A stretch of DNA of 64,000 nucleotides from assembly GCA_965240325.2 (NCBI GenBank), contig OZ251223.1, positions 3,534,001 through 3,598,000 on the forward strand, read 5' to 3'. The position numbers and the translations under genes are program-made. Origin of the DNA: Rebecca billardiae RCC1528. Its lineage: Eukaryota; Protista; Haptophyta. Under the pieces are notes generated by a model, which saw only the letters and a program-made list of their open reading frames with translations, searched no databases and was not told the DNA's origin. Within the stretch, counting starts at the first letter, position 1. Each line of letters starts with the position of its first letter. Of this stretch, positions 1 through 64,000 are shown piece after piece.

Positions 1-510
1 GCTGAGCGGCGGCCGGCAGCGTGCGCGGCAGCAGCTGACGCAGCTGCGCCAGCGCAGAGCGCTCGCCCTCCGACTGCTGCTCGGCCCACGAGAGCACGCC
101 CAGCGAGTACCGGTACTCGCCGTTCGTGTCGCGCACGGGCGTGAGCGACAGATCGTTCGTGAAGCGCGAGCCGTCCTTGCGGTAGTTCGTCACCTGCACG
201 TGCAGCTCCTTCATCTTGCGCAGCGCGCGCACCATCTTGGACACAATCTTGGGCTCGGTCGACGCGCCCTGCAAGAAGCGGCAGTTCCGGCCCTCCACCT
301 CGTACTTCGGGTAGCCCGTCACGCGAGCGAAGCCGCCGTTGCAGTACATCACCGTCACGCCCGGCACCGTCATGTCCGTGATCGCCACCGCGATCGGCAG
401 CGGCTCCACAGCAGCCTTGAGCGCGCCCAGCCACGTGCCGTCGCCCACGGACGGCACCTGCCCGGACGACAGCGCCTGCAGCAGCTGCACGCTCGAGTCG
501 GGCAGGCTGA

Positions 511-541
<31 letters not shown>

Positions 542-2409
542 CATGCCCATGCCCATCGGCTGCGACATCGGCTGCGCCATCGGCTGCGACATCGGCTGCG
601 CCATCGGCTGCGCCATCGGCTGCGCCATCGGCTGCGGCTGCGCGTACGACGGCTGAGGCGCGCCGTACCCGCCGCCCATGCCGTTCATCCCGCCGCCGCC
701 CATCCCGCCGCCGCCCATCATCGGCGGAGGCGCCATCGGCGTCGAGCCGAATGGCACCGGCGGCTCCGGCGGGGCAGCAGCGCCAGAGATCTCGGCCAGC
801 ATCTCCTCGTGGTGGTCGGCGAACCGCTCCTCGCCCTGCATGTCCGCCGCAGACGCCGGCATGACCGCGGTCGTCTGCAGCGCGCGCTCGAGCAGCTGGT
901 CCTCAGGGCCAGTCTCCGCAGCCGTCACCTCCTTGCGGTGCCGCGGGCCGACGTTCTGCCGCGTCGCCACCTCCACCTCCGCCGGAAGCAGCTGCAGCAG
1001 CAGAGACAACTTGTGCAGGCGCTGCTTCAGGTCAAGGCCGCCGTCCACCTCGAACTGCACGCCAAAGCACAGGCGGTACACGCCGTTCGAGTCGTGCACC
1101 GGTCGCATCGACAGCAGGTTCTGGAACGTCTGCCCGTTCTTGCGGTAGTTGGTGATCTTGACGAAGCAGTCCGCGCCGCGCCGCAGCGTGTCCTGGATGA
1201 TCGCCACAGACGCCGGCTCCGTGCGAGGGCCCTGCAAGAAGCGGCAGTTACGACCCTGCGCCTCGCGCTTCGAGTAGCCCGTCACGCGCCCAAACTCCTT
1301 GTTCGTGAACAACATCGGGTTGCCCGAGATCGCCATGTCCGACAGCACGATGCACGCGGGGAAGTCCTCGGCGAACGACGCGAACGAGTAGATGAAGCCC
1401 GCAAGGTCGTCCGGAACCTCGTACTTGTCCCAGATCAGCCCGCGGCTCGAGTCGATGCGGTCGATCGGCGGAACCATCGACTCGACGAGCGAGTCGCAAC
1501 CGCCAGACTTGATCCACTTCGGGAACAGCTCGCCCGTCAGCTTCGACGTCACCTCCGCCGCCTTCTTCTCGAACGAGGCGAAGTCGAGCGACCGAGCCGT
1601 GCCCGAGGACATGCCCAGGTGCTTCTCGCAGATCTGACGCATGCGCACGTCGCGCGCACGCCCGTCCATCTTCGACAGCTTCTTCGCCTCGCTGAAGAAG
1701 TCGACGAGCGAGCCCTCGTTCGTGCGCTGCAAGAACTGGCGGAACGACGCCTGCGCCTGCTCGTTCGTCATCAGCTTCTCGAGCGACTGCTCGGCGTCGA
1801 GCGTCCACTGCAGCTTGGTGAACATCACCTGCGCCTTGCGGTGCTGCTGCGCCTTCGACTGCGAGTCCACGCGCACCTCCTTCGACGCGAACGCAGCAGG
1901 CTGAGCGGCGGCCGGCATCGTGCGCGGCAGCAGCTGACGCAGCTGCGCCAGCGCAGAGCGCTCGCCCTCCGACTGCTGCTCGGCCCACGAGAGCACGCCC
2001 AGCGAGTACCGGTACTCGCCGTTCGTGTCGCGCACGGGCGTGAGCGACAGGTCGTTCGTGAAGCGCGAGCCGTCCTTGCGGTAGTTCGTCACCTGCACGT
2101 GCAGCTCCTTCATCTTGCGCAGCGCGCGCACCATCTTGGACACAATCTTGGGCTCGGTCGACGCGCCCTGCAAGAAGCGGCAGTTCCGGCCCTCCACCTC
2201 GTACTTCGGGTAGCCCGTCACGCGAGCGAAGCCGCCGTTGCAGTACATCACCGTCACGCCCGGCACCGTCATGTCCGTGATCGCCACCGCGATCGGCAGC
2301 GGCTCCACAGCAGCCTTGAGCGCGCCCAGCCACGTGCCGTCGCCCGCGGACGGCACCTGCCCGGACGACAGCGCCTGCAGCAGCTGCACGCTCGAGTCGG
2401 GCAGGCTGA

Positions 2410-2440
<31 letters not shown>

Positions 2441-4296
2441 CATGCCCATGCCCATCGGCTGCGCCATCGGCTGCGACATCGGCTGCGACATCGGCTGCGC
2501 CATCGGCTGCGACATCGGCTGCGGCTGCGCGTACGACGGCTGAGGCGCGCCGTACCCGCCGCCCATGCCGTTCATCCCGCCGCCGCCCATCCCGCCGCCG
2601 CCCATCATCGGCGCAGGCGCCATCGGCGTCGAGCCGAATGGCACCGGCGGCTCCGGCGGGGCAGCAGCGCCAGAGATCTCGGCCAGCATCTCCTCGTGGT
2701 GGTCGGCGAACCGCTCCTCGCCCTGCATGTCCGCCGCAGACGCCGGCATGACCGCGGTCGTCTGCAGCGCGCGCTCGAGCAGCTGGTCCTCAGGGCCAGT
2801 CTCCGCAGCCGTCACCTCCTTGCGGTGCCGCGGGCCGACGTTCTGCCGCGTCGCCACCTCCACCTCCGCCGGAAGCAGCTGCAGCAGCAGAGACAACTTG
2901 TGCAGGCGCTGCTTCAGGTCAAGGCCGCCGTCCACCTCGAACTGCACGCCAAAGCACAGGCGGTACACGCCGTTCGAGTCGTGCACCGGTCGCATCGACA
3001 GCAGGTTCTGGAACGTCTGCCCGTTCTTGCGGTAGTTGGTGATCTTGACGAAGCAGTCCGCGCCGCGCCGCAGCGTGTCCTGGATGATCGCCACAGACGC
3101 CGGCTCCGTGCGAGGGCCCTGCAAGAAGCGGCAGTTACGACCCTGCGCCTCGCGCTTCGAGTAGCCCGTCACGCGCCCAAACTCCTTGTTCGTGAACAAC
3201 ATCGGGTTGCCCGAGATCGCCATGTCCGACAGCACGATGCACGCGGGGAAGTCCTCGGCGAACGACGCGAACGAGTAGATGAAGCCCGCAAGGTCGTCCG
3301 GCACCTCGTACTTGTCCCAGATCAGCCCGCGGCTCGAGTCGATGCGGTCGATCGGCGGAACCATCGACTCGACGAGCGAGTCGCAACCGCCAGACTTGAT
3401 CCACTTCGGGAACAGCTCGCCCGTCAGCTTCGACGTCACCTCCGCCGCCTTCTTCTCGAACGAGGCGAAGTCGAGCGACCGAGCCGTGCCCGAGGACATG
3501 CCCAGGTGCTTCTCGCAGATCTGACGCATGCGCACGTCGCGCGCACGCCCGTCCATCGTCGACAGCTTCTTCGCCTCGCTGAAGAAGTCGACGAGCGAGC
3601 CCTCGTTCGTGCGCTGCAAGAACTGGCGGAACGACGCCTGCGCCTGCTCGTTCGTCATCAGCTTCTCGAGCGACTGCTCGGCGTCGAGCGTCCACTGCAG
3701 CTTGGTGAACATCACCTGCGCCTTGCGGTGCTGCTGCGCCTTCGACTGCGAGTCCACGCGCACCTCCTTCGACGCGAACGCAGCAGGCTGAGCGGCGGCC
3801 GGCATCGTGCGCGGCAGCAGCTGACGCAGCTGCGCCAGCGCAGAGCGCTCGCCCTCCGACTGCTGCTCGGCCCACGAGAGCACGCCCAGCGAGTACCGGT
3901 ACTCGCCGTTCGTGTCGCGCACGGGCGTGAGCGACAGGTCGTTCGTGAAGCGCGAGCCGTCCTTGCGGTAGTTCGTCACCTGCACGTGCAGCTCCTTCAT
4001 CTTGCGCAGCGCGCGCACCATCTTGGACACAATCTTGGGCTCGGTCGACGCGCCCTGCAAGAAGCGGCAGTTCCGGCCCTCCACCTCGTACTTCGGGTAG
4101 CCCGTCACGCGAGCGAAGCCGCCGTTGCAGTACATCACCGTCACGCCCGGCACCGTCATGTCCGTGATCGCCACCGCGATCGGCAGCGGCTCCACAGCAG
4201 CCTTGAGCGCGCCCAGCCACGTGCCGTCGCCCGCGGACGGCACCTGCCCGGACGACAGCGCCTGCAGCAGCTGCACGCTCGAGTCGGGCAGGCTGA

Positions 4297-4327
<31 letters not shown>

Positions 4328-6183
4328 CATGCCCATGCCCATCGGCTGCGCCATCGGCTGCGACATCGGCTGCGACATCGGCTGCGCCATCGGCTGCGAC
4401 ATCGGCTGCGGCTGCGCGTACGACGGCTGAGGCGCGCCGTACCCGCCGCCCATGCCGTTCATCCCGCCGCCGCCCATCCCGCCGCCGCCCATCATCGGCG
4501 CAGGCGCCATCGGCGTCGAGCCGAATGGCACCGGCGGCTCCGGCGGGGCAGCAGCGCCAGAGATCTCGGCCAGCATCTCCTCGTGGTGGTCGGCGAACCG
4601 CTCCTCGCCCTGCATGTCCGCCGCAGACGCCGGCATGACCGCGGTCGTCTGCAGCGCGCGCTCGAGCAGCTGGTCCTCAGGGCCAGTCTCCGCAGCCGTC
4701 ACCTCCTTGCGGTGCCGCGGGCCGACGTTCTGCCGCGTCGCCACCTCCACCTCCGCCGGAAGCAGCTGCAGCAGCAGAGACAACTTGTGCAGGCGCTGCT
4801 TCAGGTCAAGGCCGCCGTCCACCTCGAACTGCACGCCAAAGCACAGGCGGTACACGCCGTTCGAGTCGTGCACCGGTCGCATCGACAGCAGGTTCTGGAA
4901 CGTCTGCCCGTTCTTGCGGTAGTTGGTGATCTTGACGAAGCAGTCCGCGCCGCGCCGCAGCGTGTCCTGGATGATCGCCACAGACGCCGGCTCCGTGCGA
5001 GGGCCCTGCAAGAAGCGGCAGTTACGACCCTGCGCCTCGCGCTTCGAGTAGCCCGTCACGCGCCCAAACTCCTTGTTCGTGAACAACATCGGGTTGCCCG
5101 AGATCGCCATGTCCGACAGCACGATGCACGCGGGGAAGTCCTCGGCGAACGACGCGAACGAGTAGATGAAGCCCGCAAGGTCGTCCGGAACCTCGTACTT
5201 GTCCCAGATCAGCCCGCGGCTCGAGTCGATGCGGTCGATCGGCGGAACCATCGACTCGACGAGCGAGTCGCAACCGCCAGACTTGATCCACTTCGGGAAC
5301 AGCTCGCCCGTCAGCTTCGACGTCACCTCCGCCGCCTTCTTCTCGAACGAGGCGAAGTCGAGCGACCGAGCCGTGCCCGAGGACATGCCCAGGTGCTTCT
5401 CGCAGATCTGACGCATGCGCACGTCGCGCGCACGCCCGTCCATCTTCGACAGCTTCTTCGCCTCGCTGAAGAAGTCGACGAGCGAGCCCTCGTTCGTGCG
5501 CTGCAAGAACTGGCGGAACGACGCCTGCGCCTGCTCGTTCGTCATCAGCTTCTCGAGCGACTGCTCGGCGTCAAGCGTCCACTGCAGCTTGGTGAACATC
5601 ACCTGCGCCTTGCGGTGCTGCTGCGCCTTCGACTGCGAGTCCACGCGCACCTCCTTCGACGCGAACGCAGCAGGCTGAGCGGCGGCCGGCATCGTGCGCG
5701 GCAGCAGCTGACGCAGCTGCGCCAGCGCAGAGCGCTCGCCCTCCGACTGCTGCTCGGCCCACGAGAGCACGCCCAGCGAGTACCGGTACTCGCCGTTCGT
5801 GTCGCGCACGGGCGTGAGCGACAGGTCGTTCGTGAAGCGCGAGCCGTCCTTGCGGTAGTTCGTCACCTGCACGTGCAGCTCCTTCATCTTGCGCAGCGCG
5901 CGCACCATCTTGGACACAATCTTGGGCTCGGTCGACGCGCCCTGCAAGAAGCGGCAGTTCCGGCCCTCCACCTCGTACTTCGGGTAGCCCGTCACGCGAG
6001 CGAAGCCGCCGTTGCAGTACATCACCGTCACGCCCGGCACCGTCATGTCCGTGATCGCCACCGCGATCGGCAGCGGCTCCACAGCAGCCTTGAGCGCGCC
6101 CAGCCACGTGCCGTCGCCCACGGACGGCACCTGCCCGGACGACAGCGCCTGCAGCAGCTGCACGCTCGAGTCGGGCAGGCTGA

Positions 6184-6214
<31 letters not shown>

Positions 6215-9200
6215 CATGCCCATGCCCATCGGCTGCGACATCGGCTGCGACATCGGCTGCGGCTGCGCGTACGACGGCTGAGGCGCGCCGTACCCGCCGC
6301 CCATGCCGTTCATCCCGCCGCCGCCCATCCCGCCGCCGCCCATCATCGGCGCAGGCGCCATCGGCGTCGAGCCGAATGGCACCGGCGGCTCCGGCGGGGC
6401 AGCAGCGCCAGAGATCTCGGCCAGCATCTCCTCGTGGTGGTCGGCGAACCGCTCCTCGCCCTGCATGTCCGCCGCAGACGCCGGCATGACCGCGGTCGTC
6501 TGCAGCGCGCGCTCGAGCAGCTGGTCCTCAGGGCCAGTCTCCGCAGCCGTCACCTCCTTGCGGTGCCGCGGGCCGACGTTCTGCCGCGTCGCCACCTCCA
6601 CCTCCGCCGGAAGCAGCTGCAGCAGCAGAGACAACTTGTGCAGGCGCTGCTTCAGGTCAAGGCCGCCGTCCACCTCGAACTGCACGCCAAAGCACAGGCG
6701 GTACACGCCGTTCGAGTCGTGCACCGGTCGCATCGACAGCAGGTTCTGGAACGTCTGCCCGTTCTTGCGGTAGTTGGTGATCTTGACGAAGCAGTCCGCG
6801 CCGCGCCGCAGCGTGTCCTGGATGATCGCCACGGACGCCGGCTCCGTGCGAGGGCCCTGCAAGAAGCGGCAGTTACGACCCTGCGCCTCGCGCTTCGAGT
6901 AGCCCGTCACGCGCCCAAACTCCTTGTTCGTGAACAACATCGGGTTGCCCGAGATCGCCATGTCCGACAGCACGATGCACGCGGGGAAGTCCTCGGCGAA
7001 CGACGCGAACGAGTAGATGAAGCCCGCAAGGTCGTCCGGAACCTCGTACTTGTCCCAGATCAGCCCGCGGCTCGAGTCGATGCGGTCGATCGGCGGAACC
7101 ATCGACTCGACGAGCGAGTCGCAACCGCCAGACTTGATCCACTTCGGGAACAGCTCGCCCGTCAGCTTCGACGTCACCTCCGCCGCCTTCTTCTCGAACG
7201 AGGCGAAGTCGAGCGACCGAGCCGTGCCCGAGGACATGCCCAGGTGCTTCTCGCAGATCTGACGCATGCGCACGTCGCGCGCACGCCCGTCCATCTTCGA
7301 CAGCTTCTTCGCCTCGCTGAAGAAGTCGACGAGCGAGCCCTCGTTCGTGCGCTGCAAGAACTGGCGGAACGACGCCTGCGCCTGCTCGTTCGTCATCAGC
7401 TTCTCGAGCGACTGCTCGGCGTCAAGCGTCCACTGCAGCTTGGTGAACATCACCTGCGCCTTGCGGTGCTGCTGCGCCTTCGACTGCGAGTCCACGCGCA
7501 CCTCCTTCGACGCGAACGCAGCAGGCTGAGCGGCGGCCGGCATCGTGCGCGGCAGCAGCTGACGCAGCTGCGCCAGCGCAGAGCGCTCGCCCTCCGACTG
7601 CTGCTCGGCCCACGAGAGCACGCCCAGCGAGTACCGGTACTCGCCGTTCGTGTCGCGCACAGGCGTGAGCGACAGGTCGTTCGTGAAGCGCGAGCCGTCC
7701 TTGCGGTAGTTCGTCACCTGCACGTGCAGCTCCTTCATCTTGCGCAGCGCGCGCACCATCTTGGACACAATCTTGGGCTCGGTCGACGCGCCCTGCAAGA
7801 AGCGGCAGTTCCGGCCCTCCACCTCGTACTTCGGGTAGCCCGTCACGCGAGCGAAGCCGCCGTTGCAGTACATCACCGTCACGCCCGGCACCGTCATGTC
7901 CGTGATCGCCACCGCGATCGGCAGCGGCTCCACAGCAGCCTTGAGCGCGCCCAGCCACGTGCCGTCGCCCACGGACGGCACCTGCCCTGACGACAGCGCC
8001 TGCAGCAGCTGCACGCTCGAGTCGGGCAGGCTGAACTCGCCGCCGCCACCGCCGCCGCCGCCACCGCCCATGCCCATGCCCGTGTTCATGCCCATGGTGT
8101 CTGTCCAGCCCGTGGCTGGAGCGACACCCGCCCCCATGCCCACGCCTGCCGATGGCTCCGGCATCGGCGCAATCAACGATGGTGTAGACGCGGGTGCTGC
8201 GTGATGCATGTCACTGTTGTCCGGGGGCAGATCTGCGAGCTCAGCGAGCATCTCGTCGCGGTGGTCCGCGAACCGCTCCTCGCCCTGCATGTCCGCCGCA
8301 GACGCCGGCACGACCGCGGTCGTCTGCAGCGCGTGCTCGAGCAGCTGGTCCTCCGGGCCAGTCTCCGCAGCCGTCACCTCCTTGCGGTGCCGCGGGCCGA
8401 CGTTCTGCCGCGTCGCCACCTCCACCTCCGCCGGAAGCAGCTGCAGCAGCAGAGACAACTTGTGCAGGCGCTGCTTCAGGTCAAGGCCGCCGTCCACCTC
8501 GAACTGCACGCCAAAGCACAGGCGGTACACGCCGTTCGAGTCGTGCACCGGACGCATCGACAGCAGGTTCTGGAACGTCTGCCCGTTCTTGCGGTAGTTG
8601 GTGATCTTGACGAAGCAGTCCGCGCCGCGCCGCAGCGTGTCCTGGATGATCGCCACGGACGCCGGCTCCGTGCGAGGGCCCTGCAAGAAGCGGCAGTTAC
8701 GACCCTGCGCCTCGCGCTTCGAGTAGCCCGTCACGCGCCCAAACTCCTTGTTCGTGAACAACATCGGGTTGCCCGAGATCGCCATGTCCGACAGCACGAT
8801 GCACGCGGGGAAGTCCTCGGCGAACGACGCGAACGAGTAGATGAAGCCCGCAAGGTCGTCCGGCACCTCGTACTTGTCCCAGATCAGCCCGCGGCTCGAG
8901 TCGATGCGGTCGATCGGCTTCACCATGGAGTTGACTATCGCGTCACACCCGCCTGACTTGACGTACTTCGGGAACAGCTCGCCGGTCAGCTTCTTCTCGA
9001 TCTCCGACGACTTCTGCATGAAAGCCGAGTAGTCGATCATTGCTGCCGTCTGGGGATTCATGCCCAGGTGCTTCTCGCACATCATACGCACGCGCACATC
9101 ACGTGCGCGCCCGTCCATCGTCGACAGCTTCTTCGCCTCGAGGAAGAAGTCGAGCATCCACACCTCGTTCGTGCGCTGCAAGAACTGGCGGAACGACGCC

Positions 9201-11704
9201 TGCGCCTGCTCGTTCGCCATCAGCTTCTCGAGCGACTGCTCGGCGTCGAGCGTCCACTGCAGCTTCGCGAAGAGCACCTGCGCCTTGCGATGCTGCTCGA
9301 GCTTCGACTGCGAGTCCACGCGCACCTCCTTCGACGCGAACGCAGCAGGCTGAGCGGCGGCCGGCATCGTGCGCGGCAGCAGCTGACGCAGCTGCGCCAG
9401 CGCAGAGCGCTCGCCCTCCGACTGCTGCTCGGCCCACGAGAGCACGCCCAGCGAGTACCGGTACTCGCCGTTCGTGTCGCGCACGGGCGTGAGCGACAGG
9501 TCGTTCGTGAAGCGCGAGCCGTCCTTGCGGTAGTTCGTCACCTGCACGTGCAGCTCCTTCATCTTGCGCAGCGCGCGCACCATCTTGGACACAATCTTGG
9601 GCTCGGTCGACGCGCCCTGCAAGAAGCGGCAGTTCCGGCCCTCCACCTCGTACTTCGGGTAGCCCGTCACGCGAGCGAAGCCGCCGTTGCAGTACATCAC
9701 CGTCACGCCCGGCACCGTCATGTCCGTGATCGCCACCGCGATCGGCAGCGGCTCCACAGCAGCCTTGAGCGCGCCCAGCCACGTGCCGTCGCCCACGGAC
9801 GGCACCTGCCCGGACGACAGCGCCTGCAGCAGCTGCACGCTCGAGTCGGGCAGGCTGAACTCGCCGCCGCCGCCGCCGCCGCCACCACCCATGCCCATGC
9901 CCATCGGCTGCGCCAACGACTGCGCCATCGGCTGCGGCTGCGCGTACGACGGCTGAGGCGCGCCGTACCCGCCGCCCATGCCGTTCATCCCGCCGCCACC
10001 CATCCCGCCGCCGCCCATCATCGGCGCAGGCGCCATCGGCGTCGAGCCGAATGGCACCGGCGGCTCCGGCGGGGCAGCAGCGCCAGAGATCTCGGCCAGC
10101 ATCTCCTCGTGGTGGTCGGCGAACCGCTCCTCGCCCTGCATGTCCGCCGCAGACGCCGGCATGACCGCGGTCGTCTGCAGCGCGCGCTCCACGAGCTGGT
10201 CCTCCGGGCCAGTCTCCGCAGCCGTCACCTCCTTGCGGTGCCGCGGGCCGACATTCTGCTGCGTCGCCACCTCCACCTCTGACGGAAGCAGCTGCAGCAG
10301 CAGAGACAACTTGTGCAGGCGCTGCTTCAGGTCAAGGCCGCCGTCCACCTCGAACTGCACGCCAAAGCACAGGCGGTACACGCCGTTCGAGTCGTGCACC
10401 GGTCGCATCGACAGCAGGTTCTGGAACGTCTGCCCGTTCTTGCGGTAGTTGGTGATCTTGACGAAGCAGTCCGCGCCGCGCCGCAGCGTGTCCTGGATGA
10501 TCGCCACGGACGCCGGCTCCGTGCGAGGGCCCTGCAAGAAGCGGCAGTTACGACCCTGCGCCTCGCGCTTCGAGTAGCCCGTCACGCGCCCAAACTCCTT
10601 GTTCGTGAACAACATCGGGTTGCCCGGGATCGCCATGTCCGACAGCACGATGCACGCGGGGAAGTCCTCGGCGAACGACGCGAACGAGTAGATGAAGCCC
10701 GCAAGGTCGTCCGGCACCTCGTACTTGTCCCAGATCAGCCCGCGGCTCGAGTCGATGCGGTCGATCGGCGGAACCATCGACTCGACGAGCGAGTCGCAAC
10801 CGCCAGACTTGATCCACTTCGGGAACAGCTCGCCCGTCAGCTTCTTCTCGATCTCCGACGACTTCTGCATGAAGCTGGACGCATCGATGCGCGAGGAGTC
10901 CTTCTGGTTCATGCCTAGGTGCTTCTCGCAGAGTTGGCGCATGCGCACCTCGCGTGAGCGCCCGTCCATCGCCCCCAGCTTCTTCGCCTCGAGGTAGAAG
11001 TCGAGCATCGACCCGCTGTTCGTGCGCTGCAAGAACTGGCGGAACGACGCCTGCGCCTGCTCGTTCGCCATCAGCTTCTCGAGCTTGTGCTCCGCCTCCA
11101 GGGTCCACTGCAGCTTGGTGAACATCACCTGCGCCTTGCGGTGCTGCTGCCGCTTCGCCTGCTCGTCGACACGCACCTCGTCGTACGATGGCGGCTGCGC
11201 TTCTGCCGGCATCGTGCGCGGCAGCAGCTGACGCAGCTGCGCCAGCGCAGAGCGCTCGCCCTCCGACTGCTGCTCGGCGCACGAGAGCACGCCCAGCGAG
11301 TACCGGTACTCGCCGTTCGTGTCACGCACGGGCGTGAGCGACAGGTCGTTCGTGAAGCGCGAGCCGTCCCGGCGGTAGTTCGTCACCTGCACGTGCAGCT
11401 CCTTCATCTTGCGCAGCGCGCGCACCATCTTGGACACCTCGATGGGCTCGGTCTGCGGGCCCTGCAGGAAGCGGCAGTTCCGGCCCTCAACCTCGGACTT
11501 CGGGAAGCCCGTCACGCGAGCGAAGCCGCCGTTGCAGTACATCACCGTCACGCCCGGCACCGTCATGTCCGTGATCGCCACCGCGATCGGCAGCGGCTCC
11601 ACAGCAGCCTTGAGCGCGCCCAGCCACGTGCCGTCGCCCACGGACGGCACCTGCCCGGACGACAGCGCCTGCAGCAGCTGCACGCTCGAGTCGGGCAGGC
11701 TGAA
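1..11704 (-). repeat. Coding tandem repeat, unit = LOV-A / RGS-like / LOV-B / Gly-Met-Pro-Gln linker; six full units plus a partial seventh
   Basis: Unit starts (FSLPDS) at 11704, 9859, 8035, 6184, 4297, 2410 and 511. Lengths are 1845, 1824, 1851, 1887, 1887 and 1899 nt, all multiples of 3. LOV Cys codons lie near 11474, 10544, 9629, 8693, 7805, 6869, 5954, 5018, 4067, 3131, 2180, 1244 and 281. Confidence 0.95.
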
Positions 11705-14700
11705 CTTGTCGCCGCCGCCGCTGCCGCCCGTGCCCGTGCGCATGCCGACGCCCATGCTCGAGGCCATCGGTCCCTCGTCGTCGTCGTCGGAGCCGAACAT
11801 GCCGTCCAGGGTCATCCTCCCGCCACGACCGCCAGCCTGAGGCGCAGGTGCGGCGGGCTCCCCGGCGGGCTCGGAGTCGGGCTCGCTGGTGGCCTCGCTC
11901 GCGTCACGAGCTTCGGAGTCGGGCTCGCTCGGCGCATCCACCCTCGCCATGGGCACCTTCTTGACGGCGTTGCTCAACGTGACCTCGGCAGGTTGGACGA
12001 GGGCGAGCGCGGCGGCGGCGTCGCTCAAGTACGCGTGCAGCGAGCGGATCTCGTCTCCGCCGACCTCGCGCTGCAAGCGGTTCACGTCGCGCATGCGCAC
12101 CGTCCCACGGCCGCGTGGATCAAACACCTTGTTCAACTTGCAGATGGCCTCCGCCGCCGCCGCCAGCGCCTGCGGAACCTGCTGCTGCTGGCCATTCGAC
12201 GACGAGCCGCCATCCTCGATCGCCGACGCCGGGGTGGGGCCGATCTCGGGAGTCCGGCGCTGGCGCTGGCTGCCGCCGTCGCCCGCGGCGCTCGCCTCGG
12301 CGGAGTGGCGCGCGAGGATCTCGATGAAGAGCCTGGACGTGAAGAGGATCGAGCATCCGAGCTCGGAGAAGAAGACGGGCTTGGACACCGAGCCGAACTG
12401 GGGCGCCTTGTTCATCTCGGCCAGCGCGTGGCCGAGCGAGCTGCGCCGACTCGTCGACGGCATGGCGTTGCCGTTGAAGCCCGAGGCGGGGGGGTCGTCG
12501 TTCAGCAAACTCTCGCCGGACTCGACCGCTTGGCGTGCCATCTGCTTCATGCGGTAGCGCGCACGCAGGCTCGGGCTGCCCATGGACATGCGCGAGCCGC
12601 CACCGCGCGGCGCCATGCGCGGCGTGGTGCTGGTCGTTGGCGGCCTGCTGCCACCTTGGGGGCGCACGTCGGTGGAGAGCTTCTGGGCGACGGCAAAGAG
12701 CGAGGCCCCCGTGATCGAGCCGCGGCGCATCATCTCCGCCAGGGCGGGGTCCTCGCGCGAGCGCAAGATCATCGCCGCGGCCGCGTCGAGCTCCTCGTCA
12801 CCAGAATCGCCGCCGTCGCCGTCGCGCTGCGGGGCGCTCCGGCCGGCAAAGCGCGCCACCTCGCGGTACACCTCGTCGACCACGTCCGACGCCTGCGCGT
12901 CGGTGAGGCCGCAGTCGCCGGTGAGAAGCTCCTTGAGCGCCTTCTCCTCGGCGCGCACCCGCTTGGCGCGCGAGAGGTGCTCGAACGTGTCTGCCGCCAG
13001 CCGCGACTGGAATGCCTCGCGCAGCATCACGAGGCCCTCCTCGGCGCTGGGCAGGCGGAGGATGAACTGAAAGAAGTTCTTGCTCGAGTTGTCCGCGCCC
13101 TGCGTCGGCGAGCCCGCCACCTCGCCCGCCGTCTCGCTCGCCTCCGAGTCCGAGCCGTCGTCGTCGTCGAGGTCGTCGAGGTCCTGCTCCGACTCCGAGT
13201 CCGAGTGCTCGGCGTACGTGTCGAGCCACGCGTCCGTGCGGCGGAAGAGCGCGCGGTGCAGCGTGCGCGAGGTCTTGTTGAGGGCGTGCAGCTCCTCCGC
13301 CAGCTCCTTGAACGCGAGGCCGCTCATGTGGCGCAGCTCGAGCTTGAGCTTGCGGTAGCGGTGCCGGCTCTCGGAGCGCGCCTTGAGCTTGCGGTCGATG
13401 TCGTACACCTTCAGCTGGCGCGCCTGGTCGTACACGGCCTTGATCTCGGGGTCGCGCGCGTACTGCTCGGGCAGCTCGGCGCCGCACACGCGGATGAGCA
13501 TCGCCGCCATCTCGGCCGAGTGCCGCAGCGCCTCGACGAGCGGCGGCGCCCCCCAGCGGTCCTTGGCCATCACGTCCGCGCGCGCGCTGATCAGCACGCT
13601 CGCCGCCGAGATGGAGCCGGTCGACGCGACGACGTGGAAGGGCGAGCGGTGGTCGTAGTCGGCGGCGTCGATGCAGATGCCCATGTCGACGAGGAAGCGC
13701 ATGGCCTCGATGTCCACCGCCTGCGCCGCCTCGCGCAGCGCGGCCGCCATCCGCAGAGGGTCGGCCTGCGAGTTGGAGCCGGCGAGGAGGCGCGCCGCGT
13801 GCAGGTGCTGGTTGCTGATCGCGTCGTCGAGCGGCGTGCGCCCGCGGAGGTCTCGCGCGTTGACGTCGGCGAGGTGGCCGACGAGGTGCTCGACGACGCG
13901 CACGTTGCCCTCCGCGGCGGAGAGGTGCAGCGCCGTGCGCTTGTCGTAGTTGGCGGCGTTGATCTCGCAGCCGTGCTGGAGCAGCATGGTGATGAGCGGG
14001 AGGTCGCCCGAGCTCGCCGCCTGCAGCATCCACGTCGTCATCTGCTCGTTGTCGAGCACGGCGCCGTACTCGGAGAGGACCTCGACGACCGTCTCCTGCC
14101 GGAGCTCGAGCGCGTCGCGCATCGGCGTCGCGCCCCACCGGTCGCGCACGTTCACGTCCACGCCGAGCTCGCAGAGCAGCTCGAGCACCTTGCGGTTGCC
14201 CTCGGCCGCGGCGAGGTGGAGCGTGGTGCGCTGGTCGTACCCGGCCATGTTGAGGTCGAAGCCGCGGGCGGCGAGCGCGCGGACGGACTCGACGTCGCCC
14301 GACATCGCGGCGGTGGTCAGCTGCACGAAGGCCGCCTGGTTGCGCTCGGAGATCGCCTTGCGGATCATCGCGCGCAGCTCGACGTGCTCGGGGTCCTCGT
14401 CCTCCGTGCGCAGGCCGGTCGCGAGGTCGTGGCCCTGCTTGCTCAGGTTGAACTTGCGCAGGATGATCTGCACGATCGCGTCGGCCTGCTCGGGGTACGA
14501 CTCGATGATGGTCTCGTAGTCGTCCACCGGGAGCGTGAGCAGCGTGACGTAGCCGCTCGCCGTCGCGACGACCGTGTAGGGCTGCGCGCGCGCGCGCGCA
14601 GCCGGCCGCGCGAGCGGTCGGGAGCAAAGCGCGCGCGCGCCAGCGGGCGCAAGCGGTCAGCGGCTCGCCATCGGTCGGCCTTTGGGCGGGCGCGGCGCGG

Positions 14701-16371
14701 GTACGCTGCGGGGCGCTCGCGCGCGCGCGCGCGCACCTGGTGGATGCCGATGAAGAAGGCGAGCTCGCCCACCACCTGGCCCGGCCCGAGGTCGGAGCGG
14801 ACGGTCGCGATGCGCTCGTCGCCCCTCTTCACGTGCAGCGAGCCGCCGATGCACCAGATGAGCTCGGCGGCGCCCTCGCCCTGCGCGATGATGCGCTCGG
14901 AGGGCATCACGAAGCGCTCCTTGAGCACGAGCACCACCTGGTTGAGGAACTGCGCCGAGCACGAGTTGAAGATCCACGTGCCCTGCATCTCGTCCAGGTA
15001 CTGCGCGGCCGCGACCTGCGTGCGCAGCGACGGCGGGAGCTGCTCGAAGATCTGCGCCGTGCTCGAGGCCTGCTTGCCGTGCTGGAACTCGAAGTGCGAG
15101 CGGATGCTCGACGCCACCGCCGGCGGCAGCGCGCGCGAGTGCACGTACTCGTCGATGGCCTTGAGCAGCTCGCGGAAGCGCACGGTGTTCTCGTCCACGC
15201 GCACCAGATAGTGGAAGAGCGTGCCGAGCACGAACGCGTAGAAGACGATCTGCGCGATCATGAGGAGGATCGAGAAGTTCTTCTCGCTCTCGCGCGCGGT
15301 GAGGATGATCGACGCGTACCCCATCGACGTGAAGCCCGCCCACGCCATGTACGCCGACATCATGTACTGGCCGAACGCGGACGCGCTCGTCGGCTCGAAG
15401 TAGTGGTTGCCCGTGAAGTGAGGGAACTGCGCCGACCACGACGGCATCGTGTGGCTGTCCGCGTCCCAGTCGGCGAGCACCCACCAGATGCACGCCGCCC
15501 AGTGCGGCACCGAGATCAGCACAAGGCAGAACTTGAAGACCGCGACGAAGGTGACGTTCGCGTTGAGGTCGGTCGTGAGCTCCTGCACGAGCTGCGTGAG
15601 GTCGTACGCGCGCATGCACCGCACGACCTGCGCGGCCATCCACGCCGTCTGGTCGCCGGTGAAGACGAAGAGGACGCGCGCGGCGTGGAGCACGACGACC
15701 GTGAGCACGTCGCGCGCGATCCGGCGCGGGGTCAGCTTCGGGAGCGATGCGGTCGCCTCCTCCTCCTCGACCGCGGCCGCGCCCTGCGAGCCGGCGCGCT
15801 GAGCGCGCGCCGCCCCCAGAGCCATCAGCGCGCGCCGGCGGCTCACGTTGATCAGGAAAGCGATCTCGTAGATGTCGACGACGATGTCGAGGACGATGAC
15901 GCCGACGTCCATCAGCATCGCCTTGGCGAAGGCGAAGCGCAGCGGGATGAGCAACTCCTCCACGGCCAGCACGCCCGGCCGCAGGGCGCCGAACCGGCGG
16001 AGCGTGTTGCGCAGCACCTCGCTGTCGAGCTTGGAGAGCAGGCGCTTCTGCTCGCCCTGCGACTCGAGGCGGGCGGTCTCCTCATCCGTGCTGATCACCA
16101 CCTTCCAGGTCACGCGCCGCTGCTCGCCGCGCCGCCGCCCGGCCTTGTGCTTGAGGATCGGCTTGTGGGGCGTCGCCTTCTTCTTCGGGCTCGACGTGCC
16201 AAACGGCCCGACGGGCAGGAGCGCGATCGACCCCTGGTGGTCGTCCGCGCCGTGCGACAGGCGCCCGCCACCGCTCAGCCGCTTGGCGAAGGACACGGAG
16301 GCCCGCTTGATCCCGCCGCCGAGCCCGCCGCCGCGCGACGGCTTCGAGGAGTCGCCAGCGTCCTCGCCCAT
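1..16371 (-). CDS. Giant ion channel-photoreceptor fusion: 6TM Shaker/SKOR-like channel + cNMP-binding domain + ankyrin repeats + linker + (LOV-RGS-LOV)x6 + 13th LOV; 3'-partial; exons 16371-14737 and 14581-<1
   Basis: Exon 1 is ORF 14443..16413 from ATG 16371, with TM helices, pore FTSMGYAS, S6 AQIVFYAFVLGTL, C-linker and cNBD VVGELAFFIGIHQ. Removing GT..AG intron 14736-14582 gives HQ|PYTVVAT, matching SKOR-type QPYTV. Manual translation of exon 2 found no stop, and all landmark codons share one frame (first base 1 mod 3). It passes through ankyrin motifs (YDQRTTLHLAAAEG, DRWGATP, YDKRTALHLSAAEG) and 13 GRNCRFLQG motifs. Confidence 0.88.
13520..14330 (-). other. Ankyrin repeat domain of the channel (about three tandem ANK pairs plus flanking helices; approximate bounds)
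   Basis: GYDQRTTLHLAAAEGN/DRWGATPM, NYDKRTALHLSAAEGN/DLRGRTPL, DYDHRSPFHVVASTGS/DRWGAPPL. Confidence 0.9.
14582..14736 (-). other. Spliceosomal intron (155 nt, phase 0) in the channel cNBD
   Basis: Minus strand CAG|GTGCGCGC...CGCGCGCAG|CCCTAC; removal restores the cNBD and ankyrin reading frame. Confidence 0.9.
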
Positions 16372-18242
16372 GGTCAGTGTGCCCGTCCGGGGCGCCGATG
16401 CGGCCCGCACCAAATGTTCGCGCCCGACCGCAATAGCTAAAGACGGGCGGGCGCGCGGGCGCGAACTTGTGAATCAAATCTCGCCTGATGTGACCGTGAC
16501 CTAAACCGATTATTAGCCGAAGCGCTTTCGCATCATCATCATCTCGCGCCCACCCTCTCAATATCTCCACGAGCTCTCGCGAAGGTTTCGTCCGCTTTTC
16601 CCGCCTCCGCGTGGCAATAATAATAGAGTTGCGACGATGCACATGGCGTCGACGCGTCGTCTGGAGATCCCCGATTCCCCCGCCGGTTCGCACTCAGGGC
16701 CCTCAAATGCCGTGCTGACCGTTTCATCGAGGCCATTAGTCTACTCTACAAGTGACTACAACGAATGTACTAGATGAGATGCCGGTTCGCAAGGCTACCT
16801 GAGCGCAAAGGTATCTGAGCGAGTCAATGTCTCAATGACCCTGCCTGGATCGAGCGCGTCGGACTCACCCAGCACGGGCCGGCACGGGCGCAGCACAGCC
16901 GCGATGACAACTTGCTGCGCTAAGTCAGCCGTGTCGGCCCGCGGCGGCGGGTCAATACCGCGAATACGTGTGCATACCGCGGTAAGCTAGTTTGACCTGA
17001 TTAGGCCCGCGACCCGACACTCGTCGCCACCGTGCCGATATGCGCGCCGACGGACTGGCACCGGGCCCGGGGCAGGCTCCGCGCCGAGCGGCACAATGCG
17101 TGCTTTCCGCCCCGCAGTCCGAGACCGCCGAGAGTCCGCGGCGGGGACTCGCCCAGACACGCGTGGGGGCTGCCGTCTACTCACAAAGAATACAGTCCGG
17201 CCGTCCCGGGGCCTGCATCCGCCCATAGATCCAGTCGATGGGCGCAGGTCGGCCGTGAAAACTCGGTCCGGGTGAAGTCTACTAGCTGGCAGTGGCAGTC
17301 TGGCAGCAGTATCAATCAGCCTCAGGCGGCCATGCGGCCGTGCGCGGCCGCGGCCGCGGCGGACGGCGTCACCCCGCCCACCCGCGGCGGCAGTCCGTGT
17401 CGCAGTGTGAGAGTGGGAGCCGTCGCCGCCATCATCCGACTACTCTGTCTGAGCAACCTAGTGTCCGAGTAGGCGGTCTGTCTCGTCGGTTGTCTACTCC
17501 ACCGGGCCGAACGTCTACTATTGTACCGCTAAGCTAACTAATTGCGGCGTATCCGAGTCGGTCTGCTGCTTGCCAGCTTGGCCCAGTATTAGCCTGGCCC
17601 TGGGCCTCAGTGATCTTCGGCCACGGGCCGCCCGCCACCAGTGACCAGGGCTACGCGCCTAAAGGGCCGGGCCGCGTCACTGGCGGCCATTAGGGTTCTT
17701 ATTAGCTAATGACCTTAGCTACAGTTGTAAACTGCCTTTTATACTACGGTTACACTTATGCAGAACTCCGGGGACTCGGGAACTCGACCGTAACCTGTCC
17801 GCGGTCCGGTAGCTACGGCTTGAGTCCGCACTGACCGGTCCGTTAGCTACGGACTAGAGCTCTACATACGGTCTGTCCGTGCACCGTCGAGCGTCTCCGC
17901 GCGGACCGTGAGTGAGTCGTGACTCACGGCGTTACCGTTTACTCGATCGGTCTCGTTGAATAATACTCGGCCCGAGTCGGCCTGTCGTCGGCGCGTTTAT
18001 TAGTGCGGGCCGCGCGGGTCGTAAAACGACTGATGCTAAAGAGTCCTGCGGCGCGCCGCGGCGTCAGGCGTGCTGGCTGGCGCCGTGCACGGCCCTGGCG
18101 CGCCAGCGCCACGGTGAGTCCTCGTCGAGACCGCCGGTCGGAACTTATTACTGAATTATCACTTGATCCGCATGCAGCGGAACCGTGAAACTCGACTGAT
18201 GGTCACGCCGGAGGGTCACGCCGGCGAACGCCAGTTATAAAT

Positions 18243-18245
<3 letters not shown>

Positions 18246-18289
<44 letters not shown>
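18246..18289. repeat. (AT)n microsatellite
   Basis: About 22 AT copies, read directly. Confidence 0.95.
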
Positions 18290-18291
<2 letters not shown>

Positions 18292-18857
18292 CATACCACG
18301 TCGTTCATAATATATATATTGCTTTTAATTGGTTAATATATATACTACTTATGAATTATTGCGCCCGCGATCCGCTCACGGTCATGGATGGCCGATTGCG
18401 GGACTAGCCGAGCCGCGACGGGTCGACGACATTCGCACGCGTCAGGCGCAGTCTGACAGCGCAGTACGGCTATAGTGACACTGATAGCGCGGCCCCCGCC
18501 GGGCGCGCGGCCGCTGGCGAGCCAGAGTCGGTGCTGATCGGTCCAGAAGGCATAAGCGGCTGGTAAGCTAACGGCCGGATAGTATCGCGGAACCGTAGTC
18601 GCCGCCGACAGGCACCCAGGCCTATCAGCCCAAACAGCCCGCGACACAAACCTGCCACTGTCCTCGCGACAGAACGCGTGCTTGAAGAGGCCCAAGCACC
18701 GAGAAAGTTCATAGGCTTCGATCATTATGAGACAGTGCCAGCCACAGGCAGCACGGATGCGGCCTCCGACTCCGAGCCCGTGCCGCCAACCGCATTGTCT
18801 GAAGCCGAGCACCACGAGTTCACAGTCGCTGCAGGAGACCTGACACACTGGCGCCCA

Positions 18858-19292
18858 TCAGAGCCCGCGGCGTTCGAGCGCCGCAAGCCGCTTCTCGCGG
18901 TCAGACATGGCGGTGCCCTCCGCTGATGCGCCGCCGACCGTCTGCCCCTCACCGGCCGATGACCACTTGTCGCCGCCATGCTGCTGGACCATGGCGCGCA
19001 GCGCGGCTTCGTTCGCGCCGCGGATCATGCCAACTTCCTGCTTGTCCTTGTACGTCTTGAACGTCGGCATGGCCGAGATGCCACACGCAGCTGCAGTCTC
19101 TTGGTTCTCATCCACATCAACCTTGACAAAGACAACATGCGGGAACTCCTCCTGCAGCTTCTCGAAGACCGGAGCGATCATCTTGCATGGACCGCACCAC
19201 GTTGCCGTGAAGTCGACGACCACCGCGCGGCCCTCGGCTGCCGCCTTCGCGAGGGCGTCGTCGAACTCCGCTTTCGTGGCGAGCTGCCGCAT
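18858..19292 (-). CDS. TRX: Thioredoxin (WCGPC) with short C-terminal tail; an alternative in-frame ATG lies at 19406 inside the adjacent TIR
   Basis: VVVDFTATWCGPCKMIAPVF...VFVKVDVDE...ISAMPTF. Confidence 0.93.
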   Translation of the reverse strand: MRQLATKAEFDDALAKAAAEGRAVVVDFTATWCGPCKMIAPVFEKLQEEFPHVVFVKVDVDENQETAAACGISAMPTFKTYKDKQEVGMIRGANEAALRAMVQQHGGDKWSSAGEGQTVGGASAEGTAMSDREKRLAALERRGL

Positions 19293-19398
19293 ATTGCCAC
19301 CGTCGTTCGGGCGGGGCGGTGGGCGTGGCTTCGCAGGCGGCGGAGGCGGCTGATCCGCTCCCGGTGGGTAAACCCGCCGCCACGGCCGCAAAATGGCG

Positions 19399-22300
19399 GA
19401 GGCCATTCCACCGAAATCAGCCGGCGGCGGGTGGGGACCCCAGAAGCGCCTTCGGGTGGGGAGGTCCCCACCCGAGCGCGCACTCGGGTGGGGAGGGCGA
19501 GCTCCGCAGTGCGCGGCCGCCGGCGACGCGCACCGCGGTCGTCGCTCGAGTCTCCGCGGCGCGCGCGCGAGTCTGCGCGGCCCGCGCGCGCGTCCTACGG
19601 GCGCGCACGGCCAATCTGCCCTCGCGCGCCGCTGGCTGCGCGCCTCTCCGCCGCTCACGCCGCTCGCCAATGGCCCGCGACTGCGCGTCGGCACGTTTGT
19701 CCGCTGCGGCCGACCGCGAACGCGCACAGGCGGGCACAAGGAAGTCGGACGATGATTTGCTGTCGTGTTGTGCGCGGACCATGTGTATGCGCTTCGCCCA
19801 GCCGCGCGCGTCGGTCGCGCACGCCGACCAAGGCGAGCTCGAGCGCGCGCGCAAGCTGGCGCTCGCGCGTTTTGGACCCATGAAGGTGCCAGCGACTCGA
19901 GCGCGCCCAAGCGTCGGTAGAGCGCGCGCCGCGCTCGCGCGAGGAGCTGTGTGGTCGCAGATCGCCCGCACGCTTGCGCCCTGGGCGATCCGCGCCCTCG
20001 CATGCGCCAGCCGCGCGAGGCAGCGGCGCGTCGCACATGCCGGCACCTGTAGCCTACTCGATGCCATTAGACAACGGTGCTAGTCAGTCTGAGTCATAGG
20101 CTGAGACAAGGGGACAGCATGCTCGCGGGACCAAGAGCGTGTCAGACGCGGGCATTGTCACTTGAATATTGGCGCAGGTACGCTAGTTTCGGCAGTACAT
20201 TGTACGCACGCGTCGCGGCCACACCTCGTTGCATCTTGGCCGCCTGCGCTGTGGTCGACAGCGCCGTTCACAGCGAGCACATTGTCACACAGCGCCGCCT
20301 CAGACGCACGCCACTCCCGAATTGGCCACGTGCTGTGCCACTCACTCTGGCTGGTAAGCGCGCAAGAAGGCTGTGCGCGCAGAGTGTGTCCAGCTGCGCC
20401 GTGTTCCCGAGCACGGACCGCAGCAGCTGGGAGTTGGCGCAGGAGTCCGGACTGCGTGGCGCTGGCGCGGCGAATGCGCATCGGTGCGGCGATGGCGGTG
20501 CGTCAGGCACCGCCGATGGCTCCGCGGCGGCAAGTTCGTCCGGCATAGCCATCAGCTCTGTCTGAGACACTTCAGGCGCAATGACCGCACGCGCTCGTCA
20601 AGGCAACCGCATTGGCATCCAAGTCGTCCACGGCGGCAGCCTGGCACTGACTGGGACGACAAAGGCGCGGCGTCAGAGGCACTGAGTCGACACGACCGTG
20701 GCCGCCCGTGCCACCTCTTCGCCGCCGACACGCCGTCAACCGAAGATGAAGGGGCTGCTCGCAGCCGCCGAGGCCGCCGTTAGCCGGTCTACCATCCTCT
20801 GCGTGCAGACTGCCACGAGGATGCGTGGGCTGCGGCCTGCGAGCACCGGCCGTCAGGCGGCCAGCCACCGCGGCGGCCGCAGGCCGATGCTGCTGATAAA
20901 AGCGCGGCGGCGCTGCGCGGCCCAGCGCAGCCCGTGTGACCTGAGCCTTGCGCGCCACGGCAGGCCGCGGCGGCGACAGGCCAAGTGGGCCGCGCGCGCG
21001 CGTCGCCGCGAGCCACCACGGCCATCGGACTCGGTCTCATCCAGAGTCTCGCCGCAGTCAGCGGGCGGGCGCCGACGGGCCCGCCGACCGATCCCAGGGC
21101 AGGCGGCCGCGCGGCCGAGGCCGGTCCGCTGCGATGGCATGCGCCGTGCAGCCCGCACCGAGTGCGGTTCAATCACGACCACGACAGAAAGCTGCTCAGA
21201 GGCGTCGTACGTCAAGCCCCGTGCTCCATGCTGAGCCATCGTCACGGCGCCTGCCATACATCAACGGCTGAGGGCCCTTGCCACTGAGTCGTCATCGCAG
21301 CATGAGTCGATCAATCAACACGCATCGTTGCCGCCTAGCGCCCAAGTTGCTCCTCGCCCACGCTCGCGTCTGCATCGATGCTGTGCAGAGCAGCACTCCT
21401 TCGGCTATCGCTGGCGTTAATTGCGAACTGCGCACGCAGCGAATCCATTCGAGGTGAGTACGCGTCGCGCTGAACGCCCGAGTCAGTACCGGCCTGTACG
21501 CGTCCTCGGCATGACAGCCGGAGACGATGGTGGTGTCGTGTGGCGACTGGATGCGCAACCCTCACCTGGCGACAGCAACGCAGCGCGGACTTGGGGAGTC
21601 TGTCGTGACGATTCTGCTGATGTGCTATCCAAAGACGAAGCACGTGCGAGGATCAGAAGAGGCTTAGGTGCGCCACCGCGCTGGTACACAACCTACCCGT
21701 TCAAGTGTACGCCCTGCGCGCCGTCCGCATCCTCGCGCAGGCTAGCACACAGCTGAGGCTCAGAGGCACACCAGCTGCGGCCGCTGCACGCAGGCTTGGC
21801 GCGCGCCGCGCTCGCGCGGCCGGCATGTGCGACGCGCCGCTGTCTCGCGCGGCTGGCGCATGCGAGGGCGCGGATCGCCCAGGGCGCAAGCGTGCGGGCG
21901 ATCTGCGACCACACAGCTCCTCGCGCGAGCGCGGCGCGCGCTCTACCGACGCTTGGGCGCGCTCGAGTCGCTGGCACCTTCATGGGTCCAAAACGCGCGA
22001 GCGCCAGCTTGCGCGCGCGCTCGAGCTCGCCTTGGTCGGCGTGCGCGACCGACGCGCGCGGCTGGGCGAAGCGCATACACATGGTCCGCGCACAACACGA
22101 CAGCAAATCATCGTCCGACTTCCTTGTGCCCGCCTGTGCGCGTTCGCGGTCGGCCGCAGCGGACAAACGTGCCGACGCGCAGTCGCGGGCCATTGGCGAG
22201 CGGCGTGAGCGGCGGAGAGGCGCGCAGCCAGCGGCGCGCGAGGGCAGATTGGCCGTGCGCGCCCGTAGGACGCGCGCGCGGGCCGCGCAGACTCGCGCGC

Positions 22301-22461
22301 GCGCCGCGGAGACTCGAGCGACGACCGCGGTGCGCGTCGCCGGCGGCCGCGCACTGCGGAGCTCGCCCTCCCCACCCGAGTGCGCGCTCGGGTGGGGACC
22401 TCCCCACCCGAAGGCGCTTCTGGGGTCCCCACCCGCCGGCTGATTTCGGTGGAATGGCCTC
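19399..22461. mobile_element. Putative non-autonomous DNA transposon with ~645-bp terminal inverted repeats and candidate TSD TGGCG
   Basis: 19399-20044 is the near-perfect reverse complement of 21819-22461 (one 3-nt indel and at least one SNP seen). TGGCG flanks both sides (19394-19398, 22462-22466). No transposase is recognisable in the 1.77-kb interior. Confidence 0.7.
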
Positions 22462-23732
22462 TGGCGGAGTGCCCGGGCTTTGACCAATACCTGGTACCCG
22501 GACTCCTGACGAGTGTGGAGAGCTCTTCCTCCGAGAACGATCTCCCGCAGCAGCGTCTGAGTCTCGGAGAGACTGAGACTGATCAACCCACGAGTGAGAG
22601 ACGACTGACGAGTGCCGTCGAGTCACGAGAGCGCTGCCTACGACAGCCGCCTGCCGCGCTCCCTTCTGTCTGAGTGACTCAGTCCCTTCATCATTCAGTG
22701 ACAGTCATTCTCGCAGACGGTGACTCGGCAGTCGACGACGCCGTGACTCAGTCCCGCGGGTCATCGGCAGAGAAGCCCGGAAGGGACCGGGTACAATTCC
22801 GAGCTAATTCCGACGAATAAATCCAGGCTCCGTGTCTTGACACGGTCCGTGACCGACGCCGACGGTGACCGTAATTCTAAGCCGATTATAAATATAATGT
22901 GCGAGCTAGTTGGGGAGTCATCAGCAGGCCGCCTGCCTCGGCCCGGACCCGGACCCGGTCTTCATCTTCCGATTGATTCATCAGAATCATCAGATTGCGC
23001 GGCCCGCGACGGACGACTCGGCGGCGCTCGGCCAGGCCGCTCCACGGCGGTCCAGCCTGGCCCTGGGTCACAGTCAGCCGTCGTCGGTGCCAGTCACTCA
23101 GTCGGGCCCGCGCTCGGGGCGCTCCGCGCTGCCGCCGGCGCGGCGCCTCCGCGCCGCGCCCGCTCCGCGGCTGCTCTGTGCTCACTCGGCAAGTGGCTCA
23201 GCACTCTCTCAGCGACAGCCGGCAACGGTCGGACTGTCGCCTGAGTGCCATCCGGCGGAGCCTGCATGACCACGAGCAGCACGAAGAGTTCGGGCGGCAT
23301 GGACACGACCTCGCCGGCGTGTACGGTCAGCGCGCTCAGTTGCGCCGCGCGTATTCTGGCGAGCTCGGGTCCGCCAGCCACTGCACGGACCACGGGGCTG
23401 ACCCGGTGCCACGGCCCCGGAGGCCGGACGGCTTCTGCCCGTGCCACGGCAGCGTCGCGGCCGTCCCCGCCGGGCAAGCCCGCACGACACGAGCATCCGC
23501 GCCGAAGACGACAGCTCGGGCAGGAGCACAGTCTCTGCTGCGCTGCTTCTCACCGCGTACGCCGCTGGTCAGATTGATGAGTGACGTCGCGATGGCAGCG
23601 CCGCACACTGCGACGATCTGAGCACGCGGGCCGGTCAGGCCGTCCGCGGCGAATGCGCGGTAGGGCGTGCCGAATGCTCCCATCGGTCCCGTCGCATAGC
23701 CCACGCGGGATGGACGCGCTCGCCGCGGCGGC

Positions 23733-24164
23733 TCACGCTCGTCGGCTTTGCAAGAAGACGAGCGCAGTGACGAGCGACAGGAGGAACTCAATCGCGAGGA
23801 GCACAATCGATATGATGTTGAGCACCTGGTCTAGCCGGAGGACAAATGCCTGGAAGCGCAGGTAGTAGGTGTGCGCGCCAAACAGCGGGAGCGAAAGCAG
23901 CAGCTCCCAGACCAGTGGGCTGACTGTCTCCGTCTTGTTGCCGCGCGACGCGAGCAGCAGGCGGCACGGCTCGATCAGCGCCATCATGAAGATGCCAAAG
24001 ATCTCGAGCCCAAGGACGTCGCTGGGGTAGGGCAGCGTCTCGCCCTTGTAGATGTACCCTAGCAGGGTGAGTGCGACGAAGATGTAGTCGAACCACCCAT
24101 GGAAGTACAGCAGGACCTGCAGTGGCAGCGAGCTGAGCATCTGCGAGCCGCCCGGCCCAGCCAT
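23733..24164 (-). CDS. TMEM216: TMEM216/TMEM17-family ciliary transition-zone membrane protein
   Basis: SSLPLQVLLYF...YKG..LPYP...E..RLLLASRGN.TE...YYL..Q..VLRLD; 143 aa with 4 hydrophobic segments. Confidence 0.85.
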   Translation of the reverse strand: MAGPGGSQMLSSLPLQVLLYFHGWFDYIFVALTLLGYIYKGETLPYPSDVLGLEIFGIFMMALIEPCRLLLASRGNKTETVSPLVWELLLSLPLFGAHTYYLRFQAFVLRLDQVLNIISIVLLAIEFLLSLVTALVFLQSRRA

Positions 24165-24365
24165 GCTGCCGTCAACGGCTGCCCGCCGCCGCCCTCGCCG
24201 CGAGCTCGCAGCCCGCCGCTTGAGCTTGTTGAGACTTGAGAGAGGCCTTTTTTAAGTGGCTTTTATTACCCTTTCCTGTTTTGATCGTCGTCTAATTATT
24301 ATTTTGGCGTGAAAAAAAAATACAGCTCACGAGCTGACCGGGCGACTGGCCACGTCCCAGTCCCG

Positions 24366-26777
24366 ATGACGTCGTGCGCCTCGGCGGCGGCGCCGGCGGC
24401 GGCGCCGGGGGAGGCTCAGCCCCCGATCTTTCCACCTCGCGATCGGCACGCCCGCTCCATCTACGACGCCCTCGTGAAGTTCCAGCGCGTGTCCAGCCGC
24501 AAGGTGGCCGGCGCGGCAACCGAGCTGCGGCTGACGTCAGCCACCTCCAGCTTTGCGCGTGCGATCGCGCACGACTACGCCGAGCGGCTTGGCCTGCTGC
24601 ACGCGACGGAGCGGCGCGAGGGGAGCAGGCCCTGCGTCGTTGTGCGCGCGCCGCCTTGGCCCGAGCGGGCGTCAGACCCTTCAGCGGAGGGCCGGCCGGC
24701 AAAGCGAGCGCGCGGTGCCGGAGGGCCGACGGCCGCGCAAGGCAGCTCGGCTGGGGGCAAGAAGATCGCCGCAAAGCCGTACGCCCAAGAGCTCAATGCG
24801 CTGGCCAAGCGCGCCACCGAGCTCACGCGCGGCCCGGCCGTCGCCTCCGGGGCGGCCGCGGATGGCGGTGCCGCAGACGCACCCGCGTCACCTGTGGCCG
24901 CGCGCGACGCCAACGACGGCGCCAGCGGTGGTGGCAATGTCGGCCGCGGCGGCGAGACACTGAACGCCATCGTGGATCAGGCTCTCGGGATCCTCGACGA
25001 GACCATCTCTCGCGGCGTGACCCTCTCGGCGCAGAGCTGCGCCGTGATCGTGCACCTGTGCACGCTCGCGGCGCGGCCGGCCGACGCCGTCCGCGCGTTT
25101 GAGCTCAGCCTCGGCGCGGCCGCGGGCGGAGCCGACACGGCGGCGCGCGCGGCGAGCGCTCCGCATGCAACGGAGCAACGCGGTGGCGCTCCCGTCCCAC
25201 CCGGCGCGCGTGCGCCCGCCGCGGAGCCCCCGGCCTCCGACCTCGCCGAGCTCGCGGCGCCGCCAGCCGCGGCGGCCGCCCCGGCCAACGCGCCGAGGCC
25301 AGCAGCGAGCAGCGGCCGCGGCCGAGGCGGCGGAGGCGAGGGTGGCGGCGGCGGGGTGCCCGCGGCCCTTCGCGACGAGTCCGTGTGCTCCATGGCCATC
25401 CGCTCGTACTGCGAGCTCGGCCGGCTCGCGGAGGCGCACGCGCTGCTCGAGCGGATGCGCGCGAGCGGCGTGAAGACGCGCGTTCGATCCTACGTGCCGC
25501 TGCTGAGCGCGCACTGCGCCGCCGCCGCCCAGCTGCTGCCCGGGCCGGGCGCGCCCAGCGTGGCTGAAGGCGCGCCCGGCGTGGCTCACGGCGCGACGAG
25601 CGGCGGGAACAACGGCGCGCGCACCCCGGCAGATGGCGAGCTCGCTCTGGCGATGCAGATGCTCGCGCACATGGACGAGCTCGAGCTCGCGCCCACGGAG
25701 GCCGACCTGCTCCCGCTCGTCACGAGTGCCGCGCGCGTCGGCAGCTGGGTGCGCGCGCTCGAGGCGCTGCGCGCGTTCGAGGAGCGGTTCGCTCAGCTCG
25801 ACGAGGTGACCCTGAACGCCCTCGGCGCGGCGCTGGCGCGCGTGCACGCGGCGAGCGCGGGCGCGGCGCCCGAGCTGCGCGTGTTCCGCTCGGCCGCGGC
25901 GCGCGACGGCCGGCTGCTCGAGGGCGGCTGGCGGCTGCGGCAGGTGGACATCAGCCCCGCGCAGCGCGCGACGCTGCGCTTGGCCGCCTCGCAGCTCATC
26001 CAGCGGCGGCGTGAGAGCTTCAGCGCGTTTCAGGCGTGGCTCGACGCGCAGCCGCCGTACGACTACGTGATCGACGCGGCGAACGTGGGGTACTACGGGA
26101 ACAACGCGACGAAGAGCTCGCCGCACGGGCACGCCGTCGACGCCTCGTTCCCAGCCGACGGCGGCGGCCGGCGGCCGGGCAAGCAGGCGGCCATCTCGTT
26201 CCGGCAGGTGATCGCGATGATCGAGAAGCTGCGCTCGACGGGCGCGCGCACGCTCACCTGCCTGCACGAGAAGTACCTCAAGCGCTGCCGCGAGGCGCAC
26301 CCGGAGGAGGCGGCGGTCTTCGAGCGGCTGCAGCGCGAAGGGCTGCTCTACCCCACGCCGCACGGCTCCAACGACGACCACTACTGGCTGTACGCCGCGG
26401 TGGCGGGCAAGTGCGCCGAGCGGTGCCGCGTGATCTCGAATGACGAGATGCGCGACCACCACTACGACATGCTCGCCCCGCGCTTCTTCGCGCGTTGGAA
26501 GGAGTGCCACGTCGTGCAGTACGGGATGCGGCACCACGCGCGCGGCGCCGACGGCGCCGCGCCGCAGATCGACGTCTGGCTGCGCCACCCGCCGCCCTAC
26601 TCCTCAGTCGTCCAGGCACACACCGACGCCTGCTGGTTCTTCCCGTCGCGCACCTCGCGCGAGTGGCTGTGCGCGGTCGACGCGAGGCTCGAGCCGCCGG
26701 GAAATCACGCGGCGGCCGACGGCGTCGCAGCCGCTGTTGGGCCGCCAGCTGAGACTTCGGAAGGCGCATCAGCATGA
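24366..26777 (+). CDS. PRORP: Protein-only RNase P (PPR + NYN nuclease) with N-terminal R3H-like domain
   Basis: PPR-like helices (AIRSYCELGRLAEAHALLERMRASGVKTRVRSYVPLL); NYN motifs YDYVIDAANVG, SNDDHYWLYAAV, VISNDEMRDH. Confidence 0.9.
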   Translation: MTSCASAAAPAAAPGEAQPPIFPPRDRHARSIYDALVKFQRVSSRKVAGAATELRLTSATSSFARAIAHDYAERLGLLHATERREGSRPCVVVRAPPWPERASDPSAEGRPAKRARGAGGPTAAQGSSAGGKKIAAKPYAQELNALAKRATELTRGPAVASGAAADGGAADAPASPVAARDANDGASGGGNVGRGGETLNAIVDQALGILDETISRGVTLSAQSCAVIVHLCTLAARPADAVRAFELSLGAAAGGADTAARAASAPHATEQRGGAPVPPGARAPAAEPPASDLAELAAPPAAAAAPANAPRPAASSGRGRGGGGEGGGGGVPAALRDESVCSMAIRSYCELGRLAEAHALLERMRASGVKTRVRSYVPLLSAHCAAAAQLLPGPGAPSVAEGAPGVAHGATSGGNNGARTPADGELALAMQMLAHMDELELAPTEADLLPLVTSAARVGSWVRALEALRAFEERFAQLDEVTLNALGAALARVHAASAGAAPELRVFRSAAARDGRLLEGGWRLRQVDISPAQRATLRLAASQLIQRRRESFSAFQAWLDAQPPYDYVIDAANVGYYGNNATKSSPHGHAVDASFPADGGGRRPGKQAAISFRQVIAMIEKLRSTGARTLTCLHEKYLKRCREAHPEEAAVFERLQREGLLYPTPHGSNDDHYWLYAAVAGKCAERCRVISNDEMRDHHYDMLAPRFFARWKECHVVQYGMRHHARGADGAAPQIDVWLRHPPPYSSVVQAHTDACWFFPSRTSREWLCAVDARLEPPGNHAAADGVAAAVGPPAETSEGASA

Positions 26778-27080
26778 CGATGTGCGCGCACCATCAGCTA
26801 CTGTCGCCGTCGGTCTACGGACCATTCCCGTCCATTCCGCATTCATCATCGTTAGACGACGATATTATTCGTACGACTACGACGCGACTCGTCTCACGTC
26901 TGTCGTCATGCAGCACTGATGCATAGTAGCAGATAGATGCTGATGACTGAGGCTCAGCGCCAGCACGGCAGCAGCTTCGCATATGTGACATCACGTCGCA
27001 TGACGACCAATGGTGCTGCGCGCGCGGCCCATCAGCTTGGGGACGACGATCAGTATGCGGCCCATGATGGCATCCTCAAG

Positions 27081-28322
27081 CTACACGCGCAGCACGGCCA
27101 TCTTGAGCAGGTGTGCGTCGCCGGGCCGCGCGCTCGGCGCCGGTGGGAAGTCGCTGTCCGGCTCGACCACCTCGGGGGCGCACGCAAGGGGGCGGCCCGC
27201 CTTGCGCGCGCAGCGCTCGCATGCATCGAGCCACGCATCCAGCTCCACGTCTGCCGCATGGTTCGTCGCGAGCAGCGCGCCGCCCTCCGCGAGCGCGAGC
27301 AGCGCGGGCTTGAGCAAGCTCTGGTAGTCGCGCACAATGTCGACGGCGCCGAACGGACTCGACGCGAACGTCGGAGGGTCCAGGACAGCCACGTGGTACT
27401 GGCGGCGAGCAGGCAGCGCGGCTGCGGCGGGTGCGTGGCGGCGAGCGCGAGAGCGCTGCGTGCGCCGCCGGTCCGCCGCGACGGGCAGCCCCGCCAACGC
27501 GCGCGTCACGGGCAGCACATCGCCGACCAGGTTCTCCACGCGGCCCTCCGGCAGGCCATTGCGCCCCGCGTTGCGCGCACCTGCGTCGAGCGAGGTGCGG
27601 CTCACGTCGACGTTGGTCGCGACGCGCGCACCGGCGGCGGCAGCGCACACGCCCGCAGTGCACGTGTATGCGAAGAGGTTGAGCACGTCGACCGACTCGC
27701 CGGCGGCCGCGCGCGCAGCCACCTCCTCTCTCACCCAGCGCCTGCCCGCACGGAAGTCGAGGTAGATGCCAGGGTCGCGCCCGGCGTGCAGCGCGCTCTC
27801 AAAGAGGAGGCCGTGCTCCTGCACCAGCATGGGCTGAGCGGCCTGGGCGTCATCGGTGCCCGCGTCGGCTGCTGTGCCTTCCTGCGCCTCGTCCAGCCGA
27901 GCCTGCAGCGAAGCGTACGTGCGGTCCTGCGCGCCGCGTCGCGAGATGCCCCCACCGCGATGCGAGACGATGACGCGGGGCACGCGCTCTAGGCGGAGGT
28001 GGCTGGCGGCGTGCTCGGCGAGTGCGATGAGCGCATCACACGCTTCCGCCTCCTCCGCACCGCCCGCCCCGTCTGCGCCCACGAGCGGTGCGCGGAAGGA
28101 TTGGACGAAGAGCGCGCCTGCATACCGGTCGACCGTCACGCCGTCGACGCCCTCTGCCGGGGTGAGCAGCCTGTACGCGTCGGTGCGCTCGTCATGCAGC
28201 CGCTGCAGCAGAGGCGCTCGCGCGTCGAGCGCAGACGACAGGCGGTGGGGCGAGGGCACCGATGTGCTTGTGAGCACACTCCACGTGCAGGTCGCTATGA
28301 GACCTGCCGCGGCTGCAGCCAT
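27081..28322 (-). CDS. Class I SAM-dependent rRNA methyltransferase, RlmI/RlmK-like
   Basis: AYRLL...GVTVDRY, GIYLDFR..R, VLNLFAYTCTAGV, NVDVS, VLDPPTF; hydrophobic then Ser-rich N-terminus could be an organellar targeting sequence. Confidence 0.88.
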   Translation of the reverse strand: MAAAAAGLIATCTWSVLTSTSVPSPHRLSSALDARAPLLQRLHDERTDAYRLLTPAEGVDGVTVDRYAGALFVQSFRAPLVGADGAGGAEEAEACDALIALAEHAASHLRLERVPRVIVSHRGGGISRRGAQDRTYASLQARLDEAQEGTAADAGTDDAQAAQPMLVQEHGLLFESALHAGRDPGIYLDFRAGRRWVREEVAARAAAGESVDVLNLFAYTCTAGVCAAAAGARVATNVDVSRTSLDAGARNAGRNGLPEGRVENLVGDVLPVTRALAGLPVAADRRRTQRSRARRHAPAAAALPARRQYHVAVLDPPTFASSPFGAVDIVRDYQSLLKPALLALAEGGALLATNHAADVELDAWLDACERCARKAGRPLACAPEVVEPDSDFPPAPSARPGDAHLLKMAVLRV

Positions 28323-28487
28323 CGTGAGCGCTTTACAACTCGGTCAACGGCCCGCGCCCGCCGCCGTGGCGGACTCAAGGTGGACAGCGAAAGCGGGCCC
28401 TCGCCCCTGACGCTGGCCAGTGGCCACACATCATCAGCAGCGCGGACAGGGCAAGTCGTGCGCGGGAGCGCGGCAGGTGTGGCGGCG

Positions 28488-31400
28488 ATGGCGAGCCGCG
28501 AGGTGATTCACCTCGACGCGGACCGCGAGGTCATCGACCTCGATGCCGACTGGGAGGACGAGGAGCCGACGACAATGGCTCTCCCACCGCCGCCAGCGCG
28601 CCCGCACGCCGCGGCGGCGGCCGACAGTGGCACGGGCGCATCCGCGAGCTGGTCGTGTGTTCGCTGCACGTACCTGAACACGGACATGAGCGCGCAGGTG
28701 TGCGCCGTGTGCGCGTCGATTCGTGCGCCGGCGCCCACGTCGCGCTCGCCGCCGAAGCAGAAGCAGGCGGACATCGGCGCGCTCTTCAGCGCGAAGCACA
28801 GCGAGCGCGCCAACCACATCCTGTCCCTGCTGGGCGAGACGCAGGCGCGCGCGTCGAAGCGGCAGGGCGAGAGCGTCCAAGCGGGCTCGTTCGGGCTCCC
28901 CACGCCGGCGCCCAAGGTGCCGCGGACGGGCGGCGGCGGCGGCGGGGTCGCAGCCGCTGCGCGCGCGCCGCCGCGCCGGCCTGCCGCGAGGCCTCAGCCG
29001 GCCGACGGCGAGGCGCATGCGCGCGCGGTCGGCGCCCTGTTCGACCGGCTCGAGCAGGAGGAGGAGGAGGCGGCGGAGGAGGAGGCTCGGCAACACTCGG
29101 GCGCGTGGTCTCGCGGCTTCGAGCCCCTCGCGCCTGCCGATCGGTGGCTTGGTGCGGGCTCGCTGGGCGCGCGCGCTGCGCGCGGCGGCCCCGAGCAGCG
29201 GGCTCGCGAGGTGCCGCCGTCTGCGCCGCACGCCGCCGCTCGTGCGCGGGGCGGAGCGCACGACGGCTCGGAGGAGTGGCCCGAGCACTGGCCCGGGGAG
29301 GGTCTCACGCCCGCTCATCGCGCGGCCGGCGCTGGGTCGGCGCGCGCCGCCGCGGGCGCCGGCGCGTGCGCTCGGGCTCGGCCCTCTGCGCCCTCGGGCG
29401 CTGCCCGCGGTGGCGGGAGTGGCTCCGGCCCCGCCGCGGCGGACGAGCAGCAGCGCTTCGGCAAGGCGCGGGCGGCGCCGACTCCGGCGATGCGCGCCGC
29501 GATGGCGCACGCGAGCGTGCGCTCCCAATCGCTCGCGGCCGCCCGGAGCGGCGGCGGCCCCGCCGCGCCGCCGCGCGCGCGGTTCGTGCCCGCGCCCGCG
29601 CCGCAGCCGAGCGCGGCCGCATCCGAGCCAGCGCCCCAGGCGCCGAGCGGGCGCAAGCTGCAGCGCGTCGGCGCGGACGGCGGGCGCGCCGCGCCGGGCG
29701 CGCCCGCGTGGGTCGACTCGTCCCGCGAGCGCCTGCGCGAGCAGCGGCAGCGCGCGGCGGAGGTGACGGCGCGCGTGGCGCCCTCGCTGAGCTGCTTCCA
29801 CCGTACGCTGCTGGCATGGCCGCCGTTCGGGCTCGAGCGCGTGCTTGTGCCGCCCGCTGGAGCGGCGGAGGCGGGGGGCGCGCCGGGCGCGCGGCGCATC
29901 CCGACGTCGTTCGAGACGCACGAGCAGTACGCGTCCGCGTTCGAGCCGCTGCTCCACGAGGAGGCGCGCGCGCAGCTGCTCAGCGCGATCGCGGAGCTGC
30001 TGCCTGGCGCGCGCCGCGTGCGGCTGCAGCTGCGCGCGCTCACGGCGGTGGACTCCTTCCACGTGGCTGCCTTTGAGCCGCTGCTCGAGGCGGAGGCGGC
30101 GGAGGCGGCGGCGGAGGCGGGGCCGCCGGCGCACACGGCCTCGCGCGCGCCGGCGCGCCGGGCGGCGCTGCTGCGCGAGCTGCTGCAGCACTTCGCTGAC
30201 GATGCGCTCTTCCTGCTGTCGCCCGCGTCCGCGGCGCGCGCGGACGGCGGCGCGGCCGGCGCGTGCGAGCGCGCCGCCGCCGCGGCCGAGGCGCCCCGCG
30301 CCATCGCGTTCGGCAAGGCGGAGAAGGCGGATGCCGCGGCGGGCGCGGGCGGCCCGGCGGCGAAGCCGGGCGCGAGCGGTGCGGCCGCGCCCGCCGGCGG
30401 CTCGGCCGCCTCAGGCCCGCGCGCGCCTCGCGTCGCCATTCGGTTCTCCCTCTCACACACGCCGACGGTGGGCGGCGCGGACGGGCGCGCGGACGGGGAC
30501 TCGGCCGCGCGCGCGCGTGCGCATGATGCCGCGCGCCGCCGCGCGATGATCGACGCGCTGCGGCCGGGCTCGGTGTGGACCGCGCGGCCGATCGGCTCGC
30601 TCACGACCCTCTCGCGCGAGTTCCGCGCCCTCGCCTCCGCGCCGCGGCTGCGCCTCGCCCCGCTGCTGCTCCGACCGCAGCCGCAGCCTCCGCGGCCGCC
30701 CGGGGCGCAGCCGGGCGCGGCGCAGCCGGGGGCGCGCGGCGCGCGCGCGGCGGCGGCCTTGTCGGCCGAGACGCTCGTGCCGTCGGCGCTGTGGGCCACG
30801 CTGCGCGCCGCGCTGAACAGCTCGCAGCTGAACGCGGTGCGCGTCGCGCTCGCCGACGGCGACGCCGCGCTGAGCGCGCGCACGCCCACCGTCGTGCCGC
30901 ACGCCGGCGCTGGCGGCGGCGGCGCGGCCGGCAGCGGCGGCGGGCGGCTCACGCTGGTGCAGGGGCCGCCCGGCACCGGCAAGACATCGGCGATCCTCGC
31001 GATGCTCTCGGCGCTGCTCGCGCTGCAGCGCGCGCGGCTCGGCGTCGGCGGCGCGGGCGCGGCCGCGCATGAGCGATACGGGCTGGCGCGCGCCCCGCCC
31101 TCCGCTGCGGCCAGCGGCGGCGGCGGCGGCGGCGGTGTGGCCATGTCGCAGGCGCGCGCGCTCGTGTGCGCGCCGTCCAACGCCGCCGTCGACGAGCTCG
31201 CGCGGCGCATGCTGGCGCACGGGCTGACGGGCTCGGATGGGCGGCCATTCAAGCCACAGCTCGTGCGCATCGGCGCGAGTGCCTCGCCCGCGGTCGCCCC
31301 GATCACGATCGACGGGCTGCTCGGCAGGTCGGGCGGCGCTCCGGACGGCGGGCGCGCGCCCGTCCCTGCGCACAGCGGCGCCGTGAGCGGCGCGCGCGCC

Positions 31401-32990
31401 AAGGCCGTGCGTGAGCAGCAGGCCAGCGCCTCGCGCGCGCAGCAGGCGAAGCAGAGCGCGCTCGAGGAGAAGCGCAAGGCACTTGACGCGCTCGCGCACG
31501 TGCGGCGCGCGCTCGACGACGCGCACGGCTCGCGCGCGGCCGAGCCGTCGACGGCTGCCGACGCGGCGACCGGCGGCGCGAGCGCTGCGCCCGCGGCCGC
31601 GGACGGGGCCGCCGCCGCCGCCGACGCGCCGACGTTGGGCGAGCTGACCGCGCGGAAGCGCGCGCTGCAGCAGGCCGTGCGCGACGCGTCGGCGAGCGCG
31701 GACCAGGCGGGCGCGCGCGCCACCGCCGCCAGCGCGCACGCCAAGCGCGCGCTCATCCTCGGCGCGGACGTGGTGTGCGCCACGCTGAGCGGCAGCGGCA
31801 GCGAGCTGCTCGTCGAGCTCGCGCAGCCCGCACCGGCCGGAGCGGCGCCCGGCGGCGGCGGCGGCGCGGCGGGGCCGAGCCGCGGCGGGGCCCGCGCGCT
31901 CGAGTTCCCGCTGGTCGTGGTGGACGAGGCGGCGCAGGCGGTCGAGCTCTCCACGCTCATCCCGCTCAAGTACGGCGCGGCGCAGCTCGTGCTGGTCGGA
32001 GACCCGAAGCAGCTGCCCGCGACCGTTCTCTCGAGCGCGGCCGCGCGCTGCCTGTACGGAGAGGGCCTGTTCCACCGCTGCGTGCGCGCGGGGCTGCAGC
32101 CGGCGCTGCTGCGCACGCAGTACCGCATGCACCCCGAGATCTGCGCGTTCCCGAGCGCGCACTTCTACGGCGGCGAGCTCGAGAGCGGCGTCTCCGCCGA
32201 CGAGCGCGCCGCGCCGTGGCACGAAGCGTCGCGCGGCGCGCTCGGGCCGCTCGCCGTGCACGACGTGCGCGCGGGCGCGGAGCGCGCGCGAGACGGGGGG
32301 GGCGGCACCTCGCTGCGCAACGACGCCGAGGCCGCGCACATCGCGCGCGTGCTCAAGGCGCTGAGCGCAATCGCGCCCGAGCTGTTCCGCCCGGATCGCT
32401 CGGCGCAGGGCGGCGGCGAGGGCGGCGGCGCGGGCCAGCGCGAGCGCGCGCGTGGCCCCGCCGCGCCCTCCGCGGAGGGCGCAGCCGGCGCGCCCCCGGC
32501 GGCGTCGATCGCCGTGCTCTCGCCGTACAAGGAGCAGGTGCGGGCGCTGAGGGCGGCGGCGAGCGCGCAGCTTGGCGACGCGGCCGCTCGCGCCATCGAG
32601 TTCTCCACCGTCGACGGCTTCCAGGGGCGCGAGGTGGCGGTCCTCTTCTACTCGGCGACGCGCGCCTCCGAGCGCGGCGGCCTCGGCTTTGTGGCCGACG
32701 TGCGCCGGCTCAACGTGGCGATCACGCGCGCGCAGCGCTCGCTCGTGCTCGTGGGGCACGCGGCGACGCTCGCGCGCAACGCGCACTTTGGCGCGCTTCT
32801 CGACAGCGCGCGCACGCGGCGCTGCCTCTTCGACGCGAGCACCGCTCTCGATGCCTGCCGCGCGGCCGCGGATGATGGCGCGGCTGCCTCGCGCCGCGCG
32901 GGTCACGCCGATGGCGCCGCGCCCCGCCGTGCTGGCACATCCGAAGGCGGCGCGGCGGCGCCAACTGCTCGCCGCTCACGCTGGTCCTGA
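28488..32990 (+). CDS. Upf1-like SF1B helicase of the Sen1/senataxin/MAA3 type with N-terminal RanBP2-type zinc finger
   Basis: IPTSF...YASAFEPLLHEEARAQL, QGPPGTGKT, CAPSNAAVDEL, VVDEAAQAVE, GDPKQLPATV, QYRMHPEI, TVDGFQGRE, RRLNVAITRA; zinc finger WSCVRCTYLN...CAVC. Confidence 0.92.
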   Translation: MASREVIHLDADREVIDLDADWEDEEPTTMALPPPPARPHAAAAADSGTGASASWSCVRCTYLNTDMSAQVCAVCASIRAPAPTSRSPPKQKQADIGALFSAKHSERANHILSLLGETQARASKRQGESVQAGSFGLPTPAPKVPRTGGGGGGVAAAARAPPRRPAARPQPADGEAHARAVGALFDRLEQEEEEAAEEEARQHSGAWSRGFEPLAPADRWLGAGSLGARAARGGPEQRAREVPPSAPHAAARARGGAHDGSEEWPEHWPGEGLTPAHRAAGAGSARAAAGAGACARARPSAPSGAARGGGSGSGPAAADEQQRFGKARAAPTPAMRAAMAHASVRSQSLAAARSGGGPAAPPRARFVPAPAPQPSAAASEPAPQAPSGRKLQRVGADGGRAAPGAPAWVDSSRERLREQRQRAAEVTARVAPSLSCFHRTLLAWPPFGLERVLVPPAGAAEAGGAPGARRIPTSFETHEQYASAFEPLLHEEARAQLLSAIAELLPGARRVRLQLRALTAVDSFHVAAFEPLLEAEAAEAAAEAGPPAHTASRAPARRAALLRELLQHFADDALFLLSPASAARADGGAAGACERAAAAAEAPRAIAFGKAEKADAAAGAGGPAAKPGASGAAAPAGGSAASGPRAPRVAIRFSLSHTPTVGGADGRADGDSAARARAHDAARRRAMIDALRPGSVWTARPIGSLTTLSREFRALASAPRLRLAPLLLRPQPQPPRPPGAQPGAAQPGARGARAAAALSAETLVPSALWATLRAALNSSQLNAVRVALADGDAALSARTPTVVPHAGAGGGGAAGSGGGRLTLVQGPPGTGKTSAILAMLSALLALQRARLGVGGAGAAAHERYGLARAPPSAAASGGGGGGGVAMSQARALVCAPSNAAVDELARRMLAHGLTGSDGRPFKPQLVRIGASASPAVAPITIDGLLGRSGGAPDGGRAPVPAHSGAVSGARAKAVREQQASASRAQQAKQSALEEKRKALDALAHVRRALDDAHGSRAAEPSTAADAATGGASAAPAAADGAAAAADAPTLGELTARKRALQQAVRDASASADQAGARATAASAHAKRALILGADVVCATLSGSGSELLVELAQPAPAGAAPGGGGGAAGPSRGGARALEFPLVVVDEAAQAVELSTLIPLKYGAAQLVLVGDPKQLPATVLSSAAARCLYGEGLFHRCVRAGLQPALLRTQYRMHPEICAFPSAHFYGGELESGVSADERAAPWHEASRGALGPLAVHDVRAGAERARDGGGGTSLRNDAEAAHIARVLKALSAIAPELFRPDRSAQGGGEGGGAGQRERARGPAAPSAEGAAGAPPAASIAVLSPYKEQVRALRAAASAQLGDAAARAIEFSTVDGFQGREVAVLFYSATRASERGGLGFVADVRRLNVAITRAQRSLVLVGHAATLARNAHFGALLDSARTRRCLFDASTALDACRAAADDGAAASRRAGHADGAAPRRAGTSEGGAAAPTARRSRWS

Positions 32991-33208
32991 GAGCTGCCCC
33001 GCCTGCATATACTAGTGGTTCTGCTTTCGCGATGACCGTGCTACTAAGAATGTTGACCGCCGCGAATCACTGAGGAAGCATCATCAAAGTTCTCCGGTTA
33101 ACCCCGTAACCGCGCGATACCGGTTCGGGCGGGTCAGGCGGAGAGTTGCTGTGTGACTGAAGAGTAGAGAGGCAGTGCCGCGTCTGCTGGTCTGCGAATA
33201 CACTGCCG

Positions 33209-33634
33209 TCAAAGGTCCCGTGTTAACGTGAGTGCGTCGCCTGAGCCGCCAATCTCGATGAGGTAAGTCGGGTTTGTGTCGATGCCGGCGCAGCTGGAGC
33301 CGTCATGCTCGATGTCGAGAGTCGGTGAACTTGGGTCGTACCCAGGGGCGGTCCAGCCGATCAGATCAATCGTCGGGTACTTGCCCAGCGCCGCGTGGTA
33401 GTGAAAGGACTTGTTTCCGACCGTATCGTTGATCTTGTACGTGACGTCGCCGCCATCGTCCGAGCTGGTGACGAAGATGCTCTGGTCAAACTCGTAGTAG
33501 GTCGTGCTGCTTGTTCCTGACGCGACGGTGCCTGGGAAGGGGCCCCACTGGTTCATCTGGTACTGGTTCGAGCTCACCTTGGTGAAAGCGTAAGGCGTGT
33601 TGTTGATAACCTGCAGGCAGGAACCAAAACCCAT
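33209..33634 (-). CDS. Small beta-rich protein resembling the N-terminal domain of fungal/bacterial PLC-like phosphodiesterases
   Basis: ATG-start 141-aa ORF with non-shadow composition. Pattern MG.G....IN.TPY......YQMN.W.....V..G.....Y.E....IF....DD.G.V.Y is recalled, not searched. Confidence 0.7.
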   Translation of the reverse strand: MGFGSCLQVINNTPYAFTKVSSNQYQMNQWGPFPGTVASGTSSTTYYEFDQSIFVTSSDDGGDVTYKINDTVGNKSFHYHAALGKYPTIDLIGWTAPGYDPSSPTLDIEHDGSSCAGIDTNPTYLIEIGGSGDALTLTRDL

Positions 33635-35455
33635 CGCACTCGCCCGCAGCGCGCCCGGGTCTTGAGTTTCGCTCGTGCCTTGCGGGGGAGGCTGCTCACG
33701 ATGATGGCGAACGCAGTCTCCAGTCCGTCCGGGTCAGACGCGACGATCTGTCATCTGCTGATCAGATCTAACGGCATCAGTAACCGCCAATAAAACGGCC
33801 ATATCATTTCCGCTGGATGCCCGGATAGATATGATATCAAACTGTGCCCTGGCGGGCGAGGGGGTCGGCGGGCCGTGCCAGTGCTGTCGCAATGTATCCT
33901 CTGCGGGTTCGCGTCTTTCCACATTCGCTCGTGGCCGTGGGTGACGGACAGTCGAGTGCAAGGACCAGTTGAAGTTGGCTCCCGACAACGTGTACAAGTC
34001 TCAGTCTGTACTCTTATGCGCATCAGCGAGGCCCGCACACCCACGAGGGAATGTGCAGCACGCGGGGCGGGACGGGTAGCCCGTTGCTCCGCGCGAGCGC
34101 GGGTACGCGCTGTATGTGCCGCATCTCGACCGCGATGGCGTAATCGAGCGCCTCGCCGCCGACGAAGCCGCCAGAGTAGATCATGTATGTGCATGTCCTC
34201 CTGCCGCCAGCCGAGAGCGGTCGCCGCAAGGATGCTTGCCGATGTCCGCTCCAGGCACGATGGGCTCGGCGCAGGTCGCGTTGACGTCGTACACGGCCGC
34301 CACGCTGAGCACGAGCGCGTTGACGTTCACGCGGTCGTCGCTCTTCGCATCTTCGACAGGTCTGGCGCCCGCGTGCTCGGCGGCACGAGGAGCTGTTGGT
34401 TGTGCGCGCGTGCGCGCACAGCGACAGCGTGTGCCACTCGCGATCGAGAGTAGGCAAGCGCTGCTCACGCGGGCACACGAATCGCAGCGCATCCGTCACC
34501 GGCGTGACGACTTCCGCCTCGTCCCGCAGCGCCTGCGCCATGGACGAGGATGGCGCGGCGATGTTGCATGCTCGACGTTTCATCTCTCTGCGGATGGCAT
34601 CACGGGCTTGTCTGTGTCGCGCTGCGGCGAGGGTCGCCAACTCGCGATGACGCGGTTGCTGCCACGGCGACAGACCCGGGAGGTGCGTCCGCTGCGCGTC
34701 GTACGCCGTTGGCGCTGCGCTTCCGTCGCATTGGTCACCGTCGACGCCATGCAGGCCGGACGTGGGCTTTCGGCTGAGGGACCGCGACAGACAGTCCGGA
34801 CACTCCGGTGCGCGGATTCCGGCGATCGAGTTCAGAAGGCCGCGCCCAAGGGAGGTCCGCGCCAAATCTTGCGTCGCGTGCGATGGAGCTTCCCGCCCGC
34901 GAGACACCTCGTGATGAGGGCCTTTCCGCACCGAGCCCGACGCGCGGCGGTGGATCGCGCGAGGCGGCCATCGTGCGCAGCGCCTGATGCTATGGCCGGT
35001 GCGAGCGTTCGACGTGCACGTCGGGCGAGGATCGCCCCAAGTCGCACGATCGTGTCGACGCGCCGAGCGTACCGCTCCAAACGGGTCGATTTAGCCCCCG
35101 TTCGACCTGCACGCGAGACGACGAGGGCAGCAAACGCGAATCGGGCGAAAACACGTCTAGGGAATCCTCGCGCGATGTCCGCGCCGGCGTTGGATTTGGC
35201 GCGCGCCGCCCATGCGCTCCGCGCCATGGGCGAACCACTTTTCGGCCGAGCGTCCCCAGTGGGAGCTGCGAGGGCGCCCGGTAGTGAGCGAGGCGATTTT
35301 CTTTTCTTTGCGAGGCGATTTTCTTTTTCCTTTTCTTTTTCTTATCTTTTCCCCGGGCACTACAAGGGGACCTACCGGTACGGCCCGCCATATTGAAAAC
35401 CGCCGACAGCGACTCGAGCATCAGAATCACTGCATTCACTGCTAAAAGCCTAAGA

Positions 35456-38400
35456 CTAAGTGAATCCGTTGGGGCATTGGCCCGCGCCGCTCACGGCGTC
35501 GGCGCACTTGCTGCATCTGCACGGCTGCGAGACGTCCAGCCCGTCGGCCAGTCTGAGCCCTTCGGAGCCGCCGCTCGTCCCGGCCGAGGATGCGCTCATC
35601 GGCACGTGTGAGGCCAGCACCGCCTGCCGCGTGTCGTACTCGCCGTCCTCGTGGGCGGTGCAGTAGAAGGTGAGGTCCTGAAACGAGCGCAGCCCCGTGA
35701 CGGCGCCGCGGAACGTGCGGACCGCCTCGCTCAGGCTGCCCGGCAGCGATCGCGCGCTGCAGCCGGGCTCGCGCGCGTGCGCGTGCCCGCCGCAGCACGG
35801 CCAGTTGCTCAGCGGGATGGGCAGCATGCAGTTCACGCACGGCGGCTCGTCGGCGCTGAGCTCGGCCTCGAACTGCGCGCGCGCCGCCTCCGCGCGCTCG
35901 CGCGCCGCCTCGTACGCCTCCCCGGCCGTGATCGGGCTCGTCTCGTTGGCGTCGGTGCTCATGTCGAAGGCGATGGGTGGGTCGTGCCAGGTGAGCGCGG
36001 CGTCGTCGCACTGGCAGAGGGCCGCGCTCCCGACCACCGCGTACGTCCAGCCCACCGCGGGGCAGCACTCCACGCAGACGGAGGGCGCGTACTCGCCCGA
36101 GCGGTGCGCGTCGTGCTCGCCCGGCTGCGCCCAGTTCTGCGTCGCCCAGTGCAGCTTGAGCTGGCCGACTCGCGCGCCGAGCGGCCGCGTGCCGCAGAAG
36201 TGGAGCTGCGCGCGCGCGCCTTCGCGCGCCCACGGGTTGTCCGCCGCATCCGCCGTGCGCAGGAACGCCGACTGGTCCGCGCCGTCGACGGCGAGGCTCT
36301 CGGGCAGCCGCACGCCCGCGAGCGCGGCGAGGGTGGGCAGCAGGTCGAGCGTGCGCACGGGCGCGTCGGAGCGCGCGCCCGCGGGCACGACGCCCGGCCA
36401 GCGCACGAGCCCCGGCACGCGGATGCCGCCCTCCCACAGCTGGCCCTTGCCGCCCTTCAGCCCGCCCTTCCGCCCCGCCGCCGCCCAGCCCTGCTCCAGG
36501 GACGGCCCGTTGTCCGAGCTGAAGAGCACGAGCGTGCGCTCGCGCGCGTCCAGCCGCTCGATTTCCTCGAGCAGCGCGCCCAGCGCCCAGTCGAGCTCGA
36601 GCAGGGACTGGCCGTACTGGGCGTTGTCCGACTCGAAGGGGCCGGGCGGGCCGGGGCCGAAGCGCGGCGCGCTGAAGAGCGGGGCGTGCGGGTGCAGGTC
36701 GGCAAAGTAGTGGAACCAAGGCACGCCCGCCGCGGCCGCGCGCGCCATGCACGCGCGCGCGTGCTGCACGAGGTTGTCCTGCAGGCCGTACATGTACGCG
36801 GGCTGCTGCACGATCGTCGTGTTCGCCACGAGGAGGCAGGACGAGGGCCCGCGCGCGTACCCCGCCGGCGGCGAGGAGGCGGCGCGGGCCTCCGTCCCGC
36901 CCGCCTCGGCCCGCCCCGGGTAGGGCGAGCACGGCGGCGCGTTGGAGAACGGGAAGACGAGCGAGTCGTCGAAGCCGTGGTGGGCGGGCATGAAGGCGAA
37001 GCGGCCGTCGTCGGCGTCGCCCGCGGCCCGCGCGTACTCGGCGTCGGCGGAGACGCCGAGGTGCCACTTGCCCGACATGCCCGTGGCGTACCCTCCCGCG
37101 CGCAGCATCGTCGCCAGCGTGATCTCCGACCTGGGCAGCCCGCTCGGCGCGCCCGGAGAGAAGAGGTCGCGCTGCGGCATCACGTCTCCCGCCATGCCGT
37201 ACCGGCTCGGGTAGCGGCCGGTGAGCAGCGCGGCGCGCGCGGGCGTGCAGGTCGGCTCGGTGAGCATCTGCGTGAGCATCAGCCCGTCGCGCGCGAGGCT
37301 GTCGATGTTGGGCGTCGTGTTGTTTGTGCGGCCCCACGCGTGCAGCCCAAACACAGCCGGGTCTGCCCAGCCCATGTCGTCCGCCATGTAGAGCAGGATG
37401 TTGGGGCGCGGCGCGGCGGCGCGGCGCTCGGCGTCCTGCTCCTCGCCGGGCGAGGCGCCGCTGGGCGCGGCCGAGCGCCGGCGCGCCGCGCGCCGCGAGT
37501 CTGCGGGCGCGCCCGCGCGCGCCGCGGCCGCGACGGCCGCGGCGAGCGTGGGCAGCTCGGCCGGCGGCCGCAGGGCCCACGCGGTGAACTGCTGCGTCGC
37601 CAGCTCGAGCCCGGTGATGGACTTGAGGAGGGCGAGGGGCGGCGCGAACACGCTCACGGTGCCGGTCTCGAGCAGCACGATGAGCAGCACGAGCGCGCAG
37701 CACCAGCACACCGTGAAGCACAGGCAGCACGCCTCCACCGCCTCGAGGGCCGTGTGCTCGTGCTGCCCCGCCGCTGCGGCTGCCTCCTCCGCGGGCGCAC
37801 CCGCCTCGCTGCGTGGCTCGGAGCCGAGCCCCTCCTCGCGCGCCCCGCCCTCCTCCGCCCGCGGCACGCCCAGCTTCGCGCGCGAGGCGTCCAGCTCCTT
37901 CTCGAGCGAGAGGATGTACGGGTGCTCGTCGCCCAGCGTGGCGCGCGCGCGCGAGAGCGCCGCGTCCAGCTCCTCGAGCCGAGAGCGCGCGCGGGCCCTG
38001 TCGGCCGCGGGCGCAGCAGCCTCGGCGCCGCTGTGCGCTCGCGCGGCGCGCGCGCGCATGCAGCGCAGGACGCAGATCACGAGCAGGTGGATCACAAACC
38101 ACGCGGAGTACAGGGCCACGCGCAGCGCAAGCGGCGTCCGCTTGGCCCCGTCTTTGGCCGGCTCCTCTGTCGGCGTGTGCAGCCGCACGGTGCCGTTGCC
38201 ATCACCGAGCGACGCGCCGTTGGTGCGAAGGCGCGTGTCCGCGCGCTGCATCGCGGGGCGGTCGCAGCTGTACGTGACGAACTTCATACCGCCCTGATCG
38301 CCGTGCGCCGAGTACTCGACGCAGCCCCGCTCGGCGCACGTGCCGCCAAGTTGGCCGCCGTGCTCGGCAAAGCTGAGCACCAGGTCTGCGGGGAGGCAGA

Positions 38401-38731
38401 TCTGCGTGCACGCCGTGCAGTCGGGCGCGCAGCCGGGGCTCGGCTCGAGGCGATACGCGTCCGTGCGCCCCGCCACGCACGGCTCGCCGTGCGGCCACAC
38501 CGCCTCATCTGGCTCCGGCTCGGCGCCGTCTGCCAGATCGACACCCAGCTCCTCTTCCTGGGGCTCTGGCTCGTCGTCCCGTGCGCCACGCCTGCGGCGG
38601 CGCGACCTGCGGGCGGCTGGCGCTGTGGATGGATGCGAGTCGCTTGCCATCTGCCACTGCACCCACGCGAGCAGCGCCAGGCAAGTCGCCAGGGCGCCGA
38701 GCAGGGCGACCACGCGTCGCGCCTTCGACAT
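35456..38731 (-). CDS. Formylglycine-dependent sulfatase (arylsulfatase A/steryl-sulfatase-like) with membrane-anchored N-terminal extension
   Basis: RPNILLYMADDMGW, TPNIDSLARDG, CTPARAALLTGRYP, GKWHLG, HPHAP, FSSDNG, GGKG..WEGGIRVP. Confidence 0.92.
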   Translation of the reverse strand: MSKARRVVALLGALATCLALLAWVQWQMASDSHPSTAPAARRSRRRRRGARDDEPEPQEEELGVDLADGAEPEPDEAVWPHGEPCVAGRTDAYRLEPSPGCAPDCTACTQICLPADLVLSFAEHGGQLGGTCAERGCVEYSAHGDQGGMKFVTYSCDRPAMQRADTRLRTNGASLGDGNGTVRLHTPTEEPAKDGAKRTPLALRVALYSAWFVIHLLVICVLRCMRARAARAHSGAEAAAPAADRARARSRLEELDAALSRARATLGDEHPYILSLEKELDASRAKLGVPRAEEGGAREEGLGSEPRSEAGAPAEEAAAAAGQHEHTALEAVEACCLCFTVCWCCALVLLIVLLETGTVSVFAPPLALLKSITGLELATQQFTAWALRPPAELPTLAAAVAAAARAGAPADSRRAARRRSAAPSGASPGEEQDAERRAAAPRPNILLYMADDMGWADPAVFGLHAWGRTNNTTPNIDSLARDGLMLTQMLTEPTCTPARAALLTGRYPSRYGMAGDVMPQRDLFSPGAPSGLPRSEITLATMLRAGGYATGMSGKWHLGVSADAEYARAAGDADDGRFAFMPAHHGFDDSLVFPFSNAPPCSPYPGRAEAGGTEARAASSPPAGYARGPSSCLLVANTTIVQQPAYMYGLQDNLVQHARACMARAAAAGVPWFHYFADLHPHAPLFSAPRFGPGPPGPFESDNAQYGQSLLELDWALGALLEEIERLDARERTLVLFSSDNGPSLEQGWAAAGRKGGLKGGKGQLWEGGIRVPGLVRWPGVVPAGARSDAPVRTLDLLPTLAALAGVRLPESLAVDGADQSAFLRTADAADNPWAREGARAQLHFCGTRPLGARVGQLKLHWATQNWAQPGEHDAHRSGEYAPSVCVECCPAVGWTYAVVGSAALCQCDDAALTWHDPPIAFDMSTDANETSPITAGEAYEAARERAEAARAQFEAELSADEPPCVNCMLPIPLSNWPCCGGHAHAREPGCSARSLPGSLSEAVRTFRGAVTGLRSFQDLTFYCTAHEDGEYDTRQAVLASHVPMSASSAGTSGGSEGLRLADGLDVSQPCRCSKCADAVSGAGQCPNGFT

Positions 38732-39182
38732 GATAGTTCGAACGCGCGCCAACTTTTGTGCCAGTGGCCAGTGGCACAGAAATGCGCGGCGGCGCGGGCA
38801 CAGAAATGCGCGGCGCCCGGGCGGCCGGGGCAAACCGGTGCAGGGCTGTCGGGTGACGAATCAAAGCTGGAAGCTGCCACTGCTGGATCCGTTCGTGGGC
38901 AAAGCCAGCCGCATCGGAGATGCAGATCACGATGGCAGCCGCGTGGCAGCAGCAAGGATGAGCATCAACAGCTCCGAGAGTGAGTCCCTGAGTCTCCTTC
39001 TCGGACTCGCTCCATTCTCAATTCTCATCCGGCGGCTCACCAGCCGTCCAGCAGCAGCCGTCAAGATGCCATCATCATCAGACATCGGCACCATGAGGCA
39101 TGACCACGCCAGCACTTGGATTGTCAGGATCATGCACGGCATCGATGCAGCATCGTCGTAGTCGTGATGATGATGACCAGCG

Positions 39183-42100
39183 TCACCAGTCCATCGCGCA
39201 GCGCCAGCGCGCCAGCGCCTCGTGCGCCTCGTTCGCCTCCCTCGCCGCCCTGACGCGCGCATACAAGACGGGGCACTCGCCGTTCTCGCAGAGGATGGCG
39301 TGCTGCGTCCCACCCGAGTGGCACTGCGCGCACCTCGCGCTCTCGAGCGCAAGCCGCTCGTCCCAGCGGCGACTGAGCTCGAGGGTGTCAAGCAGCGCCA
39401 GCGCAGAGCCCTCCGGATCGTCCTGGCACTTTTCGCACAGCACGCGGGCGCGGTCGCCCTCCACTGCGCCCGCGCTCGCGCTTGTCGCCGGCGGCAGCGG
39501 TGGTGGCGGCGGCAGCGGCTGGCGGCAGCGTGCGCAGCCGCCCGCCTCGCCGTGCGCGGCGCGCGAGAGGTATGCGCCGATGGCGGCCTGCTGCGCGCGC
39601 GCACCCGCTGGGCTCCGGCCGGGGCGCTGATCGGCTGTGGCCTGCTCCGCCCGGCGGCGCTTGCTGCCGGCGTGCGCGCCCGCCGGCGGCGCAGCCGGGG
39701 GCGCGCGGCGCGTGCCACACATGTCACAGCGCAGCGCTCGCAAGAGCGCCCCCTCGTGCAAGTACGTGCACGCCGCGCACGACCACGCGTGCGAGCCGGC
39801 CATCGCCGCGCCCGCGCCCGCGTGCGGCTCGCTCGCGCCGGCTGGCGGCGGCGGCGGGCGCTCCGACGCGCACGCGCCGCACGCGAGCGCGGCCGGCGTG
39901 TTGAGCAGCGTGCACACCGGGCACGCCCACTCCGCACCCTCGGCCGCCGGCGCGCAGGCGTCGCCCGCGAGCCGCGCGGAGCAGCCCGCCGCCGGCTCGG
40001 GGTGGCGGCGGGCCTCGCCCTCACGCCGCACGCCGAGCGCCGCCGCGTCCGCCGCGGGCGGCGGAGCGGCCGCTGCGGGCAGAGCGGCGGGTGCGGCCGC
40101 GGCGCGCGCGCTGAGCATCCCCGCCGCCGTCTCTGCTGGCAGCGGCGGCGCGGCGCGGCGCGCGCGCACGAGCGTGTGCGCGCCCGAGAGCGCCTCCGCG
40201 CACTCCGCCCTGCCCACGCCCGCCGTCTCGAGCAGCTCGCGCAGCGGCGGCAGCAGCTTGAGCCTCCAGTACAGCCCCGCGTCCAGAGGGGCGCCGAGCA
40301 GCAGCGCGCGCAGCGGCTCCTCCGCCGCGTCGTGCTGCCGCTCGTGCCCCGCGCGCAGCACGTACTGCACGCGCTCGCCCAGCACGTGCGAGCGGCCGCG
40401 GTCGCGCATGCGCTGGCGCACGGCGAGGTGCACGTGCGGGCCGATGATGCCGGCCGCGCGCGCGTCGAGCGGCGGCGCCGTGGCTGCGAGCGCGCGCTCG
40501 GCCGCCGCGTCGACGGCGCGCCCCTCGACGCGCCAGAGCCCGCCGCTCATCGCGTAGTCCAGAGGACTCAGACCTTCGCCGCTCAGGAGCCGGCGCGCGT
40601 GCGCGCGCGCCGCGCCCACAGCTGCCTCGTGCGCCGTCTGCCCCGGCGGCGGCGCGCGGAGCAGCGCGTCGACGACCGCGCGCACGCCCGCGCGCACCGC
40701 GCCCGCCTCGCGCCGCCACTCGGAGCGGAGGCCCTTCACGAGCAGCGGCGGCGGCGGCGCGCGCGCGCATCTCTCGGGGTGCGCGCGCACCTTCACGGCC
40801 GCCGGGTGCTCGAGCCCGGCGTACCGGTTGACGTGGAGCAGCAGGAACGGGTGCAGCACGCGCTCGGCGAGCAGACGCATCGGCGCGGGCAGCGCGGCGT
40901 TGACCGCGGCCACGGCCACGTCGGCGGCCACGGCCGCGAGCCGCGCGGCGGCGCGCACGGCCGCGTCCGACTCGCCCGCGCCGACGCCGCGCACGCGGAC
41001 AAACAGGGAGTCCGTCTGGCCGTACACCACGCGCAGCTCGGGCGCGCGCTCGGACGGCGGGCGCGGCGCCGCCGACGCGCCCGCGGGCCGCGCGGCGGCG
41101 CTCCGCGCGGCCGCGAGCGCGACAGCCACGTCGCGCTGCACGGCCGCCGACTCGACGACGGCGCGCGCCGCGTGGCACGCCGCCGAGCCGAGTGCGAGGC
41201 ACGCGTCTGCCAGCTCGACCGCTCGGAGCGGCGACGCCGCCGCGCCGCAGAAGCCGTACATGGCGTTGGCCGTCAGCTTGATTGCACGCTGCCTCGAGTC
41301 GAGCGCCGCGCGCTCGTGCGCACTCGACGCGAGCGAGAGCTCCGAGCGCACGCGCGCGCGCGCGTCGATGAGCGCGAGCAACAGGCGCGGGAGCACGCCC
41401 CGGCGCACGGCCGGGCGGACAAACACGGCGCCGGAGGGCACGCGGTGCACCTCCGCCTCGCTCAGGCCGGCGGGCAGCCCGACGCACGGGCCGAGGCGCG
41501 CCGGGCGCCGCGGCTCTGGCGCGGCGCCCGAGGGCGGCGCCGCCGCCCAAGGGTGCGCCGCCGCCGGCGCGTCGGCCGGCGGCGGCCGTTGCGAGGCGTG
41601 GGCGGCAGCGCGGTCGTCGTCGATGCCGGCGCCGCCCGCGCGCGCCGACTTGTCGGCCGGCTCCTCCCCGTCGTGCTCGGACCAGCCGTCCTCCCACAGC
41701 GCAGCGCCGCCGCCCACGCCGTCGCGCCCGTCGTCCTCCTCGTCCTCCTCGTCCTGCACCTCGGCCGGCTGACGCGATGGCGTGGCGCCGCCGCCGCCGG
41801 CGCCGGGCGGCGCGGCCGGCGGCGGCGGCGCGCGCAGCAGCGTGCAGTAGCACAGGTTGTGCGCGGCAAACAGCGACGGGTAGAGCGAGGCAAAGTCGAG
41901 CACGGCGACCGGCTCGCCGCGGCCGTACGCGCCGGCCGTGCCCGCCTCGATCGGGTGGATGAGGAACGGCGACTGGGTCTGCCCGCCCGCGCCCGTGTCC
42001 AGCTTGCGCACCGCGTACCCGAGCCGGCGCGCCGCGCGGCGCAGCAGCGACCACGTGCGCACGAGCTGCGCGCGGTACAGCACGTGCGCGAGCGGGAGGC

Positions 42101-45100
42101 CCGTCAGCCGGCCGAGCTCGCACGTCTCTCCGAGCGTGTTGAGCGCGCGGAGCAGCCGCGCGCACGCGCGCACGCGCGAGAGGGCGTACTGGCCGAGCCG
42201 CGCGCTGCCGCCCTCCCGCTGCTCAGCCCTCAGCAGCCGCACCGCCGCCGGGCCGAGGACCTCGAGCGTCTCGCCGAGCACCGAGCGCGCGCTCGCCTCG
42301 AGCGAGTAGCTGGGCGCGGCGCGCGCGCTGAGCACGTGCCTCAGCACGTCCACGCACAGCCGCCCCTCGCACTCGAGCCGGAAGGTCTCCTCGTTCGAGG
42401 TGGCCGCCATGCGCCCGGCGCGGCGCACGGCGGCGGGGTCGTACATCACCACCGAGCGCAGCCGCGCGCCCGGCCGCGCCGCGTCCGTGCGGCGGCACAG
42501 CCGCAGGCCGCGCGGCGCCGCGTCGGCGGCCGAGGTGGCGCGCGCGCGCGCGAGCAGCGGCAGCCATGCCGCCCTCGCGTCGTAGCACGCGAGCACGTCC
42601 GGGTCGGCGGTGCCGACGAGCCAGTGCTCAAACGCGCGGAGCATGCCCCCCTCGTCCTCCGGCGCCGACTCGTGCACCGCCACGCCCGGCAGACGGAGCG
42701 GCGCGCCGGCGGCGTGGCCGCGGCGCGTGAAGAGGTGCCAGCGCCAGGCGGCGTGAGCGCCGCGCGCGCCGACGTGCGGCGGCGGCGCGGCCGCGGCGCC
42801 GCGCGGCCAGTCCTCGCACAGCGCGCACGCGATCATCACCACCTCGTCCTCGTCCGCAATGGGCGAGCGTACCTGTGGCGGCGGCGGCGCCGCCGCCGCG
42901 CGCGCGCCGCCGCTCGCGCCGCCCGCCTGCTCCGCACCGCCCGCGCGCGCCGCGGGCTCAGCGGGCACGCCCTGCACGCACTGCACGCACGCGAGCGCGA
43001 GCACGCGAAGCGGCGGCAGCGCGGGCAGCGCGCGCGGCGCCGGCGCGGGCGCAGCCGCGGCTGGCGATGCGGCAGCGGGGGCGGTGTCGCCACCGGCCCC
43101 GCGTGGCGCATGCGTGCCGGCCACAGCTGCTGCGCTCGCGGCGCCACCGCTGTCGACCGGATCGTCCGCGCCGTCGCCGTCTGCATCATCCAGCAGCCGC
43201 GAGGCGTCGGGCGTGAGCGCGCACACGAGGCTCGGCGGTGCGCACAGCTCGCGCGCCGCGCGCGCACAGCGCCGCGCCTCGTGCCCTGCGGGCAGCACCA
43301 CCGCGCCCGGCCGCACGCCAATCCAGCCGCCGCCGCCCAGCCCGAGCTCCGCGAGCACGCGCTCGATCGGCGCGACGTCGTCCTCGTACAGCTGCCGCCG
43401 CGCCGGCACCCACGCCAGCTCGGCGCCCGGCGGCGGCGGCGGCGGCGGCTCGGCGCCCGCCGAGCCCGAGGCCGGCCGCGGCGGCGTGGCCGATGCCGCA
43501 CTGGGCGGCGCGCCGCCGGCTGCGGCGCTCGGCGCGGGCGCGGGCTGGAGCATGCGCGCGCGCAGCACGGCGCACACGGCCGGGAGCGCCGCGCACCGCC
43601 GCACGCGCACGCGCAGCATCGGCCGCGCGCCCGCGCCCCTCGCCTCGCCCGCGGATCCGCCGTCATCCCCGTCCGAGCAGCCGCCGTCCCCGCCCTCCCC
43701 GCCGCCGTCGTAGCAGTCGAACGGCGTGAGCCACTCCCCCCACGCGCACAGAACGTCGGAGGCGGCGGCGGCGGCGGCGCGGCCGGTGCGGCAGCCCGTG
43801 CGCAGGGCGGAGCGGAGGGCGTCGACGAGCTGGGCGCACGCGCGCGAGAGCGCCTCGGCCGTCGCGCACGCCGTCGGCAGCGCGTGCATGCCCTGCCCGC
43901 CCGCGCACGCGCACGCGCGCTCGCGCCCGGCCGCGCACATGCGCGCCCGAACGCCGCCGCCGCCCGCTGGCGCCGCCGCCTCGAGGCAGGTGGGCGTGTC
44001 CACGACGAGGGTGGGGTGGTACGGCCCAAGGCGCACGACGAGCGTGCCGCCGCGCACGTCCGTGGCGTACAGCGTGAACCAGTCCGCGCCGGGCCCGGGC
44101 AGCTGCGCGCGCTCGACCGCGCCGCCGCTGCCACCGCGCGCGCCGTCGGGCGAAGCCGCAGCCGCCGCGTCGGCCGCGCGGGCGTGGCCAGGCGCGCGCG
44201 CTGCTGACGACAGCTCGGGCGGGCGGCAGCTGTGGCTCTGCTCGTGGGCGATGTCGAGCAGCATGCCGACGTGCTCGACGACAGGCGCGGGCGCACGTGA
44301 AGGCCGAGGCCTCCCCGCTCGCCCACGCTCGCTCGCGCCGCCGCCCGCTGCGCGTGCGCTCGTGGCCCGTGTGCCGGGCGCCGCACCCAGCGGCTGCGGC
44401 GGCGGCGGCGCGTGCGCTGACGGCAGCGGCGCCTTGCGCGGAGGTGCGAGCGGCTCGGGGCTGCTGCGCGGGGGCAGCGCCGCGGCCGCGCTCTGCCCCG
44501 GCACGTCCGTGCCCGACAGCGCGTCTTGCACGGCGGGTGCTCGCGGCCGCTGCGCCCGATAGTAGTCCGTGAGAGTGCCGGCGCCGCGCGCAGACGACTG
44601 CGGCTGCGCGCGTCCCACGCCGCGCGAGGCGGCGCGCGCGCGCGAGCTGAAGAGCGCGAGCAAGATGCTCTCGGCCGCGCGCGCGTCGCCGCCCACCGCC
44701 GCGGGCAGGTTGCAGTGCAGGCCTGAGACCGGCAGCGGCATCGACGACGCCTCCTCCGCACCCTCCGCCGCGCGCGCGGCCTCCTCGGCCGCAGCAGCCG
44801 CGCCCGCGGCCACCCCAGCGGCCGTCGAGGTCGCCGCCGTCGTCGGTGCCATCGCGCCCGTGGCCGGGCGGAGCTGCCGCCCCTCCATGCCGAACTGCTC
44901 GCACAGCCTCTCGTCGGCGAACACGCGCGCGCGCAGCCGCGTGGCGAGCTCGACCACCTCCCGGTCCGCAGAGCGCGCCCAGTCGGTGGCGGCCACGAGG
45001 CCCGCGCCCAGCGGAGAGGCGGCTCCGGCGAGTGCGCGCGCGTGTGGCGGAGCGGCGGCGCACGGCGAGCCGAGGACGAGGACGACGGAGCGACCACGCC

Positions 45101-45680
45101 GACGCTCGGCCGCCATGCGCTTCGCCAGCGCCGCGTGCAGCGCCGCCTCCTCTTGGCCCCCCGCGGGCAAGTGCGCGCCGATCACGCACCAGCCCTGATG
45201 ATACGTGAGCAGGCAGGAGACGCCTGTGCTCGCGGCCAGTCGAGCGCCGAGAGGCGCGGCATCGGCGCCGAGGGCGAGCTGCTTCCTCGTGAAGATCGCG
45301 ACGCCCTCACCCTCCAGCCCCGAGAAGAAGGCGTCCCAGCCGGCGAGCCGGCCGCCGAGCGCCTCTGGCTGCGCCTCGATCTCGCCCAGCGAGACACGCA
45401 GGCCGCAGACGACAAGGACGTCGACCCGGTAGCGCTCGAGCCAGCGCGCGAGCGAGCCGGCCTCAGCGCTCATCGCCTCCACGGCCGCGCGCCACCCGTT
45501 GGGCGGCGCGATGGCCACGACCTGCAGCATCTTGGGCTCAGCGCGGAGCGCCGCCGGCCATCGCGTTTTGAGTTTGCGCCCGCCCAGTCCGGGAAGGCCC
45601 GCCCGAGCGAGCTTTCCAGCAGGACCGCTGATCATGAGCAAAGCGTTGCTTGAGACTGAGACTGTCTTGCTGGTGAGCAT
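39183..45680 (-). CDS. Family B DNA polymerase, Pol delta/zeta-like paralog, with degenerate N-terminal EEP/APE-like domain, two NZF fingers and CysA/CysB; true start may be ATG 45530
   Basis: LDFASLYPS..AHNLCY, RQ.AIKLTANAMYGFCG, VVYGQTDSLFV, C-terminal CARC...CEKC and CAQC...CENGECPVLY. Confidence 0.88.
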   Translation of the reverse strand: MLTSKTVSVSSNALLMISGPAGKLARAGLPGLGGRKLKTRWPAALRAEPKMLQVVAIAPPNGWRAAVEAMSAEAGSLARWLERYRVDVLVVCGLRVSLGEIEAQPEALGGRLAGWDAFFSGLEGEGVAIFTRKQLALGADAAPLGARLAASTGVSCLLTYHQGWCVIGAHLPAGGQEEAALHAALAKRMAAERRRGRSVVLVLGSPCAAAPPHARALAGAASPLGAGLVAATDWARSADREVVELATRLRARVFADERLCEQFGMEGRQLRPATGAMAPTTAATSTAAGVAAGAAAAAEEAARAAEGAEEASSMPLPVSGLHCNLPAAVGGDARAAESILLALFSSRARAASRGVGRAQPQSSARGAGTLTDYYRAQRPRAPAVQDALSGTDVPGQSAAAALPPRSSPEPLAPPRKAPLPSAHAPPPPQPLGAAPGTRATSARAAGGGASERGRAGRPRPSRAPAPVVEHVGMLLDIAHEQSHSCRPPELSSAARAPGHARAADAAAAASPDGARGGSGGAVERAQLPGPGADWFTLYATDVRGGTLVVRLGPYHPTLVVDTPTCLEAAAPAGGGGVRARMCAAGRERACACAGGQGMHALPTACATAEALSRACAQLVDALRSALRTGCRTGRAAAAAASDVLCAWGEWLTPFDCYDGGGEGGDGGCSDGDDGGSAGEARGAGARPMLRVRVRRCAALPAVCAVLRARMLQPAPAPSAAAGGAPPSAASATPPRPASGSAGAEPPPPPPPGAELAWVPARRQLYEDDVAPIERVLAELGLGGGGWIGVRPGAVVLPAGHEARRCARAARELCAPPSLVCALTPDASRLLDDADGDGADDPVDSGGAASAAAVAGTHAPRGAGGDTAPAAASPAAAAPAPAPRALPALPPLRVLALACVQCVQGVPAEPAARAGGAEQAGGASGGARAAAAPPPPQVRSPIADEDEVVMIACALCEDWPRGAAAAPPPHVGARGAHAAWRWHLFTRRGHAAGAPLRLPGVAVHESAPEDEGGMLRAFEHWLVGTADPDVLACYDARAAWLPLLARARATSAADAAPRGLRLCRRTDAARPGARLRSVVMYDPAAVRRAGRMAATSNEETFRLECEGRLCVDVLRHVLSARAAPSYSLEASARSVLGETLEVLGPAAVRLLRAEQREGGSARLGQYALSRVRACARLLRALNTLGETCELGRLTGLPLAHVLYRAQLVRTWSLLRRAARRLGYAVRKLDTGAGGQTQSPFLIHPIEAGTAGAYGRGEPVAVLDFASLYPSLFAAHNLCYCTLLRAPPPPAAPPGAGGGGATPSRQPAEVQDEEDEEDDGRDGVGGGAALWEDGWSEHDGEEPADKSARAGGAGIDDDRAAAHASQRPPPADAPAAAHPWAAAPPSGAAPEPRRPARLGPCVGLPAGLSEAEVHRVPSGAVFVRPAVRRGVLPRLLLALIDARARVRSELSLASSAHERAALDSRQRAIKLTANAMYGFCGAAASPLRAVELADACLALGSAACHAARAVVESAAVQRDVAVALAAARSAAARPAGASAAPRPPSERAPELRVVYGQTDSLFVRVRGVGAGESDAAVRAAARLAAVAADVAVAAVNAALPAPMRLLAERVLHPFLLLHVNRYAGLEHPAAVKVRAHPERCARAPPPPLLVKGLRSEWRREAGAVRAGVRAVVDALLRAPPPGQTAHEAAVGAARAHARRLLSGEGLSPLDYAMSGGLWRVEGRAVDAAAERALAATAPPLDARAAGIIGPHVHLAVRQRMRDRGRSHVLGERVQYVLRAGHERQHDAAEEPLRALLLGAPLDAGLYWRLKLLPPLRELLETAGVGRAECAEALSGAHTLVRARRAAPPLPAETAAGMLSARAAAAPAALPAAAAPPPAADAAALGVRREGEARRHPEPAAGCSARLAGDACAPAAEGAEWACPVCTLLNTPAALACGACASERPPPPPAGASEPHAGAGAAMAGSHAWSCAACTYLHEGALLRALRCDMCGTRRAPPAAPPAGAHAGSKRRRAEQATADQRPGRSPAGARAQQAAIGAYLSRAAHGEAGGCARCRQPLPPPPPLPPATSASAGAVEGDRARVLCEKCQDDPEGSALALLDTLELSRRWDERLALESARCAQCHSGGTQHAILCENGECPVLYARVRAAREANEAHEALARWRCAMDW

Positions 45681-45719
45681 CCGCCGCCGTGGCGAGCGGC
45701 GGCCAGCTAAAGAGCGGAG

Positions 45720-46271
45720 ATGAGCGGCTCGAGCGCGCCAACAGTCGAGGAGGCGATCGCCCTGCTGCGCAGCAACCCAGCGGGTCAGGTGGTACTCGTC
45801 GCGGATCCACTCTTCACCATCCTCAAAAACGCCTCGCCGCGCCCCGCCGATGGCCAGCCCGCCGTACTCGGCGCACCAAAGTTCCGCACGCTGCGCCGCG
45901 GCAACGCCAAGTTTGCACAGAGCGTCGGTGCGATGCGCGGTGGCGTGCGGCTGCTACGCGCCGCAGGCTTCCGCGACGACGAGACGGGAGAATCGCTCGT
46001 CATGCCCGACGACGCTGACCCGAATCTCGTGCAGGCCGCCAAGGCGGCGCTCAAGTCGCTGGTGAAGGAAGCCAACGCTGAAATCGAGCGCGAGCGTGCA
46101 GAGGAGAATCGCAAGGCCGGCGAGAGGTTGGCTGAGCTTAAGCGCGTGCAGGAGAAGAACTCGGAGAAGCGTAATGGCGAGCAACAGGCCGAGCGCGCGC
46201 GCGTCATGCGCGAGCTTGCCGCCACGCGCTGGGAGCACGAACGGCAGCGCGACCCGACCAACTTTGGCTGA
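45720..46271 (+). CDS. PUB-domain protein (p97/Cdc48 cofactor-like) with coiled-coil tail
   Basis: ILKN...P....KFRTLRRGNAKF...V....GGVRLL.AAGF. Confidence 0.8.
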   Translation: MSGSSAPTVEEAIALLRSNPAGQVVLVADPLFTILKNASPRPADGQPAVLGAPKFRTLRRGNAKFAQSVGAMRGGVRLLRAAGFRDDETGESLVMPDDADPNLVQAAKAALKSLVKEANAEIERERAEENRKAGERLAELKRVQEKNSEKRNGEQQAERARVMRELAATRWEHERQRDPTNFG

Positions 46272-48282
46272 TTCGCTGATGAACTTTGTCAATTGCAGCT
46301 TTGCGCCAGGCGGACGTAGCGTGGCGCTGCTGTGACGGCAGCCGCGCTTGGATGGTGACGAGCTGCTATCGGTGAGGGTGGTGGCGACCCAGGGCGGCAC
46401 TGCTGCCCTCACCGGGCCGTCCTGCGTCTGATGCGGCGTCTGCTTTCACTTGGCAGAGGTATAAACTCCGATCCGCCGAACTCTAAGTGACAGCTCCGTT
46501 TCGGACCCCCCTGTTGGCCTATATCCCTTGATAACGGCTCCGCTTTACGTCTTAATTGCATGGCCCTGAGACCGCGATTATTAAGTCAACCAAGCTGCGG
46601 ACCATGTCACCATGACTATTAGTATTGACTCATGTCATGATGCACGGACTAGCTCTGACTGCCCGAGACGTCCTGAGACAGCACTCTGAGCCGAGACGAG
46701 TCGGTCGAGTCGCGCTTCCGTCACTGACAGGTCAGAGCGATCCGGACACTATCTAACTGTCTATATCTATATCTAGATATCTATATCTAGATATATGTTG
46801 ATATGCGCAAATGGCACCCGGCGAGTAACCCGGGCTGGACCGTACGGTTAGTTATTACAGAAAACAGCAGATGACAGTCTGATGAACCTACTATTGTAAT
46901 TGGAGGTTTATTGGCGCGCGCCGTGATCAGTGATGATGATCCATGTGGCTGGCGGCTGGCCGGATCATATCCGTCCAAGACCAACCAAGGGACCGCCTGG
47001 GGTGCCATCGCCGGTGAGCCGCAGGGGGGGTCTTCCACGGCCCGCGGGCGCGCCGCGCGCCGCCGCCCGCCCGGACTGCCGCCACCCGGACTGCATCACT
47101 GCATCGCCTGCATCGCCTGCATCGCCCGCATTGGTGATGCAGCCGGGCAGTGACGTGCCAGCCGGTGTCAGTGGCCTGCCGTCGGACTGCACGAACAGGC
47201 CGAATCGTAGTACAACTGTAGTCGTATATTTAACGACGTGGTATGCAACGGGCAACTGGCAAGCGTCAGGCTCAGAGTGCAGCAGACACATAGAATGCGT
47301 CCGCGCCTTCCAACCAGGTCAGGCAGTCAGTGCGCCACCCGCAGCCCTGCCCCCCTGAGGGAGCAGGGCCGGGATGGAGCACCGCCTCGGCCTGGGGCAC
47401 GCGGCGGCGACGGCAAATGCCGCCGCGGCCGAGCGCCTTCCGAAGCACTTGGATGAGGGTGAGGTCGTAGTCAATGTCGCCGCCCGCCGACCTAGCAGCG
47501 AGCAGCTGCGGCAGACGGCAGCCGCGGCTGTCGCCCCCGTGCGCCCGCGTGGGCGCCTGGATGAGGATGAGGTCGTAGTATGCGTCGCCGCGCGCCGGCC
47601 AAGCGGCGCGCAGCTGCAGAAGAGGGGCTTGGAGAGTGAGCGCGCCGCCTACATCTCGCCTGCCTGAGCTGTGTGCGTCTCTTATTCTTAGTAAACTGTG
47701 TAGTGCGCTCTGGGCGATGAAGCGGATGAGCTTGTAGTCGACGTCGCAGCCCGGCCCGCCGGCGGGCTGCTGCAGATGCAGTGCTGCTTGATGCTGGGGT
47801 CAGTATATGATTCATATCCGCGAGCAGTGGTCACTACCATTGAGCGCCGTGCCCGCGAATCCGATTCAGCATTAACTAATAAGCTAGTGTAGTCACTCAT
47901 CATTGTGTCAGCGCCCGCAGGCGCAGCCAGCTCAGCGGCCCGAGCTGCCCCGTACTGGCCCTAGTGCCCTAGACCGAACGCCGTCACCAACCACCGCCGC
48001 CAGTGGACGCATGTGATGCCATATATGTCCTGTTATTCAACGAAGGGCGATCGCTAGGCTCGCTAGCTCACGACCGATGTATATGTGGCCGGCTGTCGCG
48101 GCTGGCTCGCTTCGCGGAATCGCGGTGGGGGATCCGGGGAATCGTGCGCGTAAGCGCGCCGTGGAGAAGAGCGTGCTGCGCCTCGCGATCGGCGTGCTGT
48201 CCGCGCTGGCGATCTTCCGGCTCTCGGACGATCAGGGCTCACTTCAACTGTCCCTGTCTCGTCCCGTGTCCGCCCCCGTCCG

Positions 48283-50120
48283 TCAGTGCTGCGTGGCGTT
48301 GGGCAGCGCCGGGCCGGCTGGCTCGGCGATGACGAAGCCGCACACAGTCGCCTGCACCCACGCGAGCTTGACGGGTTTCACGCGGTAGCCCCACGACCAG
48401 AACACGTACTCGTCCTTCTCCTCGTCGCAGCTCTCCAGCACGATCCTGCGTGGCGGCGTGGCGCGCGTGGCGCGCGCAGTGCCCGGGCGGCGCACGCGTC
48501 AGCATCCCGCGCGCCGTTCGCATGCCGCGCGCAGCCGCGCTGCGCTGCCGCCGCGCGGCACTGGACGCACCAGTGATCGCACGCGCAGTTGGTGCAGGTC
48601 TGCGTGGCGTCCAGCGAGTAGAGCATGCCCATGGCGACCCGCGCGATCGCCACGACGCCCGAGCACGCCGCGCGCACATTCGCCACCGTGGCGGAGGGCA
48701 CGCCGCCGCGCGTGTTCACGAGCGCGAATGCCTGCTGCTCAGACTCGAAGCTGCCGCGCGCGATGATGGCCAGGCTCTGCTCGATCCACGCGTTCACGCG
48801 CGGGTGCGCCGCGAGGAAGGGCGCGTCCGTGATCACGCCCGGCCCAGCGAGCACCGCGCGCGCAAAGTCGACGAGCGTCAACCCCGCGCCCACGCCCGCG
48901 ACGAGTTGCACGCAGTCCTCGTCGTCGAGATAGCCGCCGCAGGCGAACGAGTTGTTCTGGACGTAGCTGCAGCGGCCGCCGGGGGCGAGCACGGGGGCGA
49001 GCAGCCGTTCGCACCAGCCCATGACGAAGTTCGGGATCGTCTTGATCTGCGACTCGGAGAAGGCGTCCCGGGAGACAGTGACGTTGTACGGCGAGAGGAT
49101 GTGCTGCGACGGCTCGTCGCACGAGCCGAGCACGGCCGCGTCGTGCGAGCTCATCAGCGCCTGCGTCCACATGTGCTCCGCGCCCGCCGGCGTGTACAGC
49201 GTGGCGGTGAGGCCGGGGAAGGAGGCGCGCGTGTACGCGCACGGCGCGGCCTCGAGGAGGCCGCCCGGCAGCGTGCCCGTCCAGAGCAGCTGCGTCGACA
49301 GCCGCAGCGCCTCGGCGGGCGCGCGCAGCGAGAGCGCATCCAGGATGGCTGACGGTCCGCACGTCTGCTCCTGGCCTTGCGAGTTGGACTGCGTGAGCAC
49401 CGTGCGCGTGATGTCGCAGAGCGCGAAGCCGAGCACGCCGTTGGCGTCGAGGACGGCGGCGTCGGGTGGCGTGATCACGCCGTCGACCACCGCCTGCGGC
49501 GTGAACGCCACGCTGCCCGGCGCCCACGCCTCGTCGAGTGCGCCCGTCCACGCGGGCGAGCCGTCCTTTGCGTTCTGCTGCGTGCCGGGCGGCACCGGCC
49601 GGGCGAAGATGAAGTTGGCGAGGTTGGCCGGGCCCTGCGGGAACTGCCCGGCGAGTGTGAGGAATGCCTCGCGCGTCGCGCGCAGCGCGAGGCACGTCGG
49701 GTCGTCCTTCGCCTCGCCCGTCTCCGGGTCGCAGTAGCGCACGATCCCGAGCTGCTGCATCTGCTCCCGCGCGCTCGGGTCGCGCTCAAAGATGGTGCTC
49801 AGCGGGTACGAGTAGTTGAGCTCGGCGCAGATGTTTGCCTGCTGGTTGCCGACACCCGCGTACGTGCCGTCCGTGTTCTGATTCGCCTCGAGGTAACCGC
49901 CACCGCCGTGCACGTCCGCGAACGCGGCTTCGATCACTGCCACCATCGCATCGGCCGCCGCTGGCGCAGGCACCAGGTAGGCGGGCGCCGGGCCCTCGGA
50001 CCACTGGTCGAGCGCGCCAGCCTGGCCTGCCGAGTGGAAGACTGCAAGCACCAGCAGTGCGCCCACGAGCAGCGCGCACGCGCCGGCCGCGGCCGCGCGC
50101 CCTCGGCTGCCCTGCTTCAT
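48283..50120 (-). CDS. Secreted or membrane-anchored papain-like (C39-like) cysteine peptidase; exons 50120-48571 and 48445-48283
   Basis: N-terminal hydrophobic anchor and QGQEQTCGPSAI. Splicing TG|GTGCGT...CACGCAG|GATC gives CDHWIVLE...FWSWG and a stop at 48283. Confidence 0.72.
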
Positions 50121-50360
50121 GATTGCAGGATCTTGGCCCGCGCTTGCCCACCGAACATCGTCTACGGGTAGTAGTAGCAATTGATTCCTTTGCTAGTACT
50201 ACACTATACTATTCTGGTGAACACAGCTTTAAACAATTTTAATTCGTGACAAAGCCCTGGGAGACCCAGCTCCGACCCCCTTTAATTGTGTGTCACCTAC
50301 TGCTGTCCCAAGTAATACCGGAGTAGGAATACGAACAATGGGGCCTCAAACGTTTTTTGA

Positions 50361-50458
50361 TTAGGCACGCCTCGGGAATCGAGAACGCACTTGGTTAATT
50401 TTTGCGCCAATTAGGGCACGCCTCGGGAATCGAAGCGCATGTGGTTAATTTTTGCGCG
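50361..50458. repeat. Imperfect ~50-bp tandem duplication upstream of the peptidase gene
   Basis: ttag(g)gcacgcctcgggaatcga...tggttaatttttgcgc occurs twice. Confidence 0.75.
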
Positions 50459-51691
50459 CGCCGCATGGAGATGTCGTTGCGATTCCCACAAATCTGGCGG
50501 CGATCTTAGCTACCGTCTTACCCAGTTCATACCGCCTATACAATACGGTAACGGTACGGACCTGGCGCGCCTCGCCGTGCACCGCACGAGGCCACGCGCC
50601 CCGGCGCGCGCGCGCCCGCGGCCTCGCACCCAAACTGCGAGACGCCGGCAGCGCTCGACGCGTGCCTCGCGCAGCGCGGCTGGCGAGCACGCTGAACGGC
50701 GTGGACGAGGCGCGCAACGCGGAGCGCCGCGAGGGTCACGCCGCGCGTCGAGCCGAACCGCGCGCGGCGCGCGAGGCCGCCGCGACCGACGCGGTCGCGC
50801 GCCATCTGGGCGTCCGGCGGCAGCAGCGCGCACGACGTGCGGACTGCAGTTGCTGCACGACTACCACGCGTCGATGGCCGACGCGCGCACGCACGGCGTG
50901 ATCGGTGCGTGCCGTTGCCGTGCCGCCGTGCCCGAGCGGCCGTGCGCAGCGACGACTGCATCGACGCGCGCCTCGCTGGCGCCTCGGTGGGCCTTGCAGA
51001 ACTGGGAGAGCCACGCTGCCGCACCTGGCTAATGGCTAAATCGCACACGCGACGCGCGAAGACGCGGCAGCCCGGATGATACCGTTAGTCAGCGCTGAAC
51101 GGCCAACTCGTCTCATCGTCGTCGGGTCTGCCGGCCCTGGCAAGCTTCTCCGTCGCGTCCTAGACGCGCTGTGTTCGACCAGCCCCACCGGGAAAAGGCC
51201 GCTAGGCCCCCGCTGTTTTAGAGTGCCGTTAAATCATAGAATGAGTAGTGTATGGAAAGATACGACTTCTCGGGCGGCGTCAGGCGGTTTCCGGTTGATC
51301 AGCAGGGCAGATCCCAACCCCGCGGGCTCCGGGTGATCTGCCGATCGACTGGCAGGGCCCGTGAACGTCGGCCATCGGAGAGCACGTACTCTGGGCAGTC
51401 ACTAACGACTAGTACTAGCAGCCGCACTGACGCGCAGCAGCCTATGCAGCCGGCTATGGCCTTCGTCCGGATAGCGGATTCGCGTCAGGCTCAAAGACTC
51501 GACGGTCTGAGGCGACGACGGACTAGCTTAATCTGCCTGTTTGCGACTGGCTAATGAGCCTAATCCGCCTACTGACTGCTCTGTAATCCGCCTACTGACT
51601 GCTCTGCAGACAGTGCAGTACGAGTAGTCTGCTGCTGCCTGCTGACAATGGGGGACGCGCGGCACGCGGGCTGCGTATAGTGATTAGTGCG

Positions 51692-51848
<157 letters not shown>

Positions 51849-52089
51849 ATCACAAACAGTTGCCCAGCCGCTGCAGACTCCGGGTCTGACTACGACAGTA
51901 CTACGCCCAGCCTGCTGCCGGCCGGAGTCTGCTCATACATAAACGGCAGCAGTAACGGCGCGCCGTGCTATCATAGCTCATTTCTTCCTCGTCTAGATAC
52001 TAAGCAGTGTACGTAGTATAGTTTTCATCATCGCGTAAGCTACTTAGTACTTATTACTGCTCCGATCCATATTAGCAGTATTCGTCAAG

Positions 52090-53380
52090 TTGTCGTTACC
52101 AAACCAAGGCTCCTTCAAAATTCCCCTTTATAACGGGCTCCGGGTGATCAGACTGGCGGCCGAAGCCTCCAGCCCTACCCTGGCCAGCCCCCAACCAACC
52201 ACCACCCTCACCCCACCTCAAACCACTGACCGCGACACCAAGTGCCTTGACACCACTCCGCTGTGGACAGCCCGCCTCCAGAGGGGGCGGGGGTATGCCA
52301 TTGCCGACAGCATACAAGCCCAACACTGTGGGGTGGTCCCAGGTACCAGCAGTGCACTGCCTTGCAATTCGAGATCATCGAGTTTGAGCCGAGTCGGCAG
52401 ACTGGGCACCCCCTAGGGTGCCCCAGTGTGGGCAGAGGGCCAGCCACTAGCCGATCCCTGCGCGGGGGAGGGGACGGAGGGGGCTGTCAGCGAGCCCAGT
52501 GGCAGTAGCTGGGCCGGGGTCTGGGCCACTGGTCCTGGCAGTGACTAGTGAGGCGCCTGTATTTCACTCGTGCTGCTATGGAGGCAGATGGTGTCATGTC
52601 AGACATGTGTGCGATATCGGGCATCAAGTCAGGGCGTGGGCCGCTGTAGGACGCAAGCAGAGTGGTGGCGATGGCTAATACGCCTGGGGAGGTGTCGTTT
52701 GCGCGCCTCTTTCTGCTGCTCTTTGCAGGGGGTTGCATACTTCGCTGCGCAGGCTGGGCCTGCCTGCCAGTTGGTGTTAGGATGGGCACATTTGCCTGGC
52801 GGGGTGGGCAGTGTCGTTTGGGCGGGGGGCTGTCTTGCTGAGCTTGACTAGGAGGAGGCAGCCTGCGCCTCAGGGGGGCTGCCAGTGTCCTGGCAGAGCC
52901 AGCAGGTGGCTGTGTGGCCTGCTGTCCAGTGTCTGATTGTGTAATGCCGTTGTGAGCTCCGTGACCAGTGTGACTGCCCGCAGCAGGGTCTGCCTCAATC
53001 TCAGGGCCCCCATGTGTCAACACATTGTCCGACGGACGCACATCGCGGCGAGCCAGTGGGGTAACATATTGGAGCGGCCATGCCACAAGAGGTGTGGCAG
53101 GCTGCAGAGGCCACGCAATCACCATAGGGAGGGGGCGAGCACGCTGTAGAGGCCATGCCCGCAAGAGTGGCTGAGGGCGCACGTGGTGACTGCGCGCTAT
53201 TGGCTGGTGCAGGTTGGCCTGCCCCGCGCCTGCCTGCCAGCCCTGGCCAGCCTGGGCAGGGGGTTGCTGCTGGATGACAGGTGGCCCCTGTAACTGATTA
53301 TTCATGGCAATCGCCCCTCCTGGGCCTGCCTGTGCCTGTGGGGGCGGGGGCTGCCCCCCCTGGTGGCATATTTAACATTG
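52090..53380. mobile_element. CpG-depleted island, probable degenerate methylated transposon relic
   Basis: About 1-5 CpG per 60 nt in lines counted, against roughly 10 or more in neighbouring genes, with TG/CA excess; GC hairpins near 52402-52426 and 53338-53360; no recognisable TE protein. Confidence 0.4.
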
Positions 53381-53729
53381 CCAGATCACGTCTGAGTCGA
53401 GTGGTTCAGTCCCGGGCGGTCGGTTCAGGTCCCGCGTCAGGCGTTACGCTTACCTTTAATTCCGTTAAATATTACGGACGGTTCATTTACAGGCGCGGCC
53501 AAGTCCGCTGTCGCTGATGATGATGATGATGATGATCACGACAATAGACTTTGCTGATGATACTTTTATGATGGTCACTGTGGGTACATCATCAATGGCA
53601 TTGATACCGAACGTCTGCCAACGGCGGATCAGCAGGACCCGCACTCAGATTGACCGTCTGCGGGCACCGGCACCGTGTCACCGCCGTGGCTCGTGCGCCG
53701 GTCACGGTGCCAGGGCTGGGAGTTCGTGA

Positions 53730-54299
53730 TCACGTGAGCGTGATATCAGTCATAATATCACGGCGTGATCACGTGACACGTGATCACGTGACGCGTCACG
53801 TCGGCAATGGGTCCGTCACGTGACAGCAGTCCGGTAGTCATGGTGTGCATCCGGACAGCCCCCGGGCCCGAGGCCGGGGCAGTGCTGAGTGCGCGCCTGC
53901 GCGGGGCGGCCGGCGCCGACTCGGCGCCGGGTCCTCGACGAGCCAAGGCGGGTCACGCGGCAGCAGTGAGTGCGCGCGAGCTGGCCAAGTTGATGGCTCG
54001 GCAGGCGAGCCTCATGCAGGTCTTCAAAGACGGGGCTGCTGACCGCGACTAGTCGTCGGAGTGCAGCTGTCTAATCGCGCTCTTCATGAGTCACTGGCGA
54101 GTCAGTCACTGATCTGAGAGTACGGTTAGATTTCGATCGTCATTATTCTGATGACTCCCAAATATGAAATAGGCCCAAAAAATTTCCTCGCCTCGGGCCG
54201 GCGGGGCCCCGGGGGGGAACCCCCGGACCCCCCCGTGGGCCGGACTCGTCACGTGATGTCACGTGATCACGCCTGTTGGGCAGCCGTGACGACACGTGA
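53730..54299. promoter_or_regulatory. Cluster of eight CACGTG (E-/G-box) motifs, six in TCACGTGA context, upstream of USP22
   Basis: CACGTG at 53731, 53770, 53777, 53785, 53817, 54250, 54260 and 54293. Confidence 0.4.
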
Positions 54300-54792
54300 T
54301 GGTCACTGTACGACGAATTCCCAGCCCTGCACGGTGCGCGATGCGGTGCCAAACCTACTCTGCTACTCACCATAACGGTAGGTCGCTGTCGAGCGTGAGG
54401 ATGCCTTGCTCCGGCCTACAGCCGGATGTGCCGGGTGCGAGAACGCGTCGTGGGGGGCATCACCCGGCGGGTGGATCTGGCGCAGACCGGACGTGACGAC
54501 TTGGAACTTGACATCCTGGTCACCCGTTGTCCACAGGCAGGCTTGGACCCCCCAATTTCCGCGCGGGGCAAGGAGGCCGCGGGCCGCGAAGCCGGACCAA
54601 AAGTCCAAAACGGATGATGAAATCATTTTGTCGCGCGCCCGCGCGGCGCCCGCCGCACGCCTGAGCAATCTGATCAAGTGCCGCCGCACCTCCCGCGTTG
54701 CATTCGCTCCGCCTCAGGCGTGCTGAGGCGGCGCGGTCGTGAGGCGCCCGGCGGTGGACGCGGGGCGCACGCGCCTGTTGTTGGTGGCGCCC

Positions 54793-56310
54793 ATGGGCGT
54801 GAGCGCGGATGTCACGCCGCCAGCGAAGCGACTCTGCTGCGCGGCCCCTCGCCCCTCGGCGGTGGCGAGTTGCCCGCACATCGAGGCGCACCGCGCCGCG
54901 AACGGCCGCCGATCGCTCGTCGCGGCGAGCCGCGCGGCGTACGCGCTCCGGCTGCAGCGGCAGCGGCCCGATGCGCGGCCGAGCGGCACGCAGGGGCCGC
55001 CCCGGCGGTGTTTTGCCTGCCAGCGCGAAGCGCCCGGCCGCCGGCTGCACCTTTGCCTGCACTGCGTGCACGTCGCGTGCCGGCCGACGCCGGGCGCGCG
55101 CGGCGGAGCCGCAGACCATGTCGACGAGCACCACCGCGCGACGGACGGGGCGCACTGCCTCGCCGTGGACCTCGAGAGCCTCGAGCTGTGGTGTGCGGCG
55201 TGCAAGGACTACGCGTACGACGACGAGTACGCCGCCATCCTCCGCTTCAACGCCGACAGCGACGCGCTCGCGCGCGCGGCCGACGCGCTGCTCGGCAGCT
55301 CGCCAGCCAAGGGCGGCGCTCCGGCCGAGGCGGTGCGCACGCTGCCCGAGCGCGCGCGCGCGCTGAGCGTGCCGCGGCCGCTGCTCGGGCTGCGCGGCAT
55401 CAACAACCTCGGCAACACGTGCTTCATGAACTCCGTCTTGCAGGTGTTTGTGCACTCGCCCCTGCTGCGGCTGTACTTTTTGGGCGACCGGCACAACCGG
55501 CGGCTGTGTGCGCGGCTGCGCGCGCAGCCGCAGCAGCAGCAGGCGGGGCCGCAGCGCGGGGCGAGCGAGGGCGCGAACGGCGCTGGCGCTAGCGGCACGC
55601 CCGGCGCCAACGGCACGAGCGGCTCGCCCACCGCGCGTGGCGCCTCGCCCTCGATCGATCTGACCGCGGGCGCGGACGACGGCGCGCCGAATGATGGCGG
55701 TGGCGCCGCCGGCGCGTCGCACTCGGTGTGCCTGGGGTGCGAGCTCGACCTGGTGTTCTCGCAGCTCTGGTCCGGGCAGCAGACCGCGTGGTCGCCGCAC
55801 GAGCTGCTCCACTCGATCTGGCGCTCGGTCGACCAGCTCGCCACGTACGCGCAGCAGGACGCGCACGAGTTCTACCTGGCGCTCATCCAGCAGCTGCACA
55901 CTCACACGCGCTCGGCGGCGGCCGCGGCCGGCGGCGGGGGCGGGGGCGGCGGGGCGGGCGGGGCCGCGGACGGGGAGGGGCGGGCGGGGAGGCGGGCGGC
56001 TGAGCCGACCACGCCCGCCGGGCCCGGCGCCAAGCCGTGCCCGTGCGTCGTGCACCGGCTGCTCTCAGGGCAGCTCTGCTCGGAGATGGTGTGCGCGACG
56101 TGCGGTGGCGCGCGCACGCAGTACGAGAGCTACTCCGATATCTCGTGCGATCTGCGCCAGGCAGCGCCGGCCGCGGCGGGGCCGCCCGCGGCGGCGGGCG
56201 CGGGCGCGGGCGCGGAGGCGGCGCCCGCGGCGCCCGCAGACGCCGCGGACGCCGGGCACCCGCCGGGCACTCAGCGAGGCGCGCCCTCGCCCCTGCCGCC
56301 GCTGGCGAGC

Positions 56311-56353
<43 letters not shown>

Positions 56354-57502
56354 TGGGCGGCGACGACGTGGACACGCTGTCCGATTGCCTCGAGCGGTGC
56401 GTGCCCTTCTCGGCTCGCGCTGCACCCCACGCCGCGCGCCGCCCCCGCTGCCCGCCCAGCCGCGCGCACGGCGCGACTCGCGCGCGCGCGCCGAGGCCCG
56501 CGATCGCGGGCGCGGCCGAGACACGGCTTGGCCTGCGCGCGCAGCTGTGTCGCCCGCCGCGCCCGCCGCCCGTCCGCCTGCGCTCACGCGCACCCCGCCG
56601 CGGCGCCGCGCGCCCGCGCGCCTCCGCCGTGCACGCGCGCCGCAGCTTCACCTGCCCCGAGCAGCTCGGCGACCAGCAGCGCTTCTACTGCGACGGGTGC
56701 GCCAAGTTCTGCCCCGCGCTCAAGCAGCTCTCCTTCCGCACGCTGCCGCCCATCCTCGCGTGCCACCTCAAGCGGTTTAAGACCGACTCGGCCGGCGCGC
56801 ACGGCGCCGCGCACAAGGCGAAGAGCGGCGGCGGCGGCGGGCACACCTCGGCGAAGCTCGAGTCGTACGTCTCCTTCCCGCTCGAGGTGCGCCGCGCCCG
56901 GCGGCGGCACGGCTCCCGGTCGCCGCGCGCGCCCGCCGCGTGCGCCCGCGCGCCCGCCCGCCCACCCGCCCTGCACGCCCGCACCTGTCCGCCCTGGGCC
57001 GGCGCAGGGGCTCGACATGAGCGCGTACCTCGCCGAGAACGTCGCGCGCGCGCGCTCCGGCGGCGGCGGCGCCGCCGGCGCGGACGGCAATGGCTCGCCC
57101 GCCGTCAAGACCGAGTCCGGTGCAGCCGCGGCCGAGAATGGAGGCGCGGCCGGCCGCGCGGGCGGCGCCGCGCCGAGCTCTGAGCACCTCTACGACCTCT
57201 TCGGCGTGATCGTGCACCACGGCACGATCAACGCGGGGCACTACACGTCGTTCGTCAAGCACTGCGGCCGATGGTACAACTGCGACGACGCGTGGGTCGT
57301 CGCGGTCACGGAGGAGGAGGTGCGGCGCGCGCGCGCCTACTTGCTCTTCTACGCGCGCAGGGGCGCGGGCGCAGACGCGCTCGATGGCGTCTCGTCCCTT
57401 GTGCTGCCGCGCGCCGCCGCCAAGGGCGCGCACGCCGGTGGCGTGGCGCTGGGCACGGCGGTGCGCGCCGACGCCGAAGCTGCTCGCATGGATGTGTGTT
57501 AG
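54793..57502 (+). CDS. USP22: Ubiquitin-specific protease USP22/Ubp8-like (ZnF-UBP + USP); exons 54793-56396, 56646-56886, 57008-57502
   Basis: ZnF-UBP (CPH...CFAC...CLHC...H...WCAACKDY), Cys box GINNLGNTCFMNSVLQ, QQDAHEFY, His box HHGTINAGHY...CDD; two GT-AG introns restore CLER|FT and FPLE|GLDM. Confidence 0.9.
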
Positions 57503-57955
57503 AACCCCCGCGGCCGCCCTGTGGACGCCTGCCCCAGGCCGCCGAGCGGGAATGCCGGTTCGCCTTGGTAGCTACTGTTGTCACACCACGCGCAAGCCGC
57601 GTGACGCATGCCAGGCGGGCTGTCACACCGCCTGCCATTGGGCGTGCGCGCTTTTGCTCTGCCAGCTGGCGCGAGCGATAATTCGTGATACGGTGTACTC
57701 ATGTAGCCGGTGGCTCCATAGCCAGGCTGAGTCAGTGCCCGTGAGAACATGAGAACCATCCGCCACCCAGTTGCCGGACCACGTCTTCAGCCGCTCCACT
57801 TGCTTGCACCGACGACGATGACAGCGTCAATGAGAGTCGTAGCGCATTGAACTGAGATTGAAGATGCAGCGCAAACGACGAAACTCGCCTTGCCGCTGCG
57901 GACAACGGCCGTCTCGATCACGCGCGCGGCGTCCGCCACGCAAACGAACGACATC

Positions 57956-60022
57956 ATGAGCGGCAAGCTCGAGGAGCGTCGACGCCGTCTCCAGGCGGCA
58001 AAAGTCAAGATCGACGCGCTGTGCCGATGCGACGACAGCGCGCAGGCGGCATTCACTTACCTCGTGGCCAAAGTGGACGGCACGCTCAGCGAGGACACCC
58101 CGCGCGAGCGGCTGCGCGACTTGGGACTGCACACAGACGGCTGCAAGGCGCAGCTTGTTGGCCGCCTCGAGGCGGCAATGCGCGTCCCTGTGCCCCGCGC
58201 CGTGCTCGAGGCGGCGTCGCCTGTGCTCAAGGAGGCATGCTCGCTGGCGCCCGGCTCCTGCCTGCTCCCCATCGACTGCGAGGCGCCTGAGCTCAACATC
58301 ATCGCACAGGCGCTCGTCAGCGACGCCAAAGACGTCCTCGCCATCCGAATGGCTGACGGAGAGCAGGAGTCAGTGCTGCGCATCATCATGCATGCGGCAG
58401 CGCTTGGCCTGCACGACATGGCCATCGCGGCGGCCACGCTGTGCTTCGCCGCGCTCGAGACACCGGTCTGCGCCTCTGGTGACGGCCTCAAGCTCCTCGA
58501 CGTGACAGCGCGCGCGATGCGGGCCTCAGGCGGTCGGATGGCGGCTGAGAAGTGGGTCGGCACGCTGGCAAACCTCGTTCAGAGCGTCAACGCCAAGTCG
58601 GACGGCGATGTCACGCTCGAACGCTTCATCGAGAGGCCGTTTGGTGGGCATGATGCCTGGGGCTCGATTGCTGCGCCGAGTCTCGCCCTGATCGCCCGCG
58701 CACTGCCGGCCGACGTGAACGAGCTGCTGCCACTCACGTGGTGGACTCAAGGTGAGTTTATGCGGACACTTTGGGCTGGTTGCGAAACTACGTGCTTCTC
58801 ACTTGCGCTGCCTGACTCTGAGCTGGACGGAGAGCGCGTGGCGCTGACGATGCAGCTGCACTTAAGCGGGTCCTCCCTCACGGGCGTCTCTGTCTCGAGT
58901 GCTGCGGTGCCGCTGTGCATGGACATACACGTGTGTGTGGGCGCGGCGAATACTAAGGTACTCGGCGCGTTCCTCAACTCGAACCCGACGTGCGTGAAGG
59001 CTCAAAGCGCCGTGCAGTGCACGTGGTCTGATCTCATGAAGGTGGAAGTGTGTGTGCGGCGCGCCGCGTCCAACGCGCGCATCAACCTGCTCCTCGACTG
59101 GCTGCGCGAGAACCCCAGCCCGCACGTGAAGCTGCCCGAGCTGCCGCGCCGTGCGCCGCTGCAGCCTGCGATGTGGTGCGAGCTGCTCGCATACGTCGAC
59201 GTCGCGCACGGTGATGTGGACGAGCTCGACAAGGGCGTATTCGACGACATCGTGCTGCCGCACGCCTCGCGCCACTTTGCCAAGATCTCTGCATGCGCAG
59301 AGTTTGCCAACGTGCCGCTCCGCATCACCAAGTGGCTCGTCGCCCAGCGCCTCTCGAGCGGGGCAGCAGGTGGCGACAGTGTTGTCAGCACAGCTGTACG
59401 TTGGGCGGTCGCAAACGTCAATCTCGGCCGGGCTCCGGATGCGGTGCAGCTCGTGGAGAGTCTTGGCCTGGCTGATCTCAGCTGGGCGGAGATGCAGGCC
59501 CTGATAGCCGGGGTGGGCGAATTGCGCGATGCGTGCGCCGCGTTTGCGCCGCTGCGCGAAGCCGTCGCGGGTGAGCTCGCTCGCGGCCTAACCGCGCACG
59601 CGCACTCGCCCAAGTCGCCATCGGAAGAACTCATCTGCCCGATCACGCATGAGCTGCTGAAGGACGCGACTTTGCTCGTGGCAGACGGGCACACGTACTC
59701 CAAGGCCTCGCTCGAGCGCTGGCTCAGGGACCACGACACCAGTCCCACGACGGGTGCGGCACTGGCGTCCAAGACCACAGTCGAGAATTGGGCTGTGCGC
59801 AAGATGGTCGAAGAGGCGCACGAGCGCTCGACGAAACGCAGGCGGCTGCTCTCACCAGTGGCTGTGGCTGCGGACGAAGCATTCGAGCTGGACGGCCCTG
59901 CGCGAGCGCCATCCGCATGCGCTCTTTCAACAGCGTCTGCGATGCTACAGGAGTGGCTCGCCGAGTCCTCTCGTTGCGACCCGAAAGTAGCGAAAGACGA
60001 CGACGGCATCGCAAGTCATTGA
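57956..60022 (+). CDS. U-box protein with N-terminal SAP motif and degenerate BTB/BACK-like regions
   Basis: U-box ELICPITHELLKD...DGHTYSKASLERWL..HDTSPTTG...ENWAVRKMVEE; SAP RERLRDLGLHTDGCKAQLVGRLEAA. Confidence 0.8.
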   Translation: MSGKLEERRRRLQAAKVKIDALCRCDDSAQAAFTYLVAKVDGTLSEDTPRERLRDLGLHTDGCKAQLVGRLEAAMRVPVPRAVLEAASPVLKEACSLAPGSCLLPIDCEAPELNIIAQALVSDAKDVLAIRMADGEQESVLRIIMHAAALGLHDMAIAAATLCFAALETPVCASGDGLKLLDVTARAMRASGGRMAAEKWVGTLANLVQSVNAKSDGDVTLERFIERPFGGHDAWGSIAAPSLALIARALPADVNELLPLTWWTQGEFMRTLWAGCETTCFSLALPDSELDGERVALTMQLHLSGSSLTGVSVSSAAVPLCMDIHVCVGAANTKVLGAFLNSNPTCVKAQSAVQCTWSDLMKVEVCVRRAASNARINLLLDWLRENPSPHVKLPELPRRAPLQPAMWCELLAYVDVAHGDVDELDKGVFDDIVLPHASRHFAKISACAEFANVPLRITKWLVAQRLSSGAAGGDSVVSTAVRWAVANVNLGRAPDAVQLVESLGLADLSWAEMQALIAGVGELRDACAAFAPLREAVAGELARGLTAHAHSPKSPSEELICPITHELLKDATLLVADGHTYSKASLERWLRDHDTSPTTGAALASKTTVENWAVRKMVEEAHERSTKRRRLLSPVAVAADEAFELDGPARAPSACALSTASAMLQEWLAESSRCDPKVAKDDDGIASH

Positions 60023-60447
60023 CCCAATGACGTCATCCGCCAGCTGCATCAGGCAAGCTCGTCAACCCTTCATCGTCACAGTGATACTGCGCTGACGATG
60101 ACAGGCGACGCGAGTCATATCGATCATCGTCATCGTGATGATCATCCGCCGCGCATCGCGTGATGACGACTCCGACCGCCTGCATCAGCAGATTCAGACC
60201 TGCTAAAGCTCAGTCCGTGAGGAGGCGTGACGACCGTATGCCCGCGAATTCATCGTGATCGTCGTCATCAATATACATCATCATCATAGTAGCAGTAGCA
60301 GCGCTATACGCGCATAAATACTGCTGCTCATAATCATATATATAATATATATCGCGACGATTAATTATTATTGGCGCCCGAGCATCGACGCGCCGCCGCG
60401 ATCGAGGACGCACTCAAGGCGGTCACACGGGTGGCGCATCGCCGTCG

Positions 60448-62970
60448 TCAGCTGCACTCGTGCTGGCTCCACAGCGGGTTGGCCTCGGGCCCGAAAAAGA
60501 GCTCGAGCTCGATGCAACCGTTGGGCTCACTCCGAGGCTCGCTCGCGCGAAGCGTGGGACCGGACTGTTGCCCAGCGGCGTCCGCTCGTCCAAGCTCTCG
60601 CGGGGTGCCGTGAGCAGCGGTGCTGGCTGCTGTCACACGCGCACGCTGTGACAGCGACGCGGAGCCCGGAGCGGCGGCGGGCGCAGCGAGCGCAGCCAGC
60701 GCTCGCTGGAGGCGAGCTGCTGCGCGCTGCAGCCGGTGCGGCGTGCTGTGACCCGCGGCCAACGCCGCGGCCGCGCCCTCCAGATCTGCGCGTGTGCGAG
60801 CGTCGATGCGCGCCGAGCGCGTGTGTGCCGGCATGACGCTCACCGCGGCGCCCTCCGAGGGGGCCGCGCCCACTTCCGCGCACGCCTCGCACAGCCGCGC
60901 GGCGGCGAGGACGAGAGGCAGGCTGTCGGCGCCCCGCCGCGCGTCGTGTGGGCCCAGCCGAGAAGAGTGCCCTGTGCCAGCACCATCACCCGCGCGCCCG
61001 TCGCCATACACGTCCGCTGTGTCGGTGTGCCCGGCACCGGCGGCGGTGGGGCGTCCACCAGCAGGTGCGCCGGCTGTGAGCGCGCGCGCGAGGGCTGGGA
61101 GCAGGATCTCGCAGCAGGCGCCGTGCACTGGCTGCGCGGGGCAGGCGCACGGCGCCAGCGCCGCGCCGATGGCGCCTGCGAGCTGCGCACCCGCCGTGCG
61201 CGCGCGCGCATCCGAGCCTGCCCCGAGCAGGAGGCTGCGCGCGCTCTGGGCCAGCGAGCAGGCTGCACGCGCGCACGCGCACTCTGTGGCGTCCGTCTGA
61301 GGGCGGTCGGGCGCGCTGCGCGGCCGCTTACTGCCCGCGCACAGCCGCGCCGCGGGCGCGCGCGCCACCGCGCCCGCGTCGGCAGCGGCGGCAGCAGCAG
61401 CAGCAGCAGCAGCCGTGGCCTCATCGTGCAACCCGCCCCTCGGCGCCAATGAGTCCGCGTCAGTCGTCACATGCGAGCTCGACGCGTGCGCATGCTCGCC
61501 ACCCGAAGCGGCTGCTGGCACGCCGTGCAACGCAGCGGGCGGCAGCTCGCAGCTCTGCCCTCCACGGGCCCTCGGCTCCTGAGCGCGCGCAGCCGGGGAC
61601 TCGATGGGGCGCACGGCCTCAGGCGCGCCGAGGGCAGGCAGGAGCCCAGCGGCGCACAGCTGGGCCAGCGCCTCGAGCCCTGAGCCAAACGCTCGCGCGT
61701 GCGCCACCTCCGCCTCCTCCACATCGTCGTCGGCGCACACGCCGCCGCTGCTCGTCACGCGCGCGTCGTCGTCTGCGGCCCGCACAGGCGGCGAGGATGC
61801 AGCCCCAGCGCCATCGGGCGCGTGGGGAGTGGCCCCGGCCCAGCCGGGGATGCCGAGTGCGGCACCCACGCACGCCGCGAGGGCGGTCTGCTCGAGCAGC
61901 GCGGCGACGTGGGCGCTCTGCGCGCCCTCGGCGAGAAGCGCGCGTTCGCCCAGCCTGCCCGCGAGCTCGGCCAGCACCGCCAGCCGGCCGAGGCACGCCG
62001 CGCGCGACGGCCCCGCAGCGGCCGGGGCGACCGGGCTGGCCAGGGCAGCGCCCGCGCGGGCGAGCGCGGCACGCGCCTCCGTGCCGAGCTCGGCTGCAGC
62101 GGGATCCGCCACGTCACGCCCGTGCGCACTGCGCACCCCGCCGCAGCGTGCCGAAGCCGCCGCTGAAGCCGCCGCGCGCGCGGCTGCCGCAGCAGCCTCG
62201 GGCGCGGGCTCCCGTGCAGACACAGTTGCCCCGGGTGGAGCAGCCGTGCGGCAGCTGGCCGCAGCGCAGTGGCATCGGCAGCAGGAGACGCGGTCAGCTC
62301 GTAGAGGGGACGGTGAGCGCCCGCCATCGTCACGACGACTGGCGTCAGACTCCTCAGCGGCGCCTCCACCGCCGCCACACACGCGCCCATCCCCAGCAGC
62401 CCAGCCGCCGCCAGCCCGCGTGGGCGTGAGTCGGAAGGTAAGCAGCCGCAGCGCGCTGTCGCGCACGCGCACGCTGGCGTGCTGGGCGGTGGTGAGGAGG
62501 CGGCTGACGCGGGCAGCATCCGGCGGTAGTAGCGCGAGTAGCGGCGCGGAGAGCGCGCCGTGCTCGGCCAGCCTCGCCAGGGCACACAGCGAGCTGTGCC
62601 GCAGCACCAGCGGCTGCCCGCCGGCCGCGCACGCGGACCAGCGCGCCGCGAGCTCGGCGTGCTCGGAGAGGAGGCGCGCCTGGGCGGCGGGGTTGGCGGC
62701 TAGAACGCCGCACACCTCCACGCCGGTCGCAGCCACGCGCGGATTCGCGTGCTCCAGCGCCTGGCAGAGGCTGGCGGCGACCGGGATGGACAGCAGCTCG
62801 CGAGCGAGCGCTGGCGCTCTGCGCACAGCCTCGCCGAGCCACTCGACGAAGGCGGCGCACGCGGTGTCAGAGACCGCGGCGCATGTGTCGCGTACAGCCG
62901 CGTCAGCGCCTGCGCGCCCGCCTGCCGAGCGCACGAGCCACGCCAAGTTGGCCTCCGTGCAATTTTGCAT
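60448..62970 (-). CDS. HEAT/ARM-like helical repeat protein, function unknown (weak BRAT1-like impression)
   Basis: Long ORF with amphipathic helical repeats (LCQALEHANPRVAATGVEVCGVLA; ASVRVRDSALRLL) separated by low-complexity inserts. Confidence 0.55.
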   Translation of the reverse strand: MQNCTEANLAWLVRSAGGRAGADAAVRDTCAAVSDTACAAFVEWLGEAVRRAPALARELLSIPVAASLCQALEHANPRVAATGVEVCGVLAANPAAQARLLSEHAELAARWSACAAGGQPLVLRHSSLCALARLAEHGALSAPLLALLPPDAARVSRLLTTAQHASVRVRDSALRLLTFRLTPTRAGGGWAAGDGRVCGGGGGAAEESDASRRDDGGRSPSPLRADRVSCCRCHCAAASCRTAAPPGATVSAREPAPEAAAAAARAAASAAASARCGGVRSAHGRDVADPAAAELGTEARAALARAGAALASPVAPAAAGPSRAACLGRLAVLAELAGRLGERALLAEGAQSAHVAALLEQTALAACVGAALGIPGWAGATPHAPDGAGAASSPPVRAADDDARVTSSGGVCADDDVEEAEVAHARAFGSGLEALAQLCAAGLLPALGAPEAVRPIESPAARAQEPRARGGQSCELPPAALHGVPAAASGGEHAHASSSHVTTDADSLAPRGGLHDEATAAAAAAAAAAADAGAVARAPAARLCAGSKRPRSAPDRPQTDATECACARAACSLAQSARSLLLGAGSDARARTAGAQLAGAIGAALAPCACPAQPVHGACCEILLPALARALTAGAPAGGRPTAAGAGHTDTADVYGDGRAGDGAGTGHSSRLGPHDARRGADSLPLVLAAARLCEACAEVGAAPSEGAAVSVMPAHTRSARIDARTRADLEGAAAALAAGHSTPHRLQRAAARLQRALAALAAPAAAPGSASLSQRARVTAASTAAHGTPRELGRADAAGQQSGPTLRASEPRSEPNGCIELELFFGPEANPLWSQHECS

Positions 62971-63427
62971 GATGCGCACGCGCCGCGGCAGCCATCGTTG
63001 TCAGGCCGGCCTGCAGCGAACGCCTCTTCCTGGCACTTTGCATGTACATCATCGATCAATGATTGTACAGTTGTACACAGTACTACAGTATTGTTCCCTG
63101 CACAGTGCACACTGACATTGACATTAGCTCATGAGCCACCGCTCTCTGCTGACAACGACGATGCCATTGCCAGACGAGCCTGGACAGGAACAATGCGCTT
63201 AGATCGCCGCTCGCGTTGCTGCTGACTTGCTGCGCAAACTCGGCGTCGGACTCCGTCGGCGGAAGCGGTGACACTGACCGTGAGCACCGAGTGACCTGAC
63301 TGTAGAGTGTAGTTAGTGACCGCGTGCTGCCGCCGGCTGCCCGCGCTGCACTGAGCCATTTCTGGCCAGCCGATTACGCCGCCAGGTCACGCACTGACGA
63401 GCTCAATCAACCAGATCCCTCACATGA

Positions 63428-64000
63428 TCAGCGCCGACGCCGGCCGGCGCCAGCACGCCCACCGGCGCCAGCACGCCCACCGGCGCCAGCACCGGCGACC
63501 GCGCGCCCACCCCTGTCGGTGCGCACCGCGACGAAGCGCGCCGAGCCGCGGGAGCCGCGCCTCGGCATGTCCGCCTCTTTCGCAGCCGCGCCCGCGCCCG
63601 CCTGCGCGGCATCGGGCGCGGCTTGCCGCCGCCGCCGCGGTGGCGCGCCCTTGGCTCCCGGCGGGCCGGCCGCGGCCACGGGCTGCCTGGGCTGCTCGCT
63701 CGCGCGGCGCGGCGGCGGCGCGGCGCGCGGGCCGGGCTTGCGCGCGCCGGCCCGCGGCGTGCGCGCGGACGAGACGTGCGTCGCGCCGCCCGGCCGCTGC
63801 AGCTCTCGCGCCAGCTCGGCGTCGTACTTGGTCACGAGGCTGGTCACGATCCCCTTGGCGCCCGCGCGCGCCGTGCGGCCCGCCCTGTGCAGGTAGTCGA
63901 CGGACGAGCGCGCAAAGTCGAACTGCACGACGTGCGCCACGTTGAGGCCGTCCAGCCCGCGCGCGGCGAGGTCGGAGCAGACGAGCAGGTCCGTCCGACC
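63428..64000 (-). CDS. DEAD-box RNA helicase, C-terminal part (5'-partial)
   Basis: [12 protein letters not shown] (motif V), [19 protein letters not shown] (motif VI). Confidence 0.9.

Follow-up and report, generated by a model that had tools for sequence, protein, structure and literature searches.

The gene and its reading frame

The window, a stretch of 64,000 nucleotides on contig OZ251223.1 of Rebecca billardiae RCC1528, contains at its start a minus-strand coding region that combines a channel module with an array of LOV and RGS-like domains (Table 1). A minus-strand frame without any stop codon covers 4,885 codons from 14656 to 2 and is still open where the window begins. The first ATG of the minus-strand frame upstream of it (16473-14446) is at 16371, and alignments of homologues to exon 1 begin at homologue residues 43-57. 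Exon 1 encodes a disordered N-terminus (residues 1-95), channel repeat A with S1-S6 and the P-loop, the C-linker, and the first part of the cyclic-nucleotide-binding homology domain (CNBHD). The donor GT of the intron (14736-14735) is preceded by ...CAC CAG, and the acceptor AG (14583-14582) is followed by CCC TAC. Splicing rebuilds the beta-roll of the cNBD (GELAFFIGIHQ/PYTVVATASGY, the slash marking the junction). Exon 1 ends opposite residue 497 of the homologue P0016 and exon 2 begins opposite residue 498; the junction falls at 532/533 in P0017, 525/527 in P0018, and 520/522 in P0180. The splice, which removes an intron of 155 nt, is confirmed by this gap-free alignment to four homologues. 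The product within the window comprises 545 + 4,860 = 5,405 codons (588 kDa), in accordance with the canonical intron and the minus-strand frame of >5,400 codons, open at the edge, that the first-pass annotation had proposed.

The GC content of the third codon positions (GC3) was used as coding signal. It is 0.88-1.00 in one unbroken frame from 14581 to 182, the linker included, and 0.93-1.00 in the own frame of exon 1, while its periodicity is lost upstream of ~16381. The plus-strand ORF 200-7990 was rejected as a gene. It is an antisense shadow of the minus-strand gene, as had already been suspected, and no plus-strand ORF within 1-16400 passes the GC3 filter. The genome is very GC-rich, and is that of a pavlovophyte-like haptophyte. 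The run listings include no RNA run, and for this stretch the three runs found gave scattered low-depth contigs without an informative joint.

Based on the stop-free 4,885 codons, the continuous GC3, the confirmed splice, and the dN/dS of 0.5-0.75 of the diverged array units, the channel module and the LOV array are, as judged from the sequence, a single real and very large gene. The order channel-cNBD-ANK-(LOV-RGS-LOV)x6-LOV, as initially described, is present in one continuous coding frame according to Pfam and GC3.

Table 1. Features of the channel-LOV gene within the window
Feature	Position	Strand	Remarks
Exon 1	14737..16371	-	545 codons; ATG 16371; GC3 periodicity from ~16381; model pLDDT 82.5
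Transmembrane core, repeat A	15202..16083	-	model helices at residues 97-390: S1-S6 and pore helix; AlphaFold
Selectivity filter, non-canonical TSMGYAS	15310..15330	-	aligned to SKOR ATVGYGD
C-linker and CNBHD	14447..15192	-	spans the intron; Pfam cNMP_binding, SKOR alignment
Intron	14582..14736	-	155 nt, GT..AG, phase 0, inside CNBHD
Exon 2	2..14581	-	4,860 codons, no stop, open at window edge; GC3 0.88-1.00
Ankyrin repeat block	13382..14383	-	Pfam Ank_2 4e-31, Ank_4, Ank
Linker	11705..13261	-	exon-2 residues 441-959 (~520 aa); GC3 0.88-0.95
LOV-RGS-like-LOV array	2..11704	-	six full units and 13th LOV, cut by window edge
LOV-A, unit 1 (type A)	11213..11626	-	GRNCRFLQG; Leu replaces signalling Gln; A'alpha and Jalpha-like helices
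RGS-like helical domain, unit 1	10736..11164	-	Pfam RGS; VIA fold match
LOV-B, unit 1 (type B)	10289..10702	-	GRNCRFLQG; GVQ kept

The channel module and its tandem relatives

In phmmer searches of the PDB the pore module matched SKOR, GORK, AKT1, and KAT1 with E-values from 1e-24 (SKOR) to 1e-18, the alignments reaching from S4 to the CNBHD. The AlphaFold model (pLDDT 82.5, and >90 across most of the pore, C-linker, and CNBHD) retrieved AKT1, SKOR, and GORK over ~430-450 columns with a Foldseek probability of 1.0, which was also obtained for KAT1. The plant channels share the order of six transmembrane helices, C-linker, CNBHD, and ankyrin repeats, and the canonical ligand-binding Arg is absent from the phosphate-binding cassette (GELAFFIGIHQ/PYTVVA) as in plant Shaker-type channels. 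The first-pass assignment to an AKT/SKOR/GORK-type module therefore agrees with the nearest solved relatives. Its wider label of a Shaker/SKOR-type channel holds for fold and domain order but not for the single-module subunit, the filter, and S4, which in repeat A contains only two Arg. Among the domain families it had named, cNMP_binding, Ank, PAS_9, and RGS were identified by Pfam, whereas Ion_trans stayed sub-threshold on the pore module (16 bits, E 0.007). Because the filter reads TSMGYAS in contrast to the TxGYGD of the plant channels, K+ selectivity is doubtful, and the label "K+ channel" cannot be considered established for the repeat A pore. The plant channels are single-module proteins, whereas the relatives of the present gene are two-repeat chains and a huge LOV array follows its ankyrin block.

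These closest relatives are tandem channels of the order A-cNBD-ANK-linker-B(Ion_trans)-cNBD-ANK without LOV domains. The two-repeat layout is found in P0016, P0017, P0018, and Diacronema lutheri KAG8462633.1, and P0016 is one MMETSP transcript of 2,647 aa that carries the linker and both repeats. The repeat A filters of the relatives retain GYG (TALGYGK, TSMGYGT, ATVGYGN, and ASMGYGS), and those of repeat B are TTLGMES, TALGIAQ, SGLGINH, and TTLGARS. The ankyrin block in the window aligns with both ankyrin blocks of the relatives. Searches with phmmer and SEG-filtered BLASTP against P0016/17/18/180/30/43 revealed two linker elements conserved with the inter-repeat linker of the tandem channels, at 12824-13132 (exon-2 residues 484-586) and at 12041-12403 (727-847). 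They are followed by an acidic/Pro-rich stretch. In-frame Met codons of the linker are located at 11950, 11815, 11800, 11767, 11755, and 11743, and the array begins ~110 codons past the last element common to the relatives.

Because the relatives have two repeats and the linker in the window is homologous to their inter-repeat linker, comparison of the sequences suggests that the LOV array most likely sits as an insert between the two repeats of a channel, which probably assembles as a dimer of two-repeat chains. A tetramer displaying 52 or more flavin sites, as first envisaged, is accordingly less likely than a dimer. Two-repeat tandem CNBD channels have been described from dinoflagellates and oomycetes, with filters differing between the first and the second repeats (Pozdnyakov et al. 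2020, PMC7576140). P0016-P0018 and KAG8462633.1 resemble them in having two diverged 6TM-CNBD repeats per chain with differing filters. Tandem CNBD channels of haptophytes, or with ankyrin blocks, are not reported in that study. In none of the tandem channels does the inter-repeat linker hold a photoreceptor array, and the second repeat of the present gene lies beyond the window and is predicted. No LOV domain was found in the best 150 channel representatives, no channel in the large LOV/RGS arrays fetched, and no channel on the metagenome contigs bearing a LOV unit. In D. lutheri, channel and LOV array are separate genes.

The LOV/RGS-like array

The units of the array start at 11704, 9859, 8035, 6184, 4297, 2410, and 511, the last being cut by the window edge. 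They are 608-633 aa long (1824-1899 nt), with spacers rich in Gly, Met, Pro, and Gln between them. Pfam detects 13 PAS_9 stretches (E 1.8e-209) and 6 RGS stretches (E 3.5e-42; together 143.9 bits). In this frame there are exactly 13 copies of NCRFLQG, and the adduct cysteine motif GRNCRFLQG is retained in 13/13 LOVs, in line with the at least 13 LOV domains noted at first. Units 3-7 are ~99.5% identical in protein and 99-100% in DNA, and units 1 and 2 share 86-91% protein identity with the other units. The copy number of the array may be inexact.

The unit was modelled with a pLDDT of 86.4. LOV-A (unit residues 1-138) including its flanking helices matches LOV2 and other LOV structures in VIA with Z 17-19, and also the PAS domains of ELK, hERG, and KCNH5 (Z 16.8-18.2). 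Throughout the family, LOV-A has Leu where the signalling Gln would be expected. Compared to solved LOV domains the LOVs reach E-values of 1e-22 to 1e-30, and LOV-B matches the LOV domains of phototropin-2 and aureochrome in the PDB with 1e-22 (phmmer). In a manual alignment with AsLOV2, LOV-B has Gln at what is probably the position equivalent to R467. Concerning the six RGS domains of the first-pass annotation, the fold and the six Pfam stretches stand, but the contact motif is missing. The RGS-like domain (residues 167-282) matches the RGS domains of SNX25 (Z 11.3) and RGS3 (Z 10.8) in VIA, yet the sequence match to RGS5 has an E-value of 0.019 only, and in this alignment the SEEN G-alpha contact motif is absent and replaced by SGSM.

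Helmchrome was reportedly the subject of Fu et al. in 2014 and 2016. Helmchrome and helmchrome-like proteins, a family common in haptophytes and pelagophyte-type stramenopiles, likewise combine photoactive-motif LOVs with an RGS-type domain. The helmchrome-like transcripts described by Coesel et al. (2021, PMC8017926) have one RGS domain each and lack a channel, whereas the LOV-A/RGS-like/LOV-B unit of the present gene occurs in 6.5 or more copies that share a reading frame with the channel. In the KCNH channels (EAG/ERG/ELK) a LOV-like PAS fold, onto which LOV-A superposes, also belongs to a CNBHD-type channel. However, it is a single N-terminal domain without flavin and photoactive Cys (PMC8017926), and in the present gene many photoreceptor-type LOVs follow the ankyrin block. 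The fungal RGS-LOV proteins (BcLOV4; PMC6099885) have RGS and LOV in one chain as well, and one of the nearest Atlas clusters (score 0.94) consists of RGS-LOV proteins from Ascomycota. The fungal proteins differ in being soluble, single-copy proteins of the order RGS-LOV-DUF with light-switched lipid binding as output (PMC6099885). A LOV domain is also joined to a K+-channel-type pore in the BLINK1-type LOV2-Kcv constructs, which are synthetic and contain a single LOV. The first-pass remark that natural channels with LOV domains are not known can no longer be upheld in full, since a 2025 preprint includes, as a purely in silico entry, a "LOV-voltage-gated potassium channel" from Pavlova sp. 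RCC6257 (bioRxiv 10.1101/2025.06.20.660589). This alga belongs to the same order, and the Arg-to-Gln change reported for its flavin pocket is comparable to LOV-B by manual alignment. As listed, it is a table entry without array, tandem-repeat context, or experiment, and identity with the present gene is not implied.

Possible functions of the fused protein

Whether the gene encodes a two-repeat channel with an internal LOV array and blue-light-modulated gating is, in our judgement, evenly balanced. In such a protein, repeat A of a CNBD/ankyrin tandem channel would be followed in the same frame by a helmchrome-type LOV-A/RGS-like/LOV-B array, and the frame would continue beyond the window into repeat B with cNBD and ankyrin repeats, as expected from the family architecture. 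The pore would be pseudo-tetrameric, built from two chains, and its mixed filter would probably not be strictly selective for K+. The array would be located in the cytosol. Every LOV would bind FMN and form the Cys adduct in blue light, and the resulting changes in the A'alpha/Jalpha helices could affect the tether in its conformation or its contacts. Because the tether would join the CNBHD/ankyrin block of repeat A to the N-terminus of repeat B, this could modulate gating, and the many flavins per channel might increase the photon catch. The RGS-like domain is more likely a structural or docking module than a G-alpha GAP, as the missing SEEN motif makes a G-protein output doubtful. KCNH channels offer a precedent, since their PAS (eag) domain, although devoid of flavin, docks to the CNBHD and tunes gating; the engineered LOV-K+ channels of the BLINK type are another. 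That light gates the ion flux, and that the protein has a role in the flagellum, is purely conjectural. The Leu in LOV-A and the Gln of LOV-B could speak against this reading of the gene as a whole, as do the absence of the fusion from the channel representatives, arrays, and metagenome contigs, the separate D. lutheri genes, and the Met codons before the array.

It is possible, although rather unlikely, that the channel repeats mainly serve to anchor the helmchrome-type array and to place it in a particular part of the membrane, such as the region of the stigma or of the flagellar pit. Partners of the RGS-like domain, or binding of the LOVs to membranes or proteins in the manner of BcLOV4, would then relay the light signal, with the conductance unchanged. 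The array should be able to signal alone because arrays of these units are also found as free-standing proteins that lack a channel, namely in D. lutheri (KFE25_007098, 4,013 aa), Aureococcus (4,879 aa), and Chrysophaeum (3,913 aa). Helmchrome is a LOV/RGS protein of the flagellum (PMC8017926), fungal RGS-LOV proteins show that light can switch lipid binding (PMC6099885), and the degenerate filter (GYA) and weakly charged S4 of repeat A would fit an anchor. On the other hand, two complete channel repeats are not needed for anchoring, repeat A is well conserved and confidently modelled as expected for a working channel, and the doubtful G-protein output affects this reading as well.

An improbable explanation is that two or more products derive from the one frame: a channel ending in the linker, through an alternative polyadenylation site or splice, together with a LOV array that starts from an internal promoter and ATG such as Met923 at 11815. 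The Met codons from 11950 to 11743 are located just before unit 1, and distinct genes for channel and array exist in D. lutheri. However, no stop codon closes the channel part, the GC3 of the linker leaves no intergenic-like stretch, the conserved linker elements reach residue 847, 76 codons before Met923, and P0016 has linker and both repeats on a single transcript. We regard it as very unlikely that the assembly misjoined a tandem channel gene to a LOV/RGS array gene or miscounted the nearly identical units of 1.9 kb. Such repeats are of the type that assemblers handle badly, and coverage is thin in the sole DNA-like run holding the stretch, but reading frame and codon bias are preserved at the join. 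In addition, the units vary in length and the two proximal ones have diverged (81-97%), which would fit a natural array, and a LOV-K+ channel fusion is listed for a Pavlova genome in the independent preprint (bioRxiv 10.1101/2025.06.20.660589).

The photopigment of haptophytes is unknown, and the Pavlovales have stigmata (PMC2781859). With its channel module and long chain of LOV domains, the gene is a strong candidate for a natural light-regulated channel and for the light receptor of these algae.

Gene structure and coding continuity

The minus-strand frame running from 14656 to 2 contains 4,885 codons without a stop and leaves the window at its start, and a second minus-strand open frame (16473-14446) has its first ATG at 16371. 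From this ATG the frame encodes a pore-like region, continues into a cyclic-nucleotide-binding fold, of which it covers the first half, and ends with ...GELAFFIGIHQ right before GTGCGC, and the sequence following the acceptor (PYTVVATASGY...) completes the beta-roll begun in exon 1. When the two exons are aligned by phmmer to the homologous proteins P0016, P0017, P0018, and P0180, exon 1 ends and exon 2 starts at residues 497/498, 532/533, 525/527, and 520/522, respectively. The exon ends thus meet at neighbouring residues in all four homologues, which confirms the splice without recourse to a splice model. The in-window product comprises 545 + 4,860 = 5,405 residues (588 kDa). The first-pass annotation had described a single minus-strand frame of more than 5,400 codons joining channel and LOV domains after one intron, and this description holds, with 5,405 codons and a gap-free homologue alignment at the splice.

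Long open frames are cheap in DNA as GC-rich as the sequence of this gene region (65-72%), and therefore GC content was computed separately for the three codon positions, in steps of 300 nt, as a measure of the coding signal. In the exon-2 frame GC3 stays within 0.88-1.00 at each step between 14581 and 182, with no exception in the linker (13261-11705), and in exon 1 it is 0.93-1.00 in that exon's frame. Upstream of about 16381 the periodicity is absent (GC3 0.5-0.7), which supports the start at 16371. A chance ORF in GC-rich DNA was rejected on the basis of the GC3 periodicity together with the domain matches. None of the plus-strand ORFs in 1-16400 passes the GC3 filter. The plus-strand ORF at 200-7990 (2,596 codons), considered as a gene, was rejected because it does not have the coding signature, in agreement with its earlier description as an antisense shadow, which applies to the plus-strand ORFs generally.

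Features of the giant gene and other open frames in the window
Feature	Position	Strand	Description
Exon 1	16371-14737	-	
Intron	14736-14582	-	155 nt, GT..AG, phase 0; AG at 14583-14582, then CCC TAC ACG
Exon 2	14581-2	-	open at the window edge
Unit 1	start 11704	-	LOV-A, RGS-like, LOV-B, Gly/Met/Pro/Gln-rich spacer
Unit 2	start 9859	-	as unit 1
Unit 3	start 8035	-	as unit 1
Unit 4	start 6184	-	as unit 1
Unit 5	start 4297	-	as unit 1
Unit 6	start 2410	-	as unit 1
Unit 7	start 511	-	as unit 1; cut by the window edge
Spacers between units	512-720, 2411-2610, 4298-4495, 6185-6345	-	Gly/Met/Pro/Gln-rich, 12-nt microsatellite-like repeats
Protein-only RNase P	24285-26774	+	830-codon open frame, GC3 0.88; PRORP, E 7.8e-31, with PPR repeats
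Sulfatase	35459-38860	-	1,134-codon open frame, GC3 0.93; N-terminal extension of ~480 aa with no Pfam match
Open frame	48381-50192	-	604 codons, GC3 0.89, strong coding signature; no Pfam family at E <= 0.001

The continuity of the gene can be questioned in two ways, either that the fusion is an assembly artefact or that separate products are made from the continuous frame. A search restricted to RNA runs found none. The Logan contigs of three runs (one sample) cover the stretch only by scattered 150-230-nt pieces, some of them from paralogues, and the one joint among them, between 15695 and 16116, is not credible given its non-canonical CG..GC ends and a side of only 24 nt. The unbroken GC3 in the exon-2 frame means that the sequence leading from the ankyrin block to the LOV array contains no stop, frame change, or intergenic-like stretch, and the splice is matched by four homologues. 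We regard separate products as improbable and an assembly artefact as the source of the fusion as highly improbable.

Channel module and tandem relatives

The architecture proposed for the channel at first reading, that of the plant AKT/SKOR/GORK channels, is supported by Pfam, phmmer, the structural model, and Foldseek alike. Pfam detects cNMP_binding and ankyrin repeats (Ank_2, E 4e-31) in the gene product, but Ion_trans on the pore module reaches only 16 bits (E 0.007; cut-off 25). Searching the solved structures with phmmer yielded SKOR (1.4e-24), GORK (4e-23), AKT1 (2e-18), and KAT1 (4.5e-18), followed by KCNH, SthK, CNG, and HCN, with alignments spanning S4 to the CNBHD. In the channel model (57 homologues; pLDDT 82.5, pTM 0.68) residues 1-95 are disordered and the helices fit S1-S6, the pore helix, and the C-linker, to which a beta-roll is added. 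The top Foldseek matches of the model are AKT1, SKOR, GORK, and KAT1 with about 430-450 aligned columns each and a probability of 1.0. The gene product thus has the same order of 6TM with P-loop, C-linker, CNBHD, and ankyrin repeats as AKT, SKOR, and GORK. However, the K+ filter T-x-G-Y-G-D of the plant channels is absent from the pore module, where TSMGYAS is aligned opposite ATVGYGD of SKOR. The S4 segment, AAQVVRCMRAYDL, contains two Arg only; there are two or three in the relatives. The phosphate-binding cassette (QPYTVV) does not contain the ligand Arg, which is also missing from the cassette of plant Shaker-type CNBHDs.

Relatives were sought by an exhaustive HMMER search with exon 1. 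The best matches are proteins of about 2,650-2,730 aa with two matched stretches each. According to Pfam these proteins and Diacronema lutheri KAG8462633.1 (3,211 aa) consist of a first channel repeat (repeat A) with cNBD and ankyrin repeats, a linker of about 700-1,200 aa, and a second repeat (repeat B, Ion_trans) again with cNBD and ankyrin repeats; one of them, P0016, is a single MMETSP transcript. Exon 1 matches repeat A of the relatives with E-values of 1e-86 to 1e-128 but repeat B with only 1e-8 to 1e-18; for P0016, P0017, P0018, and P0180 the values are 1e-125 with repeat A and 1e-8 to 1e-18 with repeat B. The filter of repeat A keeps GYG in the relatives, and repeat B has TTLGMES, TALGIAQ, SGLGINH, or TTLGARS. 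Residues 484-586 and 727-847 of exon 2 match the inter-repeat linker of the relatives in SEG-filtered BLASTP, and the first LOV unit starts at exon-2 residue 960. The channel module of the gene therefore groups with repeat A of the tandem channels, and the linker after it shares elements with theirs.

Judged from these sequence comparisons, the gene is most economically read as a tandem channel of two repeats whose inter-repeat linker has received the LOV/RGS array as an insertion. Such a chain would have about 9,000 aa and about ten units, and would dimerise into a pseudo-tetramer. Such a dimer is most likely, rather than the tetramer originally envisaged, because the relatives are two-repeat chains and the linker is homologous to theirs. 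Tandem CNBD channels with two repeats per chain are known from dinoflagellates and oomycetes, and haptophytes are not among the groups reported there (PMC7576140). Two green algal proteins of 2,700-3,150 aa, P0005 and P0007, combine Ion_trans, cNMP_binding, ankyrin, and EF-hand domains, and thus long multi-module CNBD/ankyrin channels exist in green algae, too.

The LOV/RGS array and its possible role

Pfam detects 13 PAS_9 stretches (E 1.8e-209), and NCRFLQG occurs exactly 13 times in the gene frame, each time within GRNCRFLQG. Every one of the 13 LOV domains accordingly carries the adduct-cysteine motif GXNCRFLQG. In the model of unit 1 (25 homologous units, pLDDT 86.4) residues 1-138, with a Jalpha-like helix at their C-terminal end, superpose at Z 17-19 on the structures of AsLOV2, phototropin, aureochrome, and YtvA, so that the modelled LOV domain has the PAS fold with flanking A'alpha/Jalpha helices. 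The same residues superpose on the PAS domains of ELK, hERG, and KCNH5 at Z 16.8-18.2, but these KCNH domains are flavin-free whereas the LOV domains here have the photoactive Cys motif. LOV-A ends with ...YSLGVLS and has a Leu at the position of the signalling Gln, which is common to nearly all relatives, and its best PDB matches include the Q103L mutant of miniSOG. LOV-B keeps GVQ, and both Asn (TNY, F[TQ]N) are kept in LOV-A and LOV-B. In a manual alignment to the AsLOV2 sequence, which we take as a lead, LOV-B presumably has a Gln at the position equivalent to R467 of AsLOV2 and a conserved Arg one helical turn on.

The RGS domains that had been annotated in the array are recovered as a fold, with six Pfam stretches (together 143.9 bits, E 3.5e-42) and Z-scores of 11.3 to the RGS domain of SNX25 and 10.8 to RGS3 for the middle domain of the unit model (residues 167-282), but not with respect to the G-alpha contact motif SEEN. 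At the sequence level the match is weak, the sole PDB match being RGS5 (E 0.019), and in this only reliably alignable stretch SGSM is found instead of SEEN; the family alignment likewise shows no conservation at this position. The domain has an RGS fold, and GAP activity appears doubtful from the sequence. LOV and RGS-fold domains are combined in one chain as in helmchrome, and the closest cluster in the ESM Atlas is one of haptophyte proteins with PAS_9 and RGS.

The array has a period of 1824-1899 nt at the DNA level. The distal units are 99-100% and the two proximal units 81-97% identical in DNA; at the protein level units 3-7 share about 99.5% identity and are 86-91% identical to units 1 and 2. 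The dN/dS of diverged unit pairs is 0.5-0.75. Such a pattern is typical of a natural array that was homogenised recently and is under some constraint; the exact unit count here rests on the assembly. The 12-nt repeats of the spacers (CATCGGCTGCGA, encoding QPM[AS]) vary in copy number between units, which accounts for the differences in unit length.

A chain of photoreceptor-grade LOV domains is joined covalently to a well-conserved channel repeat by way of its CNBHD/ankyrin block. If the LOV chain is cytosolic, each LOV domain could bind FMN and form the adduct, and the A'alpha/Jalpha helices might pass the signal to the tether that connects repeats A and B, or a LOV domain might dock on the CNBHD as in KCNH. 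The change in the tether or in docking would then modulate gating, and the many flavins would provide a high photon catch. Whether a flavin-based LOV array modulates channel gating in this way seems to us evenly balanced. Only tentatively can it be proposed that the protein is a natural flavin-based light-gated channel, in which a pair of chains, each of about 9,000 aa, would build a pseudo-tetrameric CNBD pore. The pore would be gated directly by an internal antenna, to which each chain would contribute about 20 LOV domains, and the channel would serve as blue-light receptor and effector for photobehaviour in the stigma-bearing pavlovophytes. Alternatively, the array may be a photoreceptor that is anchored at a channel and whose output is not conductance, which we think rather unlikely.

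The LOV/RGS protein helmchrome is found in the flagella of stramenopiles, and helmchrome-like transcripts with one RGS domain and unknown role have been found in Pavlovophyceae and Prymnesiophyceae (PMC8017926). The PAS domains of Kv (KCNH) channels cluster with LOV domains but do not have the light-sensitive motif (PMC8017926). The haptophyte photopigment is marked with a question mark in a survey in which Diacronema and Pavlova have stigmata (Jekely 2009, PMC2781859). The claim that no natural channel bearing LOV domains is known can no longer be strictly upheld, because a LOV-voltage-gated potassium channel of Pavlova sp. RCC6257 is listed among 13 new LOV fusions in a 2025 preprint (10.1101/2025.06.20.660589); the entry, in silico only, has an Arg-to-Gln change in the flavin pocket, and the text gives neither experiment nor architecture for it. 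That Pavlovales may have a natural LOV-channel fusion is thus, as a mere idea, not new; what is new is the array, its tandem context, and any mechanism. To judge from the searchable literature, a helmchrome-type array in a tandem-channel linker and two-repeat CNBD/ankyrin channels of haptophytes are both undescribed, which holds even if the pore is not light-gated.

All natural light-gated channels that we know of are rhodopsins, and LOV-controlled channels are, to our knowledge, engineered tools only (BLINK type). A natural flavin-based light-gated channel would, if true, be the non-rhodopsin counterpart of channelrhodopsin. A natural gene in which a CNBD-type pore carries photoreceptor-grade LOV domains would, if it works, define a new class of sensory channels and offer optogenetics a ready-made template. 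It would also be the photoactive equivalent of PAS-CNBHD coupling in hERG/EAG and a concrete candidate for the unknown haptophyte photopigment.

Arrays and channels in other organisms

The LOV unit is absent from the best 150 channel representatives, and the channel is absent from 14 large LOV arrays. Large LOV/RGS arrays without a channel are widespread, for example in D. lutheri (KFE25_007098, 4,013 aa, 61-64% identical units), Aureococcus (4,879 aa), Chrysophaeum (3,913 aa), and several metagenomes. The array and the tandem channel of D. lutheri are encoded by two separate genes with unrelated neighbours. The gene of KAG8462633.1 spans only 10.3 kb for 3,211 aa, and therefore no array is hidden in one of its introns. 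D. lutheri shows no synteny with the window, and DNA identity between the units is only about 73%, which places the window in a different lineage or makes it a divergent paralogue. A scan of metagenomes with the unit alignment retrieved six loci with full units (L002-L005, L007, and L009), none of which contains the channel.

KFE25_007098 (10001-22617 of L001, the D. lutheri locus JAGTXO010000005.1) is free-standing, comprises 12 LOV domains in LOV-A / RGS-like / LOV-B units, and is annotated as hypothetical protein between an HMA-domain gene and an inositol-pentakisphosphate 2-kinase gene. On a 1.2-kb metagenome contig (L008:53-1054) a LOV domain that shares 47% identity with the unit is followed by ankyrin repeats only. 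A different LOV-array architecture, with a cNBD directly after a LOV domain and no detectable channel, is found in three proteins of other organisms, P0164 (7,579 aa, on a 26.5-kb ENA contig), P0174, and P0175.
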